From: Rhodospirillales bacterium
GTDB taxonomy: Bacteria > Pseudomonadota > Alphaproteobacteria > Acetobacterales > Acetobacteraceae
Length of the DNA stretch: 64,000 nt
NCBI GenBank assembly: GCA_037442565.1
Contig: JBBIQA010000001.1
Coordinates: 15,331-79,330, forward strand
Direction: 5' to 3'
The notes under the pieces are model-generated. The model ran no database searches and was not told where the DNA came from. It worked only from the letters and a program-made list of their open reading frames with translations. The position numbers and the translations under genes are program-made. Each line of letters starts with the position of its first letter. Positions within the stretch are counted from its first letter, which is position 1. Positions 1 through 64,000 of this stretch are shown one piece after another.

Positions 1-59
1 CGCCGGTTGTTCAAACGCCGGTCCGCAAGCTCGCCGCGGCGGAGTAGGACCAGCCCCGC

Positions 60-842
60 TCAGCCTCGCTGCGGCGCGGCCGGCGTCGTGAACGGCTGGG
101 TGGGCGGCGCGTTCGACGGCGCGGCGGGCGCGCCCGGCTGGAACGGCTGGGTCGGCTGAGCCGGCTGTGGGGGCGTCAGGCTCGCGCGGCATTGGTTGAA
201 GGCGTTGATGACGTTGGAAGTACCGGCCAATCCACCGTTCCAGGCCGGCTCGTTGCCGCTCGGAAACAGCAGCCGCAGCGTGCGCCCATTGCGCAATGCC
301 CGCATGAACAGGACGGATCGCTCCATCGGCAGGCGGACAATCAGCGTCCGTCCCATGCCGGTGGCCCGCTCCGCCGTGGCGGCGCGGCCATCGAACTGGA
401 ACTGCACGTCCACCGGCGTGTTTTCCGGGATCGCCCAACTGTCCTTGCTGATCTGGATCTCCAGGCCGTCCTCGCCGGCATATTGCTGGACCGCGATGCG
501 CCGCCCCTCCCCGCCCGCGGTGGCGATGCCGCAGAGGCGGCGCTGGTCGTCACCGCCGCTATAGGCCGACCACAGGCCGGAGCGAAGGATCTCCGTCGGC
601 TGCGGCACGGCGGGGTTCTCCGCCGGTTGCGCGGCCTGGCTGCCCGACGGCTGCGCCTTGGGGATTTCCAACGGCTGCGCCTTGGGGATCTCCAACGGCT
701 GCGCCTTGGGTACCTCCAACGGCTGCGCCTTGGGTACCTCCAACGGCTGCGCCTGGGCGGATGGCGCCGTCAGCGAAGCCGTGGCCAGGATGATCGCTGC
801 GGCCAGCATCGGTTTGAAGCCTTGACGACGAAGCGACTGCAC
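60..842 (-). CDS. Secreted hypothetical protein with tandem PLE(V/I)PKAQ octapeptide repeats
   Basis: N-terminal signal-like segment (RRQGFKPMLAAAIILATASLTAPSAQA), then four copies of PLEVPKAQ, then a globular C-terminal part. GTG start at 842; alternative ATG at 809. No family recognised. Confidence 0.6.
   Translation of the reverse strand: MQSLRRQGFKPMLAAAIILATASLTAPSAQAQPLEVPKAQPLEVPKAQPLEIPKAQPLEIPKAQPSGSQAAQPAENPAVPQPTEILRSGLWSAYSGGDDQRRLCGIATAGGEGRRIAVQQYAGEDGLEIQISKDSWAIPENTPVDVQFQFDGRAATAERATGMGRTLIVRLPMERSVLFMRALRNGRTLRLLFPSGNEPAWNGGLAGTSNVINAFNQCRASLTPPQPAQPTQPFQPGAPAAPSNAPPTQPFTTPAAPQRG
649..758. repeat. 24-bp in-frame tandem repeat, four full copies plus a partial one
   Basis: Unit ggctgcgccttggggatttccaac at 649-672, 673-696, 697-720 and 721-744, with 1-3 substitutions between copies. 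A partial fifth copy follows. Confidence 0.9.
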
Positions 843-851
843 GGTCCTGGT

Positions 852-1139
852 TCAATACTGATAGGGGCCGGAGCGCTGCGGCGCCGCATGATAAGCGGAC
901 TGGGCCGGTGCATGCGGCGTGGTCAGGGCGCCGCCCGCCGCACCGACCGCGCCGCCGATCAGCGCGCCGGTGAGCGCCCCGCTGCCGCCACCGGCCAAGC
1001 CCCCCAAAGCCGCGCCGGCGCCGGCGCCGATCGCGGCACCGCCCAGCGCCCGCTGGCCCGGATCGTTCGGATTGGTGCAGCCCGCCAGGATACCGGCAAC
1101 GGCGGCAACGATAAGCACGGTCGTGATGCGTGAACGCAT
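852..1139 (-). CDS. Small glycine-zipper lipoprotein (17-kDa surface-antigen-like)
   Basis: MRSRITTVLIVAAVAGILAGC lipobox, followed by a GxxxG-rich glycine-zipper stretch (GGAAIGAGAGAALGGLAGGGSGALTGALIGGAVGAAGG). The longer 185-aa ORF was trimmed to the internal ATG at 1139. Confidence 0.65.
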   Translation of the reverse strand: MRSRITTVLIVAAVAGILAGCTNPNDPGQRALGGAAIGAGAGAALGGLAGGGSGALTGALIGGAVGAAGGALTTPHAPAQSAYHAAPQRSGPYQY

Positions 1140-1204
1140 GGCAACCTCATTGTCCCAGATTAAAGGTCGATCGAAAGCGCAGGGCGGTTGAAGGCAGCGC
1201 CCGA

Positions 1205-1516
1205 TCAGTGCAGCGGAATGTTCACCCCGATCGATAGGCCTGGCGTGGCAGGCGCATACACCATGGGAGGAGCCGCATAGACCATCGGTGGGGCATAAAC
1301 GACCGGTGGCGCCGCATAGACGACCGGTGGGCGCATATAAACAACCGGCGGCGGATAATAGACCGGCGGCCCAACCACCACGCCGCCATAGAAGCCACCC
1401 CGGCCCCATCCTCCCTCATGGCCGCCCCAATGACGGCCATCTGCAAGTGCAGAGCCAGAAATCATCGTCAAAATAACTGGGATCGAGATATTTTTCCAAG
1501 TATATCGGATGTTCAT
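1205..1516 (-). CDS. Small secreted Pro/Val/Tyr-rich repeat protein
   Basis: Signal peptide (ISIPVILTMISGSALA), a Gly-rich stretch, then repeated PPVVY/PPMVY units. No family recognised, and coding status is less certain because of low complexity. Confidence 0.5.
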   Translation of the reverse strand: MNIRYTWKNISIPVILTMISGSALADGRHWGGHEGGWGRGGFYGGVVVGPPVYYPPPVVYMRPPVVYAAPPVVYAPPMVYAAPPMVYAPATPGLSIGVNIPLH

Positions 1517-1739
1517 GGGCCAACCTCATTTCGATTTCAGCAAACAGCCCGGAATCCGGTCTGGCTGAGCGCAAAGATGTGGCAACCAACTGTGGCAAAA
1601 TATAGTCCGATGTCGCTCCGAAGGACTGATATCACGCGTTTATGAACTTGGAGCATACGCCGCATCCAGAATCCGCGCCACGCCAGACAGCCCGATACGG
1701 CCGGCGGCGCCTGGCCCAAGCGCCGCCACGGCGCGAACC

Positions 1740-2525
1740 TCAGTCGTCCGACACCACCGAACCCGCGGTGGTGCCGCCGTCGATCACGATGGTCTGGCCG
1801 GTGGTGAAGCTGCCGGCATCGGAAGCCAGGAACACGGCGCAGCCGGCGATCTCGTCGGGCTCGCCGATGCGCTGCAATGGGGTGTCATGGGTTCGTTTCG
1901 CGTAGAGCTCGGGATTCTCCCACAGCGCACGGGCGAAATCGGTGCGCACCAGGCCGGGCGCGATGCAGTTCGCGCGGATCTTGTGCGGCCCCCATTCGAC
2001 GCAGAGGTTACGCGCCAACTGCATGTCCGCCGCCTTGGAGATACCATACACGCCCAGCTTGGCCGATCCGCGCAGCCCGCCGATCGACGAGATGATGATG
2101 ATCGAGCCGCCCTGCCCGCGCTCGGCCATCTGCGGCGCGACCATATTGGTCAGCCAGAAATTGCTGCGGACATTGGCCCCCATGGTGCGGTCGTACGCCT
2201 CGTCGGGGCAGCCGGCGGCGGGGCCGTAATACGGGTTCAGCGCCGCGTTGCAGACCAGGACGTCGATCCGGCCCCAGAGCTTGTTGGTCTCGTCCACCAG
2301 ATTCTGCAGTTCCTCCTTGCGGCTGATATGGCAGGGGATCACCGCGGCCGTGCCGCCCTTGGCCCGGATGCCCTCGGCCACCGCCTCGCAGGCGTCCCGC
2401 TTGCGGCTGGAGATGACCACCTTGGCGCCATGCTCGGCCAGGCGTTCGGCGATCGCGCGGCCGATGCCCTTGGACGAACCGGTGACGACGGCAACCTTGC
2501 CGGTGAGATCAAACAACGAAGCCAT
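1740..2525 (-). CDS. Short-chain dehydrogenase/reductase (SDR) family oxidoreductase
   Basis: TGSSKGIGRAI cofactor-binding motif, NAAL motif and YGISKAA catalytic Y-x3-K. Start trimmed to the ATG at 2525 (MASLFDLTGKVAVVTG). Confidence 0.9.
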   Translation of the reverse strand: MASLFDLTGKVAVVTGSSKGIGRAIAERLAEHGAKVVISSRKRDACEAVAEGIRAKGGTAAVIPCHISRKEELQNLVDETNKLWGRIDVLVCNAALNPYYGPAAGCPDEAYDRTMGANVRSNFWLTNMVAPQMAERGQGGSIIIISSIGGLRGSAKLGVYGISKAADMQLARNLCVEWGPHKIRANCIAPGLVRTDFARALWENPELYAKRTHDTPLQRIGEPDEIAGCAVFLASDAGSFTTGQTIVIDGGTTAGSVVSDD

Positions 2526-2627
2526 GGGACGTTTCTCCGATAGGGGCGACTGCTTGCCGCGATTTCCTACTCGTGAGTATGCTCCGGCCCGAGGGAACGT
2601 CAAATACAACGTCAATCAAGGGTCGAC

Positions 2628-4784
2628 ATGAAAAATTCGCTGAGAGCCAACTACCGCCATGCCGACCTGACGCGTCTGCTCAATCCGGCATCCATCGCGG
2701 TCATCGGCGCCTCCCAGCGGGCCGGATCGTTCGGCGAACGGGTGCTGCACAATCTGCAGAACTACAGCGGGCGGTTCTATCCGGTGAATGCTCGTTATGA
2801 AACCATCGGCGACAGGAAATGCTACGCCTCGGTGACGGACCTGCCGGAGAAGGTGGACTGCGCGGTGATCTGCGCGGCGCGCGAGGCGGTGGAAGACATC
2901 GTTCGCGAATGCGCGGCGGCCGGCGTCGGCGGGGCGATCATCTTCGCGTCCGGCTATTCGGAAACCAGCAAGGACGACCGCATCGCCCAGCAGGAAACGC
3001 TGCAGGCCATCGCGCGGGAAAGCGGCCTTCGCATCGTTGGGCCGAACTGCATCGGCGTGGTCAACACCACCTCGGACGCGCGCATCACCTTCATGGACCT
3101 GGCGCCGAAGATCGAGCCCGGGCCGCGCTCGATCGGCATCATCAGCCAGTCCGGCGCGCTGGGCATGGCGTTGGCCCAGTCCACCTCGCGCGGCATCGCC
3201 GTCAGCCACGTCCTCACCTCCGGCAATTCCTGCGACGTGGACATGGCCGACTACGTGAACTTCCTGGCCGAGGAGCCCGATTGCGCGGCCATCGCGCTGG
3301 TGTTCGAGGGGATGGCCGAGCCGCAGCGCCTGCTGCGCGCCTGCGAGACCGCATGGAAGGCCAACAAGCCGCTGATCATCTTCAAGATGGCGTCCGGCGA
3401 GCAGGGCGCGACCGCTGCCATGTCGCACACCGGCTCCCTCGCCGGCTCGCATGCCGCCTACAAGGCCGCCTTCAGGCGCGCCGGCGCGATCGTGGTGGAT
3501 GATTACGAGCACCTGCTGGAAACCGCCGCCTTCCTGGCCAAGTCGCCGGCGCCGCAGGCCAAGGGCGTGGCCGTGGTTGCCACATCCGGCGGCGCCGCCA
3601 TCATGGCCGCAGACCGGGCCGAGCAGCATAGCGTCGATCTGCCGCAGCCCAGCGACGATGTGCGCGCCATTCTTGAACAGCACGTCCCCGAGTTCGGCGC
3701 GGTCCGCAATCCCTGCGACGTGACGGCCCAGGTGCTGTCCAACCCGGCCTCGCTCGCCGCCTGCGCCAACGCGCTGCTCGGCTCGCCGGACTACGCGGCG
3801 CTGATCGTGCCGCATCCGTACTCCTACCTGCCGACGCTCGGGCGCATCGCCGTGTTCGACGAACTGGCCGGCAACAACGGCAAGCCGATCTGCATGGGCT
3901 GGCTCAGCGAATGGATGGGCGGCCCGGGCATGAAGGAGATCGAGAGCTCGCGCAACGTGTCGCTGTTCCGTTCCATGAACAACCTGTTCGCCACCATGGA
4001 TGCCTGGATGTGGCGCGAGGAAAAGCGCCAGGCGCCGGTGGCACCGGCACGGCGGTTCTCTCCCGAAAGCGCCAGGGCGCAGGCGGCGAAGCTCATCGCC
4101 GGCGCGGCCAACGCCACGCTGACCGAGCGCGAGGCGAAGGAGGTGCTGGCGCTGTACGGCGTGCCGGTGGTGGGCGAGAAGCTGGTGCAGAGCGCCGACG
4201 AGGCCGTGGCCGCGGCGGAAGCGCTGGGTCTGCCGGTGGTGATGAAGGTGGAAAGCCCGGATCTGCCGCACAAGACCGAAGCCGGGGTGATCCGGCTGAA
4301 CCTGAAAACCGCCGCCGACGTGCGCGAGGCCTATCAGGCGGTGATGGCCAACGCCAACAAGGTCAGCCCGCCGCCGCGCATAAACGGCGTGCTGGTGCAG
4401 CCGATGGTGCCGCAGGGGGTGGAGATGGTGGTCGGCGCGCGCGTCGATCCGCTGTTCGGCCCGCTGGTGGTGGTCGGCCTTGGCGGCATCCTGGTGGAAT
4501 TGATGAAGGACACCACGCTGCTGCCGGCCCCGGTCAGCCAAGCCGAGGCGCTGGAGATGCTGCGTTCCCTGAAAGGCGTGAAACTGCTGGAAGGCTTCCG
4601 CGGCATGCCGGCGACCGACCTGAACCGCTTCGCCGAGATCATCTGCCGCGTCTCGGAATTCGCCGACGACCAGCGCGAGGGGATCGCCGAACTCGACATC
4701 AACCCGCTGATCTGCGCCGGCGAGCGCATCACCGCGGTCGATGCGCTGATCATCCGGGCGGGAGGGCCGGCCCCTTCCCATTAG
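2628..4784 (+). CDS. ADP-forming acyl-CoA synthetase (acetate--CoA ligase family; CoA-binding + ATP-grasp fusion)
   Basis: N-terminal CoA-binding fold (IAVIGASQRAGSFG), a succinyl-CoA-synthetase-like middle region and a C-terminal ATP-grasp domain (LTEREAKEVLALYGVPV...VVMKV). Confidence 0.9.
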   Translation: MKNSLRANYRHADLTRLLNPASIAVIGASQRAGSFGERVLHNLQNYSGRFYPVNARYETIGDRKCYASVTDLPEKVDCAVICAAREAVEDIVRECAAAGVGGAIIFASGYSETSKDDRIAQQETLQAIARESGLRIVGPNCIGVVNTTSDARITFMDLAPKIEPGPRSIGIISQSGALGMALAQSTSRGIAVSHVLTSGNSCDVDMADYVNFLAEEPDCAAIALVFEGMAEPQRLLRACETAWKANKPLIIFKMASGEQGATAAMSHTGSLAGSHAAYKAAFRRAGAIVVDDYEHLLETAAFLAKSPAPQAKGVAVVATSGGAAIMAADRAEQHSVDLPQPSDDVRAILEQHVPEFGAVRNPCDVTAQVLSNPASLAACANALLGSPDYAALIVPHPYSYLPTLGRIAVFDELAGNNGKPICMGWLSEWMGGPGMKEIESSRNVSLFRSMNNLFATMDAWMWREEKRQAPVAPARRFSPESARAQAAKLIAGAANATLTEREAKEVLALYGVPVVGEKLVQSADEAVAAAEALGLPVVMKVESPDLPHKTEAGVIRLNLKTAADVREAYQAVMANANKVSPPPRINGVLVQPMVPQGVEMVVGARVDPLFGPLVVVGLGGILVELMKDTTLLPAPVSQAEALEMLRSLKGVKLLEGFRGMPATDLNRFAEIICRVSEFADDQREGIAELDINPLICAGERITAVDALIIRAGGPAPSH

Positions 4785-6483
4785 CCAACCCCCGCCCGGC
4801 CAATCCGCGGACCGCGTCTTCCACCGACAGGAAGACGTGGTCTCTGCCAAGCGCGGCGATCAGGCCGGTTCGCTCCGCCTGCGCTTCCGCCCGCTCGGCC
4901 GACAGCCGGGCCACGGCCACCGCCACGTCGCGCGCATGGAATTCCTTCAGCGCCTCGATGGCGACCTGCGCGCCGGTATAGTCGATGTTGGTGACGCCGC
5001 TGGCATCGATCACCACCAGGCGCAGCCCGGGTTTCGCGGCCGCCAGCGCGCTCAACTGGCGAAAGACGAAGCGGGCGTTGGTAAAGTTGATCGGCGCGGC
5101 GGGCGCAAAGACCAGCACGCCGGGCTCGTGTTCTCCGTGCTGGCCGGCCTCCGGCGGCCACCAGATGGTGGTTCCGGGCGCGCGTGCCAGTTCCGCCGTC
5201 AAGGGCCGCGCCATCAGATAAAGGCTGTGCAGCAGCGAGAGCACGATCGCCAGCAGCATGCCGCTTTCGATCGGCAACAGCACCACCAGCAGCGCCGCCG
5301 CGGCCACCAGCGCGAATTCCCAGCTGGACTGACGCAGGATCTGGCGGATCTCGGCCAGGCGGAAGATCCGCACCGCGATCATCAGCAGAACGCCGGCCAG
5401 CGCCGCCTGCGGCACGAAGGCCAGCAGCGACCCGCCGAACACCACCAGCGCCGTGATCGCCGCCACCGCGCAAAGCCCGGCAAAACCGGACCGGCCGCCC
5501 GCCTCGGCCACGATGGCGGTGCGCGGCGGACTGGCATCGACCGGAAACGCGCCGAGCAGACCGGCCAGTACGCAGCCCATGCCGACACCCATGAAGCTGG
5601 GGCTGACATGCTCATCCCTGCCGGCTTCGCGCGACGGGAAGGCCCGCACCACGGCTGCGGTCTGCATCATGCAGACCATGGCGACGATGAATGCCAGCGG
5701 AACCAGCCGGGCGAAATCCCGCACGCCCTCGAGTCCGGGGATCACCGGCCACGGCACGCCGGCATGCACCGCGCCGAGAACGGCGACACCCCTGCCCTGC
5801 AGGCCCAGCAGCGCCACCGCCAAGGCGGCCACCACCACGGCGAGAAGCGCACCTGGGAACCGCGGTAGGATACGCTCGGCCAGCAGGGTGGCCGCGCATA
5901 CCCCGAAGCCGATCAGCGTCTCCGCCGGCTTCGCCTCCGGGATGTGCGCCCGGATCGCCTGCAGCTGCGTCAGGATGCTCCCCGTCCCGGGCGGCAGGCC
6001 CAGCAGGGTCGGAAGTTGATGCACCGCGATATGGACGGCGATTCCGGCCAGGAAGCCGCAGGTGACCGGCACCGACAGCAGGTCCGCCACCCAGCCGGCC
6101 TGCAAAGCGCCGGCCATGAGCAGAACCAGCCCCACCATCAGCGACAGCATCACCGCCAGCTCGCCATACGGCAGGCCGCTGGCGGAAGCGGCCACGGCAA
6201 GGCCGCCCGCGAAGATCGGCGCGATGGTGGAATCCGCCCCTACCGACAGGAAGCGGTTGGTGCCGAAGACCGCGTAGCCCACCACGCCGCCGGCGAAGGC
6301 CAGCAGCCCGGTTTCCGCCGGCAGACCCGCCAGCCGCGCGGTCGCAAGTTGTTCCGGCAGCGCGATCGCCGCCAGCACCAGCCCCGCCGGCAGATCGTGC
6401 CCCGGCCACCCAGCCGGCAGGTCGCGCAGGGTGGCGGCCAGCCGGGGAATTCTGTCATATAATTGCAACATGACCCGATTCAT
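4750..6483 (-). CDS. SulP family inorganic anion permease with C-terminal STAS domain
   Basis: Many transmembrane segments, a SulP-like core, and a C-terminal STAS-like region (LVVIDASGVTNIDYTGAQVAIEALKEF). Its 3' end overlaps the convergent gene by 35 nt. Confidence 0.88.
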   Translation of the reverse strand: MNRVMLQLYDRIPRLAATLRDLPAGWPGHDLPAGLVLAAIALPEQLATARLAGLPAETGLLAFAGGVVGYAVFGTNRFLSVGADSTIAPIFAGGLAVAASASGLPYGELAVMLSLMVGLVLLMAGALQAGWVADLLSVPVTCGFLAGIAVHIAVHQLPTLLGLPPGTGSILTQLQAIRAHIPEAKPAETLIGFGVCAATLLAERILPRFPGALLAVVVAALAVALLGLQGRGVAVLGAVHAGVPWPVIPGLEGVRDFARLVPLAFIVAMVCMMQTAAVVRAFPSREAGRDEHVSPSFMGVGMGCVLAGLLGAFPVDASPPRTAIVAEAGGRSGFAGLCAVAAITALVVFGGSLLAFVPQAALAGVLLMIAVRIFRLAEIRQILRQSSWEFALVAAAALLVVLLPIESGMLLAIVLSLLHSLYLMARPLTAELARAPGTTIWWPPEAGQHGEHEPGVLVFAPAAPINFTNARFVFRQLSALAAAKPGLRLVVIDASGVTNIDYTGAQVAIEALKEFHARDVAVAVARLSAERAEAQAERTGLIAALGRDHVFLSVEDAVRGLAGRGLANGKGPALPPG

Positions 6484-6621
6484 AAAGGAAAATGGACCCC
6501 GCTGGTATCACGCGGCGATGAGCCCGACTTCGAGCGGCGAAGCTCGCGGCCACCGATTTGCCGCGCGCTGCCGTACCGGCTAGGGTTTTCCGACGGCGAC
6601 GAGCAACCCGGGAGGTTCGAC

Positions 6622-7419
6622 ATGAGCGCTGCACTCCAGACATCTGAGCCTGTGCTGCTTCGCCGCGACACGGACCATGTTGCCCATCTCACGCTGAACC
6701 GCCCGACCGCGCGCAACGCGCTGTCGGTCGCGCTGATGAGCGCCCTGGAAGACGCCCTGGCCGAGATCGCGCAGGACGGCGCCGTTCACGTGGTGGTCAT
6801 CGGCGGCGCCGGGCCGGCGTTCTGCGCCGGGCACGATCTGCGCGAAATCCGCAGCAAGCCGGAACGCGAGGTGATGGCCGAACTGTTCACCCAGTGCTCG
6901 CGGCTGATGCAGCAGATCGTGCATCTGCCAAAGCCGGTGATCGCCCGGGTGCACGGGGTCGCCACCGCCGCCGGCTGCCAGCTGGTCGCCAGCTGCGACC
7001 TCGCGGTCGCCGCCGACACGTCCCGCTTCGCCACGCCGGGGGTGAATATCGGCCTGTTCTGCTCCACCCCGATGGTGGCGCTGACCCGCGCCGTCAGCCG
7101 CAAGGCGGCCATGGAGATGCTGCTGACCGGCGACCTGATCGACGCCCCCCGCGCCCGCGAACTCGGCTTGATCAACCGGGTGGTTCCGGAAGCGGAACTC
7201 GACGCCGCGGTTGCCGCGCTGGCCACCCAGATCGCCGGCAAAAGCCCCCTCACCCTGGCGATCGGCAAGGAGGCGTTCTACCGCCAGGCCGACATGGACC
7301 TGGCGGCCGCCTACGCCCTGGCGTCGGAGACCATGACCCGCAACATGATGGCCCGCGACGCGGCGGAAGGGATCGACGCGTTCCTAGGCAAGCGGCACCC
7401 GCACTGGACAGGCACATAG
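6622..7419 (+). CDS. Enoyl-CoA hydratase/isomerase (crotonase) family protein
   Basis: Crotonase fold motifs (VVVIGGAGPAFCAGHDL, ARVHGVATAAGCQLV). GGAGG Shine-Dalgarno at 6611-6615, ahead of the ATG at 6622. Confidence 0.9.
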   Translation: MSAALQTSEPVLLRRDTDHVAHLTLNRPTARNALSVALMSALEDALAEIAQDGAVHVVVIGGAGPAFCAGHDLREIRSKPEREVMAELFTQCSRLMQQIVHLPKPVIARVHGVATAAGCQLVASCDLAVAADTSRFATPGVNIGLFCSTPMVALTRAVSRKAAMEMLLTGDLIDAPRARELGLINRVVPEAELDAAVAALATQIAGKSPLTLAIGKEAFYRQADMDLAAAYALASETMTRNMMARDAAEGIDAFLGKRHPHWTGT

Positions 7420-7470
7420 CAGGCGCCGACGGCGCCCGCTTCGGCCTTGATTCGCGGGCGGGGATCCGCG

Positions 7471-7947
7471 CTACTTCTTCTCAAACGATTGCGCCAACGC
7501 CTTCACCAGATCGGCCCGCGCGACGATGCCGACCAGCTTGCCGTCCTTGACCACCGGCACGCGCTTGAAATGGTGCTCCGACATCATTCTGGCGATGTCG
7601 CGGGCCGGCGTGCTTTCCTCGACCGTGATCACGTCGGTATGCATGGCGGCGCGCACGACCGCATGGACCGAGCGGATCTGTTCGATGAATTCCGGCGCCA
7701 GGTCGAAGCCCTCGGCCAGCATGTTCAGCCACCAGGCCTGCTTGGGGCTGAGTTCCTCGGTCCAGCGGACCAGATCGCCCTCGCTGACGATCCCGACCAC
7801 GCGGTTGGCGTCATCGACCACGGGCAGGCCGCTGATGCGAGCCTTCACCATCCGGAGTGCCGCTTCCCGCAGGCCGGTCTCGGGGTGCACGGTGATCACC
7901 TCGCGCGTCATCAGATCGGCGGCGGTCAGGGCGGAATTCTCAAGCAT
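7471..7947 (-). CDS. CBS domain pair protein
   Basis: Two CBS modules are visible (AADLMTREVITV...GLPVVDDANRVVGIVSEGDL and MHTDVITV...RVPVVKDGKLVGIVARADL). Confidence 0.85.
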   Translation of the reverse strand: MLENSALTAADLMTREVITVHPETGLREAALRMVKARISGLPVVDDANRVVGIVSEGDLVRWTEELSPKQAWWLNMLAEGFDLAPEFIEQIRSVHAVVRAAMHTDVITVEESTPARDIARMMSEHHFKRVPVVKDGKLVGIVARADLVKALAQSFEKK

Positions 7948-8009
7948 GGTGGCTCCTTTGGAATAATCGTACGCCTACCGCGGCAACATGCCACCGGCAT
8001 TGCGCTGGA

Positions 8010-9839
8010 TCAAACCGCCTCCCCTTCCGGCACCCGGCGTGGGCGGGGGATTTCGTCGCCGGTCAGGGTCTCGTGCGCCAGCAGCGCGGCTGCCCCGGCA
8101 TCCAGTTCGGCCCGGTTTTGCCGCAGGATGGCGATGGCGCGCGACAGCGCCGATTCCAGCCGGGTGCGCACGGCCTGGTCGATCTCGCGGGAGGTTTCCT
8201 CGCTGAACCGGCGCGGGCGCCAGAAGGCGCCTTGCTCCCCCAGGAACTGCCCCTGGTCGGTGTCCCAGGCCACCGGGCCGAGCTTCTCGTCCATCCCGAA
8301 GCGCAGCACCATGCCGCGGGCGATGTCGGTGGCCTTCGCCAGGTCGTCGGACGCGCCCGTCGAGATGTCCTCGCCCAGCAGCGTCTCGGCCGCCCGGCCG
8401 CCCAGCAGCACGGTCATCTTGTTCTCCAACTCCCGCCGGCCCATCAGGAAGCGGTCGTCGGTCGGGCGCTGCATGGTGTAGCCGAGGGCGGCAATGCCGC
8501 GCGGGATGATGGAGATCTTCTGCACCGGATCGGAGCCGGGCAGCGCCAGGGCGATCAGCGCGTGGCCCATTTCGTGATACGCCACGATCTGCCGCTCACG
8601 CGGGATCAGCACGCGGGAGCGCTTTTCCAGGCCGGCGACGATCCGTTCCACCGCCGCGGTGAAATCCGCCATCTCGATCGACCCGGCGCCGCGCCGCGTC
8701 GCCACCACCGCCGCCTCGTTGGCGAGGTTGGCCAGATCCGCGCCGGTGAAGCCGGGGGTCAGGCCGGCGATCTCCTCCAGCGAGACATCCGCGCCCAAGG
8801 TCAGCTTCTTCAGGTGGATGCGCAGGATATCCACCCGGCCCTTCTTGTCGGGACGATCGACCAGCACCTGCCGGTCGAACCGTCCCGCCCGCAGCAGCGC
8901 CGGATCGAGGATCTCCGGGCGGTTGGTGGCAGCCAGGATGACGATGGCGACGGAGCGGTCGAACCCGTCCATCTCCGCCAGCAGCTGGTTCAGCGTCTGC
9001 TCCTTCTCGTCATGCCCGCCGAGCGCATTGGCGCCGCGGGCGCGGCCCAGCGCGTCCAGCTCGTCGATGAAGATGATGCAGGGCGCGGAATTGCGCGCCT
9101 GCTCGAACAGGTCGCGCACGCGCGACGCGCCGACGCCGACGAACATCTCGACGAACTCCGCACCGTTGGTGGCGAAGAACGGCACGCCCGCCTGCCCGGC
9201 GACGGCGCGGGCCAGCAGCGTCTTGCCGGTGCCGGGCGGACCGACCAGCAGAATGCCGCGCGGGATATGCGCGCCGAGGCGGCCGAACTCCTCCGGCCGC
9301 TTCAGGAAGTCGACGATTTCGTGCAACTCGTCCTTCGCCTCGTCCACGCCCGCGACGTCGTCGAACGTCACGGTCACGTCGGTCTCGGCGATCAACTTGG
9401 CCTTGGAACGGCCGATCGACAGCAGCCCGCCCCCGAGTCCGCCGCCGAAGCCACCACCGGCGCCGCCCCCCATCATGCGGGCCGCGAATATCCACACGCC
9501 GACAAACAGCAAAGGCGGCAGCACCCAGGACAGGATCCGGCCCAGCGCCGTGTCGGTCGGAACGGCGGAATACTCCACGCCGTGCTTGGACAGTTCCGTC
9601 GCCAGGTTGCCCTCGACCTTCACCGTGGAGAAGGCGGTCTGGCCGCTCGGCAACTTCTCGCTCAGCTCCCCGCGGACGGTCTCGCCGACGATGGTCACCT
9701 TGGTGACCTTGCCCTCGGCCAGGTATTTCTGGAACTCGCTGTAGGGGATCGTCTGCACGCCGGGCGTGCCGGAAAACATCGAGACAAGGGACATCACGAT
9801 CAGGCCGGCCAGCAGCGGCCAGAGCGGAAAGTTGAACAT
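8010..9839 (-). CDS. ftsH: ATP-dependent zinc metalloprotease FtsH
   Basis: Two N-terminal TM helices, Walker [17 protein letters not shown], Walker [10 protein letters not shown], second region of homology [20 protein letters not shown], and zinc motif HEMGHAL. Start trimmed to the ATG at 9839 (MFNFPLW). Confidence 0.93.
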
Positions 9840-9976
9840 CTGTTTCTTGGGCGGGGCCAATGTCGATCTCCGATGACGCCCCCCGATGACGCCGGGACGG
9901 CGCGACTTGTTGCATCCTAGCACGGATGGCGGAACCAGCCCGCCGGCATCCGTTCATCCCCATCAGCACACCAAGG

Positions 9977-11353
9977 TCAGGTCGCCTGGCTGCCCCGCAG
10001 CCGGAGGAAGCTCACCACCATCGCGACGCCGGCGAAACCGGCACCGATCAGCAGCGACAATCGGGCGCCCTGCTCCACCCCGCCAGCCCCGCCGCCGGAC
10101 AGTGCCAGCGTCAATGCCACGATCAGGCCGCCGATGGTCTGCCCGGTCAGCCGGGCGGTGGACAGCATGCCGCTGCCGGCGCCGCTGCGCTCGCGCGGCG
10201 CGCTGGCGATCAGGGCCCGGTTGTTGGGCGACTGGAAGAACCCGAAGCCGATGCCGCAGATCAGCATCCGCCACACCACGTGGCCCCAATGCGCATCGGC
10301 CGGAATCCCGGTCAGCAACAGCATCCCCACGCACAGCACCGCCAGGCCGCAGCCGCCAAGCAGCCCGGCGGGATAGCGGTCCGACAACCGCCCGGCGATC
10401 GGGGCAATCAGGATCACGACCGCCGGCCAGGGCGTCATCAGCAGCCCGGTCTCGACCTGCGACTGGCCGCCCGCGTATTGGAAGTAGAACGGCAACGCCA
10501 GATACGCGAGCGTCTGGCAGGCATAGGAACAGACCGACGTGACCACCGACAGGGCGAAGACCGGCAGCCGGAACAGATCCACCGGCAGCATCGGCGCCGC
10601 CAGCGACAACTGCCGGCGCACGAACACCACCCCGATGCCGATGCCCGCCGCCAGTTCCGCAAGCGACATTGCCACGTCGCGGCCATGACCGAAGCCGTCG
10701 ATGCCGATGAACACCAGCCCGAAGCTCGCCGCGTTCAGCAGCGCGCTGGAAAGGTCGAAGCTGTGCCCGGCCCTCGGCGTCGCCGGCAGCACGCGCAGCG
10801 CCAGTGCCAGCGCCAGCAGCCCGAGCGGGATATTGAAGATGAACAGCCACTGCCAGGACGCGACCGCCAGGATCGCCGCCGCCAGCGACGGCCCGGCCGC
10901 CGAGGACGTCGCCACGATCAGCGCCGTCATGCCGATGCCGCGGCCAAGCTGGGAACGCGGATAGATATAGCGCACCAGCGCCGTGTTCACGCTCATGATC
11001 CCGGCCGCGCCCAGGCCCTGCAGCACCCGCGCGGCCACCAGCACCGGCAGGGTGCCGGCCAGGCCGCAGGCCAGCGAGCCGACGCAGAACATCACCAGCC
11101 CGAACAGATAGACCCGCCGGTAGCCGTAGATGTCGCCCAGCGAGGACAGCGGCAGCAGCGAGACGGTCACCGCCAGCTGATACGAATTGACCACCCAGAC
11201 CGACAGCGCCGGGCTGACGTTCAGCTCCAGCGCGATGGCCGGCAGAGCGATATTGGCGATCGCGGTGGCCAGGACCGAAATGCAGATGGCGATCGACAGC
11301 GTCGCCATAGCACGATGCCTTTCCGCCGGCGGCAATCCGTCAGCTTCGTGCAT
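9977..11353 (-). CDS. MFS transporter (DHA2/EmrB-like, about 14 TM)
   Basis: Hydrophobic profile with about 14 helices and MFS motifs (LGDIYGYRRVY, GRLSDRYPAG). The start could instead be the internal MATLSI. Confidence 0.88.
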   Translation of the reverse strand: MHEADGLPPAERHRAMATLSIAICISVLATAIANIALPAIALELNVSPALSVWVVNSYQLAVTVSLLPLSSLGDIYGYRRVYLFGLVMFCVGSLACGLAGTLPVLVAARVLQGLGAAGIMSVNTALVRYIYPRSQLGRGIGMTALIVATSSAAGPSLAAAILAVASWQWLFIFNIPLGLLALALALRVLPATPRAGHSFDLSSALLNAASFGLVFIGIDGFGHGRDVAMSLAELAAGIGIGVVFVRRQLSLAAPMLPVDLFRLPVFALSVVTSVCSYACQTLAYLALPFYFQYAGGQSQVETGLLMTPWPAVVILIAPIAGRLSDRYPAGLLGGCGLAVLCVGMLLLTGIPADAHWGHVVWRMLICGIGFGFFQSPNNRALIASAPRERSGAGSGMLSTARLTGQTIGGLIVALTLALSGGGAGGVEQGARLSLLIGAGFAGVAMVVSFLRLRGSQAT

Positions 11354-11443
11354 CCAAGCCTCGGTCGTTCATGAAATCAGCCGCCCCGTCGTTCGCGTGA
11401 CCGCCAGCTTGACCGTTCCGGCCTTCGCCAACAAGCTGCCCGC

Positions 11444-11929
11444 ATGAATGAAATCCGCTTCCCCGTCATCCATGAGGCCACCGTCCTGCCGGATTGGATC
11501 GATTACAACGGCCACATGAACCTGGCCTATTACGTGGTGGTGTTCGACCAGGCGACGGACCGGCTCTACGACCGGCTCGGCATCTGGCTGCCCTATCGCG
11601 AGGCCACCGGCAATTCCTGCTTCACCGTGGAAACCCACACGATCTACGAGCAGGAGGTGAAACTCGGCGACCGCGTGCGCGTGCACACGCATCTGCTCGG
11701 CGCCGATGCCAAGCGGCTGCATTATTTCCACGAGATGTTCCACGCGGAGGAAGGCTACCGGGCGGCGGTGCAGGAACTGATGGCGCTGCATGTGGATCTG
11801 TCGGTCCGCCGCACGGCGCCGTTTCCGCCCGACCGCGCCGGCGTCATCCAGGCGGCGCTGGCAAGCTGCGCCGCGCTGCCGGTGCCGAAGGAAGCGGGAC
11901 GGCGGATCGCCATGCCCGCGCCGCGCTGA
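11444..11929 (+). CDS. Hotdog-fold acyl-CoA thioesterase (4HBT-like)
   Basis: N-terminal pattern VLPDWIDYNGHMNLAYYVVVFDQATD is typical of 4HBT/YbgC-type thioesterases, and the size is about 160 aa. Confidence 0.8.
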   Translation: MNEIRFPVIHEATVLPDWIDYNGHMNLAYYVVVFDQATDRLYDRLGIWLPYREATGNSCFTVETHTIYEQEVKLGDRVRVHTHLLGADAKRLHYFHEMFHAEEGYRAAVQELMALHVDLSVRRTAPFPPDRAGVIQAALASCAALPVPKEAGRRIAMPAPR

Positions 11930-11967
11930 GCCCGTCCCGTGATGGCCGCCCCGGCTGAAGCACCAGG

Positions 11968-12726
11968 CTAGAGCCGGATGCGGTGCTCCACCGGCACCGC
12001 GCGGCAATCCATTTCGAATTCCAGGCCCTGCACCGGCGGACGGGCGAAATGCCAGTTCAGCCCGTGCTGCGCCGCGCCGCGGCGCACGATCTCGTCGGCC
12101 AGGAACGGATACAGATCGTGCACGGTATACACCTGCGCCACCGTGACATCCGCCCAGCCGGCCTCCACCGCCGCCATCCGGCTTTCCATCCGGTTCAGCA
12201 CATACACACCCTTCTCGCGCATCGCGGCCGGGCTGGTGTCGCCGAACCGCACGGTGCGTTCGCGATAGGAGGCATGCCCCTCCTCCGCCTCGCCGCTGCC
12301 GGAGATCACGAACGACCCCGATGCACCGGCGAATTTGCGGGTGAAGCAGAAGGCATGAAAGCCCGGCTCGATCGGCTTGTGCAATTCCGGACAGACATTG
12401 CTGCGCGCCACCGGGTTCCGGTCGTCGCGCATCACACCCCACCGCTCCAGCGTGCCGACATACTGGCGGTTGAAGGCGACGAAGCCGGCCTCGGTGAACG
12501 GCGCCGGCGAGCGCAGCTCGCAGGCGCAGAACCCCGCCAGCTTCAGGCCCTGATCGGCGAAAAACCGCTCGATGAAGGCAAAGCCCTCCTCCAGCGGCAC
12601 CGGGCGCAGGAACTCCACCCGCTCGATCCGGTAGCCGTCCAGCGCCCGGACCCCGGCCGAGTACTGGAACACGCCGGGGATGTAGCGATATCCCCCGTCC
12701 GGCATTTCGATCGTGGTGGCCGTCAT
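11968..12726 (-). CDS. Conserved hypothetical protein (function unknown)
   Basis: Clean 252-aa ORF with non-low-complexity composition, and it fits the gene spacing. I do not confidently recognise the family. Confidence 0.7.
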   Translation of the reverse strand: MTATTIEMPDGGYRYIPGVFQYSAGVRALDGYRIERVEFLRPVPLEEGFAFIERFFADQGLKLAGFCACELRSPAPFTEAGFVAFNRQYVGTLERWGVMRDDRNPVARSNVCPELHKPIEPGFHAFCFTRKFAGASGSFVISGSGEAEEGHASYRERTVRFGDTSPAAMREKGVYVLNRMESRMAAVEAGWADVTVAQVYTVHDLYPFLADEIVRRGAAQHGLNWHFARPPVQGLEFEMDCRAVPVEHRIRL

Positions 12727-12752
12727 GTTCCCGCCCCCCGCGCGATCTCGGG

Positions 12753-13085
12753 TTATTCGACCCCGAGCAGTTCCACGTCGAACACCAGCGTCGCGTTCGG
12801 CGGAATAACCCCGCCCGCCCCACGCGCGCCGTAGCCGAGCTCCGGCGGAATCACCAGCGTGCGCTGGCCGCCTACCTTCATGCCGGCGACACCCTTGTCC
12901 CAGCCCTGGATCACCTGTCCGGCACCCAGCGAAAAGCGGAACGGGTCGCCCCGATCGCGCGAGCTGTCGAATTTCCTGCCCTTGCTGTCCGCCGCCGCCG
13001 CGTCGAACAGCCAGCCCGTGTAGTGCACCACGACATTCCTGCCAGCCTCGGCCAGCGCGCCCGTGCCTACCTTGATATCGGTCAT
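12753..13085 (-). CDS. FKBP-type peptidyl-prolyl cis-trans isomerase
   Basis: VHYTGWL...[42 protein letters not shown] and LVFDVELL are the canonical FKBP signature. Confidence 0.93.
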
Positions 13086-13156
13086 CTGCGGTTCCTGTTT
13101 TCCAATCCAGGCCTGATTCTAGACCGCTGCGGCACCGCTGTTAAGCCGGCGCCGGC

Positions 13157-13909
13157 CTATCGTCCGGCATCCTGCTGTGCCGCCTGCGGCGAGCCGAGCA
13201 GATTGTCGACCAGGATGTAGCTGCTCACCAGCAGCACCCAGGCCGGAAACACCATCAGCGCCCAGTCGAATTGCTCGCTGCCGAACAGCAGGAACAGGGC
13301 GCACAGGTAGCCGAGCACGGCCACCCAGCGCGCGGTGATGCGCGTGCGGATGGCGAGCGTGGAGGCGGTCACCATGAACACCGCCGCCATCTTGTAGGCA
13401 TAGACATGCATGATGCCGAAGGTGAACGCGCGGGCAAAGGCGAACGTGCCCGTGTCGAGGATCGCGCTCGGCTGGGCCGAATAGGCGATGATCACCCCCC
13501 CGGACGCCGCCGCGGCCACGAACACCATGCCCAGAAACATGAACCCGCTGCCGAGAAAGACCGTGGCGAAGAACCGGTCCTCCTGCGCCCCGAGGCGATC
13601 GCGCAGCACGCCGACGAACCACAGGAAGGCCACGCCGGCGAAGGGCACCAGGTTCAGGGCCAGCATCACCCGGCGCGAGCTGGTCGCGAGCCAGGCGCCG
13701 GCCTCCAGCGGATCGGCCGGCACCGTCATGCGCAGAATCCAGAGGCTGCTGATCAACAGTCCCGAGAACAGGATCCCGGCAATGGCGGCGGCGCGCGGTG
13801 TGCGCAGGCCGGCCCGAATGGCGGGCGCGTCGGTGAGGGTCGTGGGCGTCGGATCCTTTGCCATGGCGGATGGTCCCTTCGCCCAGCGATCGCCGCGCTC
13901 GATCGGCAT
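13157..13909 (-). CDS. Integral membrane protein, function unknown
   Basis: About six hydrophobic helices. Its start codon abuts a mini-ORF created by a 15-bp duplication downstream of the lipoprotein gene. Confidence 0.7.
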   Translation of the reverse strand: MPIERGDRWAKGPSAMAKDPTPTTLTDAPAIRAGLRTPRAAAIAGILFSGLLISSLWILRMTVPADPLEAGAWLATSSRRVMLALNLVPFAGVAFLWFVGVLRDRLGAQEDRFFATVFLGSGFMFLGMVFVAAAASGGVIIAYSAQPSAILDTGTFAFARAFTFGIMHVYAYKMAAVFMVTASTLAIRTRITARWVAVLGYLCALFLLFGSEQFDWALMVFPAWVLLVSSYILVDNLLGSPQAAQQDAGR

Positions 13910-13934
13910 TCAGTTGACCGGCATTCAGTTGACC
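13905..13934. repeat. Perfect 15-bp tandem duplication spanning a stop/start gene junction
   Basis: ggcattcagttgacc occurs at 13905-13919 and again at 13920-13934. Confidence 0.95.
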
Positions 13935-15019
13935 GGGATCGTCAGTGCCGGCACCTGCGGCGTGGTTCCGGTTTCGGCCAGCGAGAAGAAGATCATCAGC
14001 ATCGTGAATATTCGCTTGGAGTTGAAATCGTCGTCGCTGATCCAGTACCAGGTATTGCGATAGCGGACGGCGGTAAACGCGTTCGCGGGCGCTTCCGGCC
14101 CGGACAGAATGCGTACCAGCGGCCGATCCCGCGGATTTGCGGCGCTGGCCACCCGTGGGGACGGCACCGTGCGATGCGCCGCCACGTCCGCCGCCGGCAC
14201 CTCGATCCCGGCCGAGAGGTCGATGAGGATCTCGGCCATCGATCGCGAGAACACGGCCAACTCCTGTTCGTTGCGCTGGACCGCGCCGAAGGCGAGCGTG
14301 ATTTCGTCATCCTTGCCGGGCTTCAGATGGAGCGTGTCCTTCACGAACTGCAAATCCCGGTTCACCTCCGGCGACCGGCTGCCGGCCATGATGAGGTGCC
14401 CGACCTCCTCGGAGCCGCGCTTTTCCAACCGCATGCTGACCATTCCGGAGAGCTGCAGCCGCCGCAAGGCCTCGATCAGCGGGTAGAACGCGGGATCGGC
14501 GGGCTGGATCTGGCCGCCCGAGACGCTCTGGTTCCGCACGCCGTTCAGTGCCCGCACCGTTACCTGCAGAACGAAATCCGAGGGGTAGCCCGCCTGGATC
14601 AGCTGAAAGATCCCGGCCGGTGGGATCGGCCGCAACAGGCTCTTGGTGAATTTGTCCCCCGACAGCGGCGTGTAGGAGATGGTCGGCCGATCCTGATAGG
14701 CAACGCCACCACCGAACGTGGCGCTGTTCCACGGAGCGACGCCGGTAAGGTTGGAATTGACGATACCGGCCGCGGTGAGCTGCCCCCCGATGGCGTAGTT
14801 GCTGATCACCGAGGAGACGTCGAGGAACGACGGAGCGTCGCCGTACCGCAGGCGAACGACGTTGATCAGGGTTTGCTCCTTCCAGGAATCCGCGATGGAC
14901 GAAAGGTAATCCGAACGATCGCGCGGAATGACCGCCGGCCCGATCGACGCGCAGCCCGCCAGGGCCAGCAATAACAGCACCGGCCCGAGGCCATTCCGCA
15001 CAATGTTGCGACGATGCAT
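13925..15019 (-). CDS. Lipoprotein, function unknown
   Basis: Lipobox LLLLALAGC near the N-terminus and a 364-aa non-repetitive sequence. No family recognised. Confidence 0.75.
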   Translation of the reverse strand: MHRRNIVRNGLGPVLLLLALAGCASIGPAVIPRDRSDYLSSIADSWKEQTLINVVRLRYGDAPSFLDVSSVISNYAIGGQLTAAGIVNSNLTGVAPWNSATFGGGVAYQDRPTISYTPLSGDKFTKSLLRPIPPAGIFQLIQAGYPSDFVLQVTVRALNGVRNQSVSGGQIQPADPAFYPLIEALRRLQLSGMVSMRLEKRGSEEVGHLIMAGSRSPEVNRDLQFVKDTLHLKPGKDDEITLAFGAVQRNEQELAVFSRSMAEILIDLSAGIEVPAADVAAHRTVPSPRVASAANPRDRPLVRILSGPEAPANAFTAVRYRNTWYWISDDDFNSKRIFTMLMIFFSLAETGTTPQVPALTIPVN

Positions 15020-15064
15020 CAGGCTCTCACGGCTTCCACGCCTGCAATCCCGCTTCGATCCGCC

Positions 15065-16495
15065 TCACCCCTGCGTTTCCTGCAGTATCTGTATCCTGCC
15101 GGCCCGAACCGCCCGCCTCAGCGCCGCGTGGTCCGACTCTGCCTGGTCGGCATAGGCCAGGGCGAAGCTGCCCATCGCTTCGTCGAATTGATCCCCGCCG
15201 CCCAGATAGCCGCTGATGGTCCAGGCATCACCCGCCTTGGCGTGGCTGCGCGCAAGCGCCCAGCCGCAGGCCTCGCCGTAAATCATCAGGTCCTCGGCGT
15301 CGAACGTCTCGATCAATGGCTTGATCTTCGCGTCGCGCAGCTGCCGGGCATAGAGATGCCGGCCTTCGATGCCCTCGAACCAGCCCAGGAACAGATCCGA
15401 CGCCGGCTGCATCAACCGCTGGCCCATCACCACGCGTTGGCCGTGATTGGGATAGGCGCTGGGCCCGGCATAGGGCTCCAGCACCGACGCGCACGCTTCC
15501 TTGAACTGCAGGAACAGCGGCTCGTTCCCGGCCGACATGAACAGCCCGATCCAGCACCGCCGCCCGACGCTGCCGATGCCCACCACTTTGATCGCGACAT
15601 CCACCAGGCGATAGCGATCGAGCAGCGCGCGCCGATCGTCGGCCAATGTTTCGCGATAGCTGGCCAGCATCTTCTGAACCGTGGCCATGTAGTCGGGCGC
15701 CCGCGCGACCTCGGGATGGAAGATCAGCGGCGGGGCATCGCGGATATGGATCTGTCCCCCGACCATGCCGGCCAGCTTCGGAAAATCCAGCTCCGAGCCT
15801 GAGCCTTCCGCCGCCTTTTCGATCCTTTTCTGCGCCACCTTCCGGCGCGCGGGATCCTTGACCAGGTCCAGGAAGTCTTCGCTGTGGATCCTGGCATACC
15901 AGACCTCCAGCGGCGACATCGTCGCATATTCGGCCAGCCGCTCGCGGTAGCTGCGCGTGGCCCCGATCGCGGCGTCGCGCCCGTCGCCGTCGCTCAGGCC
16001 GTTCGCCCGCGCGGCGAGTACGAAGGATGCGGCGAGGCGCTTGACGTCCCACTCCCACGGCGCAGGCAGCGTCTCGTCGAAATCGTTGATGTCGAAGATG
16101 ATGTTGCGCTCGGGCGTGGCGAAGCCGCCGAAATTGAGCAGGTGACAGTCGCCGCAGGCCTGCACGCGAATGCCGCTGGCCGGGGTGGTGGACAGATCGG
16201 CGGCCATCACCCCGGCGGCACCGCGGTAGAAGGTGAACGGCGAGACCATCATCCGCCCATAGCGCACCGGCAGCAGTTCGGGCAGCCGCTCGGGGTCCGA
16301 CGCCTGCAGTTGCGCGATGGGGTCGGCGCGATTCGCCGGCTTCTTCCAGGCGCCGTGCGAAGAACGCGGCACGCTATCGCGCAGCAGCTTGCCTGCCGCC
16401 ATCATCTCGTCCGGCGAACGGGTGTGCTGCGGCGGCGCCTCGGCATGGGGAACGGCAGCGGCGGATTTGCCCTTTTTGGCGTCGTGTTTGGCCAT
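15065..16495 (-). CDS. DUF2252 family protein
   Basis: SPFTFYRGAAGVMAADL and FDINDFDET are motifs characteristic of DUF2252. Start trimmed to the ATG at 16495, which has a strong GGAGGA Shine-Dalgarno. Confidence 0.85.
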   Translation of the reverse strand: MAKHDAKKGKSAAAVPHAEAPPQHTRSPDEMMAAGKLLRDSVPRSSHGAWKKPANRADPIAQLQASDPERLPELLPVRYGRMMVSPFTFYRGAAGVMAADLSTTPASGIRVQACGDCHLLNFGGFATPERNIIFDINDFDETLPAPWEWDVKRLAASFVLAARANGLSDGDGRDAAIGATRSYRERLAEYATMSPLEVWYARIHSEDFLDLVKDPARRKVAQKRIEKAAEGSGSELDFPKLAGMVGGQIHIRDAPPLIFHPEVARAPDYMATVQKMLASYRETLADDRRALLDRYRLVDVAIKVVGIGSVGRRCWIGLFMSAGNEPLFLQFKEACASVLEPYAGPSAYPNHGQRVVMGQRLMQPASDLFLGWFEGIEGRHLYARQLRDAKIKPLIETFDAEDLMIYGEACGWALARSHAKAGDAWTISGYLGGGDQFDEAMGSFALAYADQAESDHAALRRAVRAGRIQILQETQG

Positions 16496-16795
16496 GTGTT
16501 CCTCCGTGTACGGCTGGCTGCATCCGGCTCTGTTCGTGGCCATGCCGCGGGCTGGTTGTCGGGACAGGTCTGCTTACTCAGGTTGCGTTCGTTCGGATTC
16601 GGCCGTGACCACCCCTTGGCTTCCGTCGGCATGATGCGCAAACGATCGCCACGGCGGAAGAGCCCCGTAGCATCCGGCCGCGCGCGCCATATTGATCTGT
16701 CTCAAGCCCCCGGCCGGCCCGCTTGGACAATCGCGCCCCGCCATGCCAGATGATGCCTGGAAACCAATCCATGCAAAGATACCGGGAGACGCGCC

Positions 16796-17731
16796 ATGGC
16801 CCCTCGCATCGGATACCTGCTGCCAACCCGCGAAAGCGTCATGGAAGGCCGTCCGGAAGCCGCCCCGCTGCTGGCGCTGGCCGAGCGGGCGGAAAAGCTT
16901 GGCTACGACTCCATCTGGATCGGCGACAGCGTCCTCGCCCGCCCGCGCCATGACCCGCTGACCCTGCTCGCCGCCGTCGCCGGGCGCACCAGCCGCGTAC
17001 AGCTCGGCACCGCCGTGCTGCTGCCGGCGCTGCGCAATCCCGTGCTGCTGGCCCACCAGATGGCGACGCTGGACCAGGCCTCGGACGGGCGCGTCATCCT
17101 CGGCGTCGGCATCGCCAGTGACGTGGCCAATATCCGCGCCGAATTCGAGGCCTGCGGCGTGCCCTGGGAAAAGCGCCTCGGCCGGATGATGGAGGGCCTG
17201 CGCCTCTGCCGCGCGCTGTGGTCGGGCGAGCCGGTCACCTGGGACGGGCGCTGGAAAATGGAAAACGCCGTGCTCGGCCCGGTGCCGTTCCAGAAAGGCG
17301 GCCCGCCGATCTGGATCGCCGGCTCCGCCCCCGCCACCGTCGAGCGCGTCGGCAGGCATTTCGACGGCTGGTTCCCCAACGGCCCCAGCCCGGACCAGTA
17401 CGCCGTCACCTGGGCCGCCATGCAGCAGGCCGCCATCGCCGCCGGGCGCGATAAAGCGGCCATAACCGGCGCCAACTACGTCACCCTGGCGATCGACGAC
17501 AACCAGGCCCGCGCCGATACCAGGATGGATCAGTTCCTCGCCAGCTATTACGGCCAGCCGGCGGACATCATGCGCCGGCGGCAGGCCTGCTTCGCCGGAT
17601 CGCTCGCCGGTGCCCGCGAATGGCTCGCCGCCTTCACCGCCGCCGGTACCCGGCATTTCTGCCTGCGCTTCGCCGGCGAGCACGAACGCCAGATGGACAT
17701 GCTGGCCGGCGTCGCCAGCCAACTCGGCTAA
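16796..17731 (+). CDS. LLM-class (luciferase-like) flavin/F420-dependent oxidoreductase
   Basis: AERAEKLGYDSIWIGDSVLARPR, a TIM-barrel LLM-type pattern, and a length of about 310 aa. Confidence 0.87.
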   Translation: MAPRIGYLLPTRESVMEGRPEAAPLLALAERAEKLGYDSIWIGDSVLARPRHDPLTLLAAVAGRTSRVQLGTAVLLPALRNPVLLAHQMATLDQASDGRVILGVGIASDVANIRAEFEACGVPWEKRLGRMMEGLRLCRALWSGEPVTWDGRWKMENAVLGPVPFQKGGPPIWIAGSAPATVERVGRHFDGWFPNGPSPDQYAVTWAAMQQAAIAAGRDKAAITGANYVTLAIDDNQARADTRMDQFLASYYGQPADIMRRRQACFAGSLAGAREWLAAFTAAGTRHFCLRFAGEHERQMDMLAGVASQLG

Positions 17732-17749
17732 TCACAAGGGAAACGTCCG

Positions 17750-18490
17750 ATGATCGAACAGACCGTGGACATCGCCACCCGGGACGGCGCGATGGAGACC
17801 TTCATCGTCCACCCCGAGCGCCATGGCCCGCACCCCGCCGTGTTCCTGCTGATGGACGCGCCCGGCATCCGCGAGGAACTGCGCGACATGGCCCGCCGCC
17901 TGGCCACGACCGGCTACTGCGTGCTGCTGCCGAACCTCTATTACCGCGCCGGCCGCGACACGACATACGGCCCGGACGTGCTGGAGCACGGCAGCGCCGA
18001 GCATCAGCGCATGCGCGCCGTGCGCACGAAAATGACCATCCCGCCGGTCATGGAAGACATCGCAACGATGATCGCCTATGTCGACGCCCGGCCCGAGGTG
18101 AAAAAGGGCCCGGTCGGCGCCCACGGCTACTGCATGAGCGGCCCCTACGCCCTTGCCGCCGCCGCCCGCTACCCCGACCGCGTCGCCGCCGCCGCGTCGT
18201 TCTACGGCACCTGGCTGGTCAGCGAGAACGAGGAAAGCCCGCATCTCTCCTTCGCCAGGGTCAAGGGCGAACTCTACATATCCTGCGCCGAACACGACGA
18301 GCTTGCCCCGCTGCCGATGGTCGAGCAGCTCGACAAGCTGTTCAGGGCATCCGGCGCCGCCGGGGAATTGGAGGTCCATCCCGGCGTGCATCACGGCTTC
18401 GCCTTTCCGCAGCGCAAGGTCTACGACAAGCCGGCCGCCGAACGGCACTGGGAACGCCTGATCGCGCTGTACCGCCGCCGCCTCGGCTGA
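17750..18490 (+). CDS. Dienelactone hydrolase family protein
   Basis: Alpha/beta-hydrolase with nucleophile motif GAHGYCMSG and C-terminal HGF. Typical length of 246 aa. Confidence 0.88.
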   Translation: MIEQTVDIATRDGAMETFIVHPERHGPHPAVFLLMDAPGIREELRDMARRLATTGYCVLLPNLYYRAGRDTTYGPDVLEHGSAEHQRMRAVRTKMTIPPVMEDIATMIAYVDARPEVKKGPVGAHGYCMSGPYALAAAARYPDRVAAAASFYGTWLVSENEESPHLSFARVKGELYISCAEHDELAPLPMVEQLDKLFRASGAAGELEVHPGVHHGFAFPQRKVYDKPAAERHWERLIALYRRRLG

Positions 18491-18492
18491 AA

Positions 18493-18513
18493 GGCCGGCG
18501 GCAGGCGCCGGCC
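18493..18513 (+). terminator. GC-rich hairpin immediately after the dienelactone hydrolase stop codon (weak terminator candidate)
   Basis: In ggccggcggcaggcgccggcc the 5' arm ggccggcg pairs with the 3' arm cgccggcc (8-bp stem, 5-nt loop). No following T-run. Confidence 0.3.
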
Positions 18514-18577
18514 GAGCCTTGGGAGAAAGCGTCCGATGTGCCATTATCCGGCCTCAAACTGAAAAGCACCCCCTGCC

Positions 18578-19234
18578 ATGGCCAACCCGATTCCCTCGTC
18601 CGAACCGGTCGATCTCGACCCGCTGGACGACTTCCTCAACTCCGATCGCGCGCCCGACGATTGCATGGGCCTGTCGGACCTCGATGGCTTCCTCACCGGC
18701 GTCGCCATCGGTCCCGAACTGCTCAAGCCCAGCGACTGGCTTCCGGTGATCTGGGGCGATGGCGAGCCGGAGTTCGCAACCGTGGAGGAGGCGCAAACCA
18801 TCCTCGCCCTCATCATGGCGCGCTACAACGAGATCCTGAGCACGCTCGCCAGCGACCCCGACAGCTTCGAGCCGATCTTCTGGGCCAGCGACGAGGAGGA
18901 GGAACCCATCGTGACCGATTGGGCCGCGGGGTTCCTGGAAGCGGTGAAGCTGCGCCCGGAATCGTGGGAAAAACTGACCCAGGATCCTGAGGCCGGCGGC
19001 CTGTTCGCGGCAATACTGATGCTTGGATCGGATCTCGACGAACTGGCCGTCGAGGGCGGCGAACTAACCCCTGAGGAGGCCGAGCAGCTTCTGGAAGATG
19101 GCCCTGAACTGATCCCGGACGCCGTCATCGGCATCTACGAGTTCTGGGCCGCCCAACGCGCAAAGCCCGCCGAGGCCAAGGGTTCCGGACCCAAGGGCAA
19201 TGGGCGCGCGGGAAAACCTTCCCGCCGCAACTAA
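18578..19234 (+). CDS. UPF0149 (YgfB/YecA-N-like) family protein
   Basis: LDDFLNSDRAPDDCMGLSDLDGFLTGVAIGPELLKPSDWLPVIWG matches the UPF0149 N-terminal signature. The C-terminus is a basic tail. Confidence 0.8.
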   Translation: MANPIPSSEPVDLDPLDDFLNSDRAPDDCMGLSDLDGFLTGVAIGPELLKPSDWLPVIWGDGEPEFATVEEAQTILALIMARYNEILSTLASDPDSFEPIFWASDEEEEPIVTDWAAGFLEAVKLRPESWEKLTQDPEAGGLFAAILMLGSDLDELAVEGGELTPEEAEQLLEDGPELIPDAVIGIYEFWAAQRAKPAEAKGSGPKGNGRAGKPSRRN

Positions 19235-19240
19235 CCCTTC

Positions 19241-19304
19241 CCCGGCGGCGGATTTCGCCTCAAAGCCTGCGCTCCCGGCGGCGGAGCGGCCTCAAAGCCT
19301 GCGC
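19241..19304. repeat. Tandem direct repeat of about 32 bp between convergent gene ends
   Basis: cccggcggcgga-tttcg-cctcaaagcctgcgc (19241-19272) and cccggcggcgga-gcgg-cctcaaagcctgcgc (19274-19304). Confidence 0.9.
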
Positions 19305-19477
19305 GAGCTGCCCTTGCGCAGCACTTCCATGGCGCCGAACGACAGCACGGCCGTCAAGGCCAGCGTGCCCGCTGCCCATTTGTCACCCGTCAGAAGGCAG
19401 AAAACCGCCAGCAGGGCGATCGCGATCGTGATCGCATAAACGGTCTGGCGCACCCCGTCTCGTGTATTGCGTATCAT
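19292..19477 (-). CDS. Small (61 aa) two-helix membrane protein, hypothetical
   Basis: Two hydrophobic segments (VYAITIAIALLAVFCLL and AAGTLALTAVLSFGAM). Lies in an otherwise empty gap. A weak call. Confidence 0.4.
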   Translation of the reverse strand: MIRNTRDGVRQTVYAITIAIALLAVFCLLTGDKWAAGTLALTAVLSFGAMEVLRKGSSRRL

Positions 19478-19614
19478 CCAAAGGGCCTCCTAAGCCCTGA
19501 TCCCATCTTCGATGTCCAATTTGTCGTAACCCCGGCCGGAACATGTCAGGACCAAGGCAGACCCGCCTTCGTCCATCCAATCCCCCTTTCCGCTCCGGCG
19601 CGCTATGAACCGCA

Positions 19615-20442
19615 TCACAGCCCCGCCTCATTCCCGGCCTGGCCCGGCGCCGGCGCCGCATGGCGGAACGTCACCACCAGCACGTCCCGATAGGCCGGCA
19701 GCGACGGATCCAGCTTCTCGATCGCGGTCACCCCATGCTTCACCCGATTGTCGTCCACCCAGGCGGCATCCATCGGATCGGTAAGGGTGAAGCTGCCCAG
19801 CGGATTGCCCGGCAGATCGGCGATGCGCGTTTCCCCGCTGGCGACGTTCTGGCGCGACACCAGCAGCACCAGCACCCAGTCCACGCCGTCCCGGTGCATC
19901 CCTTCCGGCGTCGGCAACCCCGGCTGCCCCACTCGTGCCTCGATACGAAACTGGTGCACTTCGACATGCCACGGTTCGCCCCAAGGCTGGCCCCAAGGCT
20001 GACCATGCCGCGGAACGCCGGCCGTGGCCGCATCGAACATGCTCCGGCAAAGCCGCAGGATCGCGCCGAGCGCGCTGCCCTCGCCGTCATCGATCACAAC
20101 GGGCGCGAACCAGCGTTGCACGCCGCCGTTCAGCGGATTGTAGTCACGGCTCTGATAATGCGGCTGCGCCGGCTGGCGGATGATCCCCTGCTCGCCGACC
20201 GCATAGACGGCATGGCGGCGTTTGCGGTAGCGCCCGCCGTCGGCCATGTACACGTCGGGCCCCAGGTCGTTCCAGCTTCGTGCGAACGCGTCCCAGTCCG
20301 AAAGCCCGGCTTCGGCGAGCAATGGCCGCATGACACCCTGCTCCGCGAGGGCAAAGCCCGTCTCTCGCAGAGTATCGCAGATCGTCTGAAACCGGTTCGC
20401 CGCCGCTCCGGTCACCACGCCAACGCCAGAAGCTTGTGTCAT
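19615..20442 (-). CDS. 2OG-Fe dioxygenase family protein
   Basis: RYRKRRH, HQFRIEA...GLPTPEGMHRDGVDWVLVLLVSRQNVASGET and DDNRVKHGVT fit the 2OG-Fe dioxygenase family facial-triad pattern (H-x-D...H). Confidence 0.85.
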   Translation of the reverse strand: MTQASGVGVVTGAAANRFQTICDTLRETGFALAEQGVMRPLLAEAGLSDWDAFARSWNDLGPDVYMADGGRYRKRRHAVYAVGEQGIIRQPAQPHYQSRDYNPLNGGVQRWFAPVVIDDGEGSALGAILRLCRSMFDAATAGVPRHGQPWGQPWGEPWHVEVHQFRIEARVGQPGLPTPEGMHRDGVDWVLVLLVSRQNVASGETRIADLPGNPLGSFTLTDPMDAAWVDDNRVKHGVTAIEKLDPSLPAYRDVLVVTFRHAAPAPGQAGNEAGL

Positions 20443-20586
20443 GCCATCCCAGAAGCACCGCAGGGCCGGGACTGCCCGCGAAGGTCAGCATATGGCCGCC
20501 ACCCGCCGCCGCGCCACGCCAACTCCGTCGCCTCTGCTATGCGTCAGCGCGCCGCCGCGAAGCAGAAGCGAGCCCGCTCCAGGCTC

Positions 20587-21843
20587 TCAGCCCACGGCCT
20601 CCAGCAGGGCCAGCGCCTCGTCCGGCCCGGCCAGGATCTCCACCAGCCGCACCCTGTCGGCGAGCCCCAGCGCGCCGTCCGCCTTCATGCCGCCGATCTC
20701 CCCGGCGGTGCGCTGCAACTGCGCCTCCAGCCCGTTGCGCGCGTTGATCTTGCGCGCCGCCGCTTCCAGCCGGCGCAGGTCGCGCGCGATGTCCTCCAGC
20801 CGGGTCACCTCGGCCGGATCGGCGCCGGGACGCAGCAGCATCAGCGGTGCGACCAGCTCGCCTGTCAGCCCGGCCTCGAAACGGCTGCGGCAGCTCGCCT
20901 CCACAAGCTGGCGCAGACCATGCACCCGCCGCCGCCGTTCGCTGCTCAGCTGGTCGCTGTCCAGGCCCTGCAGCAAGGCCAGGATGCGGACCACCTCGGG
21001 GCCGGCCTGCGACAATTCACTGCCGGCAACCGGCCCGCCGGCGCCGCCCTGCGCCTCCAGCCCGCCCAGAACCACGTCGATCGCCTGTTCGGCCGCCGCG
21101 CGCATCACCGAATTCGGCCCGATCAGCCCGTTCGAGATCGCCGCCCGCAGCACCGCATCCGCCTGCGGCAGACGCGACAGGAGCAAGGCCAGCAGCATCC
21201 CCCAGGCATCCGGGCTGTGCCCGGCGCTGGTGTCCAGCACCCGCAAGGCGTCTTCCGGCCGCAGCTTGCCGCCCTGGACGACGGTCGCCACCAGTTCGTG
21301 CAGTTCGCTCGCATGTGCCAGCACCACGGAGATGCCGCGCGACAGAGCGCTGAAAACCGATACCGGCAGGCCCGTGGCCTCCCACTGCGGCGGCGGCGGG
21401 CCGGCGCGCGCCAGGATCGCCGACGCCTGCGACCACAGCTGCTCGCCCACGGCCGAGATCGCCGCGCTGTCGGCCGTCGTCTTGCCGGCGATGAAGGCCT
21501 CGATCTCTGCGGCGACCGGACCCAGTTCGCCGCGCACCGCCTCCGCGATCGGCTCCAGCGCCGTGCGCGGAATGGTCGGGCTGCCCGGGCGCCATTTCGG
21601 GCCGGCCACGATCACCGGATCGAACGGGGTGAACAGCAGGCGGCAGAAGCGCAACGGACGGGCCAGCCGAAGCTGCGCCAGGCGTGGGCGCAATGGCGCG
21701 ATCAGGCGATCGGCCTCGCCCCGGTGGGGCAGCGCATCGACCATCGCCACCACGCGGCCGATCTGCGAATCGCGCGCGTGGTTCAGCTCGATATTTAGGT
21801 CCCGGAGCGTCTTCCTGTCGACGCCCCGAACGATTGCTGACAT
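20587..21843 (-). CDS. Hypothetical protein, 418 aa, predicted all-alpha, no recognisable domain
   Basis: Long clean ORF in the expected strand and frame, Leu/Ala/Arg-rich and helical in character. An AT-richer 105-bp leader lies upstream. Confidence 0.7.
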   Translation of the reverse strand: MSAIVRGVDRKTLRDLNIELNHARDSQIGRVVAMVDALPHRGEADRLIAPLRPRLAQLRLARPLRFCRLLFTPFDPVIVAGPKWRPGSPTIPRTALEPIAEAVRGELGPVAAEIEAFIAGKTTADSAAISAVGEQLWSQASAILARAGPPPPQWEATGLPVSVFSALSRGISVVLAHASELHELVATVVQGGKLRPEDALRVLDTSAGHSPDAWGMLLALLLSRLPQADAVLRAAISNGLIGPNSVMRAAAEQAIDVVLGGLEAQGGAGGPVAGSELSQAGPEVVRILALLQGLDSDQLSSERRRRVHGLRQLVEASCRSRFEAGLTGELVAPLMLLRPGADPAEVTRLEDIARDLRRLEAAARKINARNGLEAQLQRTAGEIGGMKADGALGLADRVRLVEILAGPDEALALLEAVG

Positions 21844-21948
21844 ACCGAGGTCCCTATCTGTATCTATATCCGTTGCCGATCGTCTTTCCCGGGTCGAAAC
21901 CTGGCGCGGCTTTCGCTATCCGTACCGATGCCAGGTCATGCGGGCGGA

Positions 21949-23064
21949 TCATGCCGCCAGGGCCCGCAAGCGCTCGTTGCGTCCGATCCTATCCAGCACC
22001 ATGCTGCCGGTGCGCCAATCCTCGTTCAGCGTCACGGTCTTGCGGAAGCGGTTCTGCCCGTCGCTATCGACCGGCGTGCCGACCCACTCCGTGGCCTCCT
22101 TGGGGATGACCGGAACGAGGGTCGCGATTTCCACCAGCGCGGCATGGCGCTCCGCCATGGTCTCTGCCCCGCGCCAGAGCAGGCAGATCCGCTCCCAGCC
22201 ATCCAGCAGCCACTCGGACCGCGCCACCCGCTCCGCCAGCGGCTCCGGCGCCGCGCCGAATTCGCGGATCAACCCGACAACATCGCCGGTCATGGCCTGC
22301 GCGTCGGCCAACGTGGCGCGCGCGCAGGTGATCGTCAGGCTAGCCGCCATGGTCGTCATGCCGGCCACTCCGCCGCTGTCGTCGGCGTGCTCCTGCGCCC
22401 AGGAAGCGGTTTGCGCCCGAAGCGCGCAAAGCTGCTCCAGCGCCCGGGGAATGCGCGCCTGATCGGCGAAGCTGCCGACGCCGACGCCCATGAAAACCTC
22501 CGCCAGTTCCTCCAGCCCCTTCGCGATGGTCTCCGGGGTCCAGCCGATCTTGGGCGCCAGTTCGGCGATTGTCTGCCTGGCCCGCGCCTCCAGTTCCTGC
22601 GGCTTGGCCCGATCCGGCGGCGGGGCGGCCCTGCCGTCCGGCTCCTGTTGTTCGACCATGGCCATCAGCAGCAGAAAATTGGTCACCATCCGGTCCTGCC
22701 GGTCGGTGTCGGCCGTGCTGCCCGCCGCTGCCTGCGCCTCGCGCCCGGCCAGCCCCTCGGCCGCCACTTCCCGCGCGGCCTCACGGATCAGCGCCGGCGT
22801 GACGGCCCGCAGAGTGGCGATCTTCTGGTTCAGCCGCGTGTCATGCACGGTCGGCTTGCATAGCTCGCGAACCCCGCTCCAGGGCAGGATATAGACGCCG
22901 CGCCCGCCCGAAGGGTTCGGCACGATCAGTTCCACGCCGCCGCGCTCCGACGGACGCGCCCGCGCCCCGGCAAGCATCGGCGTGGTGAAGGCCATCGCCA
23001 CCCCACGCTCCAGGAAGGTCGTGGGGTGATAGGTGTGGATCAGCGGTATATGCGGCTGTGACAT
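21949..23064 (-). CDS. Hypothetical protein, 371 aa, no recognisable domain
   Basis: Clean ORF, co-directional with and 105 bp upstream of the 418-aa unknown. The N-terminal part looks beta-rich (GVELIVPNPSGGRGVYILPW) and the rest helical. Confidence 0.7.
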   Translation of the reverse strand: MSQPHIPLIHTYHPTTFLERGVAMAFTTPMLAGARARPSERGGVELIVPNPSGGRGVYILPWSGVRELCKPTVHDTRLNQKIATLRAVTPALIREAAREVAAEGLAGREAQAAAGSTADTDRQDRMVTNFLLLMAMVEQQEPDGRAAPPPDRAKPQELEARARQTIAELAPKIGWTPETIAKGLEELAEVFMGVGVGSFADQARIPRALEQLCALRAQTASWAQEHADDSGGVAGMTTMAASLTITCARATLADAQAMTGDVVGLIREFGAAPEPLAERVARSEWLLDGWERICLLWRGAETMAERHAALVEIATLVPVIPKEATEWVGTPVDSDGQNRFRKTVTLNEDWRTGSMVLDRIGRNERLRALAA

Positions 23065-23154
23065 GGATCGGGCACCGGTTCGATACCGCCGATCCTGCTC
23101 TCCCTATCATGAAAGAAACGTTGCCGCATGGCGCGGCAGGCCCGATCCGCGGGA

Positions 23155-23937
23155 CTACCTTCCCTGAAAGACCGGCTTCTGCTTGGCCAGGAACGACCGG
23201 CAGGCGTTGCGGAAATCCTCCGTGAGGCGAAAATCGCTGGTCGCGCGGTCCTCCGCCGGGGTGATCGGCAGGTCGCCGCGCAGCTTGCGGATCGCCGCCT
23301 TGTGGTAGCGCGCCGACAGCGGGCTGCCCTGGGAAATCCGCTGCGCCAGCGCCAGCGCCTCCGCCTCCACCTGCTCGTCGGGCACCACGCGCGACAGCAG
23401 CCCCTTCTCATAGGCTTCGCGGCCGTTGAAGATCCGCCCCTCGATCAGGATCTCCGCCACCACGCCGGTACCGGCCAGCTGGATGATCGGGTCGATTTCC
23501 GCATAGGGGTACCAGATGCCCAGGTTGCGCGCGGTGATGCCGAAGCGGATGTTTTCCCCGCCGACGCGGAAATCGCACAGCGCCGCCACGCCAGCGCCGC
23601 CGCCCAGGCAATGGCCCATGATCATCGCCACCACCGGATGCCGGCACAGCCGGACCGACTGCATGCTCTCGTGCAGCACGCGGGCATATTCCTCCTCCCG
23701 CTCCTCGGTACCGCGCTCCACCTCGAACGCGGCGATGTCGGCGCCGGCGCTGAACGCCTTGTCTCCGGCGCCGCGGATGATCACGCAGCGCAGGTCGTCC
23801 TCCTCCGACAGCGCCTCCATCGTGTGCTGCAGCCCCAGCCACATGGAGAGGTCGAAGGCGTTGCGGACCTCCGGGCGATCGATGATCACGGTGGCGATCG
23901 GTCCCTCACGGGTGATCCGGAGTTTCGGATGGTACAT
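23155..23937 (-). CDS. Enoyl-CoA hydratase/isomerase family protein
   Basis: Crotonase signature (VIIRGAGDKAFSAGADI, AMIMGHCLGGG). Confidence 0.9.
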   Translation of the reverse strand: MYHPKLRITREGPIATVIIDRPEVRNAFDLSMWLGLQHTMEALSEEDDLRCVIIRGAGDKAFSAGADIAAFEVERGTEEREEEYARVLHESMQSVRLCRHPVVAMIMGHCLGGGAGVAALCDFRVGGENIRFGITARNLGIWYPYAEIDPIIQLAGTGVVAEILIEGRIFNGREAYEKGLLSRVVPDEQVEAEALALAQRISQGSPLSARYHKAAIRKLRGDLPITPAEDRATSDFRLTEDFRNACRSFLAKQKPVFQGR

Positions 23938-23987
23938 GTTTGCAGGGTCCTATTCTTCAGCGAAGCCCGTCTGGCGGAGGTTCTCTG

Positions 23988-24653
23988 TCAAACGCCGGGC
24001 AGGTCGTCAATCGCCGGCCGCCCCGTCAGGTGTCGCCAATGGTGCCACAGCAGCCGCGCCGCCAGCGACCGGGCCGGTCGCCAGGGCTCCGCCAGCGCGC
24101 GCAGTTCCACCGGGCCGGGCCGGGCCGGCAATCCCTTCAGGGCCGCGGCCGCACCCGCCACGGCGATGTCGCCGGCGGGAAACACGTCGCGCCGGCCGAG
24201 CGCGAACAGCAGATAGATTTCCGCGCTCCAGCGCCCCATGCCGCGTACCGCGGTGATCGCCGCGATCGCCTCCTCGTCCGCCATGGCGGCGATCTTCGCC
24301 GCACTCAGCCGGCCGTCCGCGAAGGCGAGCGCCAGGTCGCGGGCATGCGCCACCTTCGGGCGCGACAGCCCGGCGGCGCGCAGATCCGCTTCCCCCATCG
24401 CCAGCAGCCCAGCCGGTTCGAGCGCGCCGGGCAATGCCCGCAGCCGTGCCCAGATGGCGGCGGCGGCCTGGTTGCTGATCATCTGCCCGACGATCGCCTG
24501 CAGCAGCCCGGGAAACCCGTCCGCCCGCCGCCGCCAGGGCAGCGGCCCGGCGGCCGCCTCGATCCGCGCCAGATCCGGATCGGCCGCGACCAGAAGCCCG
24601 ATCGCCGCGCGTTCGGCCGCCGGTACGGCCGGAAATGCGGCCACGGCCTCCAC
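23988..24653 (-). CDS. alkA: DNA-3-methyladenine glycosylase II (AlkA-like, HhH-GPD superfamily)
   Basis: HhH-GPD motifs (LRAAGLSRPKVAHARDLA, VRGMGRWSAEIYLLFALGRRDVFPAGD). The 344-aa ORF was trimmed to the GTG at 24653 so that it does not run through the upstream GNAT gene. Confidence 0.78.
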   Translation of the reverse strand: MEAVAAFPAVPAAERAAIGLLVAADPDLARIEAAAGPLPWRRRADGFPGLLQAIVGQMISNQAAAAIWARLRALPGALEPAGLLAMGEADLRAAGLSRPKVAHARDLALAFADGRLSAAKIAAMADEEAIAAITAVRGMGRWSAEIYLLFALGRRDVFPAGDIAVAGAAAALKGLPARPGPVELRALAEPWRPARSLAARLLWHHWRHLTGRPAIDDLPGV

Positions 24654-25171
24654 TAGGCCGGTATATCCGAATCCCCGGCACCCAGCGCGCGCTGCATCTG
24701 CACCACATCCAGCCACCGTCCGAATTTCAGGCCGGCCGACCGCAGCGTGCCGACATGCTGAAAGCCCAGACTGGCATGCACGCCGATCGAGCCGACATTT
24801 TCGGAATCGCCGATCACCGCGATCATCGTGCGAAACCCGGCCTGCGTCGCGATCTCGATCATGCGCGCGCCGAGCGCCTTGCCGACACCCTGGCCACGAA
24901 CGTCGTCGCGGATATAGATGCTGTCCTCGGCGGTGAAGCGATAGGCCGAACGGTCGCGGAACTGTGCGTAATAGGCGAAGCCCAGCACGCCGGTGGCATC
25001 GGCGGCCACCAGCCAGGCCCACCCATGATCGGCCACGCGGCGATAGCGCCGGGTCATCTCCTCGATCGACGGCGGCTCCTCCTCGAAAGTGCCGGTGCCG
25101 TGCAGCACGTGGTGGGCGTAGATCGCCTGGATCTCGGGAAGGTCGGCCGGGGCGGCGTCACGGATCTGCAT
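24653..25171 (-). CDS. GNAT family N-acetyltransferase (phosphinothricin acetyltransferase-like)
   Basis: MQIRDAAPADLPEIQAIYAHHVLHGTGTFEEEPPS is the PAT-type N-terminus, and RGQGVGKAL is the acetyl-CoA-binding motif. Confidence 0.9.
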   Translation of the reverse strand: MQIRDAAPADLPEIQAIYAHHVLHGTGTFEEEPPSIEEMTRRYRRVADHGWAWLVAADATGVLGFAYYAQFRDRSAYRFTAEDSIYIRDDVRGQGVGKALGARMIEIATQAGFRTMIAVIGDSENVGSIGVHASLGFQHVGTLRSAGLKFGRWLDVVQMQRALGAGDSDIPA

Positions 25172-25557
25172 GCTTGAACCAGTCAGGAAAGGGGTCAGAA
25201 AGGGTGGGCGATTGAAACACCCGGCAGCGGGGCTGGGCCCACCGAATTCCCGGTCGACGTCACGATATCCATCGATGTCACGACATCTTCAGCAAGGCCT
25301 TTATCTATTTCACATATATTCCCGCTAACCTGCGACCGTCACAACCGCTCGCGAAGCACGACGCCTTTTCCCGGGCCTCCCGCCCTGAAGCCACTCGGAC
25401 CTTATCGGATATGTCCTCAAGCCATGCTCCCCCCCCGGCCTCGCGACCAGTCTAGCCGCTTGATTTGCGGGAACAAACCATTGCACGCAAATCTATCGGG
25501 ACAAAACGAACGGCTTTCGTGCTAAACGCCCAGTTACGAGCGATATAGGAGCCACGC
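25172..25557 (+). promoter_or_regulatory. 386-bp non-coding leader/promoter region upstream of the T1SS-glycosyltransferase operon
   Basis: Longest intergenic gap in the window and visibly AT-richer. Contains an 8-bp inverted repeat (gatttgcg 25462-25469, cgcaaatc 25486-25493), the direct repeat gtcacga(N13)gtcacga around 25256-25285, and an AGGAG Shine-Dalgarno at 25547-25551. Confidence 0.45.
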
Positions 25558-27852
25558 GTGGACGATATCCAGGGTCAGTCCATATCATTTGCCGACGCGG
25601 CCGCCAGCGCCGGGGGCGGCGGCGATCAGGCCAGCGGCTCCGATGCCGGCTTCCGCCCGCGCGAGGAGCGTGTCGATCCGCGAGTCCGGGCCGTATCGCT
25701 GGCCGGACGCTACTACGGCATGGAACTGGACGAGGGCGATTTCCGCCGCACGGCCGGTGAAACCCACGCCTCCGCCGCCTCGCTGGCCGCCTGGGCGCAG
25801 GAATGCGGGCTCTGGGCGAAGGGCGTCCGGCTGAACTGGCGCCAGCTTGTGCGCATCCAGGCAGCGGGCCCGGTCGTGCTGCTGTTCACCGACGGCAGCG
25901 CCGGACTGATGACCGCCGCCAACGCGGAAAACCGCGTCGTCATGATCAAGGACCCGCTGGCCCCGGTCAGTGAGCCCGCGGTCGTGGTGGACGAAAACCG
26001 CCTGAAGCAGGTCTGGTCCGGCGAGGCCGTTCTGGTCCGCGCCAACCGCGGCATCGCGGCATCGGATGCGCCGTTCAACCGCAGCTGGCTGATCTCCCTG
26101 GTCGGGCAGGAGCGCCGCTCCCTGCGCGACATCGGCTACGCCTCGCTCACGCTCAGCTTCCTGACCATCTTCCCGCCGCTACTGGTCATGACCGCGGTGG
26201 ACAAGGTGCTGACCCATCACAGCTATTCCACCCTGGCGCTGCTGGCGACCATTCTGGCGATCGGCGTGGTCTACGAAACCCTGCTCGGCCACGCCCGGCG
26301 GATGATCGTGCTGACCGTCGGCACACGGCTCGACACCAAGCTGAACCTGCACATCTTCGCCCGCCTGCTGCGCCTGCCGCTCGACTATTTCGAGCGCCAT
26401 CCCGCCGGCGAGACGATGCACCGGCTCAATCAGGTGAACAAGGTGCGGGAATTCCTCACCGGCAAGCTGCTGACCACCTTCCTCGACATGTTCACCCTGG
26501 TGGTGCTGCTGCCGTTTCTGTTCTACCTCAACGCCACCCTCGCCTGGATCGTGGTGGCCTGCTCGGCGATGATCGCGCTCATCATCCTCGCCTTCCTGAA
26601 GCCGCTGCGCAAAGTCTACGGCAACGTCATCCTGGCCGAGACCGCCCGCGCCTCGGTGCTGGGCGAGACGATCTTCGGCGTGAAGACCGTCAAATCCCTC
26701 GCCATCGAACCCCAGCGCAAGGACCTGTGGGACGCCAAGGTGGCGGACGCGGGCAAGTGGCGCATGGAATTCGGCAAGCTTGCCAGCTGGCCGCAGACCA
26801 TGATCACCCCGATCGAGCGCTTCATGTCGATCGGCATCATCCTGCTCGGCGCCTACCTCGCCCTGAAGGACGACTCCGGCTTCGCCGTGGGCTCGCTGTT
26901 CGCGTTCATGATGCTGTCCATGCGCGTCGCCCAGCCGCTGGTCGGCCTGGCCCGGCTGATCGAGGATTTCGAGGAATTCAGCGCCGCCATCGGCGAGGCC
27001 GGCTCGGTGCTCAACCGGCCGCTGGAAGCCGATGCCGCGTCCGGCGGCCTGCGCCCGAAATTCGAGGGCGCGATCACCGTGGACGACCTGTCGTTCACCT
27101 ATGGCGGCACCAAGGTGCCGGCGCTGGACCGGGTCAGCTTCGCGATCCCGGCCGGGACCATGATGGGCGTGGTCGGGCGCAGCGGCTCGGGCAAATCCAC
27201 CCTGGCCCGGCTGCTGCAGGGCATCAACCGCGACTACTCGGGCTTCCTGAAGATCGACGGCGCCGACCTCCGGGAGATCAACCTGCGGCATCTGCGCTCC
27301 AGCTTCGGCGTCGTGCTGCAGGACAATTTCCTGTTCCGCGGCTCGATCCGCGACAACATCATCGCCGGTCGTCCCGGCCTGACGATCGAGGACGTGGTGC
27401 GGGCCGCGCGGCTGGCGGGCGCCGAGGAATTCATCGAGCGGATGCCGAACGGCTACGAAACCTATATCGAGGAAGGCTCGCCCAACCTTTCCGGCGGCCA
27501 GAAGCAGCGCCTGGCGATCGCCCGCGCGCTGATCCAGGATCCGCGCATCCTGATCCTGGACGAAGCCACCAGCGCGCTCGATCCGGAAAGCGAGGCCCTG
27601 GTCAACGCCAACCTCAACCGGATCGCGCGCGGCCGTACCATGGTGATCGTCTCCCACCGCCTGTCCTCGCTCACCGAGTGCGACCAGATCCTGGTGCTGG
27701 AGAAGGGCAAGCTGGTAGACATCGCGCCGCACCGCACGTTGCTCGAACGCTGCTCGCTCTATCGCCAGCTTTGGGCGCAGCAGAACCGTCACATGGATCA
27801 TCAGGGTACCCGTCATGCAGCGATCGCTCCTACCCTCCTCCAAGGCGACTAA
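25558..27852 (+). CDS. Type I secretion system permease/ATPase (HlyB family) with N-terminal non-catalytic C39-like domain
   Basis: GTG start. C39-like fold (SLAGRYYG...PVVLLFTDGS...VVMIKDP...VWSGEAVLV) that lacks the catalytic Cys and His. Six-TM exporter domain. Walker A GRSGSGKST, signature LSGGQKQR, Walker B ILILDEATSALD, H-loop VIVSHRL. Confidence 0.92.
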   Translation: MDDIQGQSISFADAAASAGGGGDQASGSDAGFRPREERVDPRVRAVSLAGRYYGMELDEGDFRRTAGETHASAASLAAWAQECGLWAKGVRLNWRQLVRIQAAGPVVLLFTDGSAGLMTAANAENRVVMIKDPLAPVSEPAVVVDENRLKQVWSGEAVLVRANRGIAASDAPFNRSWLISLVGQERRSLRDIGYASLTLSFLTIFPPLLVMTAVDKVLTHHSYSTLALLATILAIGVVYETLLGHARRMIVLTVGTRLDTKLNLHIFARLLRLPLDYFERHPAGETMHRLNQVNKVREFLTGKLLTTFLDMFTLVVLLPFLFYLNATLAWIVVACSAMIALIILAFLKPLRKVYGNVILAETARASVLGETIFGVKTVKSLAIEPQRKDLWDAKVADAGKWRMEFGKLASWPQTMITPIERFMSIGIILLGAYLALKDDSGFAVGSLFAFMMLSMRVAQPLVGLARLIEDFEEFSAAIGEAGSVLNRPLEADAASGGLRPKFEGAITVDDLSFTYGGTKVPALDRVSFAIPAGTMMGVVGRSGSGKSTLARLLQGINRDYSGFLKIDGADLREINLRHLRSSFGVVLQDNFLFRGSIRDNIIAGRPGLTIEDVVRAARLAGAEEFIERMPNGYETYIEEGSPNLSGGQKQRLAIARALIQDPRILILDEATSALDPESEALVNANLNRIARGRTMVIVSHRLSSLTECDQILVLEKGKLVDIAPHRTLLERCSLYRQLWAQQNRHMDHQGTRHAAIAPTLLQGD

Positions 27853-29239
27853 CCGGCCGGCGGGGGGCAGAAGCGCGACGAGCGACGATCCCACCCTGCC
27901 GGTGGTTCTCGAGTTCCAGTCGCCGTCGGCCGGCATCCTGGCGATGCCGGTGCCTCGCTCCGCCCGCGGCACGGTCTGGGTCATCGGGTCGATGTTCGCC
28001 GCCTGCGTGGTGGCGCTTGGCGTGATCCATGTCGACCGCGTGGTGACCGCCACCGGGCGGGTGGTATCCCGGTCGGCCAACATCGTCGTGCAGCCGCTGG
28101 AAACCGCCATTGTGCGCTCGATCGAGGTGCATGAGGGGCAGCAGGTCCATGCCGGCGACCTGCTGGCGCGGCTCGATCCCACCTTCGCGGTCGCCGATCA
28201 GGGCGCGCTGGTCGCGCAGGTCGACAGCCTGCAGGCCGAGGTATCCCGACTGCAGGCGGAAGCCGACGGCAAGCCCTTTACCTACACCGGCCTCGACCCG
28301 TCGCTGTCGCTGCAGTCGGCGATCTACGCCCAGCGCGCGGCCGAGCGCAGCTATAAGCTGGAGAACTACCGCCAGAAGATCGACGGCCTGCAGGCCACCG
28401 TGAACCGCTCCGAGGCCGACGCCGCGGCGTTCCGCAGCCGCCTCGCCGTCGCCCAGGATGTCGAGGCCATGCGCAAGAATCTCGAAAGGCTGCAGGTCGG
28501 CAGCAAGCTGAATTCGCTGGCCGCGACCGACAGCCGCCTGGAGATCGCCCGCGGCCTGGCTTCCGCCATCGAGACCGGGGAGACCGCCAAGCGTGACCTG
28601 AAGGCGATGGAAGCCGAGCGCGACGGCTACATCCAGACCTGGCGGGCACAGACCTCGCAATCCCTCACCGAGCAGGTTCGCAAGCTCAGCGACGCCCGCG
28701 AACAGCTGAACAAGGCGCAACTGCGCCGCAAGCTGGTGGAACTGCGCGCCGACCGTGACGCCACGGTGCTGACCCTGGCGCGGGTATCGGTCGGTTCGGT
28801 GCTGCAATCGGGAGAGCAGTTCATAACCCTGGTGCCGACCGACGCACCGATGGAGGTCGAAGCCAACATCGCCGGGCGCGACGACGGCTTCGTGCATGTC
28901 GGCGACCCCGTCGCGGTGAAGTTCGACACCTTCCCGTTCAGCCTGTACGGCATGGCCGAGGGCACGGTGCGCATCGTCAGCCCGGATAGCTTCACCGCCG
29001 CGGACACGCAGTCCAGCCGGAGCCCCGGGGCCGTGCCGCTACCGGGCAATTCGCCGGAGCCTTACTACCGCGCGCGGATCTCCATCGACCAGGTCAACCT
29101 GCACAACGTGCCGCCTAACTTCCGGATCAGCCCGGGCATGCCGGTCACCGCGGACGTCAAGGTCGGCAAGCGCACCGTCCTGAGCTACCTGCTGGGCCGC
29201 ATCCTGCCGGTCACCCAGGAGGGGATGCGCGAGCCGTGA
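27815..29239 (+). CDS. HlyD family type I secretion periplasmic adaptor (membrane fusion protein)
   Basis: VLEFQSPSAGILAMPVP N-terminus, one TM helix, long coiled-coil (LQAEVSRLQAEADG...), and a C-terminal ISPGMPVTADVKVGKRTVLSYLL motif. Overlaps the ABC gene by 38 nt. Confidence 0.92.
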   Translation: MQRSLLPSSKATNRPAGGRSATSDDPTLPVVLEFQSPSAGILAMPVPRSARGTVWVIGSMFAACVVALGVIHVDRVVTATGRVVSRSANIVVQPLETAIVRSIEVHEGQQVHAGDLLARLDPTFAVADQGALVAQVDSLQAEVSRLQAEADGKPFTYTGLDPSLSLQSAIYAQRAAERSYKLENYRQKIDGLQATVNRSEADAAAFRSRLAVAQDVEAMRKNLERLQVGSKLNSLAATDSRLEIARGLASAIETGETAKRDLKAMEAERDGYIQTWRAQTSQSLTEQVRKLSDAREQLNKAQLRRKLVELRADRDATVLTLARVSVGSVLQSGEQFITLVPTDAPMEVEANIAGRDDGFVHVGDPVAVKFDTFPFSLYGMAEGTVRIVSPDSFTAADTQSSRSPGAVPLPGNSPEPYYRARISIDQVNLHNVPPNFRISPGMPVTADVKVGKRTVLSYLLGRILPVTQEGMREP

Positions 29240-29318
29240 TACCCGTGCCGGCCAGCTTCTCCGCACCCGCCCCGGCTTCGCCGCGCCGCCTCCGGATCGG
29301 AAGCAAGGCGTTCACCTC

Positions 29319-31166
29319 ATGAAGCCGTTCGATCGGATCCATTCCATCCTCTCCCCGGCGGCGGCTCTGCGCCGGGCCACCGCCCTCGCGGCCCGCGACG
29401 AGCATGCCCACGCCTTCCCCCTCTATGTTCGCGCCGCCCGCGGCGGACTGGCCGAGGCCGAGTATCGCGTCGGGCGCAGCTACCTCGAAGGCGCGGGTGT
29501 GCCGCGCAGCCAGGTCGAGGGCATCCGCTGGCTCGAGCGCGCCGCCGCCCACGGCCATATCGAGGCGATGTCCCTGCTTGCCGCGCTCTACATCCACGGC
29601 ATCGGCGGTCCCCGCGATGCCGCCCTCGCCGCAGGCGGTGTCCCCGGCGAAACCCAGGGCGCAACCCAGGGCGGAACCGCCGCCAGCCTGCTGTTCTCCA
29701 GCAACCAAACCCAGGAACCGGATTTCGCCGCCGCCGCCCATTGGGCCCGGATGGCTGCCGAGGCGGGCTCCGCCGACGGCCAAGCCGTGCTCGCCTATCT
29801 GCTGACCTCCGGCCCCGAGGACATGCGCGACCTCGCGGAGGCGCATCTCTGGTACGAACGCTCGGCCGAGGCCGGCTGCCCGCAAGGCGCGCTCGGCTTC
29901 GCCCTTTCCCTGGCACGCGACGCGAAGGAGGAGGCAACCCACCAACGCGTCGTGCACTACCTCACCCGCGCGGCGGAAACCGACCTACCGACGGCGCTGT
30001 ATCTGCTCGGCGTGCTGCATGAACGTGGTGTCGGCGTGGAGCGCGATACCGCCGCCGCGGCCCAGCTCTACCGCCGCGCCGCGGAAAAGGGCAACCGCTC
30101 CGGCCAGGCGCGCTGGGGCCTGGCGCTGATGGAGGGCCAGGGCGTCGACGCCAACCCGTCGGAGGGCGAATCCTGGCTGCGCCGCGCGGCGCTGGCGGGC
30201 GACCCCGAGGCCGCCGCCCTGGTCGGCGACATATACGCCAAGGGCGGCGCATTGCCGCCGAACTATGCCGAAGCGGCGATCTGGATGCGCCGCGCCGCCG
30301 AGGCCGGCCACGCCGGTGCCGCCCGCACGCTCGGCCTGCTGCACCTGACCGGCGCCGGCGTCGCCCCCGACCAGGAAGAAGCCGCCCGCTGGCTGCGCGT
30401 CGCCGGCGAAGCCGGCGACAAGCACGCCCAAGCCGATCTCGCCAACCTGGTGCTGAAGGGCGTCGGCGGCACGGACGACCTGTTGCGCACCCGCCAATGG
30501 TTCGAGCAGGCGGCCGCCTCCGGCGATCTGGTCGCCGCCTTCAACTATGGCGTCTGCCTCGCCCAGGGCGTCGGCGTTCCCAAGGACGAAAAGCAGGCCG
30601 CGGTATGGATGCGCCGGGCGGCCGAAGGGGTGGTCAACGCGCAGTATTGGTACGGCCGCATGCTGATCGAGGGCAAGGGCGTGCCGGTGGACCTGGAAGC
30701 CGGCCGCTCCTGGATCGCCCGGGCCGCCGATATCGGCATGCTGGACGCCGAAGTGGCGCTGGCCGACATGCTGCTCAACGGCAAGGGCGGCCCGCGCGAC
30801 CATGGCATGGCGCTGGGATTGTTCGAGAAGGCGGCGGCCAAGGGCCATGTCGGCGCCTGCTTCGCCGTCGGCGCGATGCTGGGCGGCGGGCATGAGGTAC
30901 CGACCGACCGCGTCAGCGCCCAGCGCTGGTTCCAGCAGGCGGCCGAGCGCGGCCATCCGGTGGCCCAGATGATGCTGGGCCGCTACCTCACGCGCGGCCT
31001 GGCCGGCGAGATCGACCCGGTTCGCGCCCGGCACTGGCTGAACCAGGCCGTCGCCAACGGCCAGACCGAAGCGTCGCGCGACCTGGCGGCGCTGGATCTG
31101 GCCGAGCGCAACAATCCGACGCAGCCATCCGAAGGGGCCCCGATCGCCCGCGCGGTCGGGCTCTGA
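29319..31166 (+). CDS. Sel1-like repeat (SLR/TPR-family) protein, 615 aa, no signal peptide
   Basis: More than ten repeats of the Sel1 pattern (AEAEYRVGRSYLEGAGVPRSQVEGIRWLERAAAHGH, and so on). The N-terminus has no hydrophobic leader. Confidence 0.9.
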   Translation: MKPFDRIHSILSPAAALRRATALAARDEHAHAFPLYVRAARGGLAEAEYRVGRSYLEGAGVPRSQVEGIRWLERAAAHGHIEAMSLLAALYIHGIGGPRDAALAAGGVPGETQGATQGGTAASLLFSSNQTQEPDFAAAAHWARMAAEAGSADGQAVLAYLLTSGPEDMRDLAEAHLWYERSAEAGCPQGALGFALSLARDAKEEATHQRVVHYLTRAAETDLPTALYLLGVLHERGVGVERDTAAAAQLYRRAAEKGNRSGQARWGLALMEGQGVDANPSEGESWLRRAALAGDPEAAALVGDIYAKGGALPPNYAEAAIWMRRAAEAGHAGAARTLGLLHLTGAGVAPDQEEAARWLRVAGEAGDKHAQADLANLVLKGVGGTDDLLRTRQWFEQAAASGDLVAAFNYGVCLAQGVGVPKDEKQAAVWMRRAAEGVVNAQYWYGRMLIEGKGVPVDLEAGRSWIARAADIGMLDAEVALADMLLNGKGGPRDHGMALGLFEKAAAKGHVGACFAVGAMLGGGHEVPTDRVSAQRWFQQAAERGHPVAQMMLGRYLTRGLAGEIDPVRARHWLNQAVANGQTEASRDLAALDLAERNNPTQPSEGAPIARAVGL

Positions 31167-31177
31167 TCCGCCGCGCC

Positions 31178-34100
31178 ATGGCCGCGCCTGTGCCGGAACC
31201 GGTGGACCCGGCCAAAGCCGGGCCAGCGGCCGGCGCCGACGCCGGGGAAAACGGGCCCGATCACGCCAAACTCGCCGGCGAGGCGTTAGCCCAGGGCCAG
31301 GAAGCCGCCGCCCGGGGCGACGCCGAGGCCGCTCGGCGCTGGTTCGACCGCGCCAGCCGCCTCGCGCCCGGCGACGACACCGCGACGCTCTGCCTCGCCA
31401 GCGCCTGCCTGAACCACGACAACGCCCGCGCCGCCGGACTGTTCGAGCAGGTGCTGGAACGCCACGATCTGCAGCCGGCCTGGATCGGCCTCGCGCTCGC
31501 CCGGCTGCGGCTCGGCCAGGCCGCGCCGGCCGCCCAGGCCCTGGCCGCCGCGCTCGGCCGCTTCGCGATCATCCGCCGCGACGACTTCGCCCCCATCGCC
31601 GACGCGATCGTGCAGGCAACGCAGGTTCCAGGCTGGTGCGGCCTGCAATGGCCCGGCGCGGGCCCAGGCCGTTCCGCGCCGGACGGCATGCTGTGTGTCG
31701 GTCCGCCTGGCCCTGCCGAAGTCGCGCTGGACGGCCAGCCCGTCGCCGCGCGCGTCACCCGCCACGGCCTGCGACTGCCGCCCCGCTGGCAGCAGGCCCG
31801 GCGCCTGGATGTCCATCGCAACGGCCAGCCCCTGCTCGGCAGCCCGATCGACATCGCCGCGCTCCGGCGTACCGAGGGCTGCGTCTGGGCGAGCGAAGGC
31901 GATGACGGGGTCGCGGGCGATGGGGGCCTGGAAGGCTGGGCCTGGCATCCCGCCAATCCCGAAGCCGACCCGGTGCTGACCCTGCGGGCACTGTCCGACC
32001 CCGCCGCGCCGGCCGGCCGCCGGAACCAACCGCCCGGCCGGACCCTCACCCTCACCCCCAGCGATCATGCCGCCTCTGTCATCGGCACGGCGATCCTGGC
32101 GCGGCCGAGACGGTTCCGCGTTTCGGCCCAGGCACTGGCCGCGCTGGCGGGAAACGGCCCCATCGGACAGATCAGCATCACCGGCGCCGACGGAAGACAG
32201 CTTTCCGGCAGCCCGCTCGACCCCGGGGTGCTGCACCGCGAGGCGGTCGCCGCCGCCCTGGCGATCGCGGCGCGCTTTCCGGCCGGCCCCCCGGCCAAAC
32301 GGGCCTCCCGCCGCCCGCCGGTGGATGTCGTCATCCCCGTGCATGGTGGCGGCCGGATCACGCTGGATTGCATCGACACGGTTCTGGCCACCCTGCCCCG
32401 CGCCAGCCGCCTGGTGGTGGTGGACGACGCCTCTCCCGAAACCGGCGACAACGCAGATCTCGCCCACGCGCTGGACCGCCTGGCCACCAGGCGGCGCATC
32501 CGGCTGATCCGTCATGCCGCCAATCTCGGTTTTCCCGCCAGCGCCAATGCCGGGCTGCGGGCCTGCGCAGGGCGCGACGCGGTGCTGCTGAACAGCGACA
32601 CGCTGGTGCCGCCCAACTGGCTGGAACGGCTGCGCGACGCCGCCTACAGCGCCGGCAATATTGGAACCGTCACGCCGTTGTCGAACGACGCGACCATCCT
32701 CAGCTATCCCCATCCGAGCGCCGCCAGCCCGGCCCCCACCCTGGCCGAAACCGAATGCCTGGACCGGCTTGCCGCACAGGCCAACGGCGCCGGCGTGATC
32801 GACATCCCCACCGCGGTCGGCTTCTGCATGTATATCCGCCGCGACTGCCTGGACGCGGTCGGCGCCCTGCGCGAGGACCTGTTCGCCCAGGGCTACGGCG
32901 AGGAGAACGATTTCTGCATGCGCGCCCGCCATCTCGGCTGGCGCCACGTCGCCGCGCCGGGCGTCTTCATCGCGCACCGCTCCGGCCAGTCCTTCGGCAG
33001 CGCGCGGGCACACCTGCTGTCGCGCAACGCCGCGGTGCTGGACCGGCTGCACCCGGGCTACGCCGCCCTGGTCGCCCGGCACGGCCTGGCCGACCCGCTG
33101 GCCCACGCGCGCCGGCGGATCGACGCGGCCCGATGGCGGGAAGGCGCCAAGCGAGGCGGGGGCCAACGAAGCGGGGCCCGCCGGAAGGCCATGATCCTGG
33201 TCACCCATTTTCACGGCGGCGGCACCGAACGCCAGCTGCGCGTGCAGATCGAGGCCGCCCGCCAGGCCGGGCAGCGCCCGATCGTGCTGCGCCCGGCCCG
33301 CCTGCCGGACGGCTCGACGGCCGTCATGCTCGGGGACGGCGAGGCCACCGAGTACCCCAATCTGCGCTTCGCCCTGCCCGCCGAATTGCCCGCCGTGATC
33401 CGCCTGCTCGCCGCCGAGCGACCGGTCGCGGCGCAGGTGCATCATCTGCTCGGCCACGATCCGTCGGTGCTGCAAATCCTGGCGAAACTCGCCCTTCCCT
33501 ACGACGTCCACGTCCACGACTTCGCCGCCTTCTGCCCGCGCGTCGGCCTGCTCGGCCCCGAAAGGCGATATTGCGGCGAGCCCGACATCGCCCGGTGCGA
33601 GGCCTGCATCGCCGATATCGGCCGCAAGGACGGGCTGGACATCCCGGTGGCGGAACTGCGACGGCAATCGGCCGGCCTGTTCGCCGCCGCCGCCCGCGTC
33701 GTGGCGCCCTCGAACGACACCGCCACCCGGATCCGGCGGCACTTCCCGGCCATCGAGCCGGCCGTCGTCGAGCATGGCGACGACCGGGCCGTCGCCGACC
33801 CGCCGCCGCCCCGGCTGGTGCGCCGATCCGGGCTCGGGGGAAGTGCGGAATCGACGGGCCAGCCCGGCCAGGCGATCTGCCGCGTCGCCGTGATCGGCGC
33901 CATCGGCCTCGAAAAAGGCTACGAGGTGCTGCTGGCCTGCGCGCGCGACGCCGCCTGGCGGAACCTGCCGCTTGAATTCATCGTGATCGGCCACAGCATC
34001 GACGACGCCCGCCTGCTGGCCACCGGACGGGTCTTCATCACCGGGGAATACCGCCCGGAGGAGGCCGTGGACCTGATCCGCGCCCAGCAGGCCTCGCTCG

Positions 34101-34315
34101 CGCTGATCCCGTCGATCTGGCCGGAAACCTGGTGCTTCACCCTGACCGAGGCGTGGCAGGCCGGCCTGCAAGCCGCCTGCTTCGACATCGGCGCGCCGGC
34201 CGAACGCATCCGGCGCAGCGGGCGCGGCATGGTCCTGCCGCTCGGACTGCCCGCCGGCGCCATCAATCATCAAATGATGACGGCAACCGGCCTCGCGCGA
34301 GACGAAAGGGCCTGA
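31178..34315 (+). CDS. Multidomain glycosyltransferase: N-terminal TPR-like region + linker + GT2 (GT-A) domain + C-terminal GT4-like (GT-B) domain
   Basis: TPR-like helices at about aa 20-130. GT2 motifs VDVVIPVHGG, VVVDDASPE, LLNSDT and GFCMYIRR. The C-terminal GT-B half (MILVTHFHGGGTERQ...) carries an E-x7-E motif (PETWCFTLTEAW). No TM segments. Confidence 0.88.
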   Translation: MAAPVPEPVDPAKAGPAAGADAGENGPDHAKLAGEALAQGQEAAARGDAEAARRWFDRASRLAPGDDTATLCLASACLNHDNARAAGLFEQVLERHDLQPAWIGLALARLRLGQAAPAAQALAAALGRFAIIRRDDFAPIADAIVQATQVPGWCGLQWPGAGPGRSAPDGMLCVGPPGPAEVALDGQPVAARVTRHGLRLPPRWQQARRLDVHRNGQPLLGSPIDIAALRRTEGCVWASEGDDGVAGDGGLEGWAWHPANPEADPVLTLRALSDPAAPAGRRNQPPGRTLTLTPSDHAASVIGTAILARPRRFRVSAQALAALAGNGPIGQISITGADGRQLSGSPLDPGVLHREAVAAALAIAARFPAGPPAKRASRRPPVDVVIPVHGGGRITLDCIDTVLATLPRASRLVVVDDASPETGDNADLAHALDRLATRRRIRLIRHAANLGFPASANAGLRACAGRDAVLLNSDTLVPPNWLERLRDAAYSAGNIGTVTPLSNDATILSYPHPSAASPAPTLAETECLDRLAAQANGAGVIDIPTAVGFCMYIRRDCLDAVGALREDLFAQGYGEENDFCMRARHLGWRHVAAPGVFIAHRSGQSFGSARAHLLSRNAAVLDRLHPGYAALVARHGLADPLAHARRRIDAARWREGAKRGGGQRSGARRKAMILVTHFHGGGTERQLRVQIEAARQAGQRPIVLRPARLPDGSTAVMLGDGEATEYPNLRFALPAELPAVIRLLAAERPVAAQVHHLLGHDPSVLQILAKLALPYDVHVHDFAAFCPRVGLLGPERRYCGEPDIARCEACIADIGRKDGLDIPVAELRRQSAGLFAAAARVVAPSNDTATRIRRHFPAIEPAVVEHGDDRAVADPPPPRLVRRSGLGGSAESTGQPGQAICRVAVIGAIGLEKGYEVLLACARDAAWRNLPLEFIVIGHSIDDARLLATGRVFITGEYRPEEAVDLIRAQQASLALIPSIWPETWCFTLTEAWQAGLQAACFDIGAPAERIRRSGRGMVLPLGLPAGAINHQMMTATGLARDERA

Positions 34316-34392
34316 TAAACCGTCGCGGCAGACGATCGGCGCGAGCCTGTTGGCGCGAGCTTTTTTTCGAGTGACCCTATCGAGGTAAGTGC

Positions 34393-35541
34393 ATGTCCGA
34401 GACGAGACCAGCGCCAGCGGAAAGCGGCCAGAAGCGGATCACCGAATTGCGGGTGTCCGGCCATCTGATGACCCTGGAGACCGGCACATTCTGCGTCTTC
34501 CACGCGCCGGGCTCCGCCGCCGGCGACCCCGCGCTCGGCCTGCCGGGCGTGCGCATCTCGCTGCCGCCGGGGCCGGTGCACAACCAGGACCAGGTCAGCA
34601 TCAGCACGTTCCGCCCCGACGGCTGGTTGGGCGGCTCCGATTCCGCGGCGCTGATCCGTGTCGCCTCCGGCCCGGCCCAGGTGCTAGTAACGATCTACCA
34701 GGCCCCCGGGCAAGGCAACGAGAACGCCCCGAAGCTGCAGGTGCTGCGCCTCAGCCCAGAGCCGCAGCCGGCGTCCGCGGCGGCGCCCGGCCAGGCGAAG
34801 CCGGCCGACGCGGCGGTGCCATCGGGCGCCGGCAAGGCCGGCGCGGCGGCGCCGGCCGGCGAACGCCCGGGCATTGAGGGCACGCCGGACATCATCGTGC
34901 ACCGCCAGGTGGTCGGCGACGTCGCCAGCCGGATCGGCGAATGGGCCGGCGAACGCGCCAGCCGAAACTGGATCGAAGGGTTCTCGATCCTGCCGCCGTC
35001 GCCGCTGAAGGCCGAGGACATCGAATACCAGGCCGTGCTCGGCCGCGGCTGGCTGTCGCCCTGGGTCAATGGCGGCCAGTTCTGCGGCAGCCGCGGCATG
35101 GCGCTGCCCCTGCTCGGCCTGCGGCTGCGGCTGAAGGGGGACGCGGCCGAACGCTATGACTGCGTCTGCCACGCCAGCTTCATCGACGGCACGCAGGTCG
35201 GCCCGCTGCCGGCCGGCGCCGCCTGCGAGGCGGAGAGCCTGGCCCCGCTGGAAGCCTTCCAGATCATCATCGAGCCCAAAGCGGCAGCCCGTAGGGCGAC
35301 GCCGGCACCAGCGCCAGCACATGCGAAAGCCCAGGCGGCCCCGCCGGTGCAAGCCACGCCAGCAGCCGCGCGGATGGTGCCGGCCAAGGCGAAGCCCATG
35401 GCGAAGTCCGCGCCTGCAAAGCCGGTCGCCAAGGGAAAGGCGGCCGCACCGTCCAAACCCGCCGCGGCGAAACCGGCGGCCAAAGCCAGGCCCAGCGCAG
35501 CGGCGAAGCGCCCCTCGCCATCGGGCACACGGGCCCGCTGA
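34393..35541 (+). CDS. Hypothetical protein: N-terminal beta-rich domain, three ChW-like repeats, Ala/Lys/Pro-rich basic C-terminal tail
   Basis: GAGGT Shine-Dalgarno 6 nt before the ATG. Internal three-fold repeat at aa 166-293. The tail at aa 296-382 is rich in AKP/KPAA-type motifs. No signal peptide and no GGxGxD repeats. Confidence 0.75.
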   Translation: MSETRPAPAESGQKRITELRVSGHLMTLETGTFCVFHAPGSAAGDPALGLPGVRISLPPGPVHNQDQVSISTFRPDGWLGGSDSAALIRVASGPAQVLVTIYQAPGQGNENAPKLQVLRLSPEPQPASAAAPGQAKPADAAVPSGAGKAGAAAPAGERPGIEGTPDIIVHRQVVGDVASRIGEWAGERASRNWIEGFSILPPSPLKAEDIEYQAVLGRGWLSPWVNGGQFCGSRGMALPLLGLRLRLKGDAAERYDCVCHASFIDGTQVGPLPAGAACEAESLAPLEAFQIIIEPKAAARRATPAPAPAHAKAQAAPPVQATPAAARMVPAKAKPMAKSAPAKPVAKGKAAAPSKPAAAKPAAKARPSAAAKRPSPSGTRAR

Positions 35542-35621
35542 GGCCGCGGGACCCACGCAACCATGCTGATTTCAGGCTGGCACGGTCCTAGGCGCCGCAT
35601 GGGGTCACGGCGCCTGCCCCG

Positions 35622-36848
35622 ATGAAGTTCCTGCTGGTTCATCAGAACTTCCCCGGGCAGTTCCTGCACCTCGTTCGCCACCTGGCGAAAGCGAAGACGC
35701 ATGAGGTCGTGTTCCTGTCGGAACCGAACCCCAACGTGATCTCCGGCGTGCGCAAGGTGCCCTACCGCAAGCCGCCGCCGGTTTCACCCGAAACCCACTG
35801 GGCGGCGCGGGAATTCGATGCCGCGATGCGCCGGGCGGAAATGGTCGCGCAGACCGCCGGCAACCTGAAGCAGCTCGGCTTCACTCCGGACATCATCATC
35901 GGCCATCACGGCTGGGGCGAGATGCTCAACCTGCCGGATGTCTGGCCCGACGCGCCGATGCTCGGCTACATGGAATTCTATTACCATACCGACGGTGTCG
36001 ATGTCGGGTTCGACACCGAATTCCCGATCCCGGTTGCCGAATTTCCCCGCATCCGGGCCAAGAACGCCGTCAACCATCTGGCCCTGAACCTTGGCCAGCA
36101 CGGCCAGACACCCACGCGATGGCAGCGTTCCACCTATCCGGACTGGGCGCATGAGCAGATCCACCTGCTGCCCGAGGGCGTGGATCTCGCGGCCTGCGCG
36201 CCCAGCGCCAAGGCCCGCAAGGCGCGGCTGAAGATCGGCGGCACGACGATCGGCCCGCAGGAAAAGCTGGTGACCTATGTCGCGCGCGACCTGGAACCGT
36301 ATCGCGGCTTCCACGTCCTGATGCGAACGCTGCCGCTGCTGCTGAAGGCGCGCAAGGATCTGCGCGTGGTCATCGTCGGCGGCGACGGCGTCAGCTACGG
36401 CGCCGCGCCGGCCAGCGGCACCTGGCGTGAAACCATGCTGGCCGAGCTTGGCGGCAAGATCGACCTCAGTCGCGTCGTTTTCCCCGGCCGGGTCGACTAC
36501 GCAACGTACCTGGCCCTGCTGAAGCGCTCGGACGCGCATGTCTACCTCACCTACCCCTTCGTCGCCTCCTGGTCGCTACGCGAGGCTCTGGCGAGCGGTT
36601 GCGCCGTGGTCGGCTCCGACACCGAGCCGGTGCGCGAGTTCGTCACCCATGGCGTCAACGGCCTGCTCGTGCCGTTCTTCGACACCAAGGCCCTGGCCCG
36701 CCAGATCCTGAAGGTGATCGAGGACGACGCCCTGTCCAAGCGGCTTCGTGCCGGGGCCCGGCGCTACGCCGAGGCGCATCTGGCCATGGACGACTACATT
36801 CGCGACTATGAGGCGCTGATCGCCCGTATCATCGCGCCGAACGAATGA
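35622..36848 (+). CDS. Glycosyltransferase family 4 (GT-B, retaining type)
   Basis: MKFLLVHQNFPGQF N-terminus typical of a GT4 subgroup. The C-terminal half has PFVASWSLREALASGCAVVGSD (E-x7-E region). Confidence 0.88.
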   Translation: MKFLLVHQNFPGQFLHLVRHLAKAKTHEVVFLSEPNPNVISGVRKVPYRKPPPVSPETHWAAREFDAAMRRAEMVAQTAGNLKQLGFTPDIIIGHHGWGEMLNLPDVWPDAPMLGYMEFYYHTDGVDVGFDTEFPIPVAEFPRIRAKNAVNHLALNLGQHGQTPTRWQRSTYPDWAHEQIHLLPEGVDLAACAPSAKARKARLKIGGTTIGPQEKLVTYVARDLEPYRGFHVLMRTLPLLLKARKDLRVVIVGGDGVSYGAAPASGTWRETMLAELGGKIDLSRVVFPGRVDYATYLALLKRSDAHVYLTYPFVASWSLREALASGCAVVGSDTEPVREFVTHGVNGLLVPFFDTKALARQILKVIEDDALSKRLRAGARRYAEAHLAMDDYIRDYEALIARIIAPNE

Positions 36849-36988
36849 CCCTGCCAGGATACCGCCGGGCAAGGCTGGCCATTGAGCAAAGCCGGCCATT
36901 GATTAGTCCGGATTGATCTGGCGCAATGCCGGGGATCGCGGATAAGGCGCTATCCTAGAAACAGAAACAGGCCCCGAGGGAGAATTCG

Positions 36989-37843
36989 ATGCCGTACAAG
37001 GATATTCTGGTCCACCTGGACGACACGCCGCGCAGCTCCATCCGGCTCGACCTCGCGGTTCGGCTGGCGGCCGTCAGCGGGGCGCACCTGAGCGGGGTTC
37101 ACGCCATCAACCTCCCGGCCGCCTCGATGTTCTACGGCTATTCCATGACCGTCGCCTCGCCCGGCCCGGAAGACCTGATCGAGACGCTGCGGCAGGAGGC
37201 GCTGGAGCGGATCGCCCCGATCGAGGCAGCGTTTCGCGAGCGCATCCGTCAGGAAGGGCTCGACGGCGAGTGGCGCGTGGTGGAAGGCGACCCCGCCGCG
37301 ATGGTGGCGTTGCACGCGCGCTACGCCGATCTGGCCATCGTCGGCCAGCCCAACCGCCACGAACCGCAATCGGACGGCAGCGACCACATTCCGGTATCGG
37401 TGCTGATGTCGGCCGGCCGGCCCGCGCTGGTGGTTCCGTATGCCGGCAAGTTCGACACGATCACCAGACATGTCCTGGTCGCCTGGAACGCCAGCCGCGA
37501 AGCCGCCCGCGCCGTCAACGACGCGCTGCCGCTGCTGAAGGCGGCACAGAAGGTGACGGTGCTGTCGATCAACCCGGAAACCGGCATCGACGGGCACGGC
37601 GACGTTCCCTCGGCCGACATCTCGCTGCACCTGGCGCGCCACGGCGTGAAGACGGAAGCCGCGCACACCGTCGCGCGGGACATTCCGGACGGCGAGGCGC
37701 TGCTGTCCTATGCCTCCGACATCGGCGCCGAACTGATCGTCGCCGGCGCCTACGGCCATTCGCGCATGCGCGAACTGGCCTTCGGCGGCGTCACCCGCAC
37801 GCTGCTGACGGAAATGACCGTGCCGGTGCTGTTCTCGCACTGA
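36989..37843 (+). CDS. Universal stress protein (tandem UspA domains)
   Basis: Two USP modules (MPYKDILVHLDD... and ...HVLVAWNASREAARAV...AELIVAGAYGHSRMRELAFGGVTRTLL). GGGAGA Shine-Dalgarno. Confidence 0.9.
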   Translation: MPYKDILVHLDDTPRSSIRLDLAVRLAAVSGAHLSGVHAINLPAASMFYGYSMTVASPGPEDLIETLRQEALERIAPIEAAFRERIRQEGLDGEWRVVEGDPAAMVALHARYADLAIVGQPNRHEPQSDGSDHIPVSVLMSAGRPALVVPYAGKFDTITRHVLVAWNASREAARAVNDALPLLKAAQKVTVLSINPETGIDGHGDVPSADISLHLARHGVKTEAAHTVARDIPDGEALLSYASDIGAELIVAGAYGHSRMRELAFGGVTRTLLTEMTVPVLFSH

Positions 37844-37932
37844 CCGATCGAAGGCAATGCGGCCGGAACGATCCCCGGCCGGCGGGCGGCAGACGAGCGG
37901 TGATCGAGGACCGGTGATCGGGAGGAAACACG

Positions 37933-38718
37933 ATGGATCTAGGCCTGTCCGGAAAAGTCGCGCTCATCACTGGCGCCAGCCGCGGGATCGGCGAGGCCAT
38001 CGCCATCGAACTGGCGCGCGAAGGCGTCGATGTCTGCCTGGCCGCGCGTGACGAGGCGAGGCTGAACCAGGTCGCCGCCGCCATCGGCGCGCAATCCCAG
38101 GTCGGCACGCTGGTCTACGCCGGCGATTTCCGCGATCCATCCGTTCCGCAGGACGCCATCGCCCGCTGCGTCGCCCGCTTCGGACGGCTGGACATCCTGG
38201 TCAACAACGCCGGCGCCACCAAGCGCGGCGATTTCCTGAAACTAACCGACGATGACTGGCAGGACGGCTACGCCCTGAAATTCCACGGCTATGTCCGCAT
38301 GACCCGCGCCGCCTGGCCGCATCTGCGCGACAGCCGCGGCGCGATCATCAACATCGCCGGCATCGGCGCGCGGGCGGGATCGGAGGAATTCACCATCGGC
38401 GGCTCGGTGAATGCCGCCATTCTGTATTTCACCAAGGCGATGGCCGATCGCGGCGTTGGCGACGGCGTGCGGGTGAACGCCATCAACCCCGGCCACATCG
38501 CCACCGAGAGGCTGGTGCGCAATTTCGACCGTATCGCCGCCGACCAGGGTATCTCTCGTGATCAGGCAGCGGATCGGTTGCTGGAGGCTTGCCGCACGGA
38601 ACGCTTCGGCCGGCCGGACGAGATCGCCGCCATGACCGCGTTCCTGGCGTCGGGACAGGCGTCGTTCGTGCAGGGGGCGCTGATCGATGTGGATGGCGGA
38701 GAGACGCGTTCCCTTTAA
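37933..38718 (+). CDS. SDR family oxidoreductase
   Basis: TGASRGIGEAIA and NNAG motifs, with typical length. GGGAGGA Shine-Dalgarno. Confidence 0.9.
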   Translation: MDLGLSGKVALITGASRGIGEAIAIELAREGVDVCLAARDEARLNQVAAAIGAQSQVGTLVYAGDFRDPSVPQDAIARCVARFGRLDILVNNAGATKRGDFLKLTDDDWQDGYALKFHGYVRMTRAAWPHLRDSRGAIINIAGIGARAGSEEFTIGGSVNAAILYFTKAMADRGVGDGVRVNAINPGHIATERLVRNFDRIAADQGISRDQAADRLLEACRTERFGRPDEIAAMTAFLASGQASFVQGALIDVDGGETRSL

Positions 38719-38746
38719 GGCAAGGCCAGCTTAAGGCAAGGCCAGC
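38715..38746. repeat. Perfect 16-bp tandem duplication carrying the stop codons of two convergent genes
   Basis: ttaaggcaaggccagc occurs at 38715-38730 and again at 38731-38746. Confidence 0.95.
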
Positions 38747-39780
38747 GGCGCGATCCGATAGGCGCGCGCGGCGGTGCCGCTGAACAGATCGGCCTTCTCG
38801 CCTTCCGACATGCCGGCGGCGATGATCTTGAAGGCGTTCCAGACCACCTGATAGCTGCACCAGCGCCGCTGCACCGGGAAGTTGCTCTCGAACATGCCGC
38901 GCCGCGGCCCGAACGCCTCGATGCAGGTTTCCAGATATGGCCGCCAGGCTGCCGCCACCTCCTCGGACGATGGCGGCATCTCCCGGTCATAGGTGCCGCC
39001 AGGCAGCCGGATCGGCAGCGCGCCCAGCTTCACCACCACGTTCGGATGCTTCGCCACGTCGAAAATCGCCGCCTTCCAATCGGCGAACACCGCATCGCGC
39101 CGTCCGGCATACGGCCCGCCCAGGATCGGGCTGCCGACATGGTTCAGAATGATCGTCATGTCCGGAAACGCCGCCGCAAGTTCGGAGATATCCGACAGCT
39201 GCGGATGATACAGCCAGGCATCGAAGGACAGTCCCATGCGGTGCAGCACGCTCATCGCCGCGCGCACCTGCGGATGCGCCAGGCGGTGCGCCTCGGGCAC
39301 GATGGAGCGGATCTTCTCGCTCGCATCCCAGCCGGTGGAATACCGCACGCCGCGGAACCGCCCGCCCCCGGCACGGATATGCGCCTCCAGCACCGGCTCC
39401 ACGGCCGCGCCCAGCATCATGTCCACGCCGCCGAAGATCGCCGCGCAGGCGCGCGACGGCCCGAACCCGCCGCTCTCGCTCATCGCCGCCACGCCGCAGA
39501 CGAACTCGGTCTCCCCCACCGGGCGCATCTCCACCGGTCCCTGCGCGCGATACATCGAGTGGCACTCGGCGAATACCGTGTGGGTGATCTTGTGGCCGCT
39601 GTACAGATCCGCCAGCAGTTCCGGCATCAGATACGGCTCGCCATCGCGGATCCACAGATGATGGTGGGGATCGATGATCGGCAGATCCGGCTCCAGGATC
39701 GCCTCGTTGCGGCGCGACAGCCATGCGTCGGTCGCGCTGATCGGATGGCTCTGGCTCACGACATTCGCTCCTTCCCCCAT
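38731..39780 (-). CDS. Amidohydrolase family protein (amidohydrolase-2 / metal-dependent hydrolase)
   Basis: IIDPHHHLW metal-binding H-x-H motif near the N-terminus and a TIM-barrel amidohydrolase pattern. Start is either the ATG at 39780 or the GTG at 39759, which has a GGAG Shine-Dalgarno. The 433-aa ORF was trimmed. Confidence 0.85.
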   Translation of the reverse strand: MGEGANVVSQSHPISATDAWLSRRNEAILEPDLPIIDPHHHLWIRDGEPYLMPELLADLYSGHKITHTVFAECHSMYRAQGPVEMRPVGETEFVCGVAAMSESGGFGPSRACAAIFGGVDMMLGAAVEPVLEAHIRAGGGRFRGVRYSTGWDASEKIRSIVPEAHRLAHPQVRAAMSVLHRMGLSFDAWLYHPQLSDISELAAAFPDMTIILNHVGSPILGGPYAGRRDAVFADWKAAIFDVAKHPNVVVKLGALPIRLPGGTYDREMPPSSEEVAAAWRPYLETCIEAFGPRRGMFESNFPVQRRWCSYQVVWNAFKIIAAGMSEGEKADLFSGTAARAYRIAPLALP

Positions 39781-39914
39781 TGCCGGGCGGGTTTCCCCCG
39801 CCTCGGCCGAAGGAAGGATAGCCAGCCGTCCGGCAAAAGCCAGCCTCCCCTCAGCCCATTCGACACCACCGCCGCGTGGCGCCATGATCCCGGTAACGCT
39901 TCGGAGGAACCACC

Positions 39915-41513
39915 ATGAACGATGCCGCACCCGGCGGGACCGGCCGCCCGCCTTCCCGCCCCGCGACCGACCCGATTGTCGAAACCACAACGGGAAAACT
40001 GCGCGGCGCCGACGAGGCCGGCATCCTCGCATTCCGTGGCATCCCCTATGGCGCGTCCACCGCCGGGCGCAACCGCTTCCTGCCGCCGCAGCCCGCCCAG
40101 CCCTGGGCCGGCGTGCGCGATGCGCTGCACTACCAGGGCCACGCGCCGCAGGCGCTCGACGGCGTCAGCCGCCGCCCGGAGATGGCCGATTTCTCCGGCG
40201 CCCCGGACACCACGCCGGAAGGCGAGGACTGCCTGACGCTGAACCTGTGGACCCCAGGCACATCCGGCAAGCGCCCGGTGATGGTCTGGTTTCACGGCGG
40301 CGCCTTCTCCTACGGCTCGGCCAATTCGCGGCGCACCCAGGGCAACTCGCTCTGCCGCCGCGGCGATGTGGTGGTCGTCACCGTCAACCAGCGCCTGAAT
40401 ATCTTCGGCCATCTGTATCTGGCGGAAATCGGCGGTCCCGAATTCGCCGGTTCGGGCAATGCCGGCACGCTGGACATGCTCGCCGCCCTGCACTGGGTTC
40501 GTGACAACATCGCTTCATTCGGCGGCGATCCCGCCAACGTCACGATCTTTGGCGAGTCCGGCGGTGGCGCCAAGGTCAGCACCCTGATGGCGATGCCGGC
40601 CGCGCAGGGCCTGTTCCACCGCGCCATCATCCAAAGCGGCGCCGCGGTGCGCCTGATCGACCGGGACCGCGCCAGCCGCCTGGCCGAGGCCGTGCTGAAG
40701 GTCCTCGGCCTCCGCGCCGGCCAGTTGCCCGAACTGCAGATGCTGCCCATCCCGCGACTCCTCGCCGCCATCGCGCCGGCCTCCAAGGCCATCGGCCCGA
40801 CCGAGCACAAACTGTTCGACCGCTACAATTTCGGCCCGGTGGTCGATGGGCGCATCGTGCCGTGCCAGCCCTTCGACCCGATCGCCCCGGACATTTCGAC
40901 AAACATCCCGCTGATGATCGGCGACATGAAGGACGAGATGGCGATCTTCCTGGCGCCGGACGACAAGGTCTGGCACCGCACCCTGAGCGAGACGGAAATG
41001 CGCGCCCGCGTGGCCGCCGTCGCCGGAGCCGATACGGACCGCGTGATCGAACTGTACAAGCGCCTGCATCCCGCAACCAATCCGGCCGAGTTGCTGATCG
41101 CCATCCTGACGGATTCCAATTTCCGCATCCGCTCGCTCACCCTGGCCCAGCGCAAGGCCGTCCAAGGCGGCGCCCCGGTTTACATGTACGCCTTCAACTG
41201 GGAGACGCCGGTGCATGGCGGGCGGCTGAAGGCGCCGCATGCGATGGACGTTCCCTTCACCTTCGACACGCTGGATCATGTCGGCTCCACGGACCGCAGC
41301 CCGGAAGCGCACGAACTGGCCGCCCGGATGTCCACCACCTGGGCCGCCTTCGCGCGCAACGGCACGCCGGACAATGCGGCCATCCCGCACTGGCCCGCCT
41401 ACGACACCCGCACGCGCGAAACGATGATCCTGGACACCAATTGGTCCGTCATCGCCGACCCCAACCGGGAAACCCGCCTGCTCTGGCAAGACATCACTCA
41501 AACGCAGGCATAA
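39915..41513 (+). CDS. Carboxylesterase/lipase family protein (type B, para-nitrobenzyl esterase-like)
   Basis: GKLRG...FRGIPYGAS, EDCLTLNLWTP and the nucleophile elbow FGESGGG. Confidence 0.92.
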   Translation: MNDAAPGGTGRPPSRPATDPIVETTTGKLRGADEAGILAFRGIPYGASTAGRNRFLPPQPAQPWAGVRDALHYQGHAPQALDGVSRRPEMADFSGAPDTTPEGEDCLTLNLWTPGTSGKRPVMVWFHGGAFSYGSANSRRTQGNSLCRRGDVVVVTVNQRLNIFGHLYLAEIGGPEFAGSGNAGTLDMLAALHWVRDNIASFGGDPANVTIFGESGGGAKVSTLMAMPAAQGLFHRAIIQSGAAVRLIDRDRASRLAEAVLKVLGLRAGQLPELQMLPIPRLLAAIAPASKAIGPTEHKLFDRYNFGPVVDGRIVPCQPFDPIAPDISTNIPLMIGDMKDEMAIFLAPDDKVWHRTLSETEMRARVAAVAGADTDRVIELYKRLHPATNPAELLIAILTDSNFRIRSLTLAQRKAVQGGAPVYMYAFNWETPVHGGRLKAPHAMDVPFTFDTLDHVGSTDRSPEAHELAARMSTTWAAFARNGTPDNAAIPHWPAYDTRTRETMILDTNWSVIADPNRETRLLWQDITQTQA

Positions 41514-41516
41514 ATC

Positions 41517-42545
41517 ATGAACGCCCCCATCAATCGTCGCATCGTCCTCGCATCCCGCCCCACCGGCCGCCCGACGGCGGCCAACTTCCGCACGGTCAGC
41601 AGCGAGGTTCCCGAACCCGGCCCCGGCGAAGTGCTCACCCGGACGCTCTGGCTCTCCCTCGCGCCCTACATGTTCTGGCGCATGCGCGACGAGAAATCCT
41701 ACGCCCCGCCGGTGGGACTCGGTGAAATGATGGTCGGCGGAACCGTCGGCCAGGTCATCGCGTCCAATCATCCGGGCCTGAAGGAAGGCGACCTCGTGCT
41801 CGGCCAGGGCGGCTGGCAGGACTATGCCGTGCTGCCCGGCGCCGGCGTGCAGAAGATCGACCCCGCCTGGGGCCCAAGCTCGCTCAGCCTCAACGTGCTC
41901 GGCGGCAACGGCCTCACCGCCTATGCCGGCCTGCTCGACATCGGCAAGCCGCAGCCGGGGGAAACGGTCGTGGTCGCCGCGGCATCCGGTGGCGTCGGTT
42001 CCCTCGTCGGCCAGATCGCCCGCATCAAGGGAGCGCGCGCCATCGGCATCGCCGGCGGGCCGGACAAATGCGCCTTCGTGCGCAACGAACTCGGCTTCGA
42101 TTCCTGCCTCGACCATCGCAGCCCCAGCTTCGCCGCCGATCTCGCCGCCGCCTGTCCGAACGGCATCGATGTGTATTTCGAGAATGTCGGCGGACCTGTC
42201 TTCGAGGCGGTGCTGCCGCTGCTCAACGATTTCGCCCGCATGCCGGTCTGCGGCCTGATCTCGCAATACACCGCCACCGAATTGCCCGCCGGTCCCAACC
42301 AGGTGCCCGCCTTGATGCGAGCGATCCTCACCAAGCGTCTGGCGATCCGCGGCTTCATCTCCAGCGACTACGCTTTCATGCGCGACGCCTTCTTCAAGGA
42401 CACGCTGGAATGGCTCCGCGCCGGCAGGCTGCGCTACCGCGAGGACATCACCGACGGGCTGGAGAACGCGCCGGCCGCGCTGATCTCGATGCTGGACGGC
42501 AAGAATTTCGGCAAGGTGCTGGTCCGGGTAAACCCCGAACCGTAG
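41517..42545 (+). CDS. NADP-dependent oxidoreductase (medium-chain dehydrogenase, YncB/alkenal reductase-like)
   Basis: Rossmann motif AAASGGVGSLVGQIAR, C-terminal GKNFGKVLVRV, and a length of 342 aa. Confidence 0.9.
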   Translation: MNAPINRRIVLASRPTGRPTAANFRTVSSEVPEPGPGEVLTRTLWLSLAPYMFWRMRDEKSYAPPVGLGEMMVGGTVGQVIASNHPGLKEGDLVLGQGGWQDYAVLPGAGVQKIDPAWGPSSLSLNVLGGNGLTAYAGLLDIGKPQPGETVVVAAASGGVGSLVGQIARIKGARAIGIAGGPDKCAFVRNELGFDSCLDHRSPSFAADLAAACPNGIDVYFENVGGPVFEAVLPLLNDFARMPVCGLISQYTATELPAGPNQVPALMRAILTKRLAIRGFISSDYAFMRDAFFKDTLEWLRAGRLRYREDITDGLENAPAALISMLDGKNFGKVLVRVNPEP

Positions 42546-42706
42546 GCCCTAGCCAACAATGCAAGGATTGGTCACATTGCGTGGGTGACTCGGCGCAAAG
42601 CCGAGCAAGCAACGAATGGGGGAGGCACCGATAGCGATTCCGCACATGCGACACGTGCGCCGATGCGCCCGGCCGGGCATCCGTTTGGCAGGCGGCTAAC
42701 GAAGCG

Positions 42707-43582
42707 ATGGATTTCTCCTTCGATTTGTTCGGCAACGCCATCCTGTCAGGCCTGCTGCTCGGCGGTTTCTACGCGGCGGTAACGATCGGCGTGGCAATCT
42801 CGTTCGGCATGCTGGACATCGTCAACATCGCCCACCCGGCCTTCATCGTCCTCGGCTCCTACATCGCCTACACCGCAAATACACTGCTCGGCGTGGACCC
42901 GATCCTGGCCAGCCTGGTCGCGATGCCGGCGTTCTACCTGCTGGGGATCGGCATCTACCAGATCTACCACGTTTCGTTCGAACGACGAGGCGACGAGGCG
43001 CTGCGCGGCCTCGCCTTCTTCTTCGGCCTGCTGTTCATCACCGAGGTCGCGCTGGTGCTCATCTTCGGCGTCGATTACCGCCTGGTCGACGCGGTCTATA
43101 TCGGCCCGAGCATCCATATCGGCCCGATCGAGCTGCCGCTGCGCCTGCTGGTGCCGTTCGTGGTTTCGCTGGGGCTGATCGGGCTGTTGCAGGTGTTCCT
43201 GTCGCGCAGCTTCCTCGGCCGCGCCATCCTCGCCGTGGCGCAGGACCAGGGGGCGCTGCGGCTGATGGGTGCGGACCCGATCCGCATCAAGCGCATCGCC
43301 TTCGGCATCTCCATCGCCACCGCCTCGGTCGCCGGGGCCATCCTGATCGTCATCCAGCCGGTCGAGCCATCCATCGCGCGCGACTATATCGGCCGCATCT
43401 TCGCCATCTGCGTCATGGGCGGCCTTGGCAGCTTTCCCGGCATGGTGGTCGCCGCCCTCGCGCTCGGCATCGTCGAAAGCCTGACCTCCACCTTCTACGG
43501 CCCGTCCTGGACCCCCGCGGTCGGCTTCGGCTTCCTGCTGCTGACGCTGGCCGTGCGCCCCGCCGGCATCTTCGGGCGCTGA
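42707..43582 (+). CDS. Branched-chain amino acid-type ABC transporter permease (LivH-like)
   Basis: LivH-type N-terminus (NAILSGLLLGGFYAAVTIGVAISFGMLDIVNIAH) with 8 TM helices. Confidence 0.9.
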   Translation: MDFSFDLFGNAILSGLLLGGFYAAVTIGVAISFGMLDIVNIAHPAFIVLGSYIAYTANTLLGVDPILASLVAMPAFYLLGIGIYQIYHVSFERRGDEALRGLAFFFGLLFITEVALVLIFGVDYRLVDAVYIGPSIHIGPIELPLRLLVPFVVSLGLIGLLQVFLSRSFLGRAILAVAQDQGALRLMGADPIRIKRIAFGISIATASVAGAILIVIQPVEPSIARDYIGRIFAICVMGGLGSFPGMVVAALALGIVESLTSTFYGPSWTPAVGFGFLLLTLAVRPAGIFGR

Positions 43583-43585
43583 CGC

Positions 43586-44533
43586 ATGCGCGCCTTGCCC
43601 TTTCTGCTGATCGCCATGCTGGTCGCCGCCGCCACCTTCGGCGGCGCCAGGCTCGCGGGTAATTCCTATGTGTTCTTCGCCGGCTACGTGGTGCTGCAAT
43701 ACATCGTGCTCGCCACCGCCTGGAACATCCTGGGCGGCTACACCGGCTACGTTAATTTCGGCACCGCTGCCTTCCTCGCCCTCGGCGCCTACAGCACCGT
43801 TGTTGTTCACAAGACCATGCCGGTGCCCATTCCGGTGCTGATCGTGATCGGCGGCCTGGTCTCGGGGATGGTCGGCCTCGGCATGGGCTACCTCACGCTG
43901 CGCCTGCGCGGCTCGTTCTTTTCCATCGCCACGCTGGCCCTGTCGGTCGTTGTGCAGACCCTGATCATCAACTGGGATTTCGTCGGCGGCTCGCGCGGCG
44001 CCTACATCCTGCGCCCGCGCGCCACCCAGTATTTCGCCATGGACTACGTTGAATACCTGTTCCTGGTCATGCTCGCCCTGGCGGTGATCGCGGTGTTCAC
44101 CGCCCGCTGCATCGAGCGTTCGCGCCTCGGCTACGGTTTCGCCGCGATCCGCGACGACGAGGCCGCCGCCGAGGCCGCGGGCGTGCCCACCCTGAAACTG
44201 AAGCTGCTGGCCACCACGCTGTCCGGCGCCTTCATGGGAATGGCCGGCGCCCCCCTGCCCTATTACGTGACCTATCTCGACCCCGCCTCCGGCTTCAGCC
44301 TGGCCTATGCGGTGAACGCCATCGCCATGCCGCTGATCGGCGGCACCGCGAGCTGGCTCGGCCCCGTCATCGGCGCCGTGCTGCTGGGCACGCTGCAGCA
44401 GGTCGCCACCGTCACGATCTCCTCCGCGCTCAATCTGCTGATCGTCGGCGTGGTGCTGGTCGCCTTCGTCGTCATCGCGCCGAACGGCCTGATCGGCCTG
44501 GTCCGCGGCAAGGGACGGGGGATGAGGCGGTGA
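43586..44533 (+). CDS. Branched-chain amino acid-type ABC transporter permease (LivM-like)
   Basis: LivM pattern (LATAWNILGGYTGYVNFGTAAF, LRLRGSFFSIATLAL). Confidence 0.9.
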   Translation: MRALPFLLIAMLVAAATFGGARLAGNSYVFFAGYVVLQYIVLATAWNILGGYTGYVNFGTAAFLALGAYSTVVVHKTMPVPIPVLIVIGGLVSGMVGLGMGYLTLRLRGSFFSIATLALSVVVQTLIINWDFVGGSRGAYILRPRATQYFAMDYVEYLFLVMLALAVIAVFTARCIERSRLGYGFAAIRDDEAAAEAAGVPTLKLKLLATTLSGAFMGMAGAPLPYYVTYLDPASGFSLAYAVNAIAMPLIGGTASWLGPVIGAVLLGTLQQVATVTISSALNLLIVGVVLVAFVVIAPNGLIGLVRGKGRGMRR

Positions 44534-45270
44534 GCCCGGAGCCCCTGCTGTCGGTGCAGAACCTCGGCAAGCGCTTCGGCGGCTTCGTCGCGCTGGAAGC
44601 CATCTACCTCGACATCGAGGCCGGCGAGCGCGTCGGCCTGATCGGCCCGAACGGCTCGGGCAAGAGCACGCTGGTCAACTGCCTGTCCGGCACGCTGCGC
44701 AACGAAACCGGCAGCGTGCAGTTCGACGGCCGGCAGATGAACGGCCTGCCGGCGCACCAGCGCACCCGCCTCGGCTTCGCGCGCAGCTTCCAGCTGCCGC
44801 GGCCGTTCAACAGCCTGTCGGTGGCCGAGAACCTGCGCATCCCCATCGAATACACCGTCAATGCCCGGCCTCTCAAACAGGTTCCCGCCGGCGATATAGC
44901 GCGGCGCTGCAACGATCTTCTCGCCATGGTGGGCCTTGCGGAAAAATCGGAAAAGATGCCGCGCGATCTCACCCAGATCGAGATGCGCAAGCTCGAACTC
45001 GCCCGCGCCATGGCCTCCGATCCCAAGCTGCTGATCGCTGACGAGGCGATGGCCGGACTGTCGCATGCGGAGGTGGACGACATCCTCGCCCTGCTGATCC
45101 GGCTGAACGAGCAGGGCGTCACCATCATCATGATCGAGCACATCATGCGCGCGGTCATGCAGTTCTCCCAGCGCCTGGTCGTGCTGGTCGCCGGCAAGAA
45201 GATCGCCGACGGCCTGCCCGCCGAGGTTGTGCGCAACCCAGAAGTGGAGCGAGCCTATCTTGGCGAGTAG
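44530..45270 (+). CDS. ABC transporter ATP-binding protein (LivG-like)
   Basis: GTG start overlapping the upstream stop by 4 nt. Walker A GPNGSGKST, and Walker B LLIADEAMAGL. Confidence 0.92.
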   Translation: MSPEPLLSVQNLGKRFGGFVALEAIYLDIEAGERVGLIGPNGSGKSTLVNCLSGTLRNETGSVQFDGRQMNGLPAHQRTRLGFARSFQLPRPFNSLSVAENLRIPIEYTVNARPLKQVPAGDIARRCNDLLAMVGLAEKSEKMPRDLTQIEMRKLELARAMASDPKLLIADEAMAGLSHAEVDDILALLIRLNEQGVTIIMIEHIMRAVMQFSQRLVVLVAGKKIADGLPAEVVRNPEVERAYLGE

Positions 45271-45991
45271 CCTCACCATTTCCGGCGTGGATGCCGGCTA
45301 CGGCGCGATCCGTGTGCTGAATGGCGTGTCGCTCAACGTCACGGCCGGGCAGACCGTGGCGCTGCTGGGCACCAACGGCAACGGCAAGTCCACGCTGATG
45401 AAAAGCATCATGGGCATGGTCACCCCCACCGTCGGCAGCATCGTCGCCGAGATCGACGGCGCACGGCACGAGTTGGTTGGGCTGTCCACGCAAGCCATCG
45501 TCGATCTCGGCATCGCCTTCGTGCCCGAAGGCCGCCGGCTGTTCCCGAAACTGTCGGTGACCGAGAACCTGCTGCTCGGCGCCTACCGGCAATCCGCCCG
45601 AGCCTCGATCGCCCGCAACCTGGCATTCTGTTACGAGGCCTTCCCCCGGCTGTCCGAACGCCGCGGCCAGCTCGCCGGTTCCATGAGCGGCGGCGAGCAG
45701 CAGATGCTGGCCCTGGCCCGCGCCCTGATGTCCGATCCGCGCATCCTGCTGATCGACGAACCCTCCGTCGGGCTGGCGCCTCTGCTGGTCAGCCGTACGA
45801 TCGAGAAGATCAAGGAACTGAAAGACACCTTCAACCTGACGGTGCTGATGGCAGAGCAGAATTTCACCCAGGCCATCCGCATCGCCGATGCCGGCTATCT
45901 GATCGTGCATGGGGAGATCGTGTTCGAGGGCGCCTCGGCCGAAGCGCTGAATGACAACGAACAGATCCGGAAATTCTATCTGGGTCTGTAG
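45227..45991 (+). CDS. ABC transporter ATP-binding protein (LivF-like)
   Basis: Walker A GTNGNGKST, signature MSGGEQQML, Walker B LLLIDEPSVGL. The true start may be the TTG at 45260. Confidence 0.9.
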   Translation: MCATQKWSEPILASSLTISGVDAGYGAIRVLNGVSLNVTAGQTVALLGTNGNGKSTLMKSIMGMVTPTVGSIVAEIDGARHELVGLSTQAIVDLGIAFVPEGRRLFPKLSVTENLLLGAYRQSARASIARNLAFCYEAFPRLSERRGQLAGSMSGGEQQMLALARALMSDPRILLIDEPSVGLAPLLVSRTIEKIKELKDTFNLTVLMAEQNFTQAIRIADAGYLIVHGEIVFEGASAEALNDNEQIRKFYLGL

Positions 45992-46036
45992 CCCGCAGCC
46001 CGGACGCAGCGCGGCGCGATCCGGAGCCCATTCACA

Positions 46037-46894
46037 CTAATTCGCGAACGTATTGCACGCTTTCACCTGCCCGCTCTGCAGCCCGGCGGTCAGCCATTGC
46101 ACCCGCTGCTCCGACGAGCCATGGGTGAAACTATCCGGCACCACCGCGCCGCGGCCGGATTGCTGGGCCAGCCGGTCATCGCCGATCGCGGACGCCGTCG
46201 TCACCGCCTGGCGCACATCGTTCTGATCGATGTTCTGGTGGCGCTGGTTCATGTGATACGCCCACACCCCCGCCAGGCAATCCGCCATCAATTCGGTCCG
46301 TACCGACAACGCATTGGCAGACCGCCTGTCGGTCTGCCGTTCCGCCTGCTGCACCTTCGGCAGCAGCCCGATCAGGTTCTGCACATGGTGCCCGACCTCA
46401 TGCGCAATCACATAGGCGTAGGCGAAGTTGCCACCCCCGCCGAACCTACGCTGCATATCCTGGAAGAACGACGTGTCCAGATACAGCTTGTGATCCAGCG
46501 GGCAATAGAACGGCCCCATGGAGGATTGCGCCGTTCCGCAGCCCGATTGCGTCACCCCGGAAAACAAGACCAGGATCGGCTTTTCGTAGGGCTTTCCTGC
46601 CTGCTGCGGCAGTAGCTGCGTCCAGACATCCTCGGTTTCACCCAGCACCCTGGCGACGAAATTGCCGATCTGGTCGGTCGGCACGCCCTTCTGGCCGGGT
46701 GCTGAAACCGCTGGTCCGTTGCCGCCGGTGACCATTTCCGCCCCGCCGATCAGCATCCGCGGATCGATCCCCGTGGCCCAGCCGAGCAAGGTGAGGATCA
46801 CGATGGCGCCGATGCCAAGCCCGCCCTTGGTCGCACCGCCCATGCCGCGACGGTCTTCAATATTGCCGGAAGCCCGAAGGTCGTCGTCCTGCAT
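46037..46894 (-). CDS. Neutral zinc metallopeptidase (YpfJ-like)
   Basis: N-terminal DRRG...TM helix, SGCG...GPFYCP, and the HEVGHHVQN zinc motif. Confidence 0.88.
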   Translation of the reverse strand: MQDDDLRASGNIEDRRGMGGATKGGLGIGAIVILTLLGWATGIDPRMLIGGAEMVTGGNGPAVSAPGQKGVPTDQIGNFVARVLGETEDVWTQLLPQQAGKPYEKPILVLFSGVTQSGCGTAQSSMGPFYCPLDHKLYLDTSFFQDMQRRFGGGGNFAYAYVIAHEVGHHVQNLIGLLPKVQQAERQTDRRSANALSVRTELMADCLAGVWAYHMNQRHQNIDQNDVRQAVTTASAIGDDRLAQQSGRGAVVPDSFTHGSSEQRVQWLTAGLQSGQVKACNTFAN

Positions 46895-47098
46895 GGATTT
46901 GCTCCTGATGCGCCGGATCGGCTCTTTCGGTCACGGACAGCCTCCGCGCGCGAGATTCCCTCCCACGCGCCAGCCAGTCACATCCAGACCGCAATGGCCC
47001 GAGCCTACAGGCGTCCGGCCGATGCGTAAAACCGTCCGCAACGCGCAACGGCGATACCCGGCGGCAGCGAACCCACCGCCCCGCCGGTCGGGTCCCGC

Positions 47099-48358
47099 CT
47101 ACTTCTTCACATCGCTATAGGGGTACATCGCATCCCCGGTCTTGTAAGCCGGCGGCCAGAGGATCTTCTCGGCGTTCAGATCGCGGAACTGCTCGATGCC
47201 GTTACCCGTCACGTTCTGGAACTGCACCTCCAGCACCCGCGCCTCCACCCATTCGCCCTGGTCGTTGAACTGGATCGGGCCGGCCACGGTCTTGAAAATT
47301 GTTTTCCGCATATAGGCGGCCAGTTTTTCGTCATCCAGGCTCTTGGTCGCCTCCACCGATTGCTGCAGCACCTGCATCAGCGAATAGGCGAACGGCGGCA
47401 GGTAGTAGCCCAGCTGATCCACCCCGGCACCGGCCGCCTTCGCCTGATAGCGCTTCAGCATGTCCAGTGCCTCCGGCGTCGCGAAGGCCGGCGTCGGCAG
47501 CCAGAAATCGTAATCCACGATGCCGTTCAGCAGCGGGCCAAGCTGCATCTTGATGGCGGTGGACTGTAAACCCACCATGCCGCCGCCGAACAGCTTGGTC
47601 TTCAGCCCTACCTCGCTGGCGGCCCGGATCATGCCCACGCTGTCGGGCGGATAGGAGGCGACGAACACCAGATCCGGATTGACCGACTGGATCGCACGGA
47701 TGATCGGCGTGTAGTCCGCCGTGCTCGGCGGATAGGTCTTGTCGTAGACGATCTTCAGTCCCTTCTCCTTGATGACGGATCGCGCGCCATCCAGCGCGTT
47801 GCGCGGAAATTCCGCGTCCGCGCCGACGATGGCGACGGTCTGCGGCTTCGGGTTCTGCGCCATCGCCACTTCAAAGAAGCCGCGTGAGAAACTTTCCTTC
47901 GGCTTCGGTCCGCCGGTGGGGCCGATGCTGAAATAGTTCGGGTAGTGGAACTCGCTGTTCACCGCCAGGCCGAGCAGCGCGAAGAAGGTACGGTTGTGCT
48001 GCATCACCACCGGCATCGCCGGGGCCACCATGTTGGTGGCGTAGCCGCTGGTCACCAGATCCACCTTGTCCACGTCCAGCAGCTTCGTGTAGATGCCGGG
48101 CACGGTGGAGGGGTTGGACTGGTCGTCGTAGTACACGAGCTTCACCGGCCGGCCGAGCAGGCCGCCCTTGGCGTTCACCTCCTCCTCCCAAAGCTGCATG
48201 GCCAGCAGCGCCGCCTTGCCGTTCGGCGCCAGGCCGCCGGTCAGCGCCATGCCGAAGCCGATGGTGATCGGTTTGCCCTGCGGCTGGGCCATCGCGGGCA
48301 GCGCGGAGGCGGCGAGCGTCCCGGCAACCAGGCGGCCAAAAATGCGGCGTTGCAGCAT
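47099..48358 (-). CDS. ABC transporter substrate-binding protein (Leu/Ile/Val-binding protein family)
   Basis: Signal peptide (LVAGTLAASALPAMAQ) and a type-I periplasmic-binding-protein pattern (ITIGFGMALTGGLAPNGK). Confidence 0.9.
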   Translation of the reverse strand: MLQRRIFGRLVAGTLAASALPAMAQPQGKPITIGFGMALTGGLAPNGKAALLAMQLWEEEVNAKGGLLGRPVKLVYYDDQSNPSTVPGIYTKLLDVDKVDLVTSGYATNMVAPAMPVVMQHNRTFFALLGLAVNSEFHYPNYFSIGPTGGPKPKESFSRGFFEVAMAQNPKPQTVAIVGADAEFPRNALDGARSVIKEKGLKIVYDKTYPPSTADYTPIIRAIQSVNPDLVFVASYPPDSVGMIRAASEVGLKTKLFGGGMVGLQSTAIKMQLGPLLNGIVDYDFWLPTPAFATPEALDMLKRYQAKAAGAGVDQLGYYLPPFAYSLMQVLQQSVEATKSLDDEKLAAYMRKTIFKTVAGPIQFNDQGEWVEARVLEVQFQNVTGNGIEQFRDLNAEKILWPPAYKTGDAMYPYSDVKK

Positions 48359-48510
48359 GATCCGTTATCCTCCCAGTTCGTTATCGTTGCTTTCAGCCTA
48401 GGCGAGGTGGCGCCCGCGCGCCAGCACCCCGGCGGTTCCCGCCCCCGGGGTCGCAGGTCCCGGCGCGATCGCCTATATTCGAAGGGACATCATCCAACAG
48501 GAACCCAACC

Positions 48511-49413
48511 ATGCAGGATCTGGACGAGTTCACCGTCACCGACGCGGTGCTGGAACAGATGGCCCGGACGACCGACCCGCGGCTGCGCCAGATCATGGAG
48601 GCCGCCGTCCGCCATCTGCATGCCTTCGCCCGGGAGGTGAACCTGACCCCCGCAGAATGGCTGGAGGGCATCAAGTTCCTCACCGCCGTCGGTCACGCCT
48701 CCACCCCGATCCGCCAGGAATTCATCCTGCTGTCGGACGTGCTCGGCGTCTCCGCCCTGGTAAACGCCCTGCACGACAAGACCGCCACCGAGCCCGCCAC
48801 CCAGACAAGCCTGCTCGGCCCGTTCTATCGCGACGGCGCGCCCGAACTGCCGTCCGGGGCGCAGATCGTGCGCGAGCCCGGCGCGCGGGAAATCGTGGTG
48901 CACGGCCGCGTGGTGGACAAGGATGGCCAGCCGATCCCGCACGCCACGGTCCAGGTCTGGCAGACCGACGCGCACGGCCTGTACGACCTGCAGGCGAACG
49001 ATCCCGACACGATGGACGCCCGCGGCAATTTTCGTGCCGATGCCCAGGGCAACTATTATTTCCGCACCGTCCGTCCGCTCGGCTATTCCATCCCGATGGA
49101 CGGCCCGGTCGGCAAAATGGTGCACACCCAGGCGCGGCACGGCATGCGCCCGTCACACATCCACTTCCTGATCGGCGCGCCCGGCTTTCGCGAACTGGTC
49201 ACGGCGCTGTACTTCGGCGACGACGACAATATCGCCAGCGACACCGTGTTCGGTGTGTCGAACTCCCTGGTGGTTTCCATCGTTCCGAAAGACCCCGCCT
49301 GCCCAATCCCGGGCCTGCCCGGCGTGCGCTACGACTTTCAGCTCGCCCACGCCTCGGCGGACGGCGAGGGCCGCGTCGGGGCCGATCCGGCCTCAATCGT
49401 GCCCGCGCATTAA
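48511..49413 (+). CDS. Intradiol ring-cleavage dioxygenase (hydroxyquinol/catechol 1,2-dioxygenase family)
   Basis: N-terminal helical dimerisation region, GPFY, VWQTDAHGLYD and RPSHIHFLI iron-ligand motifs. Confidence 0.9.
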   Translation: MQDLDEFTVTDAVLEQMARTTDPRLRQIMEAAVRHLHAFAREVNLTPAEWLEGIKFLTAVGHASTPIRQEFILLSDVLGVSALVNALHDKTATEPATQTSLLGPFYRDGAPELPSGAQIVREPGAREIVVHGRVVDKDGQPIPHATVQVWQTDAHGLYDLQANDPDTMDARGNFRADAQGNYYFRTVRPLGYSIPMDGPVGKMVHTQARHGMRPSHIHFLIGAPGFRELVTALYFGDDDNIASDTVFGVSNSLVVSIVPKDPACPIPGLPGVRYDFQLAHASADGEGRVGADPASIVPAH

Positions 49414-49440
49414 TCTCCCCCAGTTCACGGAAACAACGCA

Positions 49441-50022
49441 TTGAAGCTCGGCATCGTCTCGGACGTACATTGCAATATCGTCGGCCTGAAGCGGGCGGTG
49501 GAGATGATGGGGGATATCGACGAGCTGCTCTGCCTCGGCGATTCCATTTATGAATACCGGTTTTCCAACGACGTGATCCGCTACCTGCGGGACATCGGCG
49601 CGCATGTGATCCTGGGCAATCACGAGGAGGGCTTCCTTTCCCCCTCCGGCGTGCGGGCGCGGGAAGCCGAATGGATCGACAGATCCCTGCTCGGCTGGAT
49701 GGCCGAGCAGCCGCACCGGCGCGACCTGACGTTCGGCAACAAGAAGGTGCTGATGGTGCATTCCACGCCGTGGGAGCCACGTGGTTCCTACGTGCATCCC
49801 ACCAGCTCCCAGATCAAGCGCTTCGGCGAGGTCGATGCGGACTACGTGCTGTATGGCCACACGCACTACCAGATGGCCGAACGGGTGGGCAAAGTGCTGG
49901 TGATCAATCCCGGCTCCGCCGGCGATGCCCGCGACAGCCGCAATGGCCGCCAGCTCAGCTTCGCGGTATTGGACACCGCAACCGACAACGTGGTTATCAC
50001 GGATTACGCAGACGGGGCCTGA
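49441..50022 (+). CDS. Metallophosphoesterase family protein (YfcE-like)
   Basis: TTG start. Motifs IVSDVHCN, LGDSI, GNHE and YGHTH. Confidence 0.8.
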   Translation: MKLGIVSDVHCNIVGLKRAVEMMGDIDELLCLGDSIYEYRFSNDVIRYLRDIGAHVILGNHEEGFLSPSGVRAREAEWIDRSLLGWMAEQPHRRDLTFGNKKVLMVHSTPWEPRGSYVHPTSSQIKRFGEVDADYVLYGHTHYQMAERVGKVLVINPGSAGDARDSRNGRQLSFAVLDTATDNVVITDYADGA

Positions 50023-50046
50023 AGCCCCCCATCATTGGGAGTTCAA

Positions 50047-50847
50047 ATGGGACAAGTCCAGGACAAGGTGGCGTTCGTCACCGGCGGCGCCTCCGGCATC
50101 GGCGCCGCCTGCGCTCGCACGCTGGCGCGCGAGGGGGCGAAGGTCGTCGTCACCGACCTCGATGACGCGCGCGGCAACGCGCTGGTGGCGGAGATCGGCG
50201 GCGCCGGAGGCCAGGCGATCTACCTGCACCAGGACGTCACCGACGAGGCCGGCTGGCCGGGCGCCATCGCCGCCACGGAAAGGGCCTTCGGCGGCCTGCA
50301 CATCCTGGTCGCCAATGCCGGCATCGCCATCATGGGCACCGCCATCGACATGAGCCTGGCCGATTTTCGCCGGCAGAACGCGGTGAATGTGGATGGCGTG
50401 TTCCTGACGGCGAAATACGGCATTCCGGCCATGCGCCGCTCCGGCGGAGGTTCCATCATCATGATGTCCTCGGTTGCCGGGCTGCGCGGCTCGGCGGGCC
50501 TGGCCGGCTACAGCGCATCGAAAGGTGCGGTGCGGCTGTTCGCCAAATCCATCGCGCTGGAATGCGCGATCGCCGAGGACAATATCCGGGTGAACTCCGT
50601 CCATCCCGGTATCATCGTCACGCCGATCTGGACCAAGATGCCAAGCGCCGCCGGCGGCGGGGCCAATGCTCCACTGGACCCGGACGAGATCGCGCGGAAC
50701 TCCGTGCCGCTCGGCAAGCCGGCCGATCCGCAGGAAATCGCCAATGGCGTGCTGTTCCTGGCCTCGGACGCGTCCGCCCACATGACCGGATCGGAACTGG
50801 TGATCGACGGCGGCCTGACCGCCGGGCGCATCCGCCGGCTTGGATAG
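50047..50847 (+). CDS. SDR family oxidoreductase
   Basis: TGGASGIGAA, NAGI and YSASKGA motifs. GGGAG Shine-Dalgarno ahead of the ATG at 50047. Confidence 0.9.
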   Translation: MGQVQDKVAFVTGGASGIGAACARTLAREGAKVVVTDLDDARGNALVAEIGGAGGQAIYLHQDVTDEAGWPGAIAATERAFGGLHILVANAGIAIMGTAIDMSLADFRRQNAVNVDGVFLTAKYGIPAMRRSGGGSIIMMSSVAGLRGSAGLAGYSASKGAVRLFAKSIALECAIAEDNIRVNSVHPGIIVTPIWTKMPSAAGGGANAPLDPDEIARNSVPLGKPADPQEIANGVLFLASDASAHMTGSELVIDGGLTAGRIRRLG

Positions 50848-52027
50848 AAACATCGGTCCTTTCGACGTCATCATTCTCGGCGCCGGTGCCGCCGGCCTGC
50901 TCTGCGCCTTCACCGCAGGCAGGCGGGGCCGGCGTGTGCTGCTGCTCGACCATGCCGACCAGGCCGGCAAGAAGATCCTGATCAGCGGCGGCGGGCGCTG
51001 CAACTTCACCAATCTGGACGCCAGGCCGGATCGGTTCTTTTCCAACAATCCGCATTTCTGCAAATCCGCCCTCGCCCGCTACACCCAGCACGATTTCATC
51101 GCTTTGGTGGACAAGCACCGCATCGCCTGGCACGAAAAGACCCTCGGCCAGTTGTTCTGCGACGGCTCCGCCCGCGCCATCGTCGCCATGCTGCTGGACG
51201 AATGCGCCGCCGCCGGGGTGGATGTCCGCCTGTCGCACCGGATCACCGAAATCGCCAGATCGGACCGCTTCCGCGTCGCCACCGATCATGGCGAGTTCAC
51301 CGCCGACGCCCTGGTGCTCGCCACCGGCGGACCGTCCATTCCGAAGATGGGCGCCACCGGCTTCGCCTATCAGGTCGCGGAGCAGTTCGGCCTGAAGCTG
51401 GTGCCGCCCCGCCCGGCCTTGGTGCCGCTGACCTTCGCTGGCGAGGAACTGGCCCTGATGCAGAAGCTCGCCGGCGTGGCGACCGAGGTGATCGCCACCT
51501 GCAACCGCAAGAGTTTCCGCGAGAGCCTGCTGTTCACCCATCGTGGCCTGTCCGGCCCCGCGATCCTGCAAATCTCCTCGCCCTGGCAGCCGGGGATGCC
51601 GGTCACGCTCGACCTGCAGCCGGGGCAGGATGCCGGCGCCGTGCTGCTGGCGCGCAAGCACGCCCGGCCCAAGGCCGAGCTGAAAACCGTCCTGGCGGAA
51701 ACCCTGCCGCAACGCCTCGCCCAGGCCCTGGTGCAATCCGGCTATCCGGCACGGCCGATCGGCGAAATCCCCGACAAGGACCTGTACCGCCTGGCCGACA
51801 GGCTGAAGCGTTGGACCCTCACCCCCTCCGGCACCGAGGGCTACGCCAAGGCCGAGGTCACCATCGGCGGGATCGACACCGGCGGTCTGTCCTCTCAGAG
51901 CTTGCAAGCCAAAGACGTGCCCGGCCTGTATGCCATCGGAGAGGCCGTGGACGTGACCGGCTGGCTCGGCGGCTACAATTTCCAATGGGCCTGGTCCAGC
52001 GGCTGGTGCGCCGGCATGGCGGTCTGA
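50840..52027 (+). CDS. NAD(P)/FAD-dependent oxidoreductase, HI0933/BaiN-like flavoprotein
   Basis: FDVIILGAGAAGL dinucleotide-binding motif, ISGGGRCNFTN, and C-terminal GGYNFQWAWSSG. Probable TTG start overlapping the upstream gene by 8 nt. Confidence 0.88.
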   Translation: MDRNIGPFDVIILGAGAAGLLCAFTAGRRGRRVLLLDHADQAGKKILISGGGRCNFTNLDARPDRFFSNNPHFCKSALARYTQHDFIALVDKHRIAWHEKTLGQLFCDGSARAIVAMLLDECAAAGVDVRLSHRITEIARSDRFRVATDHGEFTADALVLATGGPSIPKMGATGFAYQVAEQFGLKLVPPRPALVPLTFAGEELALMQKLAGVATEVIATCNRKSFRESLLFTHRGLSGPAILQISSPWQPGMPVTLDLQPGQDAGAVLLARKHARPKAELKTVLAETLPQRLAQALVQSGYPARPIGEIPDKDLYRLADRLKRWTLTPSGTEGYAKAEVTIGGIDTGGLSSQSLQAKDVPGLYAIGEAVDVTGWLGGYNFQWAWSSGWCAGMAV

Positions 52028-52039
52028 TAGGATCGGCGC

Positions 52040-52576
52040 ATGGACATGCAAGCCACCGCCGCCCGGCATCATAGCTATCCCGACCAGTTGATCCGCCAGA
52101 TCATGACCGAGGTGAAGACCATCGCCCTGGTCGGCGCCTCCAACAATCCGGCTCGCCCCAGCTATATCGTGACCAAATATCTGTCCGAGCGCGGCTTCAA
52201 GGTGCTGCCGGTCAATCCCGGCCTTGCCGGCCAGACCATTGTCGGCCTGCCGGTCTATCGCTCCCTCGCGGACTTGCCCGAACCGGTCGACATGGTGGAG
52301 ATCTTCCGCAATTCCGAAGCCGCCGCCGGGATCACCGATGAGGCGCTGGCCATGGCCACGCCGCCCAAGGTTATCTGGATGCAGCTCGGCGTGCATAATC
52401 TGGCCGCCGCCGCCAAGGCCGAGGCGAAGGGCATCCGCGTCATCATGAACCGCTGCCCCAAGATCGAGTACGGCCGACTATCCGGCGAGATCGGCTGGCA
52501 GGGGATCAATTCGCGGATCCTGTCGTCGAAAAAGCCCAAGATGGCGCTGAAGGGCGTGCAGAAGCGCACGATCTGA
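52040..52576 (+). CDS. CoA-binding domain protein (YccU-like)
   Basis: IALVGASNNPARPSY, VLPVNP and IWMQLG motifs. Confidence 0.85.
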   Translation: MDMQATAARHHSYPDQLIRQIMTEVKTIALVGASNNPARPSYIVTKYLSERGFKVLPVNPGLAGQTIVGLPVYRSLADLPEPVDMVEIFRNSEAAAGITDEALAMATPPKVIWMQLGVHNLAAAAKAEAKGIRVIMNRCPKIEYGRLSGEIGWQGINSRILSSKKPKMALKGVQKRTI

Positions 52577-52578
52577 GG

Positions 52579-53535
52579 TCACGCCGAAGCCTTGAACGGC
52601 GTGTCCTTGCGCAACTGATCGGGGGTCAGCGGACGGCTGAACAGATAGCCCTGCCCTTCGTCGCAGCCGATCTGCGTCAGGAACTCCCGCTGCTCGGCGG
52701 CCTCGACCCCCTCGGCGACCACCCGCAGCCCCAGGGCATGGCCGGTCTCCACCACCGCGCGCACGATCGCCGCGTCCTCGCGTTCCTGCGGCAGGCCGTG
52801 CACCAGGGAGCGGTCCAGCTTCAGCACCGTCAGCGGCAGCCGGCGCAGCATCGCCAGGCTGGCATAGCCGGTGCCGAAATCGTCCAGCGCCAGCCCGACG
52901 CCGATATCGCGCAGCGCCGACAGGCCGAGCAGAGCATCGAGGTCGATATGGATCAGCATCGACTCGGTCAGTTCCAGTTCCAGCCGTTCCGGCGCCAGCC
53001 CCGACGCCTCCAGCGCCGCCGCGACCTGGTGCAGCAGCACCCCGTCGGCGATCTGTCGGGCCGATACGTTGACCGACACCGATGGCGCGGAGAACGGGGC
53101 CCCGGGTGAGCCCCAGGCGGCCGCCTCCTGGCAGGCGGCGCGCAGCACCCAGCCGCCGATGGTCAGGATCAGCCCGCTGCGCTCGGCCAGCGGAATGAAG
53201 CTCATCGGCGGCACCATGCCGCGGCGGCGATGCGGCCAGCGGATCAGCGCCTCCGCGCCGGTCACGGCCCCCGACTGCAGGGCCAGCCGCGGCTGATAGT
53301 GCAGCTGGAACGCTTCCCGCTTAACCGCATCGCGCAAATCCCGCTCCAGCCGCCGCTGCTCGGCTACCTCCGCACGCGGATCGGTCGCCGAAATCGGCCC
53401 CGGCCCGGGTGACACACCGGACGACATGCCCGATTGGGGCGACGGACCGGACCGGCTGGAATTCCCTGCGACATCGGCGGCAAAAAACATTGGATGATCC
53501 CGGCAACTGCGACGCCACGCAGAATTCCATGCCAA
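52579..53535 (-). CDS. EAL-domain cyclic-di-GMP phosphodiesterase (stand-alone EAL)
   Basis: YQP...EALIRW, DDFGTGYASL, LKLDRSLV and EGVE motifs are all present. The N-terminal 60 aa are low-complexity, so the start is uncertain (alternatives at 53490 and 53427). Confidence 0.85.
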   Translation of the reverse strand: MAWNSAWRRSCRDHPMFFAADVAGNSSRSGPSPQSGMSSGVSPGPGPISATDPRAEVAEQRRLERDLRDAVKREAFQLHYQPRLALQSGAVTGAEALIRWPHRRRGMVPPMSFIPLAERSGLILTIGGWVLRAACQEAAAWGSPGAPFSAPSVSVNVSARQIADGVLLHQVAAALEASGLAPERLELELTESMLIHIDLDALLGLSALRDIGVGLALDDFGTGYASLAMLRRLPLTVLKLDRSLVHGLPQEREDAAIVRAVVETGHALGLRVVAEGVEAAEQREFLTQIGCDEGQGYLFSRPLTPDQLRKDTPFKASA

Positions 53536-53753
53536 TGCCTGCGATGTTCTTAAGTTTCAGCGCGTTTTTTTGGCTCGTGCCGCAAATTTGTATCGCGCGG
53601 CATGCGATAATTCCAAGACCCTGCGCCTCGTCCCATGGCCCGCCATGCGACTTAGCACTTCCTTCACCCGACCCTGCTCTCATCGCTGCAGCGCTTTCCG
53701 TATCCGATCTCTCTTCCTGGCGCGCGTCCCGTCCGAACGAAGCTGGAACCGGC

Positions 53754-54788
53754 ATGACCCCAACCAATGCAACAGCGCCGGACCCCATCCCATCCGATAA
53801 CGCAACGCCCGCGATCTGCGCCCTGGATCACCGCCTGTTCAGCCAGATCAAGGGGCCCCTCTTCCGCCGCTCGGAAACCGACAACACGCCGGTCATGGTC
53901 ATACGGCTGGGCGAGCGGGACGCCGCGATCCCGTTGCGCGCCCTGCAGAACGAATGCGGGATCGAGGACGACAGTCCCGATGGCCGCATGCTCGGCCTGA
54001 TCGCCGAATCGCTCGACTACGTGACGGGACTGCGCATCGGCGACGCGCTGCCGCCGGAGGTCTGTACCGGGGAAGCCAGCTGGGAGCCCGATCCCATCCA
54101 CCTGAAACTCGCCGCCACCCGCCTGCAATTACAGCTCGTCCACTGGCTGGGCGCGAGTTCCGGCCGGGAACAGGCGAACCTGGACGCGGACGCCCTGATG
54201 CAAGCCGCCGAGGACCCCGCCTTGCGCCAGCAGGTGCAGGAAGCATTCGACCACGCCGCCGCCGCGCTCGGCCTGCCGGACGCGACCGAGGTGGTCTCCG
54301 GACTGGAGGATCTGGCCCGGGAGCTCGCCTATATCGAGGCGCTGCGCGACCGCCTGCTCCGCCGCGTTCGCTCGGTCACACAGAAGCTGGCGCCAGGAAC
54401 CCCGGGCCTGCGCAGCGATTCGTCGCGGATGGAAACCCTGACCCAGGTTCGCCGCCTCTCCGGCGCGGCCCTGAAGCAGATCGCCTCCCGCTTCGAGGAA
54501 CTGGACGCCCAGACCGGGGAAGTGATGGCCGCCCTGCGCAACGCCGACAGCCAGCGCACCTTCATCCGCTCCAACCGCGACTGGCTGTACCGCAGCCAGC
54601 GTGCCTGGGAACCGCTGCTGAGCGACTGGGACCGGATCACCGACATGCACGATGAAGGCTTCTGGCCGCTGCTGGTCCGCAGCTACCAGTTCCTGGCGCC
54701 ACGCTTCATGGCCGTCACCGAATGGACCATGGTCACCCGCCAGTTGCCGCGCAAGAACAGCCAGAAGCAGGCGCAAATGATCTGGTGA
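53754..54788 (+). CDS. Hypothetical protein, 344 aa, helical/coiled-coil, no recognisable domain
   Basis: The ORF 53409-54788 was trimmed to the ATG at 53754, because upstream codons run through the AT-rich divergent promoter region. Composition is non-repetitive. Confidence 0.62.
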   Translation: MTPTNATAPDPIPSDNATPAICALDHRLFSQIKGPLFRRSETDNTPVMVIRLGERDAAIPLRALQNECGIEDDSPDGRMLGLIAESLDYVTGLRIGDALPPEVCTGEASWEPDPIHLKLAATRLQLQLVHWLGASSGREQANLDADALMQAAEDPALRQQVQEAFDHAAAALGLPDATEVVSGLEDLARELAYIEALRDRLLRRVRSVTQKLAPGTPGLRSDSSRMETLTQVRRLSGAALKQIASRFEELDAQTGEVMAALRNADSQRTFIRSNRDWLYRSQRAWEPLLSDWDRITDMHDEGFWPLLVRSYQFLAPRFMAVTEWTMVTRQLPRKNSQKQAQMIW

Positions 54789-54855
54789 GGCCGTATTGAC
54801 CCCTCGGCCACCGAGCGCGCAGGGTCGCGGTCCCCCGAGCCATCGAGGCCTGACG

Positions 54856-55302
54856 ATGAAACCGTCCAGCACGGCACCCGCCTTCCACCATGTCGCGATC
54901 CGCGCCAGCGATTTCGACCGCACGTTGCGGTTCTATACGGAGGGGCTCGGTTTCAAGGTTCACTACGAATTCGCCGTGCCCGGCCGGATCGACCGCGCCG
55001 CCTTCCTCGACGCCGGCGACGGGCGCTACATCGAAATCTTCGGCCCGGGCTCGACGGTGCAATCGGAGGGAAGGCGCCGCCGCCCTGACGAGGAGCGCAC
55101 CGAGGGCGCGCTGCTGCATTTTTGCCTGCGCGTCGCCAACACCGAAGCCGCCTACGCGAAGGCCCTGGCGGCCGGCGCGGAGGGACGCCTGGCGCCGCGC
55201 ACCTCCACCACCCGGCACGATCCGCTGGTGGAAGTACGGATCGCCTTCGTCGCCGGACCCGATGGCGAGGTGATCGAGTTTCTGCAGAGCGAGCAGATCT
55301 AG
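54856..55302 (+). CDS. VOC (glyoxalase/bleomycin-resistance/dioxygenase) family protein
   Basis: FHHVAIRASDFDRTLRFYTEGLGF, HFCLRV and GPDGEVIEF motifs. Confidence 0.85.
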   Translation: MKPSSTAPAFHHVAIRASDFDRTLRFYTEGLGFKVHYEFAVPGRIDRAAFLDAGDGRYIEIFGPGSTVQSEGRRRRPDEERTEGALLHFCLRVANTEAAYAKALAAGAEGRLAPRTSTTRHDPLVEVRIAFVAGPDGEVIEFLQSEQI

Positions 55303-55311
55303 GCCTGCCAT

Positions 55312-55869
55312 CTAAAAACCGGCGCCGGGCTCCGCCAGGTAGCTATCCTCCGCCGGCGTATTCGTCCGTCCAAGGATGGCATTGCGGTGTGGAAAGCGGC
55401 CGAACCGGCGGATGACATCGCGGTGGCGGTGGGTGTAATCGATGGTCCGGGCCATGTCCGGCTCACCCGCCAGGGTTTCGAACAGCGCCACGGACCGGTC
55501 CTGATCGGCCAGGTTCTCCGAATGCTCGAACGGCAGATACAGAAATACCCGCTCCACCGGCGTCAAGGCTCGCTCGAACCCCGCCGCGATCGCCGCATCG
55601 GCGATCGCGCGCGCAGCCGGATCAGCGGCGAAGGCCAGCGGCGAGCCACGATGGATGTTGCGCGGGAACTGATCCAGCAGGATCACCAGCGCCAGGGCAC
55701 CGCGCGGGTTGGCCGCCCAGCCATCCAAAGCGCCCCGCAAAGCCGCCGCGAGAGCATCCCGAAAGTCCAGGCAAGCGGTATCGAACAGGTCGGTACGCTT
55801 GAACCAAGCCTCCCGCCACACGCCGGGCCCGTCGGCGAACCAGAAGGCCAGCACATCCTGCGGCGTCAT
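55312..55869 (-). CDS. DUF924 family protein
   Basis: VLAFWF...WF, LALVILLDQFPRNIHRG and FLYLPFEHSE. ATGA start/stop overlap with the upstream gene. Confidence 0.85.
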   Translation of the reverse strand: MTPQDVLAFWFADGPGVWREAWFKRTDLFDTACLDFRDALAAALRGALDGWAANPRGALALVILLDQFPRNIHRGSPLAFAADPAARAIADAAIAAGFERALTPVERVFLYLPFEHSENLADQDRSVALFETLAGEPDMARTIDYTHRHRDVIRRFGRFPHRNAILGRTNTPAEDSYLAEPGAGF

Positions 55870-58775
55870 TCCCCCAACGCCCGGTCCAGCACCCGCACCG
55901 AGTGCACTGCCTCCCGCCCCGACAAATCCAGAATCTGGTGCCGGCAGGAGGTTCCGTCCGCAACCACGATGTCGCCCTCGCCCGCCTTGCGGATCGCCGG
56001 GATCAGGTCGCGCTCGGCCATCGCCACGGATACATCGTGGGTCTCCGCCTGATAGCCGAACGCGCCGGCCATGCCGCAGCAGGACGACGCGACCGGCTTC
56101 ACCTGCAGGCCCGGCACCCGGCCGAGCATGGCCAGCGCGTCGGGAAACGCGCCAAAACTCTTCTGGTGGCAGTGGCCGTGCACATGCGCCACGCCGTCCA
56201 CCGGGCGCAGCGCCAGATCCGGCTTCACCTTGGCCAGGAATTCCGACAGCAGCATCGCCCGCCCGGCCAGATCGTCCGCCGCCGGGCCGGGCAGCAGGGA
56301 TCGGAACTCATCGCGCAGGGTCAGCAGGCAGGACGGCTCGAGCCCGATCACCGGCAATCCGCCGGCGAGCGCCTTCATGGTCCGGGCCGCCTCGGCGCGG
56401 GCGCGGTCGACCATGCCGGCGGCCAGATAGGTTCGTCCGCAACAAAGCGGCCGGCCGCCGGCGCCGGGCACCACGGCGCGATACCCACACGCCGCCAGCA
56501 CCCGCACGGCGGCGCGCAAATTCTCCGGCTCGAAGTGCCGGTTGAACGTGTCCGCCAGCAGCAGCACGTCGCCCTTCGGCGCCGCCGCCGCCGCCGCCTC
56601 CTCGTCGCGGAACACGTCGCGCCGCCATTCCGGCAGGCTGCGTTTCGCCGACAACCCCAGCCAGCGTTCGGTCAGCCGCCGCAGCGGCGCCATCCGGTTA
56701 CGCAGGTTCAGCACCGGTGCCAGCCGGGACGCCCATCCGGCATAGCGCGGCAAATCCGCCACCAGCCGCTCGCGCAGCCTCACGCCTTGCCGGTCGACGC
56801 GAACGGCCAGCACCTCGATCTTCATCTTCGCCATGTCCACGCCGGTCGGGCATTCCCGCCGGCACGCCTTGCAGGACACGCACAGCGCCATCGCCTCGGC
56901 CACCGGATCAGAGGCCATCGCATCGGCGCCAAGCTGTCCGGTCAGCGCCAGGCGCAGCGTGTTCGCCCGCCCGCGCGTCAGGTGGATTTCATCGCGCGTG
57001 GCCCGGTAGCTCGGGCACATCACGCCAGCGTCGAAGCCGCGGCAGGTGCCGTTGTTGTTGCACATCTCCACCGCACCCAGCATGCCGCCGAGCGGGCCGG
57101 GATGGTCGGACCAATCCAGCTTCGGGGCGAAATCCGGCGCCGCGGCATAGCCCGGCGGATAGCGCAGCAGCGTCCGGTCATCCATTCGCGGCGGACGCAC
57201 GATCCGGCCGGGATTGAACATGCCGGCGGGGTCGAAGGCGTCCTTCACCGTCTCAAAGGCGGAAACAATGCGCGGGCCGAACATGGTTTCGTGGAACTCG
57301 CTGCGCACGATGCCGTCGCCGTGCTCGCCGCTGTGCGATCCCTTGTATTCGCGCACCAGGGCGAAGCACGCCTCGGCCACCTCGCGCATCTTCCGCACGT
57401 CCGCCGGGTTCTTCATGTTCAGCACCGGGCGCACATGCAGGCACCCGACCGAGGCATGGGCATACCATGTGCCCTTCGAGCCGTGCCGCTCGAACACGCT
57501 GTTCAGCCGCTCGGTGTAATCGGCCAGATCCTCCAGATCGACGGCGCAATCCTCGATGAAGGAGACCGGCTTCCCGTCCCCCTTCATCGACATCATGATG
57601 TTCAGCCCGGCTTCGCGCACCGAGGCGATCGCCGCCTGGAAGCCGCCATCGGTCGCCCGCACCACCGCTCGTCCATGCCCCAGATCGCCCATCAGGGTTT
57701 CCAGCTCATCGAGCTTTGCCAGCAGGGGGCCGTCCGCGTCGCCGTGGAACTCGACGATCAGCAGGCTGTCGGGCTCGCCGATCAGCATCTTGTCGATCGT
57801 ATCCCGATAGATCGGGATGGAGCGGCCGAGGTCGATCATCGTCCGGTCGACCAGTTCCACCGCCTCCGGATCCAGCGCGACAATGTGGCGCGACGCCTCC
57901 ATCGCCTTGCGGAAGGTCGGGAACTGGCAGATGCCGAGGATCTTCCGCGGCTTGATCGGGTGCAGGATCAGTTCCACCGCGGCGGAAAACGCCAGCGTGC
58001 CTTCCGATCCCACCAGGATGCGCGCCAGATTGTCCCGCCCCGCCGCGCGGGCCGCCGGCGTCAGAGCGTCGATGTTGTAGCCGCCGACCCGGCGCAGCTG
58101 CTTGGGAAACCGCGCGGCGATCTCCTCGGCCTCCGCTGCCCCCAGGGCGCGGAGCCGCTGGATCAGCTCGGCGACGCCGGCCGGAGCATCCGCGCCCGGA
58201 TTGCCGGCAGCCGCGCCGAACCGGTGGCGGGAGCCGTCGGCCAGGATCGCGTCGATGGCGCTGACATTGTCCGCCATCAGGCCGTAGCGGATGGATTTCG
58301 ACCCGCAGGAATTGTTCGCCGCCATGCCGCCGATGGTGCAGCGCGCATGGGTGGAAGGATCGACCGGAAAGAACAGCCCGTGCGGGCGCAAAGCCGCGTT
58401 CAGATGGCCGAGCACCAGGCCCGGCTCCACCAGCGCCCGCCGCCCGTCCGCGTCCACATGCAGCACCCGGCGCAGATGCTTGGAGCAGTCGATCACCAGC
58501 GCCCGGTTCACCGTCTGGCCGCACTGGCTGGTGCCGCCGCCGCGCGCCAGCACGGGAATGCCGTATTCCCGGGCAATGCCGAACGCCGCCTGCACGTCGG
58601 CAATCGTCTCCGGCACGATCACGCCGAGCGGATCGACCTGATAGATCGACGCGTCCGTGGCGTAGCGTCCGCGGCTCGCCCGGTCGAACAGCACCTCGCC
58701 CTGGATTTCCCGCGCCAGCCGTGCTGCCAGGCTGGAATCGCCCGTCAGGATCGCGGCGGGAAGCGGTGCGTTCAT
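55866..58775 (-). CDS. FAD-binding and (Fe-S)-binding domain oxidoreductase (FAD-linked oxidase fused to a GlcF-like cysteine-rich domain, YdiJ-like)
   Basis: FAD-PCMH domain (PVLARGGGTSQCGQ), 4Fe-4S motifs (CNNNGTCRG, CVSCKACRRECP) and C-terminal CCG domains (SSCCGMAG). Confidence 0.92.
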   Translation of the reverse strand: MNAPLPAAILTGDSSLAARLAREIQGEVLFDRASRGRYATDASIYQVDPLGVIVPETIADVQAAFGIAREYGIPVLARGGGTSQCGQTVNRALVIDCSKHLRRVLHVDADGRRALVEPGLVLGHLNAALRPHGLFFPVDPSTHARCTIGGMAANNSCGSKSIRYGLMADNVSAIDAILADGSRHRFGAAAGNPGADAPAGVAELIQRLRALGAAEAEEIAARFPKQLRRVGGYNIDALTPAARAAGRDNLARILVGSEGTLAFSAAVELILHPIKPRKILGICQFPTFRKAMEASRHIVALDPEAVELVDRTMIDLGRSIPIYRDTIDKMLIGEPDSLLIVEFHGDADGPLLAKLDELETLMGDLGHGRAVVRATDGGFQAAIASVREAGLNIMMSMKGDGKPVSFIEDCAVDLEDLADYTERLNSVFERHGSKGTWYAHASVGCLHVRPVLNMKNPADVRKMREVAEACFALVREYKGSHSGEHGDGIVRSEFHETMFGPRIVSAFETVKDAFDPAGMFNPGRIVRPPRMDDRTLLRYPPGYAAAPDFAPKLDWSDHPGPLGGMLGAVEMCNNNGTCRGFDAGVMCPSYRATRDEIHLTRGRANTLRLALTGQLGADAMASDPVAEAMALCVSCKACRRECPTGVDMAKMKIEVLAVRVDRQGVRLRERLVADLPRYAGWASRLAPVLNLRNRMAPLRRLTERWLGLSAKRSLPEWRRDVFRDEEAAAAAAPKGDVLLLADTFNRHFEPENLRAAVRVLAACGYRAVVPGAGGRPLCCGRTYLAAGMVDRARAEAARTMKALAGGLPVIGLEPSCLLTLRDEFRSLLPGPAADDLAGRAMLLSEFLAKVKPDLALRPVDGVAHVHGHCHQKSFGAFPDALAMLGRVPGLQVKPVASSCCGMAGAFGYQAETHDVSVAMAERDLIPAIRKAGEGDIVVADGTSCRHQILDLSGREAVHSVRVLDRALGE

Positions 58776-58847
58776 GGCTCAGGTCTCCTTAATCCGCGCC
58801 ATGCTTTGCCCAGCCCTACCCGCTTTGCAATGGCGCCGGGCCATTGA

Positions 58848-59060
58848 GGAAGGAAGGAAGGCCAGGGGGCGCTGCCCCCTGGACCCCCGCCAAAGGCTCC
58901 CCTTTGGAAACCTTCCATTGTTTGGGAGTGCAAGGAGGGCCGGCCAAGACCGTGCAAGGTCCGAGTAGGCCCTCCTTGCACTCCCAAACCAGTAGCGGGT
59001 TCTAAGGGCTTGCCCTTAGCGGGGTCCAGGGGCAGCGCCCCTGGCCTTGCTTCCCTTCCC
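58848..59060. repeat. Nested palindromic intergenic repeat element (REP/MITE-like), about 210 bp
   Basis: Perfect 20-bp inverted repeat tttgggagtgcaaggagggc (58921-58940) / gccctccttgcactcccaaa (58969-58988). It is flanked by complementary outer arms (58848-58888 and 59021-59060), each containing its own hairpin. Confidence 0.85.
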
Positions 59061-59130
59061 CCGCGCCCCCGGCGGATTGGCAATCCGGCGTAGCTGTGCT
59101 TTCTGTCCGCCCGCCCGAGGAGCAACAAAG

Positions 59131-60303
59131 ATGTCCAAATACCAAGCCGGCCGCCATTTCCTGCACACGCCTGGGCCGACCAACGTGCCCGACCGCGTGC
59201 TGCGCGCCATGCACCGCGCCCCGATCAACCATCGCGGACCCGAATGGGGCGCGATCGGGCGGGAAGTCGTGGTCAATCTGCGCAAGATCTTCGGCACCGA
59301 GGGCATCGTCGCGATTTTTCCGGCTTCCGGCACCGGCGCCTGGGAGGCCGCCCTGCTCAACACCCTCTCGCCCGGCGATCAGGTGCTGATGAGCCACACC
59401 GGCTGGTTCGCGCATCTGTGGGTACAGATGGCGCAACGGCTCGGCCTGGAGCCGGTGCTGCTGGAAACCGACTGGCGCCGCGGCGCCGACGTGGCCGCCA
59501 TCGAGGAACGCCTGGCGGCCGACAAGTCCCACAGGATCAGGGCCGTCTGCGTCGTTCATAACGAGACATCGACCAGCTGCATGACCCATGTGCTGCCGGT
59601 GCGCCAGGCGATGAACCGCACCGGCCACCCGGCGCTGCTGATGGTCGATGCGATCTCCTCGCTAGCCTGCTCGGACTTCCAGCACGATGCCTGGGGCGTG
59701 GACGTGACGATCTCCGGTTCGCAGAAGGGCCTGATGATCCCGCCGGGCCTGTCCTTCAACGCCATCTCCGCCAAGGCCCTGGACGCGATGAAGTCGGCGA
59801 AGCTGCCGCGCAGCTACTGGGACTGGGAGCCCCTGGTCACCGCCAACACCACCGGCTTCTTCCCCTACACCCCGGCCGAGAACCTGATGTTCGCGCTGAA
59901 CGAGGGGCTGAAGATGCTGCTGGAGGAGGGCCTGCCGAATGTCTATGCCCGCCATGAGCGCTACGCCGAGGCCACCCGCCGCGCCGTGCGCACCTGGGGC
60001 CTGGAACTGCAATGCCAGGACCCGGCATGCTATTCGCCCGGCGTGACGGCGATCCGCACGCCGGACGGCCACAGCGCGGACAATCTGCGCAACGTCATCC
60101 TGGAGAAATTCAACATGGCGCTGGGCAACGGCCTCGGCCAGATCACCGACAAGGTGTTCCGCATCGGCCACATGGGCGATCTCGGCGAATTGCAGCTGAT
60201 CGGCGCGCTCGGCGGGGTGGAGATGGGCATGCGGGTCGCCGGCGTGCCGCACAAATCCGGCGGCGCGCAGACGGCGATGGATTATCTGGCCGGAAACGCC
60301 TGA
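59131..60303 (+). CDS. Class V aminotransferase (serine--glyoxylate / alanine--glyoxylate aminotransferase-like)
   Basis: FLHTPGPTNVPDRVLRAM N-terminus and the SGSQKGLMIPPG PLP-lysine motif. GAGGAG Shine-Dalgarno ahead of the ATG at 59131. Confidence 0.92.
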   Translation: MSKYQAGRHFLHTPGPTNVPDRVLRAMHRAPINHRGPEWGAIGREVVVNLRKIFGTEGIVAIFPASGTGAWEAALLNTLSPGDQVLMSHTGWFAHLWVQMAQRLGLEPVLLETDWRRGADVAAIEERLAADKSHRIRAVCVVHNETSTSCMTHVLPVRQAMNRTGHPALLMVDAISSLACSDFQHDAWGVDVTISGSQKGLMIPPGLSFNAISAKALDAMKSAKLPRSYWDWEPLVTANTTGFFPYTPAENLMFALNEGLKMLLEEGLPNVYARHERYAEATRRAVRTWGLELQCQDPACYSPGVTAIRTPDGHSADNLRNVILEKFNMALGNGLGQITDKVFRIGHMGDLGELQLIGALGGVEMGMRVAGVPHKSGGAQTAMDYLAGNA

Positions 60304-60331
60304 TCTTCAACGAAATCAGGGGAGCACGAGG

Positions 60332-61030
60332 ATGATCGATGTCTGGACCTGGCCGACGCCGAACGGCCACAAGGTGCATATCGCTCTCGAGGAGCTCGGG
60401 CTCCCCTACAACGTCATCCCGATCAACATCGGCAAGGGCGACCAGTTCAGGCCGGAGTTCCTGGCGATCACGCCGAACCACCGCATTCCCGCGATCGTCG
60501 ATCCCGACGGGCCGGGCGGCAGGCGGGTGGAGCTGTTCGAGTCCGGCGCCATCCTGATCTATCTGTCGGAAAAGACCGGCGGCCGGCTGATCCCCACCGA
60601 CCCGATCGGGCGCTACACCTGCCTGCAATGGCTGATGTTCCAGATGGGCGGCGTCGGGCCGATGTTCGGCCAGTACAACCACTTCGCCAACTACGCCAAC
60701 GACAGGATCCCCTACGCGATCGAGCGCTACACCAACGAGGTGGCCCGCCTGCACCGGGTGCTCGACAAGCGCCTGTCCGAGGCCGCCTACCTCGCCGGTG
60801 ACGAGTATTCGATCGCGGACATCGCCACCTTCCCCTGGGTGCGCAACCCGGACCGCCGCAACATCGACCTGGCCGTCTATCCGAACGTCAAGCGATGGCA
60901 CGATGCCATCGCCGCCCGCCCGGCGGTGCAGCGCGGGGTGGAAGTGCTGTCGGAAAATCAGCGCAAGGGCGCGATGACCGACGCCGAAAAGGAAGTGATG
61001 TTCGGCAAGACCCAGTTCGCAGCCAGGTAG
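60332..61030 (+). CDS. Glutathione S-transferase family protein (Nu-class, YfcG/YghU-like)
   Basis: TPNGHKVHIALEELGLPY, INPNHRIPAIVD-like motif (ITPNHRIPAIVD), and ESGAILIYL. Confidence 0.92.
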   Translation: MIDVWTWPTPNGHKVHIALEELGLPYNVIPINIGKGDQFRPEFLAITPNHRIPAIVDPDGPGGRRVELFESGAILIYLSEKTGGRLIPTDPIGRYTCLQWLMFQMGGVGPMFGQYNHFANYANDRIPYAIERYTNEVARLHRVLDKRLSEAAYLAGDEYSIADIATFPWVRNPDRRNIDLAVYPNVKRWHDAIAARPAVQRGVEVLSENQRKGAMTDAEKEVMFGKTQFAAR

Positions 61031-61159
61031 ACCGCCCAGCTTATCTGACCCGCCAGCTTATCTGGGTCAGCCGCATCGCATCCTGCTACACTGCCCCGCG
61101 CCCCGCCGAACCGGGACGCGCGTTGACCGCTCCCCCCGTGCCCAGCCAGGATGCGCCGC

Positions 61160-61756
61160 ATGATCTTGCTCATCGACAACTACGACAGCTTCACCTTCAA
61201 TCTCGTGCATTTCCTCGGCGATGTCGGCGGCGTCTGCGATGTCCGCCGCAATGACGCGCTGAGCGTGGCCGAGGCGATGGCCCTGGAGCCGGAGGCAATC
61301 GTGCTGTCGCCCGGCCCATGCACGCCGAACGAGGCCGGCATCTGCGTCGACCTGATCAAGGCGGCCGCCGGCAAGATCCCGATCCTGGGCGTCTGCCTCG
61401 GGCATCAGGCGATCGGCCAGGCCTTCGGCGGCCAGGTGGTGCGCGCCAATGTGCCGATGCACGGCAAGGTCACCCAGGTTCTGCACGAGGGCAGCGACAT
61501 CTTCGCCGGCCTGCCCTCGCCGTTCGCGGCGACGCGCTATCACAGCCTGATCGTCGACCGCGCCACGCTGCCGGAGGTTCTGGTGCCGACCGCATGGACC
61601 GAAGATGGCATCCTGATGGGCCTGCGCCATCGCGCGCTGCCGATCTTCGGGGTGCAGTTCCACCCCGAGAGCATCGCCAGCGAACACGGCCATGAATTGC
61701 TGGCAAATTTCCTGGCGATCGCGCGCGGCTCCAACAAGCCTGCCCTCGCCGCCTGA
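61160..61756 (+). CDS. trpG: Anthranilate synthase component II / aminodeoxychorismate synthase glutamine amidotransferase
   Basis: [16 protein letters not shown], catalytic GVCLGHQ, and FGVQFHPES. An upstream in-frame ATG at 61151 is the alternative start. Confidence 0.9.
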
Positions 61757-61771
61757 GACGAACCGGGAAAC

Positions 61772-62782
61772 ATGTCGAATAACCTGAAGCCGGTCCTGGC
61801 GCGTCTCGCTGTCCGCGACACCCTGTCGGAAGCCGAGGCCGAAGCCGCCTTCGGCATTATCATGTCCGGCGAGGCGACCCCCGCCCAGATCGCCGGCCTG
61901 CTGATGGCGATGCGCGTGCGCGGCGAGACGGTGCCGGAGCTTGCCGGCGCGGTGCGGGCGATGCGCGCGCGGATGCTGGCGGTGGAAGCCCCGCCCGGGG
62001 CGATCGATGTCTGCGGCACCGGCGGGGACAATGCCGGCACGCTGAATGTCTCCACCGCTGTGACGTTCGTGCTGGCCGGCGCCGGAATTGCGGTCGCCAA
62101 GCACGGCAACCGGGCGCTTTCCTCGCGCACCGGCGGGGCCGATGTGCTGACCGCGCTCGGCGTGAACGTGGACGTGCCGGTGGAACGCCTCGCCGGCATC
62201 CTGCGCGCGGCCAACTGCACCTTCCTGTTCGCTCCGCGCCATCACGCCGCCTTGCGCCACGCCGCCGGGCCGCGGGTGGAACTGGGCACGCGCACGATCT
62301 TCAACCTGCTGGGCCCGCTGGCCAATCCGGCCCGGGTGAAGCGGCAATTGACCGGTGTGTTCTCCCCCGCATGGGCGCGCCCGATGGCGGAAACCCTGGC
62401 CCGGCTGGGCAGCGAGGCCGCCTGGATCGTGCATGGCCAGGGCCTTGATGAACTGACCGTCGCCGGCGAGAACCAGGTCGTGGCGCTGGCGGACGGCACG
62501 ATCACGGAATTCGCCGTCACGCCGGAGGACGCCGGGCTGGCCCGCGCGCCGATCGAGGCGATCAAGGGCGGTGACGCCGAAACCAACGCCGCGGCGATGC
62601 TGGCGCTGTTTCATGGCGCCGCCGGGCCGTACCGCGATACCGTGCTGCTGAACACCGCGGCGGCGCTGATCGTCGCCGGCAAGACGGACAATCTGCGCAG
62701 CGGCGTGGCCACCGCTGCCCAGTCGCTCGACACCGGCGCGGCGATGGCCGCGCTGGAGACACTCAAGCGCGAAACCGCGTGA
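61772..62782 (+). CDS. trpD: Anthranilate phosphoribosyltransferase
   Basis: [32 protein letters not shown] and [12 protein letters not shown] motifs. Confidence 0.95.
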
Positions 62783-62794
62783 TCGGAGCCGGCA

Positions 62795-63613
62795 ATGGCT
62801 GAGGCAAAACTGGCCGAACAGGACGCTTTGGCGCGGATCTGCGCCGATACGCTGGCGGAGGTCGGACGGCGCAAGGCAACGACGGGACTCGGTGCTCTCG
62901 AGTCGCGAATCGCCGAATCGGCCGATCGGCCTCGGGGATTCGCCGCCGCGCTGACCCGCGCCGTGGAGCGCGGCGGCTACGGCCTGATCGCCGAGATCAA
63001 GAAGGCATCGCCCTCCGGCGGCCTGATCCGGCCTGAGTTCGATCCGCCCGCTTTGGCTCGCGCCTACAAGGCAGGCGGCGCGACCTGCCTGTCCGTGCTG
63101 ACCGACGGTCCGTATTTCCAGGGCAGCGAGGCCGATTTGCGCGCCGCCCGCGCCGCCGTGGACCTGCCGGTGATCCGCAAGGATTTCATGCTCGACCCCT
63201 GGCAGATCGCCGAAAGCCGGGCGATGGGTGCCGACTGTATTTTGCTCATTCTGGCGGCGCTGTCTGACGCCCAGGCCGACGAACTTGAACAGGCCGCCAT
63301 GGGGTTCGGCATGGATGTGCTGGCCGAGGTGCACGACCAGCCGGAACTGGAAAGGGCGCTGCGGCTGAAGACCCCGTTACTCGGGGTGAATAACCGCAAT
63401 CTCAAGACATTGAAGACCGATCTTTCCACCACCGAACAGCTTGCTTCCCGGGTGCCGGCGGAGCGGGTGCTGGTTGCCGAAAGCGGCATTCGCACCCATG
63501 CCGATATCCTGCGCCTGCAGGCGGTTGGCGCCCGGCGCTTCCTGGTCGGGGAAAGCCTGATGCGTCAGCCGGACGTGACGGCGGCCACGCGGGAACTGCT
63601 GGGTCTCCAATGA
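62795..63613 (+). CDS. trpC: Indole-3-glycerol phosphate synthase
   Basis: [29 protein letters not shown] and ESGI motifs. Confidence 0.95.
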
Positions 63614-64000
63614 GCGACCTGACGCATTTCGACGCGCGCGGCAACGCGGCGATGGTCGACGTGACCGACAAGGCGGTCACCGACCGGACCGCCACCGCGC
63701 GCGGGCGGATCGTCATGCAGCCGGAAACCCTTGCCCTGATCCTGCGCGGGGACGCCAGGAAGGGCGACGTGCTGGGCGTGGCCAGGCTCGCCGGCATCAT
63801 GGCCGCCAAGCGCACCGCCGATCTCATCCCGCTCTGCCATCCCCTGCCGATCACGTCGGTGGCGGTGGAACTGACGCCCGATCCCGACCGCAACGCGGTG
63901 GAGATCACGGCCACCGTGCGCACGACCGGACGCACCGGCGTGGAGATGGAAGCCCTCACCGCCGCGTCCGTCGCCGCATTGACGGTCTACGACATGTGCA
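63610..64000 (+). CDS. moaC: Cyclic pyranopterin monophosphate synthase MoaC (3'-truncated by the window edge)
   Basis: My own translation from the ATG at 63610, which overlaps the trpC stop as ATGA, gives MSDLTHFD...MVDVTDK...[28 protein letters not shown]...[21 protein letters not shown]. Confidence 0.9.

Follow-up and report, generated by a model that had tools for sequence, protein, structure and literature searches.

A conserved six-gene block joining a type I secretion pump with glycosyltransferases in Acetobacteraceae, a candidate for secretion-coupled glycosylation

Gene Organization of the Block

Six genes on the + strand occupy positions 25558–36848 of the window, by which the whole 64-kb stretch of DNA analysed is meant, and the recomputed open reading frames (ORFs) gave exactly the gaps of the earlier sequence-only reading, namely −38, 79, 11, 77, and 80 nt (Table 1). 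No terminator-like sites were found in these gaps by sequence scan, the GC3 of the six genes is 0.86–0.90, similar to the rest of the window, and the genes are presumably co-transcribed as one operon. Upstream the ORF map contains an ORF-free stretch of 386 nt, with AGGAG placed 7 nt before the start of gene 1; the motif scan of this region gave only a weak sigma-70-like match, no Rfam families were matched in it, and its length differs from relative to relative. It had been described as the longest non-coding region in the window, which holds as the longest or among the longest, since a rival gap of ~380 nt lies at 19235–19614; the map shows a further long open stretch at 1410–1739.

Table 1. 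Features of the six-gene block and of the region preceding it (positions in the window).
Feature	Position	Strand	Remarks
Upstream intergenic region	25172..25557	no strand	common to the operon and a divergent GNAT gene; presumed promoter region
Gene 1: HlyB-type ABC exporter, 764 aa	25558..27852	+	GTG start; PF00664 + PF00005
Gene 1, C39-like domain	~25672–26082		residues ~39–175
Gene 2: HlyD-family type I secretion adaptor, 474 aa	27815..29239	+	TIGR01843
Gene 3: cytoplasmic Sel1-repeat protein, 615 aa, 10 repeats	29319..31166	+	PF08238
Gene 4: soluble TPR/beta/GT2/GT4 fusion, 1045 aa	31178..34315	+	Pfam and AF2 model
Gene 4, TPR-like helices	31262–31621		residues 29–148
Gene 4, beta-rich region			residues ~150–350
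Gene 4, GT-A/GT2 domain	32315–33001		residues ~380–608
Gene 4, GT-B/GT4 domain	33185–34288		residues ~670–1037
Gene 5: ChW-repeat subunit, 382 aa	34393..35541	+	PF07538, alignment A1, AF2 model
Gene 5, N-terminal beta domain			residues ~18–121, then Ala/Pro linker
Gene 5, three ChW-like repeats	34888–35280		residues ~166–296
Gene 5, basic Ala/Pro/Lys tail	35281–35538		residues 297–382
Gene 6: ExpC/WgcA-type GT4 glycosyltransferase, 408 aa	35622..36848	+	PF12000 + PF00534

Secretion Proteins

The product of gene 1 combines a six-TM domain (ABC_membrane, PF00664) with a nucleotide-binding domain (ABC_tran, PF00005) and aligns over its full length, the N-terminal C39-like domain included, with E. 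coli HlyB (7sgr/8dck; E 1e-118). In the C39-like domain Pro41 stands where the catalytic Cys would be and Ala where the His would be, and the domain is degenerate and predicted to be catalytically dead. Its best NCBIfam match is TIGR01846 with 544 bits, under the 725-bit cut-off, and its NCBIfam relatives include glucan, lipid A, and heterocyst-polysaccharide exporters. Gene 2 reaches 377 bits with TIGR01843 type_I_hlyD (cut-off 209), which together with the HlyB alignment confirms the proposed pair of an ABC exporter with C39-like domain and an HlyD adaptor; the hydropathy scan gave one TM-like segment at residues ~50–80. The overlap of its start with the end of gene 1 is identical, at 38 nt, in Rhodopila (locus L003) and Azospirillum (locus L088).

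Gene 3 gives ten PF08238 (Sel1) matches (E 1e-84). Its N-terminus is not hydrophobic and its ORF holds no earlier start codon according to the ORF map and hydropathy scan, in agreement with the earlier assignment of a Sel1 protein without signal peptide; for this very reason the analogy once drawn with periplasmic Sel1/TPR scaffolds of exopolysaccharide machines fails. Homologues follow the HlyD gene in Mesorhizobium (53% identity), MAG locus L097 (55%), Azospirillum (35%), and Bradyrhizobium (31%), and by these alignments gene 3 is the conserved third member of an ABC-HlyD-Sel1 secretion trio.

Glycosyltransferases and the ChW Protein

In the crude hydropathy scan no TM or signal-like segment was found in genes 3–6. 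Gene 4 matches PF00535/PF13641 (GT2) and PF00534/PF13692 (GT4); its N-terminus consists of seven helices in the AF2 model (pLDDT 81 for the model), and TPR Pfam matches are present in its homologues. The invariant residues of alignment A2 include D416/D417, N472-S473-D474, E575/E576/D578, C786/C799/C807/C810, and E983, and the GT4 domain carries a conserved Cys4 cluster and an E-x7-E motif. The nearest Foldseek neighbours of the GT-A domain are PcManGT and polypeptide GalNAc-transferases (E ~1e-10), with target TM-scores of 0.35–0.5 and sequence identity of 18–20% for the latter, a likeness which is a generic trait of the GT-A fold. The GT2-GT4 core is 32% identical over ~630 residues to a large glycosyltransferase of an rfbBADC-GT2-wzm-wzt cluster on E. 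coli plasmids, and this relationship suggests that gene 4 may encode a polymerase acting on a lipid-linked glycan.

Gene 5 had been described as a repeat protein with a basic tail. Both the tail, which is variable and ends in RRxR, and the repeats, which are ChW-like (PF07538, E 1.6e-5), are present; the description was incomplete, as an N-terminal beta domain precedes them. Both folded domains are mostly above pLDDT 80 in the AF2 model, the structure search gave no fold match in the PDB, and alignment A1 contains the invariant motif EYQAVLGRGW..SPW..GG.CGSRGM. The family comprises 1630 clusters at 50% identity (E ≤ 1e-10). In Azospirillum the gene 4 homologue carries this module as a C-terminal fusion, and therefore gene 5 is, as homology indicates, an enzyme subunit with ChW-type repeats; a role as glycosylation substrate, or as client of the TPR and Sel1 scaffolds as previously proposed, is unlikely.

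Gene 6 (PF12000, E 5e-58, and PF00534) shares 41% identity, end to end, with S. meliloti WgcA, the former ExpC (E 4e-93), 48% with an Azospirillum GT4, and 43% with a Polaromonas GT4, while its best PDB sequence matches are lipid-acceptor GT4 enzymes such as PimA.

Conservation and Related Clusters

The gene 5 marker is found in at least 567 species genomes, and nearly all carriers among the 80 kept are Acetobacteraceae. The same gene order and strand are retained in ~69 of the 71 loci with enough upstream DNA, at 40–97% identity, while the flanks vary; thus the proposal that the six genes form one unit is upheld, and their co-occurrence in this genome only is decisively ruled out. Separate modules also exist: one locus (L046) has GT-ChW-GT4 without the trio upstream, and another (L076) is a second copy with separate GT2, ChW, and GT4 only.

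The linkage of type I secretion with glycosyltransferases, as had been supposed, recurs in unrelated lineages with non-homologous glycosyltransferase proteins, namely in Bradyrhizobium, Mesorhizobium, Azospirillum, Polaromonas, Phaeobacter, R. rubrum, and S. meliloti. The trio itself recurs as a unit beside cargo-type genes (Gly/Thr-rich RTX or collagen-like DUF4347) in Mesorhizobium (66/58/53% identity; next to a DUF4347/collagen-like (GxT)n protein), MAG locus L097 (DUF4347 protein), Azospirillum (DUF4347-RTX protein), and Bradyrhizobium, and in the three named genera it also lies near other multi-domain glycosyltransferases. The Bradyrhizobium row runs RTX, methyltransferase, ABC, HlyD, Sel1, and a WbsX-GT4-GT2 protein. 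The gene 4+5 fusion of four Azospirillum species stands immediately after an RTX gene, and the genes behind it encode a methyltransferase, an ExpC-like GT4, and another methyltransferase; this module lies 55 kb from the trio on the same plasmid, a surface-polysaccharide plasmid, among rfb, GDP-mannose, and Wzm/Wzt-like genes. In Polaromonas an ABC-HlyD-TolC set, with an ExpC-like GT4 overlapping TolC by 4 nt, stands beside a giant RTX gene. The neighbouring cargo genes of these relatives encode 17–31% Ser+Thr. In the annotated stretches of the RTX/GT-linked clusters no Wzm/Wzt-type transporter or sugar-phosphate transferase was found, the type I system being the only exporter listed, and most of their enzymes are without TM-like segments in the crude hydropathy scan.

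Neither an RTX array nor a TolC homologue was found in the block, as already reported, or in the whole 64-kb window. No cargo gene was detected in the window, nor at a distance of up to 10 kb from the block at any of 84 Acetobacteraceae loci, and no DUF4347 matches occur on the contigs of the Acetobacteraceae block loci.

Comparison with Characterized Systems

The architecture had been regarded as having no characterised counterpart; however, the exp/wg (EPS II) cluster of S. meliloti, with its type I pair, RTX protein ExpE1, glycosyltransferases, and the gene 6 homologue, is a genetically characterised relative. In both clusters a type I ABC protein and adaptor are grouped with soluble glycosyltransferases, alpha- and beta-forming activities appear in one enzyme (WgeB, or ExpE2, is annotated as bifunctional; gene 4 has GT2 and GT4), and no Wzx/Wzy-type or Wzm/Wzt-type genes were seen alongside. 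Genetically, the glycan there is documented to depend on the secretion system: ExpD1/ExpD2 secrete ExpE1, and expD mutations block EPS II (PMC1403797). The polysaccharide made by the ExpC pathway, EPS II, is described as free (PMC1403797). On the other hand, ExpD1 shares only 29% identity with gene 1 and is devoid of the C39-like domain, WgeB is distant from gene 4 (23% across the GT2 domain, E 6e-10), neither a Sel1 gene nor a ChW module occurs in the 40 kb of pSymB that were read, and ExpE1 and the dTDP-sugar genes are absent from the present block.

With the E. coli HlyB-HlyD-TolC system the block shares the full-length HlyB homology, including a C39-like domain without catalytic residues, an adaptor of the HlyD type I subfamily, and overlapping ABC and adaptor genes, but it differs in the subthreshold TIGR01846 score, in the cytoplasmic Sel1 protein as third conserved component, and in the lack of RTX cargo, acyltransferase, and TolC genes in block and window. 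Cytoplasmic glycosylation before secretion is known from HMW1C/NGT with two-partner secretion, TibC/Aah with autotransporters, FlmG with flagellins, and GtfA/B with accessory Sec. These systems likewise have soluble glycosyltransferases without lipid-carrier enzymes, an enzyme with a protein-binding TPR repeat region, and genes linked to a dedicated secretion route, and relatives of the present block adjoin Ser/Thr-rich repetitive secreted proteins; however, their enzymes are GT41, GT9-like, or other rather than GT2 plus GT4, and secretion here would follow the type I route, for which the literature searched describes no machinery of glycosylation. Wzm/Wzt O-antigen synthesis is similar in the gene 4 core homologue, in the use of soluble multi-domain enzymes, and in that ChW could serve as counterpart of the Wzt carbohydrate-binding domain. 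It is dissimilar in that the sole transporter here is HlyB-like, not of ABC-2 type, with no Wzm/Wzt, and that the E. coli homologue is without the TPR/beta N-terminus and ChW, the alignment starting at residue 382.

Possible Mechanism of Secretion-Coupled Glycosylation

The reading favoured, tentatively and at less than even confidence, is that the six genes form one operon for type-I-secretion-coupled glycosylation, with the EPS II cluster as closest characterised relative, in which a glycan is built on a type I cargo before export. A soluble complex of genes 4, 5, and 6 at the cytoplasmic face of the inner membrane, comprising an inverting GT2 and a retaining GT4 (gene 4), a detachable ChW subunit (gene 5), and an ExpC-type alpha-glycosyltransferase (gene 6), would make the glycan from common nucleotide sugars and join it to the cargo in the cytoplasm. 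The Sel1 protein and the TPR region would hold the unfolded cargo between enzyme and pump, lectin-like ChW repeats might retain the enzyme on already glycosylated stretches, and the ABC protein with its dead C39-like domain, HlyD, and an unlinked TolC would export the cargo, an unfolded, calcium-binding protein rich in Gly/Thr/Ser, which would be of RTX or DUF4347 type and encoded elsewhere in the genome. We infer the identity of the cargo, the glycan-protein attachment, and the roles of Sel1, TPR, ChW, and basic tail. This reading is supported by the behaviour of the block as one unit (retained order, gaps free of terminator-like sites); the HlyB homology, the TIGR01843 adaptor, and the trios beside RTX/DUF4347 genes argue for a protein pump, and the glycosyltransferases linked to cargo genes in Azospirillum, Bradyrhizobium, and Polaromonas, together with the type I system as sole exporter in the annotated stretches, speak for a link between glycosylation and cargo. 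A protein acceptor is hinted at by the polypeptide GalNAc-transferases among the GT-A neighbours, the TPR region, and the Ser/Thr-rich neighbouring cargo genes. Against it stand the lack of a cargo gene near the block in the Acetobacteraceae loci, the kinship of the gene 4 core with an enzyme of a classical Wzm/Wzt O-antigen-type cluster, the description of EPS II as free polysaccharide, the generic nature of the GT-A likeness to GalNAc-transferases, and the consideration that a polypeptide bearing a long glycan may be unable to traverse a type I channel.

An alternative only slightly less likely is that the product of the glycosyltransferases is a surface polysaccharide, free or lipid-anchored, which exits by machinery encoded elsewhere, and that the type I system secretes only a protein that releases, organises, or anchors it outside the cell, as in EPS II or an S-layer; the genes would be clustered because both products build one surface structure. 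The Caulobacter rsaA-rsaD-rsaE genes, followed by O-antigen genes needed for S-layer anchoring, provide a precedent, ChW is a known cell-wall glycopolymer-binding module in Gram-positive bacteria, and the E. coli Wzm/Wzt cluster, the Azospirillum polysaccharide plasmid, the kinship of gene 6 with ExpC, and the ExpD-dependent secretion of ExpE1 and EPS II phenotype fit as well. However, the block is self-contained while its flanks change, and it has no initiating sugar-phosphate transferase, no flippase, no Wzm/Wzt, and no outer-membrane exporter for polysaccharide; in the clusters shown for Bradyrhizobium, R. rubrum, and Polaromonas neither a second exporter nor an initiating transferase is annotated, and a dedicated cytoplasmic Sel1 protein travelling with the pump beside differing glycosyltransferase sets is left unexplained.

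It is unlikely that the pump exports the glycan itself, polymerised by genes 4–6 on a lipid or other non-protein primer, with no protein cargo required; the ChW subunit would recognise the finished chain as the Wzt carbohydrate-binding module does, the HlyB-like ABC protein, HlyD, and TolC would move it over both membranes, and Sel1 and the dead C39-like domain would be coupling parts. Such export would account for the lack of a cargo gene at more than 80 Acetobacteraceae loci, and agrees with the polymerase-like gene 4 core, the PimA-type matches of gene 6, the glycan exporters among the NCBIfam relatives of gene 1, and the methyltransferases of the Azospirillum and Bradyrhizobium relatives, which could cap chains. 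To our knowledge, however, no type I system of the HlyB class moves a polysaccharide, over its full length gene 1 matches HlyB best, cargo-binding C39-like domain included, the adaptor is of the type I secretion subfamily, and RTX/DUF4347 cargo genes are direct neighbours of homologous trios. Glycan export is favoured, on the other hand, by a proposed adaptor-TolC route for mixed-linkage glucan (PMC13438883) and by the loss of EPS II secretion in expD mutants (PMC1403797). Finally, the two trios might be independent modules, adjacent by inheritance within one family, as loci L046 and L076 and the 55-kb separation in Azospirillum would allow; this is very improbable, since adjacency is retained at only 40–60% protein identity over many genera, type I genes stand beside different glycosyltransferase genes in at least six other lineages, and the Azospirillum modules share one plasmid.

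Significance

An export pump is here joined to three glycosyltransferase domains in one presumed operon, conserved in hundreds of acetic-acid-type bacteria. It resembles the secretion-dependent and still little-understood sugar-polymer system of Sinorhizobium, and it may therefore offer a new route to learn how a pump and a glycan are coupled.

Organization and Conservation of the Operon

The six forward-strand open reading frames were found at the positions proposed by the sequence-only reading, with the same gaps of -38, 79, 11, 77, and 80 nt, and the domain assignments made there were upheld for all six products by Pfam, NCBIfam, and PDB alignment. They encode an HlyB-type ABC exporter (gene 1), an HlyD adaptor (gene 2), a Sel1-repeat protein (gene 3), a TPR-GT2-GT4 fusion (gene 4), a 382-aa protein with ChW-like repeats (gene 5), and a GT4 glycosyltransferase (gene 6). 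The third-position GC of the six genes (0.86–0.90) resembles that of the remainder of the window, and therefore they look native. In a crude hydropathy scan of the products the segments resembling transmembrane (TM) helices were confined to the ABC protein and the adaptor, so the products of genes 3–6 look soluble and cytoplasmic. The overlap of genes 1 and 2 is exactly the same length in the window, in Rhodopila, and in Azospirillum (see table), which suggests conserved translational coupling.

The block is flanked by a divergent GNAT acetyltransferase gene and an HhH-GPD protein gene upstream and by a Usp protein gene downstream, while housekeeping and transport genes fill the remaining window. 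The position of the GNAT gene is kept in 26 related loci (identity 56–96%); the flanks of the block vary between lineages, and the regions upstream of the operon differ greatly in length among relatives. No match to any Rfam family was obtained across the whole window, and no terminator-like site was detected in the intergenic gaps by a simple terminator/promoter scan. The gap between genes 4 and 5 carries two direct copies of GGCGCGAGC directly followed by a run of seven T, unusual for a sequence of 68% GC; this arrangement has no canonical hairpin terminator and might attenuate transcription. Elsewhere in the window two adjacent conserved genes, with products of 418 and 371 aa, are without a Pfam match; the pair is also present in the 91–97% identical relative L001 and has no obvious tie to the operon. 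A tRNA-Lys(UUU) called by ARAGORN inside a sulfate permease gene is probably a false positive, as Rfam at the gathering threshold reports no tRNA.

The sequence-only reading had staked its proposal on the co-occurrence of these genes outside this genome, and this was borne out. Homologues are abundant, with more than 848 matches for gene 4 and more than 2,500 for gene 5, and in a scan of one genome per species a gene 5 relative was confirmed at 567 of 599 candidate sites, so that the marker is carried by at least 567 species genomes. The 80 best gene 5 sites belong nearly all to Acetobacteraceae, including Rhodopila, Acidisphaera, Asaia bogorensis, Acetobacter fallax, and A. oeni. When the six window proteins were compared by tblastn with 84 loci, 71 of which had sufficient upstream DNA, the order ABC-HlyD-Sel1-gene 4-gene 5-gene 6 on a single strand was kept in about 69 of these 71, at identities down to about 40%. 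Neither the gene 4 nor the gene 5 product has an exact match on record, and the closest relative is a soil MAG (loci L001/L005; 90–97% identical). Among the exceptions, L046 has the GT-ChW-GT4 trio and lacks the secretion trio, and L076, a second copy inside one MAG, has separate GT2, ChW, and GT4 genes. The block is one unit, built from two separable modules.

A cytochrome P450 gene separates the Sel1 gene from gene 4 in two MAGs of Acetobacteraceae; its product is 32% identical to a P450 within a type I secretion/GT cluster of Polaromonas JS666, and P450 may be a recurrent accessory part. An Acetobacter aceti plasmid carries a fragmented GT module, surrounded by IS5 elements and without secretion genes in its vicinity, which consists of a separate GT2 gene, a 555-aa hypothetical protein gene, an IS66 insertion, and homologues of gene 5 (52%) and gene 6 (61%).

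Features of the window and of the compared loci
Feature	Location	Strand	Description
Six-gene operon	window 25558–36848	+	
GNAT acetyltransferase gene	window 24653–25171	-	divergent from operon, upstream flank
Gene 1/gene 2 overlap	window 27815–27852; Rhodopila L003 6778–6815; Azospirillum L088 44332–44369		38 nt
Cys4 cluster C786, C799, C807, C810	window 33533–33610 (gene 4 residues 786–810)		four invariant cysteines
Direct repeat and T7 run	window 34338–34367		repeat copies 34338–34346 and 34352–34360; T7 34361–34367
418-aa and 371-aa genes	window 20587–21843 and 21949–23064	-	
ARAGORN tRNA-Lys(UUU)	window 5439–5518	-	within sulfate permease ORF 4750–6483
Inserted P450 genes	L030:5294–6712; L057 ~5259–6644		
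Polaromonas JS666 P450 gene	L100:17372–18643		
Fragmented GT module	L086 (A. aceti plasmid pAAJCM20276_1) 5435–14583		
O-antigen-type cluster	L094 (E. coli plasmid pEM20-18-50_5) 1127–11226		
DUF4347 cargo gene	L092:7767–10040 (Mesorhizobium ciceri plasmid)		
Mesorhizobium ciceri trio			Sel1 after HlyD; ABC/HlyD/Sel1 identity 66/58/53%
MAG locus L097 trio			Sel1 after HlyD; identity ~55%
Azospirillum trio			Sel1 after HlyD; ABC/HlyD/Sel1 identity 45/49/35%
Bradyrhizobium trio			Sel1 after HlyD; ABC/HlyD/Sel1 identity 42/39/31%

The Secretion Trio and the Search for Its Cargo

The gene 1 product possesses ABC_membrane and ABC_tran domains, and its residues 39–742 align with E. coli HlyB (7sgr/8dck; E 1e-118); its best NCBIfam match is the curated HlyB model TIGR01846, at 544 bits below the cut-off of 725, while the gene 2 product passes the type I HlyD model TIGR01843 (377 bits; cut-off 209). 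In the N-terminal C39-like domain of gene 1 the position of the catalytic Cys is occupied by Pro41 and that of the His by Ala, and because these catalytic residues are missing the role of an active peptidase or bacteriocin exporter was rejected. The gene 3 product consists of ten Sel1 repeats, and its ORF is not extendable upstream to add a signal peptide; for want of such a peptide the role of a periplasmic Sel1 scaffold was rejected as well.

The trio thus combines two hallmarks of the HlyB/HlyD class, an HlyB-like half-transporter and an adaptor of the HlyD type I subfamily, while the TolC channel and a linked RTX cargo with C-terminal signal are missing. No TolC homologue was found in the 64-kb window by tblastn with Polaromonas TolC, and no RTX array in the window or in the 84 related loci, which were read to 10 kb on each side of the matches. 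Unlinked tolC is common in HlyB/HlyD-class systems, so the missing gene does not exclude function. The cargo was further sought with an RTX regular expression and by tblastn with four Azospirillum calcium-binding proteins, a Bradyrhizobium RTX protein, and two DUF4347 proteins, which yielded nothing in the window and the Acetobacteraceae loci apart from one weak match in a single locus (L016). When the database was searched with DUF4347 of Mesorhizobium, the named matches came mostly from Mesorhizobium, and none lay on block-bearing contigs. Candidate protein substrates for the glycan are known only from lineages other than that of the window.

The Glycosyltransferase Module

The gene 4 product contains GT2 and GT4 domains and has no TM segment in the hydropathy scan, and its homologues match the TPR families PF13428, PF07719, and PF14559. 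In the AF2 model (pLDDT 81) seven N-terminal helices are followed by a beta-rich region, a GT-A domain, and a GT-B domain. In the alignment of gene 4 homologues the GT-A domain retains invariant DD, NSD, and GYGEEND motifs, and the GT-B domain retains the first Glu of the E-x7-E motif and a cluster of four cysteines (RYCGEP...CxxC), a probable metal-binding insert; the model is uncertain around this cluster (pLDDT <50 at residues 793–815). The nearest Foldseek neighbours of the GT-A domain are an archaeal mannosyltransferase and polypeptide GalNAc-transferases (E ~1e-10), a likeness that is suggestive yet generic for the fold. The GT2-GT4 core alone (residues ~382–1011) has homologues on E. 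coli, Rhodospirillum rubrum, and Komagataeibacter plasmids. On the R. rubrum plasmid the core homologue is accompanied by an RTX gene, by the ABC and HlyD genes of a type I pair, and by genes for nucleotide sugars. The E. coli cluster, rfbBADC-GT2-wzm-wzt-GT, is the classical layout of ABC-transporter-dependent O-antigen, and its 1095-aa glycosyltransferase has the GT2-GT4 core in common with gene 4. This complete rhamnose/Wzm-Wzt cluster of O-antigen type (L094) resides on a plasmid of a small, IncF-type kind found in E. coli from food animals.

In an alignment of 34 homologues the gene 5 product divides into four parts: its N-terminal beta domain is well conserved and is followed by a variable Ala/Pro linker, then by three ChW-like repeats, in which EYQAVLGRGW..SPW..GG.CGSRGM is invariant, and lastly by a basic Ala/Pro/Lys tail of variable length, usually with RRxR at the end. 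The AF2 model exceeds pLDDT 80 over most of the two folded domains; no solved structure was matched by PDB sequence search or by Foldseek at E<=1e-3, which leaves the idea of a beta-trefoil lectin unsupported. On Azospirillum plasmids the gene 5 module forms the C-terminus of a 1380-aa "glycosyltransferase" (33% identity, E 2e-36, without the tail), the remainder of which is a gene 4 homologue (39% identity over 1043 residues, E 3e-171), and an exhaustive profile search revealed more fused forms, for example, proteins of 1284 and 1352 aa. Because of this fusion gene 5 is best read, from sequence comparison, as a subunit of the gene 4 enzyme. ChW is a cell-wall-binding module in Gram-positive bacteria, and by analogy the protein is probably glycan-binding. 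The fusion to a cytoplasmic enzyme makes it unlikely that the 382-aa protein is a substrate or client; the role of a secreted cargo is likewise unlikely, since the globular domains of the protein are strongly conserved and include three invariant Cys, its pI is 9.8 and its C-terminus basic, and there is the enzyme fusion in addition.

The gene 6 product (PF12000 and PF00534) is 41% identical end-to-end to S. meliloti WgcA over 412 aligned positions (E 4e-93), the name WgcA (formerly ExpC) being that given by the sources of this protein.

Related Clusters and Known Systems

The secretion trio occurs outside the block in four contexts, of which that of Mesorhizobium ciceri is the closest outside Acetobacteraceae, and in all four it adjoins a typical type I cargo gene: that of a DUF4347 protein in Mesorhizobium and in MAG locus L097, of a DUF4347-RTX protein in Azospirillum, and of an RTX protein, along with a methyltransferase, in Bradyrhizobium. 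The M. ciceri DUF4347 protein contains a collagen-like (Gly-x-Thr)n tract, several hundred residues of Gly-x-Thr/Ser triplets (Pfam Collagen, E 2e-41; 31% Ser+Thr), and its gene faces that of a GT2-Anp1-GT25 protein, with FkbM methyltransferases alongside; as a type I cargo that might be glycosylated, this protein is an attractive candidate. Directly after the Bradyrhizobium trio a 1308-aa WbsX-GT4-GT2 protein is encoded, then dTDP-rhamnose genes. In four Azospirillum species a conserved operon encodes an RTX calcium-binding protein, the gene 4–gene 5 fusion, a methyltransferase, an ExpC-like GT4, and a methyltransferase, with the secretion trio on the same plasmid at a distance of 55 kb.

The sequence-only reading knew of no characterised system with this architecture, and here it overlooked the EPS II cluster of S. 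meliloti. That cluster includes the type I pair ExpD1/ExpD2, the RTX-like ExpE1, the bifunctional alpha/beta glycosyltransferase WgeB, and dTDP-sugar genes; since it pairs type I secretion with glycosyltransferases and gene 6 is an ExpC relative, the architecture has a genetically studied precedent. From genetic work, clusters of type I secretion and glycosyltransferase genes have been familiar ever since the exp cluster of S. meliloti; to our knowledge, the mutual dependence of secreted protein and glycan in them has never been worked out. ExpD1/ExpD2 secrete ExpE1, and expD mutants are blocked in EPS II (PMC1403797), S. meliloti being the only organism for which dependence of the glycan on secretion genes is documented (PMC1403797). 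The EPS II cluster and the block have the ExpC/WgcA-type GT4 (PF12000) in common. They differ in the exporter, as ExpD1/ExpD2 are PrtD-like without the N-terminal domain, whereas the pair in the block is HlyB-like with a C39-like domain, and gene 1 is only 29% identical to ExpD1, from residue 194 onward. A linked RTX gene and dTDP-sugar genes, both found in the relatives from Azospirillum, Bradyrhizobium, and R. rubrum, are absent from block and window alike, and the block has no sugar-nucleotide genes; the Sel1 partner and the fused TPR-GT2-GT4 enzyme with its ChW subunit are found in the block and not in EPS II. Other ExpC-like GT4 genes lie in similar surroundings: Polaromonas JS666 has the order ABC-HlyD-TolC-GT4 with a 4-nt TolC/GT4 overlap and an RTX gene alongside, and plasmids of Phaeobacter inhibens (~68 kb) carry the GT4 beside type I secretion and RTX genes; that of Ralstonia is not beside such genes.

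Cytoplasmic glycosylation of FlmG/HMW1C/TibC type employs a soluble GT with a protein-binding repeat domain, as gene 4 has in its TPR region, and the GT family matches of the block in Pfam and NCBIfam are GT2 and GT4 only. The alginate, Pel, PNAG, and cellulose machines rely on a GT2 synthase embedded in the membrane and on a TPR/Sel1 scaffold that has a signal peptide and lies in the periplasm, whereas the GT2 protein and the Sel1 protein of the block have no TM or signal-like segment, and the AlgK and ExoR models match gene 3 as generic Sel1 repeats only, far below cut-offs. With the ABC-transporter-dependent O-antigen/capsule pathway only the GT2-GT4 core of gene 4 is shared by homology; no ABC-2 type Wzm/Wzt or KpsMT transporter and no lipid-carrier initiating enzyme was found in the six genes or the flanks examined. 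The glycocin system SunS/SunT differs in possessing an active C39 peptidase, whose catalytic Cys and His are absent in gene 1, and a leader-peptide precursor gene, no small gene of this kind having been noticed in an incidental look. In full-text literature searches no description of the block architecture was found, including under the topics PF12000, DUF4347, and glycosylated type I cargo, and no paper on glycosylation machinery for a type I secreted protein.

Possible Mechanism

It is possible, and tentatively proposed here, that a cargo is glycosylated in the cytoplasm and then exported by the type I system. This is the most economical reading of four facts: both modules have RTX/DUF4347 genes as recurrent neighbours, no exporter besides the type I system is annotated in the examined cluster stretches, the enzymes are soluble and one has a TPR region, and the pump is linked with a Sel1 protein of the cytoplasm. 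Glycosylated RTX proteins, SwmA and oscillin, are described in cyanobacteria (PMC3034196). It is rather doubtful that, beyond this, the cargo proteins serve as carriers or primers of glycan chains, with the polymer built on the cargo and exported with it. In that case the TPR-GT2-GT4 protein, the lectin-like ChW subunit, and the ExpC-type GT would form a cytoplasmic polymerase complex assembling a repeating glycan directly on unfolded Gly/Thr-rich cargo, which the Sel1 protein would hold meanwhile, and the glycan-laden polypeptide would then be threaded outward via ABC-HlyD-TolC.

A separate polysaccharide accompanied by a secreted partner protein is an only slightly less likely alternative; it corresponds literally to what is known of EPS II and fits the polymerase-like E. 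coli homologue of the gene 4 core. That the pump exports the glycan itself is less probable still; this would explain the missing cargo gene beside the block in more than 80 Acetobacteraceae loci and is loosely paralleled by the BgsA-BgsB-TolC route that has been proposed (PMC13438883), while outside the block cargo genes do adjoin the homologous trios in Mesorhizobium, Azospirillum, Bradyrhizobium, and L097. Mere adjacency of the secretion and GT modules is very improbable.

Significance

Known from its genes alone, the block is to be placed among the secretion-linked glycan clusters of EPS II type, of which it is a compact, cargo-free, six-gene version, widespread and carried by at least 567 species genomes. 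Its contribution is three undescribed parts: the Sel1 protein that partners the pump in the cytoplasm, the TPR-GT2-GT4 enzyme, and the ChW subunit, which some lineages have fused to the enzyme. Carriers that can be cultivated exist in Acetobacter and Asaia, and its relatives in Azospirillum, Mesorhizobium, and Bradyrhizobium are accessible to genetics. The block makes the coupling of secreted protein and glycan directly testable. If the glycan does travel with the cargo, glycoproteins, or even polysaccharides, would have a new export route across both membranes, one that could serve to glyco-engineer secreted proteins, and the old question of why EPS II of S. meliloti requires ExpE1 and ExpD1/ExpD2 would have an explanation.

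Follow-up and report, generated by a model that had tools for sequence, protein, structure and literature searches.

A probable WbbB-type glycan polymerase with a TPR and beta-sandwich front end, encoded in a conserved type I secretion operon

In the 64-kb window, the whole stretch of DNA analysed, we find a gene for a multi-module glycosyltransferase, here called GT1045, which probably acts in the cytoplasm as a bifunctional, WbbB-type polymerase of glycans, together with neighbouring enzymes and with the products of a secretion operon. Judging by sequence comparison, the type of polymerase is known, and GT1045 would be a variant of it with a different front end and a different genetic context. 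Its product is most likely a repeating two-sugar surface polymer. Relatives of GT1045 are encoded in at least 583 species genomes, for the most part of Acetobacteraceae.

Table 1. Features around GT1045 (positions in the window; aa, residues of the respective protein).
Feature	Position	Strand	Evidence
GNAT acetyltransferase, divergent, syntenic	24653..25171	-	PF13420 E 1e-17
HlyB-type type I secretion ABC transporter, N-terminal C39-like domain	25558..27852	+	TIGR01846
HlyD-family type I secretion periplasmic adaptor	27815..29239	+	TIGR01843, 377 bits vs cut-off 209
Sel1-repeat protein, 615 aa, ten repeats	29319..31166	+	PF08238 E 1e-84, 10 stretches
GT1045, 1045-aa soluble multi-module glycosyltransferase	31178..34315	+	ORF, GC3, AlphaFold model
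GT1045 TPR region, aa 29-148, seven helices	31262..31621	+	family profile, model
GT1045 tandem beta-sandwich module, aa 150-350	31625..32227	+	sub-model pLDDT 88.7
GT1045 GT-A (GT2-type) catalytic module, aa 382-660	32321..33157	+	PF00535 E 6.5e-14
GT1045 GT-B module, aa 670-1040, four-cysteine cluster	33185..34297	+	PF00534, PF13439, fold
p382, accessory two-domain protein, basic Lys/Ala/Pro tail	34393..35541	+	PF07538 ChW E 1.6e-5
GT4 glycosyltransferase, 408 aa (Glyco_trans_4_3 + Glycos_transf_1)	35622..36848	+	Pfam

The reading frame of GT1045 is open throughout and has the codon bias of a genuine gene (GC3 0.88); an overlapping antisense frame of 995 aa fails the same codon-bias filter. 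The AlphaFold model of the protein has a pLDDT of 85.6 and a pTM of 0.80. Pfam, profile searches and the model bear out the domain order that an earlier note on this DNA had proposed (TPR region, unassigned module, GT2 domain, GT-B domain), and the highest Kyte-Doolittle mean over 19 residues, 1.45, is below the transmembrane level, in keeping with the statement that the protein has no transmembrane helix.

The assignment of a GT2 domain is well founded. The GT-A module reaches 52.6 bits with PF00535 (Pfam gathering threshold 23.3), matches the chondroitin synthase K4CP in profile searches (E 2.5e-14) and ppGalNAc-T2 by fold (E 3.6e-11), and carries D417 and N472-S473-D474, the same residues in all 56 sequences of the GT1045 family. 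Its DxD-type motif is an NxD variant (N472-S-D474), a form also seen in Klebsiella ORF6-O7, in the second of its GT2 modules (PMC11231755). The fold of the C-terminal module is clearly GT-B, with matches to BshA, PimA and glycogen synthase; PF00534 falls just short of its cut-off (26.2 bits vs 26.4, E 6.5e-6), and PF13439 matches with E 4.6e-3. The E-x7-E motif ascribed to this module is present as well, E983 being invariant and E991 a glutamate in 48 of the 56 sequences (alanine in WbbB). The catalytic residues are intact: D417, N472, D474 and GYGEEN 572-577 of the GT-A module, and H755, H780-D781, K913-G914 and E983 of the GT-B module, are invariant in eight divergent cassette proteins including WbbB as well as in the 56 family members. 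A cluster of four cysteines in the GT-B module (C786, C799, C807, C810) is found in every family sequence, and three of them are absent from WbbB, so the GT-B module of GT1045 has diverged.

GT-A and GT-B form one conserved cassette, which over its full extent is homologous to the pair of modules at the C-terminal end of WbbB, the polymerase of the undecaprenyl-linked O12 antigen in Klebsiella pneumoniae O12 and Raoultella terrigena. Residues 382-1011 are colinear with residues 448-1042 of an 1188-aa protein from a K. pneumoniae rfb locus (32% identity over about 630 aa, pairwise E 2e-87), and tblastn yields E-values of 7e-63 for the Klebsiella record and, for copies on E. coli plasmids, of about 1e-61 to 3e-63. 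The N-terminus of the rfb protein is the GT99 domain of WbbB (PDB 5fa0, E 2e-83), and its locus, beside his, has the order rfbBADC-GT2-wzm-wzt-GT. Like GT1045, WbbB combines several modules in a single polypeptide; GT-A and GT-B come in the same order, and DAS, NSD, GYGEEN, HH, HD, KG and PET motifs are shared. The two C-terminal modules of WbbB, which founded CAZy families GT102 and GT103, polymerise [4)-a-Rha-(1-3)-b-GlcNAc-(1-], the O12 antigen (PMC9587256, PMC11231755), and CAZy does not place the one on the GT-B side in GT4 (PMC11231755). Homology to these polymerising modules speaks for the earlier suggestion that two glycosyltransferase folds on one chain make a disaccharide unit or a polymer. 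In the model that we propose, the GT-A and GT-B modules would add one sugar each, in alternation, to give a disaccharide-repeat polysaccharide. By analogy with WbbB and with the neighbour genes of relatives, this polymer is likely to contain rhamnose, a detail that cannot be read from the sequence itself.

WbbB has features of its own, namely a GT99 beta-Kdo terminator at the N-terminus, a spacer of helices (its molecular ruler), a C-terminal amphipathic anchor and wzm/wzt partners, whereas GT1045 has a TPR region, two beta-sandwiches, the four-cysteine cluster, a separate p382 and an operon with type I secretion system (T1SS) and Sel1 genes. PF21912 has no match in GT1045, whose N-terminus consists of the TPR region and the beta-sandwiches in place of GT99 terminator and spacer, and a C-terminal membrane anchor of the WbbB type is missing. 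Missing from the 64-kb window are wzm/wzt, a polyprenyl-phosphate initiating transferase, sugar-nucleotide genes (including those for dTDP-rhamnose) and an O-antigen ligase, so it is only the relatives that suggest a lipid-linked acceptor: wzm/wzt and dTDP-rhamnose genes surround the orthologue in Azospirillum as well as the relatives in Klebsiella and E. coli, and a relative in R. rubrum is located among rfbABCD, manC and gmd.

At the N-terminus, single-sequence Pfam matches to TPRs are faint and below thresholds (E 0.3-1), but a profile built from 56 GT1045 homologues matches designed TPR proteins with E 1.7e-21, and the model has seven paired helices at the corresponding place, which secures the TPR-like helices that had been noticed there. 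The middle module, previously left unassigned, is real and conserved, although its borders lie at about aa 150-366 instead of 130-390. Its sub-model has two beta-sandwiches followed by a helix, each sandwich with a GW motif at its start and LLGSPxD at its end; invariant are G152, W153 and C154, G253, W254, W256 and P258, and G344, S345 and P346. No solved structure in the PDB matches this module better than E 0.05, and the weak matches are to Ig-, FnIII- and CBM-like sandwiches. TPR region and beta-sandwiches take the place of the Kdo-terminator and the coiled-coil of WbbB, with probable roles in oligomerisation, partner docking and the handling of primer or chain, as for the TPR in the capsule polymerase Cps3D.

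The TPR region had been read as unusual for an envelope polysaccharide enzyme and as a pointer to a protein acceptor. Neither reading is supported; TPRs are common in soluble dual-enzyme capsule polymerases (PMC11666461). Cps3D and Cps7D of Actinobacillus pleuropneumoniae (PDB 8QOY) are soluble, about 1000-1300 aa long, and combine TPRs with two transferase modules; a whole-chain Foldseek search matches GT1045 to 8qoy with E 3e-10, at a low overall TM-score of 0.22. The TPR of Cps3D acts in dimerisation, and both primer elongation and processivity depend on it (PMC11666461). The enzyme differs from GT1045 in that it joins a TagF-like phosphotransferase to a GT-B module, has neither GT-A nor beta-sandwiches, and is encoded in group 2 capsule loci with KpsMT.

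Two further proteins accompany GT1045: the genes for p382 and the GT4 enzyme are syntenic with it in 67 of 70 informative loci. p382 consists of an N domain (aa 15-120), a ChW-like domain (aa 165-290) and the basic tail (pI 12). In Azospirillum brasilense, it is fused (E 2e-30) to the C-terminus of an uncharacterised plasmid-encoded glycosyltransferase (for example AMK58_RS28885 on p5 of strain Sp7, 1396 aa), which has orthologous TPR, sandwich, GT-A and GT-B regions and is 40% identical to GT1045 over aa 43-1034. Elsewhere, the p382 module is fused to GT61, GT92-like and GT4 enzymes. As it is joined to a GT1045 orthologue and to three other glycosyltransferase families, p382 behaves, on sequence grounds, as an accessory module of cytoplasmic glycosyltransferases and not as a substrate, which tells against the acceptor role that had earlier been suggested for it. 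Being a detachable module of the enzyme, p382 could serve in glycan binding, and its tail in attachment to the membrane. The GT4 enzyme (PF12000 E 4.8e-58, PF00534 E 1.1e-20, PimA E 1.4e-9) has a 48% identical homologue two genes downstream of the Azospirillum fusion protein, and would provide a third transferase activity, for a primer, adaptor, branch or cap.

These results bear on the earlier note's view of a protein acceptor, here in the form that GT1045, held by its TPR region to a protein substrate, adds a di- or oligosaccharide to T1SS cargo while the cargo is still in the cytoplasm or is being exported. That cargo could be the Sel1 protein or an RTX-type surface protein encoded elsewhere. 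Tight, conserved synteny with a protein-secreting T1SS, a window without lipid-carrier or wzm/wzt genes, and the solubility of all three proteins of the glycosyltransferase system would fit this view, as would the small Ser/Thr-rich RTX proteins that adjoin the Azospirillum and Bradyrhizobium relatives together with methyltransferases and rhamnose genes. Polypeptide GalNAc-transferases are even the best fold matches of the GT-A module, but this likeness is that of a generic GT2/GT27 GT-A core, with 16-22% identity among the GalNAc-T matches listed. The earlier note had itself named undecaprenyl-linked O-antigen polymerases, as closest characterised homologues, as the finding that would speak against a protein acceptor; because WbbB is a polymerase of lipid-linked glycan and holds just this place, that has largely come about. 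Further points against glycosylation of cargo are the enzyme-fused p382, the location of the Azospirillum orthologue in a wzm/wzt cluster, paralogues that occur alone without a T1SS, and the lack of a gene for RTX or other cargo in the window and within 10 kb in 80 loci. OGT/GT41, FlmG and GmaR are absent from the sequence and profile matches of GT1045 in the PDB and from its top 50 fold matches, and its locus has no flagellar genes and no acceptor candidates. We also know of no glycosylated type I secretion substrate. The idea of a protein acceptor is not supported, and we consider cargo glycosylation quite improbable. For a possible protein partner of the TPR region, the obvious candidate is the Sel1 protein, which has no signal peptide and no hydrophobic N-terminus; it would then act as a scaffold, not as an acceptor.

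The secretion genes are firmly linked to the polymerase. The order HlyB-type ABC transporter, HlyD, Sel1, GT1045, p382, GT4 is fixed in 59 of 62 informative loci, no terminator-like sites are seen between the operon genes, and 11 bp separate the Sel1 stop codon from the GT1045 start. A GNAT protein, similar to ArsN1/PAT below cut-off, is encoded upstream in most related loci. The best match of the ABC transporter is TIGR01846 (E 5e-163 over aa 44-743), at 544 bits against a cut-off of 726; conservation is lacking over the first 40 or so residues of its reading frame, so translation probably begins further downstream. Pfam Peptidase_C39 gives no match, and the C39-like N domain, conserved with a majority frequency of 0.68, lacks Cys and His at the catalytic positions and is inactive. 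A TolC gene is not found in the 64-kb window. ABC transporters of the HlyB type with a C39-like domain are known as exporters of proteins, not of glycans.

We suggest that GT1045, p382 and GT4 are co-transcribed with this dedicated HlyB/HlyD system and the cytoplasmic Sel1 scaffold; if so, making or release of the polymer probably depends on the T1SS, much as Sinorhizobium galactoglucan depends on ExpD1/ExpD2/ExpE1. The EPS II (galactoglucan, exp/wg) cluster of Sinorhizobium meliloti codes for an ABC transporter and an MFP of type I secretion, the ExpD1 system being described as PrtD/PrtE-like, and T1SS mutants no longer produce the polysaccharide (PMC1403797). It likewise combines a disaccharide-repeat polysaccharide with T1SS genes, and relatives of the system studied here also have methyltransferases, genes for dTDP-sugars and a small RTX protein that binds Ca. 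However, the secreted ExpE1 is encoded in the EPS II cluster, unlike anything in our window, and Sinorhizobium plasmids have no detectable homologue of GT1045 or Sel1. The comparison is one of organisation, by analogy, and not of membership.

The association could also be one of co-location without mechanical coupling. A lipid-linked polysaccharide would then leave by a Wzm/Wzt pair encoded elsewhere, the T1SS would secrete an unrelated surface or S-layer-type protein anchored on that polysaccharide, and the genes would lie together for co-regulation only. There is precedent in Caulobacter, whose RsaA needs O-antigen as an anchor. The ABC-HlyD-Sel1 triad recurs in Bradyrhizobium, Azospirillum and Mesorhizobium beside other multi-module glycosyltransferases, dTDP-rhamnose genes and small RTX proteins. 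For co-location speak the RTX proteins, frequent in loci of relatives, and two arrangements of the triad. In A. brasilense, it is not in the same operon but 14-23 kb from the glycosyltransferase cluster on one plasmid, a cluster with wzm/wzt, methyltransferases, GT4s, rfb/gmd genes and an adjacent RTX protein; in Mesorhizobium, it stands beside a DUF4347/collagen-repeat protein without a glycosyltransferase of the GT1045 type. Against mere co-location speak the 11-bp junction and fixed order, which are kept down to 45-50% protein identity, and the Bradyrhizobium triad, where Sel1 directly precedes an unrelated multi-module glycosyltransferase (WbsX+GT4+GT2) with a gap of 7 bp. One locus (L075) keeps Sel1 beside the glycosyltransferase though ABC and HlyD are lost, and no anchor-requiring cargo is encoded nearby. 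On balance, co-location without coupling is unlikely.

Coupling could, at the other extreme, mean that HlyB/HlyD itself exports the glycan, free or on a small carrier, in place of Wzm/Wzt, with Sel1 passing the chain on to the transporter as it comes from the soluble polymerase. The operon holds no other exporter, related exporter-type ABC proteins do move glycans, and the transporter gives weaker matches to the NdvA/ChvA and HepA families. Nevertheless, it matches best the HlyB subfamily of protein secretion, down to the conserved C39-like domain, which in HlyB binds unfolded protein cargo, and to our knowledge there is no demonstrated precedent for glycan export by an HlyB/HlyD pair. Even with the loss of EPS II in expD1/expD2 mutants (PMC1403797), glycan export of this kind seems highly improbable. 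A broader and rather speculative reading, which we also hold to be improbable, makes the triad a so far unrecognised accessory of polysaccharide or glycoconjugate assembly: cytoplasmic Sel1 would dock soluble multi-module polymerases via their TPRs onto the HlyB-type translocon, and glycan, or a glycan-bearing carrier protein, would exit by the T1SS channel, not by Wzm/Wzt or Wzx/Wzy. If true, surface glycans would have a new way out of the cell, and the need of Sinorhizobium EPS II for ExpD1/ExpD2 would be accounted for.

GT1045 belongs to a large uncharacterised clade in which the WbbB cassette is re-used with a TPR and beta-sandwich front end and a detachable p382, a type of module that also serves GT61, GT92-like and GT4 enzymes. 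For glyco-engineering, the polymerases of glycans that depend on ABC transporters serve as templates. More important is that a compact, self-contained unit of six genes joins the polymerase to a T1SS and a Sel1 scaffold. Ever since the work on ExpD1/ExpD2/ExpE1 and Sinorhizobium EPS II, it has been asked why certain polysaccharides of alphaproteobacteria need protein secretion. The operon is present in Rhodopila, Acidisoma and Acidisphaera, which can be cultured (Rhodopila globiformis DSM 161 and Acidisoma sp. L85 are carriers of the gene), and relatives occur in A. brasilense Sp7, which is amenable to genetics. It offers a minimal system for a direct test of why polysaccharides depend on secretion.

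The reading frame of GT1045, the soluble multi-module glycosyltransferase, translates without a stop into 1045 aa, and the GC content of its codon positions 1, 2 and 3 (0.77, 0.56 and 0.88, in a window of 68% G+C) is typical of genuine genes; long antisense ORFs overlapping it do not pass the codon-position GC filter. In Pfam, a GT2 domain (aa 380-608) passes the threshold, and Glyco_transf_4 (aa 681-864) and Glycos_transf_1/Glyco_trans_1_4 (aa 903-1021) score at or slightly below it. The single sequence gives faint Pfam matches to TPRs; a family profile built from 56 homologues matches designed TPR proteins (E 1.7e-21) and the chondroitin synthase K4CP (E 2.5e-14). The predicted structure (mean pLDDT 85.6, pTM 0.80) resolves into the modules listed in the table. 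In Foldseek searches the GT-B module resembles BshA, PimA and glycogen synthase, and the GT-A module resembles polypeptide GalNAc-transferases (E 4e-11). We do not take the latter as a sign of protein glycosylation, since it reflects generic GT-A resemblance, with 16-22% identity among the GalNAc-transferase matches listed. No membrane helix was detected in GT1045, as no 19-residue window is sufficiently hydrophobic. The domain description of the earlier note is thus borne out.

Genes and other features of the window, with the modules of GT1045 in its predicted model
Feature	Window position	Strand	aa	Remark
2OG-Fe dioxygenase (PF10014)	19615-20442	-		adjoins the next two ORFs (region 19615-23064)
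ORF	20587-21843	-		good codon bias, no Pfam match
ORF	21949-23064	-		good codon bias, no Pfam match
GNAT	24653-25171	-
HlyB-type ABC	25558-27852	+
ABC, first ~40 residues	25558-25680	+		unconserved among orthologues
ABC/HlyD overlap	27815-27852	+		38 nt, ORFs as listed
HlyD	27815-29239	+
Sel1-repeat protein	29319-31166	+
GT1045	31178-34315	+	1-1045
GT1045, TPR region			29-148	seven paired helices
GT1045, beta-rich region			153-345
GT1045, helix			351-366
GT1045, GT-A domain			382-660
GT1045, GT-B domain			670-1040
GT1045, cysteine cluster	33533-33607	+	786-810	FCPR...YCGEP...CEAC
p382	34393-35541	+	1-382
p382, tail	35278-35541	+	296-382
GT4	35622-36848	+	1-408
ORF	53409-54788	+	1-459	gene-like GC3 (0.80), no Pfam match at E 1e-5

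Residues 382-1011 of GT1045 form one cassette, which tblastn against annotated plasmids finds in many proteins with varied accessory parts. The informative match is a 1188-aa protein found both on plasmids of E. coli and, adjoining the his operon, in a K. pneumoniae record; its locus has the order rfbBADC-GT2-wzm-wzt-GT. Its N-terminus is the GT99 beta-Kdo transferase of WbbB, the Klebsiella O12 antigen polymerase (PDB 5fa0, E 2e-83; Pfam PF21912), and its aa 448-1042 are colinear with the GT1045 cassette (32% identity, E 2e-87). The two C-terminal modules of WbbB polymerise the O12 antigen [4)-alpha-Rha-(1-3)-beta-GlcNAc-(1-] on undecaprenyl diphosphate and founded the CAZy families GT102 and GT103 (PMC9587256, PMC11231755). 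D417, N472, D474, G572-N577 (GYGEEN), H755, H780-D781, K913-G914 and E983 are invariant in eight divergent cassette proteins including WbbB, and in all 56 members of the GT1045 family. As another O-antigen polymerase has a GT2 module that functions with NxD in place of DxD (PMC11231755), this conservation makes both GT1045 modules look active. The simplest reading is a polymerase that adds two sugars alternately.

Four cysteines of the GT-B module (C786, C799, C807 and C810) are likewise invariant (56/56) and kept in Azospirillum, with only C810 kept in WbbB; the cluster looks like a putative structural metal site in the N-lobe. Another arrangement of the cassette occurs in an acetic acid bacterium, Komagataeibacter saccharivorans, where a plasmid locus (L083, 6526-17442) encodes two consecutive GT2+GT-B proteins of 1003 and 870 aa, preceded by a GT61 enzyme and a 1028-aa DUF1796/TPR/HAD protein.

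Between the TPRs and the cassette, aa 127-381 modelled alone fold into two beta-sandwiches (pLDDT 88.7), both with an invariant GW motif at the start (GWCG, GWAWHP) and LLGSPxD at the end. A Foldseek search with this dedicated high-confidence model found no resembling solved structure (best E only 0.05), the weak matches being generic Ig, FnIII and CBM-like sandwiches. That the module repeats p382, the 382-aa protein encoded after GT1045, was ruled out by BLASTP (best E 0.68).

The TPRs had earlier been read as pointing to a protein acceptor. However, they are usual in soluble two-enzyme capsule polymerases, with roles in dimerisation, primer elongation and processivity (PMC11666461), and one such TPR-bearing polymerase (8qoy) matches GT1045 structurally over the whole chain, so that the TPRs provide no argument for a protein acceptor. 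The protein proposed as acceptor, p382, also turned out differently. In A. brasilense the GT1045 orthologue has 1396 aa (40% identity over aa 43-1034), and its C-terminus (aa 1112-1382) contains both p382 domains (31% identity, E 2e-30); the fusion recurs in 10 of 10 Azospirillum plasmid matches. Among 1.84 billion representative proteins searched, we found 2175 p382 relatives, the long ones being fusions to the GT2+GT-B cassette, to GT61, to a GT92/GT2_4 enzyme or to Glyco_trans_4_3 GT4s that resemble the GT4 encoded downstream of p382. A module fused to cytoplasmic glycosyltransferases is ruled out as cargo of the type I secretion system (T1SS) or as sugar acceptor; judged by sequence, p382 is an enzyme module. 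That GT1045 nevertheless glycosylates some secreted protein, as its place behind T1SS genes would allow, we regard as unlikely.

No solved relative of p382 was found in the PDB by family profile (best E 0.16), and no NCBIfam match. It gives a weak match to ChW repeats, which bind wall glycan, and ends in a basic, Lys/Ala/Pro-rich tail (pI 12) of variable length, with an RRxR-like end in most orthologues, that is absent where the module is fused to a glycosyltransferase. We infer that p382 binds glycan, membrane, or both. WbbB has a basic amphipathic helix at its C-terminus instead; a comparison of the C-terminal anchor region of WbbB with p382 showed no similarity. The downstream GT4, whose nearest solved relative is PimA, has a homologue beside the Azospirillum fusion (48% identity).

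A GT1045 relative is encoded in at least 583 species genomes, and we compared the loci of 80 of them. The operon order is fixed: HlyB-type ABC, HlyD, Sel1 protein, GT1045, p382, GT4. The first three are retained in 59 of the 62 loci with room upstream, the last two in 67 of the 70 with room downstream. As the flanks vary from genome to genome, the six genes move together as one block; there are no terminator-like sites between them, and GT1045 starts 11 bp after the Sel1 stop. Three paralogous loci lack the operon (L048, L057, L074); their neighbours are housekeeping genes, e.g. for NAD synthase and CoA-transferase, and offer no clue. A GNAT gene, divergent and directly adjacent upstream in the window, is found upstream in most related loci (homologue extracted from 53); it resembles phosphinothricin/arsinothricin N-acetyltransferases below NCBIfam cut-offs. 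An Azospirillum plasmid has a GNAT of unrelated length after Sel1 (L086).

Scoring above the TIGR01843 cut-off, the adaptor is a genuine HlyD. The ABC protein matches the HlyB subfamily best, end to end, and its conserved N-terminal domain lacks the C39 peptidase Cys and His, as does the inactive domain of HlyB. As its first residues are unconserved, its true start probably lies downstream. The Sel1 protein contains ten repeats; it lacks a signal peptide and cannot be extended upstream.

The ABC-HlyD-Sel1 triad recurs elsewhere. On Mesorhizobium ciceri plasmids (ABC 64.5%, Sel1 53% identical) it adjoins a DUF4347/collagen-repeat protein among EPS genes. A. brasilense plasmids carry it 14-23 kb away from the fusion glycosyltransferase, surrounded by gmd, wzm/wzt, rfbABCD and an RTX metalloprotease-like protein. 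Bradyrhizobium plasmids have the order RTX protein, methyltransferase, ABC, HlyD, Sel1, 1308-aa WbsX+GT4+GT2 protein, rfbB/A. Rhodospirillum rubrum has a cassette-only relative between a T1SS with RTX protein and rhamnose/mannose genes. One Acetobacteraceae locus (L075, ~6900-13800) has GNAT, Sel1, glycosyltransferase, p382 and GT4 and has lost ABC and HlyD; Sel1 thus stays with the glycosyltransferases. Sel1 is thus the link between protein secretion and large soluble enzymes that build glycans and belong to more than one family. On B. japonicum plasmid pS11L-4 (L089, 3450-14907) the cluster from RTX Ca-binding protein to WbsX+GT4+GT2 protein is self-contained, with rfbB/rfbA nearby, and its 1308-aa protein is a second, non-homologous multi-module glycosyltransferase directly after the same triad.

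Cargo candidates were sought in several ways. Read in every frame, the window lacks runs of RTX nonapeptides (there are only isolated, wrong-frame GGxGxD matches). The 387 bp upstream of the ABC gene hold no credible small ORF, and neither the window nor the 80 related loci encode homologues of the RTX/DUF4347 proteins known from Azospirillum, Bradyrhizobium or Mesorhizobium. The window also contains no wzm/wzt, initiating transferase or sugar-nucleotide genes. We think it reasonably likely that GT1045 is a WbbB-type bifunctional polymerase that works with p382 and GT4, and that its output is linked to the T1SS and Sel1. The genes may instead merely be co-located, with a secreted protein using the polymer as anchor; the RTX proteins beside the triad elsewhere would suit this possible but doubtful explanation, and the 80 loci offer no homologue of them. 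The nearest documented situation is EPS II of Sinorhizobium meliloti, a disaccharide-repeat polymer that the bacterium fails to make or to secrete when its T1SS, ExpD1/ExpD2, is mutated; this T1SS secretes the Ca-binding ExpE1 (PMC1403797). Direct export of the glycan through the T1SS, which might account for such a block, we consider very improbable.

Literature searches on the combination of T1SS, Sel1 and glycosyltransferase and on the Azospirillum plasmid genes turned up no description of the system, nor of GT1045, which represents a new architecture of a known kind of polymerase. What would surprise specialists is the conserved joining of the polymerase trio with the T1SS-Sel1 triad. To our knowledge, the dependence of EPS II on ExpD1/ExpD2 has never been explained mechanistically, and the six-gene unit makes this old question testable.

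Follow-up and report, generated by a model that had tools for sequence, protein, structure and literature searches.

The gene at positions 34393..35541 of the plus strand encodes a 382-aa protein (hereafter the target) whose two folded domains form a module that, in other lineages, is covalently fused to the orthologue of the glycosyltransferase (GT) encoded upstream. Positions refer to the window, that is, the whole 64,000-nucleotide stretch of Acetobacteraceae DNA analysed. Our best explanation, to which we give slightly less than an even chance, is that the target is the free-standing form of this two-domain module and would act as a cytoplasmic, lectin-like substrate-binding subunit of a GT2+GT4 polymerase, its tail replacing the covalent link. 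The decisive evidence for a binding subunit is the fusion of the beta-sandwich and the ChW unit to the upstream GT's orthologue. A previous sequence-only reading had ranked the protein as the best candidate for a glycosylation acceptor or for a passenger of a type I secretion system (T1SS); that interpretation is partly supported overall, and it is this ranking that does not hold.

The target is a real gene of a large, unnamed family

The 382-aa ORF starts with an ATG located 7 nt after a Shine-Dalgarno-like GAGG read directly from the sequence (34382..34385, plus strand). Its GC content by codon position (0.72/0.61/0.87) resembles that of the neighbouring genes, the antisense ORFs overlapping it have the reversed pattern, and M1-S2 is invariant in 20 aligned homologues. 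By ORF call, homologue alignment and codon-position GC, this is a real gene. An exact look-up of the protein in the contig index returned no record. The family to which it belongs is large and unnamed (>2,200 clusters at 50% identity), and its members are hosted by Acetobacteraceae and Azospirillum.

The protein consists of four parts: a beta-sandwich, a variable linker, a ChW triplet domain and a disordered basic tail. As a whole it is basic (pI 9.76) and contains five cysteines, three of them invariant. Neither a signal peptide nor a transmembrane segment is present (the maximum 19-residue hydropathy is 1.2), and the RTX motif GGxG[ND]D is absent from all frames of the window, both in agreement with the sequence-only reading. 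Searches of the protein for HemolysinCabind, for N-x-S/T sequons and for DNA-binding families gave no match.

A beta-sandwich is followed by three ChW-like units

The N-domain (aa 15-121; 34435..34755, plus strand) was modelled by AF2 from a deep alignment as a seven-strand beta-sandwich (pLDDT 89.5, pTM 0.83), which bears out the fold proposed from the translation. Its mean column conservation is 0.78. A known relative is absent from the families and structures searched: Pfam, NCBIfam, PHROG and PDB sequence profiles gave no match, and the best Foldseek hit in the PDB has an E of 0.08 and TM<=0.46. A PilZ-like assignment was rejected on motifs that do not fit and the absence of a Pfam match. 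We also rejected a double-glycine leader at 'TELRVSGH', a segment that the model places with confidence in a beta-strand of the N-domain; the lack of a Peptidase_C39 Pfam match in the cassette's ABC exporter also speaks against it. The N-domain is followed by a disordered, Ala/Pro/Gly-rich linker (aa 122-165; 34756..34887, plus strand; pLDDT <50), variable in sequence (conservation 0.25) and in length (20-69 aa across the family), with a Ser/Thr content of 8%.

The C-domain (130 aa, aa 166-296) is modelled as one compact all-beta domain (AF2 pLDDT 85-95) and comprises, all on the plus strand, unit 1 (aa 166-206; 34888..35010), unit 2 (aa 207-251; 35011..35145) and unit 3 (aa 252-296; 35146..35280). 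Three related units, the second of them ChW-like, had been proposed before, and the strings quoted for their ends are correctly placed (WIEGFSI at 193-199, LLGLRLRL at 240-247, LEAFQIII at 286-293). Unit 2 is the only one to pass the 22-bit gathering cut-off of the ChW family PF07538: it matches at aa 219-249 with 25.0 bits in the whole protein and with 28.2 bits when searched alone, and units 1 and 3 have no Pfam match. An internal-repeat test on the 20-sequence alignment was not significant. In profile-profile comparison (hhalign) of 222 C-domains, the three diverged units align in register, with E=2.2e-5 over 40 columns for units 2 and 3, E=7.9e-4 over 22 columns for units 1 and 2, and 0.024 for units 1 and 3. 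Judged from these profiles, the three-unit repeat is therefore real but strongly diverged.

Unit 2 is the most conserved part of the protein (conservation 0.88) and carries a long run of invariant residues, EYQAVLGR.W.SPW..GG..CGSRGM. Its Gly-Trp motif is formed by G219 (near-invariant) and W220 (invariant), with W224 in addition; the equivalent in unit 1 is G182-x-W184, and unit 3 has no Trp. In Foldseek searches, a check that the sequence-only reading had suggested, phage lysins take the top three places for the C-domain in a viral structure library (prob 1.0 over about 137 columns, with an rmsd of 2.7-3.8 A), and the N-domain has no match in the PDB below E 0.01. A tblastn search of 50,697 phage genomes with the C-domain gave no match; the likeness to lysins is therefore structural only, and the matched lysin regions are at most putative ChW domains. 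No match was obtained with PHROGs for either domain, with a whole-family sequence profile against the PDB, or below E 0.01 with the full model against the PDB. Neither domain is significantly similar in sequence or fold to a solved carbohydrate-binding module (CBM), CBM3 coming up at an E of about 0.4 only.

ChW repeats are known from Firmicute surface proteins and from the wall-binding domains of phage endolysins. The target resembles these in having a unit above the Pfam threshold, in its best structural matches and in packing three units of ~45 aa into one all-beta domain, an organisation that would correspond to the triplets in which ChW repeats are proposed to act (PMC5817068). It differs in belonging to Gram-negative Alphaproteobacteria, in lacking a signal peptide, in the divergence of two of the three units beyond the reach of Pfam and in the addition of an unrelated beta-sandwich at the N-terminus and of a polybasic tail at the other end. 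The partners of the module also differ, being cytoplasmic GTs, sulfotransferases and methyltransferases, not wall hydrolases.

The polybasic tail follows the fusion state

The disordered tail (aa 297-382; 35281..35538, plus strand; ending ...SGTRAR) has 86 residues, of which 40% are A, 19% P, 13% K and 8% R. An earlier description of it as 'almost pure A/K/P' is right as to its basic, A/P/K-rich character and overstated as to purity, A+P+K making up 72% (80% with R). The tail has a net charge of +18 and a pI of 12, and the body a net charge of -5. The alternative of the sequence-only reading, a tail that may bind an acidic glycan or DNA, is in keeping with the data. Across the family, neither its length nor its sequence is conserved; tails have a median of 51 aa, a net charge that is always at least +6 and the last residues P-G-R-R-x-R. 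Of the free-standing forms, most have a basic cluster of 9-150 aa at the end, and true enzyme fusions have no tail, ending neutrally 0-17 aa past the domain: the presence of the tail follows the fusion state. Three free-standing members, P0161, P0166 and P0214, have no basic end, and so a tether would not always be needed.

AlgP, PhaF and PhaM are accessory proteins of polymer-producing systems and the model for a DNA-binding regulator or positioning role. The target tail shares their composition and strong positive charge, and to this extent the comparison with AlgP or histone H1 made from the sequence stands; it does not extend to an AlgP-type periodic repeat (TRF finds only a 12-nt unit in 1.9 copies, and no KPAA-type repeat) or to detectable homology. 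One could propose on this basis a nucleoid- or DNA-binding regulator whose tail binds DNA and regulates or positions polysaccharide genes or machinery, in line with the retention of a basic C-terminus in most of the family. We consider this highly improbable: the protein matches no DNA-binding family, the tail varies in length and sequence, shrinks to about 10 residues in some members and is dispensable in enzyme fusions, and the conserved body is a lectin-like module repeatedly fused to enzymes.

The target is encoded in a conserved cassette with a T1SS and two glycosyltransferases

The target lies in a cassette of six genes on the same strand (plus), operon-like and nearly invariant in Acetobacteraceae. 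The order is a HlyB-type T1SS ABC exporter with an N-terminal C39-like domain (25558..27852; synteny 59/61), a HlyD-family T1SS periplasmic adaptor (27815..29239; 63/65), a Sel1-repeat protein (29319..31166; 66/68), a 1045-aa enzyme with TPR, GT2 and GT4-like parts (31178..34315; 69/70), the target, and a PF12000 + GT4 glycosyltransferase (35622..36848; 81/81). The position between two GT genes is thus as first described, and a functional link to both flanking GTs is upheld by the synteny on either side and by the true fusions to the orthologue of the upstream enzyme, the constant partner of the target. Residues 44-743 of the ABC protein match TIGR01846 model positions 3-693 with 544 bits, which is under the 726-bit cut-off; the adaptor matches TIGR01843 with 377 bits against a cut-off of 209. 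The Sel1 protein has nine repeats, no signal peptide and its own conserved C-terminus. Plus-strand ORFs at 19660-24936 were rejected as candidate cargo genes, since some of them at least are antisense artefacts; the minus strand carries the real genes of this interval, which are housekeeping or hypothetical and do not belong to the conserved cassette. We found nothing specific in the literature on this cassette in Acetobacteraceae or Azospirillum.

The exporter in the cassette is complete, yet there is no recognised cargo. T1SS signals reside at the extreme C-terminus, and T1SS substrates are typically acidic. A complete exporter in the cassette and a conserved extreme C-terminus in the family run counter to a cytoplasmic location. 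The target could accordingly be imagined as a T1SS passenger, exported by HlyB/HlyD through a C-terminal signal that lies within the tail or at its very end, and binding outside the cell the surface glycan made by the neighbouring GTs, in a role like that of secreted ExpE1 for galactoglucan or of an S-layer protein anchored to O-antigen. Consistent with this, the ABC and HlyD genes are nearly always in the same cassette, the window contains no RTX cargo, the target has no N-terminal signal peptide, and its C-terminal region is disordered with the conserved family end. Moreover, known ChW domains are extracellular and wall-binding (PMC5817068), and Sinorhizobium meliloti EPS II requires a T1SS-secreted protein (PMC1403797). 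We nonetheless regard export of the target as unlikely. The unit formed by the N- and C-domains (N-C) is a tail-less domain of cytoplasmic enzymes in other lineages and also occurs next to a GT without any T1SS, and one homologue, P0172, keeps the full cassette with an end of only 17 aa. A pI of 9.8 (12 in the tail), the lack of RTX repeats and three invariant cysteines would make the target atypical cargo. The ABC protein carries a HlyB-like C39-like domain, and the usual partners of such domains are RTX substrates. Finally, the Sel1 protein is an equally placed candidate. It occupies the slot of the ExpE1-like RTX protein of other lineages, its C-terminus is likewise conserved, and as candidate T1SS cargo it is no worse than the target.

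The closest known system is the S. meliloti exp/wg galactoglucan (EPS II) locus on pSymB, with the ExpD1/ExpD2 T1SS, the secreted RTX-like ExpE1 and several GTs. Both bring together a T1SS ABC protein and polysaccharide GTs, and an MFP-sized ORF adjoins in the exp locus. The PF12000-GT4 enzyme of the window has a full-length homologue there (41% identical), the ABC protein is 29% identical, and the exp RTX protein is 35% identical to that of the Azospirillum cassette relatives. In contrast, the exp region examined lacks any ChW, N-C or Sel1 protein, and the HlyD/MFP protein of the window gave no match there. The exp ABC protein has 589 aa and no N-terminal C39-like domain (764 aa in the window), and the window cassette has no RTX protein. 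The large GT was rejected as a direct orthologue of ExpE2, the similarity being weak (23-26%).

Cytoplasmic enzymes of other lineages carry the module as a fused domain

In three Azospirillum species, plasmid-borne RefSeq coding sequences of 1380-1398 aa consist of the upstream-GT orthologue, a linker and, at the extreme C-terminus, the N-C unit without a tail. The upstream GT of the window is 39% identical to the Azospirillum fusion over about 1040 aa (E=8e-174), and metagenomic proteins P0241 and P0267 have the same build. The ChW triplet alone, at either end of its partner, is fused to GT61 (six proteins), GT92/GT2_4, PF12000-GT4, a Stf0 sulfotransferase and a SAM methyltransferase. All of these are cytoplasmic enzyme families, the GTs and the sulfotransferase being sugar-acting. 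Three further fusions (P0122, P0269 and P0153) were set aside as probable read-through or frameshift calls, with an 'MSD' start and junk-like junctions visible. In Azospirillum the module extends a cytoplasmic 1380-aa GT at its C-terminus, and the triplet is appended to other cytoplasmic enzymes; such behaviour is that of a binding module and not of a passenger.

Among the loci with intact flanks, to which the comparison of contexts applies (the GT61 and sulfotransferase fusion contigs are too short), the constant partner in every context is the GT and not the T1SS. In Acetobacteraceae the GT and the target occur with a T1SS, in Azospirillum the GT-N-C fusion occurs with Wzm/Wzt, and locus L093 has no exporter within 10 kb. 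Locus L092 is a minimal three-gene locus in which the protein immediately before N-C corresponds to the GT4-like domain and nothing else; genes for sugar nucleotides or for an exporter are absent from its surroundings. An ExpE1-like RTX protein is present in the Azospirillum and L092 relatives, and homologues of the GT2+GT4 module are found in a standard Wzm/Wzt O-antigen locus.

Three lineages share the order repeat protein, GT, N-C, the minimal L092 included, and the large GT carries a TPR region at its N-terminus, as GTs that bind proteins typically do. N-C could then be a cargo adaptor that binds the repeat protein (Sel1 in the window, an ExpE1-like RTX protein in other lineages) and hands it to the GT for glycosylation ahead of T1SS export, and surface anchoring or protein-protein interaction was indeed the first function proposed for ChW repeats (PMC5817068). 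We think this quite unlikely, given that the GT61, Stf0 and methyltransferase fusions point to a common small or glycan ligand, not a lineage-specific protein, that the homologues of the GT2+GT4 module in O-antigen loci are polysaccharide-type enzymes, and that peptidoglycan is the only experimentally defined ChW ligand (PMC10610939).

The target could also be a glycosylation acceptor or primer, with the flanking GTs building a glycan on its linker or its tail, acting in trans in the window and in cis where the proteins are fused, after the manner of a glycogenin-type primer. GTs on both sides in an operon-like arrangement, two long disordered segments and a fusion compatible with self-priming are all in keeping with this. 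The disordered segments are, on the other hand, poorly conserved (0.25), Ser/Thr-poor (8% in the linker) and devoid of N-x-S/T sequons, and the true fusions lack the tail entirely. Conservation falls on the folded domains, especially unit 2 (0.88), a pattern of a binding site rather than of an acceptor site, and the fusions of the ChW triplet alone to a sulfotransferase and a methyltransferase would be hard to account for. An acceptor or primer role therefore strikes us as decidedly unlikely.

A model for the free-standing module

If the target is a binding subunit of the GT2+GT4 polymerase, it would remain cytoplasmic, on the inner side of the membrane, where the ChW triplet, whose fold serves phage lysins in holding cell-wall glycopolymers, may bind glycan, either nascent or as a primer, or else a glycosylated intermediate, and so keep the substrate on the polymerase. 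The beta-sandwich would dock onto the GT4-like domain that always precedes it. In the unfused form, the flexible polybasic tail would serve as a tether in place of the covalent link of the fused forms, by attaching to the polymer, to membrane phospholipid or to another anionic surface. The production of the product may be coupled to the adjacent HlyB/HlyD exporter, compare galactoglucan with ExpD1/ExpD2 in S. meliloti. A cytoplasmic role for ChW extrapolates from extracellular ChW domains, the sole experimentally defined ligand being the peptidoglycan bound by a lysin ChW domain (PMC10610939), and a protein, the Sel1 or RTX neighbour, could take the place of a glycan as ligand. A putative affinity of the target for peptidoglycan or a wall polymer has indirect support in the fold match to phage lysins.

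A precedent for cytoplasmic carbohydrate-binding modules in glycan assembly is the CBM of Wzt (PMC11231755). Like the Wzt C-terminal CBM and the predicted CBM of the K. pneumoniae O7 terminator, the target module, with its putative glycan binding, would be a cytoplasmic, non-catalytic, beta-rich part of glycan-assembly proteins (PMC11231755), and relatives of its partner GT sit in Wzm/Wzt O-antigen loci. Unlike them, it is attached to or beside a polymerase and not a transporter, and its domains have no detected likeness to solved CBMs.

A further and very unlikely reading makes the target a carrier that links glycan synthesis in the cytoplasm to the protein exporter: through its ChW triplet it would capture, or be primed with, the glycan made by GT2+GT4, and it would be fed, polybasic C-terminus first, into HlyB/HlyD. 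If it were true, a T1SS would export a polysaccharide or glycoconjugate via a dedicated lectin-like escort, and the need of S. meliloti galactoglucan for T1SS genes would be explained.

Implications

ChW repeats have so far been regarded as extracellular wall anchors of Gram-positives and their phages. Here a widespread ChW triplet occurs in Alphaproteobacteria, beside or fused to cytoplasmic enzymes that build or modify glycans. If it is nascent glycan that the triplet binds, it would form a new class of carbohydrate-binding modules that serve polymerases and terminators inside the cell; according to the O-antigen literature, hardly any such modules are known apart from that of the transporter.

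Why exopolysaccharide production needs a T1SS has been a question at the S. meliloti exp locus since 2000. There, the T1SS is required for polysaccharide production (PMC1403797). The Acetobacteraceae-wide cassette joins a protein exporter to polysaccharide-type GTs and offers a second, genetically simpler system for this question, with cultured carriers in Azospirillum argentinense Az39, A. brasilense, Acetobacter aceti JCM20276 and the Acetobacteraceae strain CP039460.

The gene and its domains

By sequence criteria, the 382-aa ORF with an ATG start at 34393-35541 on the plus strand is a real gene of a large uncharacterized family, since it has GAGG 7 nt before its ATG, its GC content by codon position (0.72/0.61/0.87) follows the pattern of adjacent genes and homologues are abundant. 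Antisense ORFs overlapping it show the codon-position pattern reversed. More than 2,500 proteins matched at E <= 0.001 in a word-indexed homology search, the top 120 each scoring above 350 bits and nearly all unnamed or 'hypothetical'; when aa 1-296 were compared exhaustively with 50%-identity representatives, 2,226 clusters matched, including 149 below 1e-30. Right before the ribosome-binding site, at 34339-34368, lies a GC-rich direct repeat, GGCGCGAGC ... GGCGCGAGC, followed by a seven-T run; our scan called no terminator there.

An alignment of 20 homologues and per-segment conservation across 120 resolve the protein into four parts. The N-domain spans aa 15-121 and is conserved (0.78); an Ala/Pro/Gly linker follows, which varies in sequence (0.25) and, across the family, in length (20-69 aa). 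In the conserved C-domain (aa 166-296) the middle unit reaches 0.88, the highest conservation in the protein, and the variable tail (0.26) closes with eight conserved residues (0.53). In the AlphaFold2 model the C-domain has a pLDDT of 85-95, and linker and tail are disordered. Modelled from a deeper alignment of 48 sequences, the N-domain is a seven-strand all-beta fold (pLDDT 89.5, pTM 0.83), which bears out the beta-sandwich guessed at in the sequence-only reading. It matches no family in Pfam, NCBIfam or PHROG and no PDB sequence, and its top PDB fold match reaches only E 0.08, with TM <= 0.46 to generic jelly-roll, cupin and CBM3 sandwiches.

The three related ChW-like repeats noted in the same reading are confirmed by a PF07538 match, an alignment in register and a fold match to lysins, with the caveat that units 1 and 3 are strongly diverged. 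The full-length protein matches PF07538 (gathering score 22 bits) at aa 219-249 with 25.0 bits, and unit 2 by itself scores 28.2; units 1 and 3 have no Pfam match. Comparing unit with unit using 20 sequences gave no significance; profiles built from 222 C-domains place the units in register (units 2 and 3, E=2.2e-5 over 40 columns; 1 and 2, E=7.9e-4 over 22 columns; 1 and 3, 0.024). The top Foldseek matches among predicted viral structures are three phage lysins (probability 1.0, ~137 columns, rmsd 2.7-3.8 Å); the length of this alignment fits the entire C-domain and not the N-domain of ~105 aa. No solved structure in the PDB matches the protein by sequence profile or fold. ChW domains are ~50-aa repeats with GW motifs, found mostly in endolysins and suggested to act 'in triplet'; that of a Lactobacillus casei lysin binds peptidoglycan (PMC5817068, PMC10610939). 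Two relatives have unusual architectures: P0207 carries a ChW triplet on either side of an N-domain, and P0221 a GT61 domain followed by two triplets.

A conserved cassette

The gene belongs to a cassette that begins ~25.5 kb into the window, downstream of unrelated minus-strand genes. The first gene encodes an ABC exporter whose alignment with the HlyB subfamily runs the full length, the N-terminal C39-like region included; the score of 544 bits falls short of that model's cut-off (726 bits), and the exporter gives no Peptidase_C39 match. The second encodes a HlyD-family adaptor passing TIGR01843 (377 bits, cut-off 209). The two genes share 38 nt (27815-27852), suggesting translational coupling. 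There follow a protein with nine Sel1 repeats (29319-31166, +), a 1045-aa enzyme with TPR, GT2 and GT4 domains, here called the large GT (31178-34315, +), our protein and a PF12000-GT4 enzyme. We detected no intrinsic terminator that would separate genes within the cassette. In a set of 83 related loci, each neighbour being scored only where the flanking DNA sufficed, the neighbours are kept in 59 of 61 cases for the ABC exporter, 63/65 for HlyD, 66/68 for Sel1, 69/70 for the large GT and all 81 for PF12000-GT4, and genes outside the cassette vary.

Several features of the region deserve mention in their own right. Within the large GT, ~250 residues between TPR and GT2 (aa 130-375; 31178-32320, +) match no family and are conserved with Azospirillum, and its GT4-like domain has a conserved four-cysteine cluster (~aa 786-812, CPR...RYCGEP...C-x2-C), also found in its homologues from Azospirillum and L092 and possibly forming a zinc-ribbon insertion in the GT-B fold. 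A tandem universal-stress-protein gene after the cassette (36989-37843, +) occurs only in the closest relatives (L001, L004-L008) and is probably outside the conserved unit. Upstream, minus-strand genes at 20587-21843 (418 aa) and 21949-23064 (371 aa) have codon-position GC support and no Pfam match; long plus-strand ORFs at 19660-24936 were set aside as at least partly antisense artefacts. On the Acetobacter aceti plasmid pAAJCM20276_1 (L085, 11974-14583), the homologue of our gene and PF12000-GT4 are kept as a pair and IS66 and IS5 elements replace the upstream part of the cassette; this locus may be a natural partial knockout.

Fusions to glycosyltransferases

By tblastn of annotated plasmids, we find the unit formed by the N- and C-domains (N-C unit) in ten Azospirillum plasmids, in nine of them inside genes annotated 'glycosyltransferase'. 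The 1380-aa product on A. argentinense Az39 p5 reads TPR, GT2, GT4, linker, N-domain, linker, ChW triplet, and stops five residues past the triplet; its first ~1040 aa are 39% identical to the large GT (E=8e-174), and a PF12000-GT4 gene, 48% identical to that of the window, lies two genes beyond. The same arrangement is seen in A. thermophilum and A. brasilense MTCC4039, and the metagenomic proteins P0241 and P0267 are equivalent fusions. We discounted the apparent fusions in P0122, P0269 and P0153, which resemble read-through or frameshift gene calls. Without the N-domain, the ChW triplet also occurs joined to GT61 (six representatives), GT92/GT2_4, PF12000-GT4, Stf0 sulfotransferase (at either end) and a SAM methyltransferase. 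All of these enzyme families are cytoplasmic, and those of the glycosyltransferases and the sulfotransferase are sugar-acting.

The glycosyltransferase is kept in unfused loci as well. At L093 the N-C gene lies two genes from a 40%-identical GT2+GT4 enzyme, with no T1SS within 10 kb, and at L092 it directly follows a 349-aa protein equivalent to the GT4-like domain of the large GT only (aa 673-1035, 38% identity). In these loci, too, the constant partner of the N-C unit is the glycosyltransferase, not the exporter. The functional link to the flanking GT genes that had been proposed from the sequence alone is therefore real and strong, by synteny and fusions alike. From these two lines of evidence we infer a mechanism in which the protein would be a GT-associated binding subunit, a reading that we favour, tentatively, over all four alternatives considered here.

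A standard rfbBADC/Wzm/Wzt O-antigen locus on E. coli plasmids encodes a large GT that includes homologues of the GT2+GT4 module, and in the Azospirillum loci, too, there are genes for Wzm, Wzt and rhamnose. Five genes in one orientation form a unit common to Azospirillum plasmids (L084 2802-11707, L087 10542-19425, L090 7063-15941): RTX protein, GT2+GT4+N-C fusion, small methyltransferase, PF12000-GT4 and a large SAM methyltransferase that has a regulatory domain. The unit is organized in parallel with the expE operon of S. meliloti.

Secretion and glycosylation

HlyB-type ABC exporters usually partner RTX substrates. The adjacent T1SS has no recognized cargo, and our protein, with its conserved C-terminal end and lack of an N-terminal signal, could be taken for one. 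We nevertheless consider this unlikely: the N-C unit is fused to cytoplasmic enzymes, the family also occurs without a T1SS, the protein has a pI of 9.8 and three cysteines invariant in the 20-homologue alignment, and it lacks RTX repeats although the exporter is of HlyB type. This lack had been noted before and extends to every frame of the 64-kb window. A role as an adaptor for a protein cargo is less probable again. That the protein is itself glycosylated is, if anything, slightly more doubtful still, as its disordered segments are weakly conserved and Ser/Thr-poor, N-x-S/T sequons are absent and the tail is missing from fused forms. Given the fusions and the occurrence without T1SS, we do not favour the earlier proposal that it is the best candidate for acceptor or passenger.

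The slot before the GT gene encodes, in Azospirillum and L092, an ExpE1-like RTX protein 35% identical to that of the S. meliloti exp locus, where ExpE1 is secreted through the ExpD1/ExpD2 T1SS (PMC1403797). In Acetobacteraceae the slot is filled by the Sel1 protein (pI 6.05, no signal peptide), which ends, after a variable linker, in a short motif, ..(Q/R)AVG(R/H/D/L), kept in 68 loci. The cargo that the neighbouring T1SS really exports may therefore be the Sel1 protein, which is better placed as a candidate than our protein.

The polybasic tail

The 86-aa tail (A 40%, P 19%, K 13%, R 8%) has a net charge of +18 and a pI of 12, the body -5 and 5.6. In 102 close homologues, tails range from 19 to 102 aa (median 51), carry a net charge of at least +6 and consist to ~70% of A, K, P and R; they end P-G-R-R-x-R, with the terminal R in 83 of the 102. 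We found neither a regular repeat nor a family match, so the likeness to AlgP and histone H1 drawn earlier holds for composition only; that the protein is a DNA-binding regulator is the least probable of the alternatives, and very improbable.

In true fusions the C-terminal module has a neutral end, with 0-17 residues beyond it; most free-standing forms carry a basic terminal cluster of ~9 to ~150 residues. P0172, from a complete Acetobacteraceae genome, has an end of only 17 aa (net +8), yet lies in a full cassette including the T1SS. What recurs on the unfused protein is therefore its basic C-terminus, with the Ala/Pro/Lys stretch as a spacer whose length varies. The tail would bind to an anionic surface and so localize the unfused module, as the covalent link localizes the fused one.

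Relation to known polysaccharide systems

A full-length homologue (41% identity) of the PF12000-GT4 enzyme on S. meliloti pSymB adjoins a PrtD-like ABC gene (29% identical to the window's), an MFP-sized ORF and an RTX protein, that is, the exp/wg galactoglucan locus; the window's MFP does not match the MFP-sized ORF there. On a Rhodospirillum rubrum plasmid, a 39%-identical GT adjoins T1SS and RTX genes. Because of these matches, the cassette is a relative of a known kind of T1SS-linked polysaccharide system; it differs from the exp locus, which has no counterpart of the N-C protein.

The nearest functional analogue of our protein is the cytoplasmic carbohydrate-binding module of Wzt in ABC-transporter-dependent O-antigen assembly, although we found no homology to Wzt-type modules. 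Carbohydrate-binding modules are almost unknown on O-antigen biosynthetic enzymes (PMC11231755). What is new here is that a ChW-type binding module, joined to a beta-sandwich of no assigned family, is predicted to work in glycan assembly in the cytoplasm of Gram-negative bacteria.
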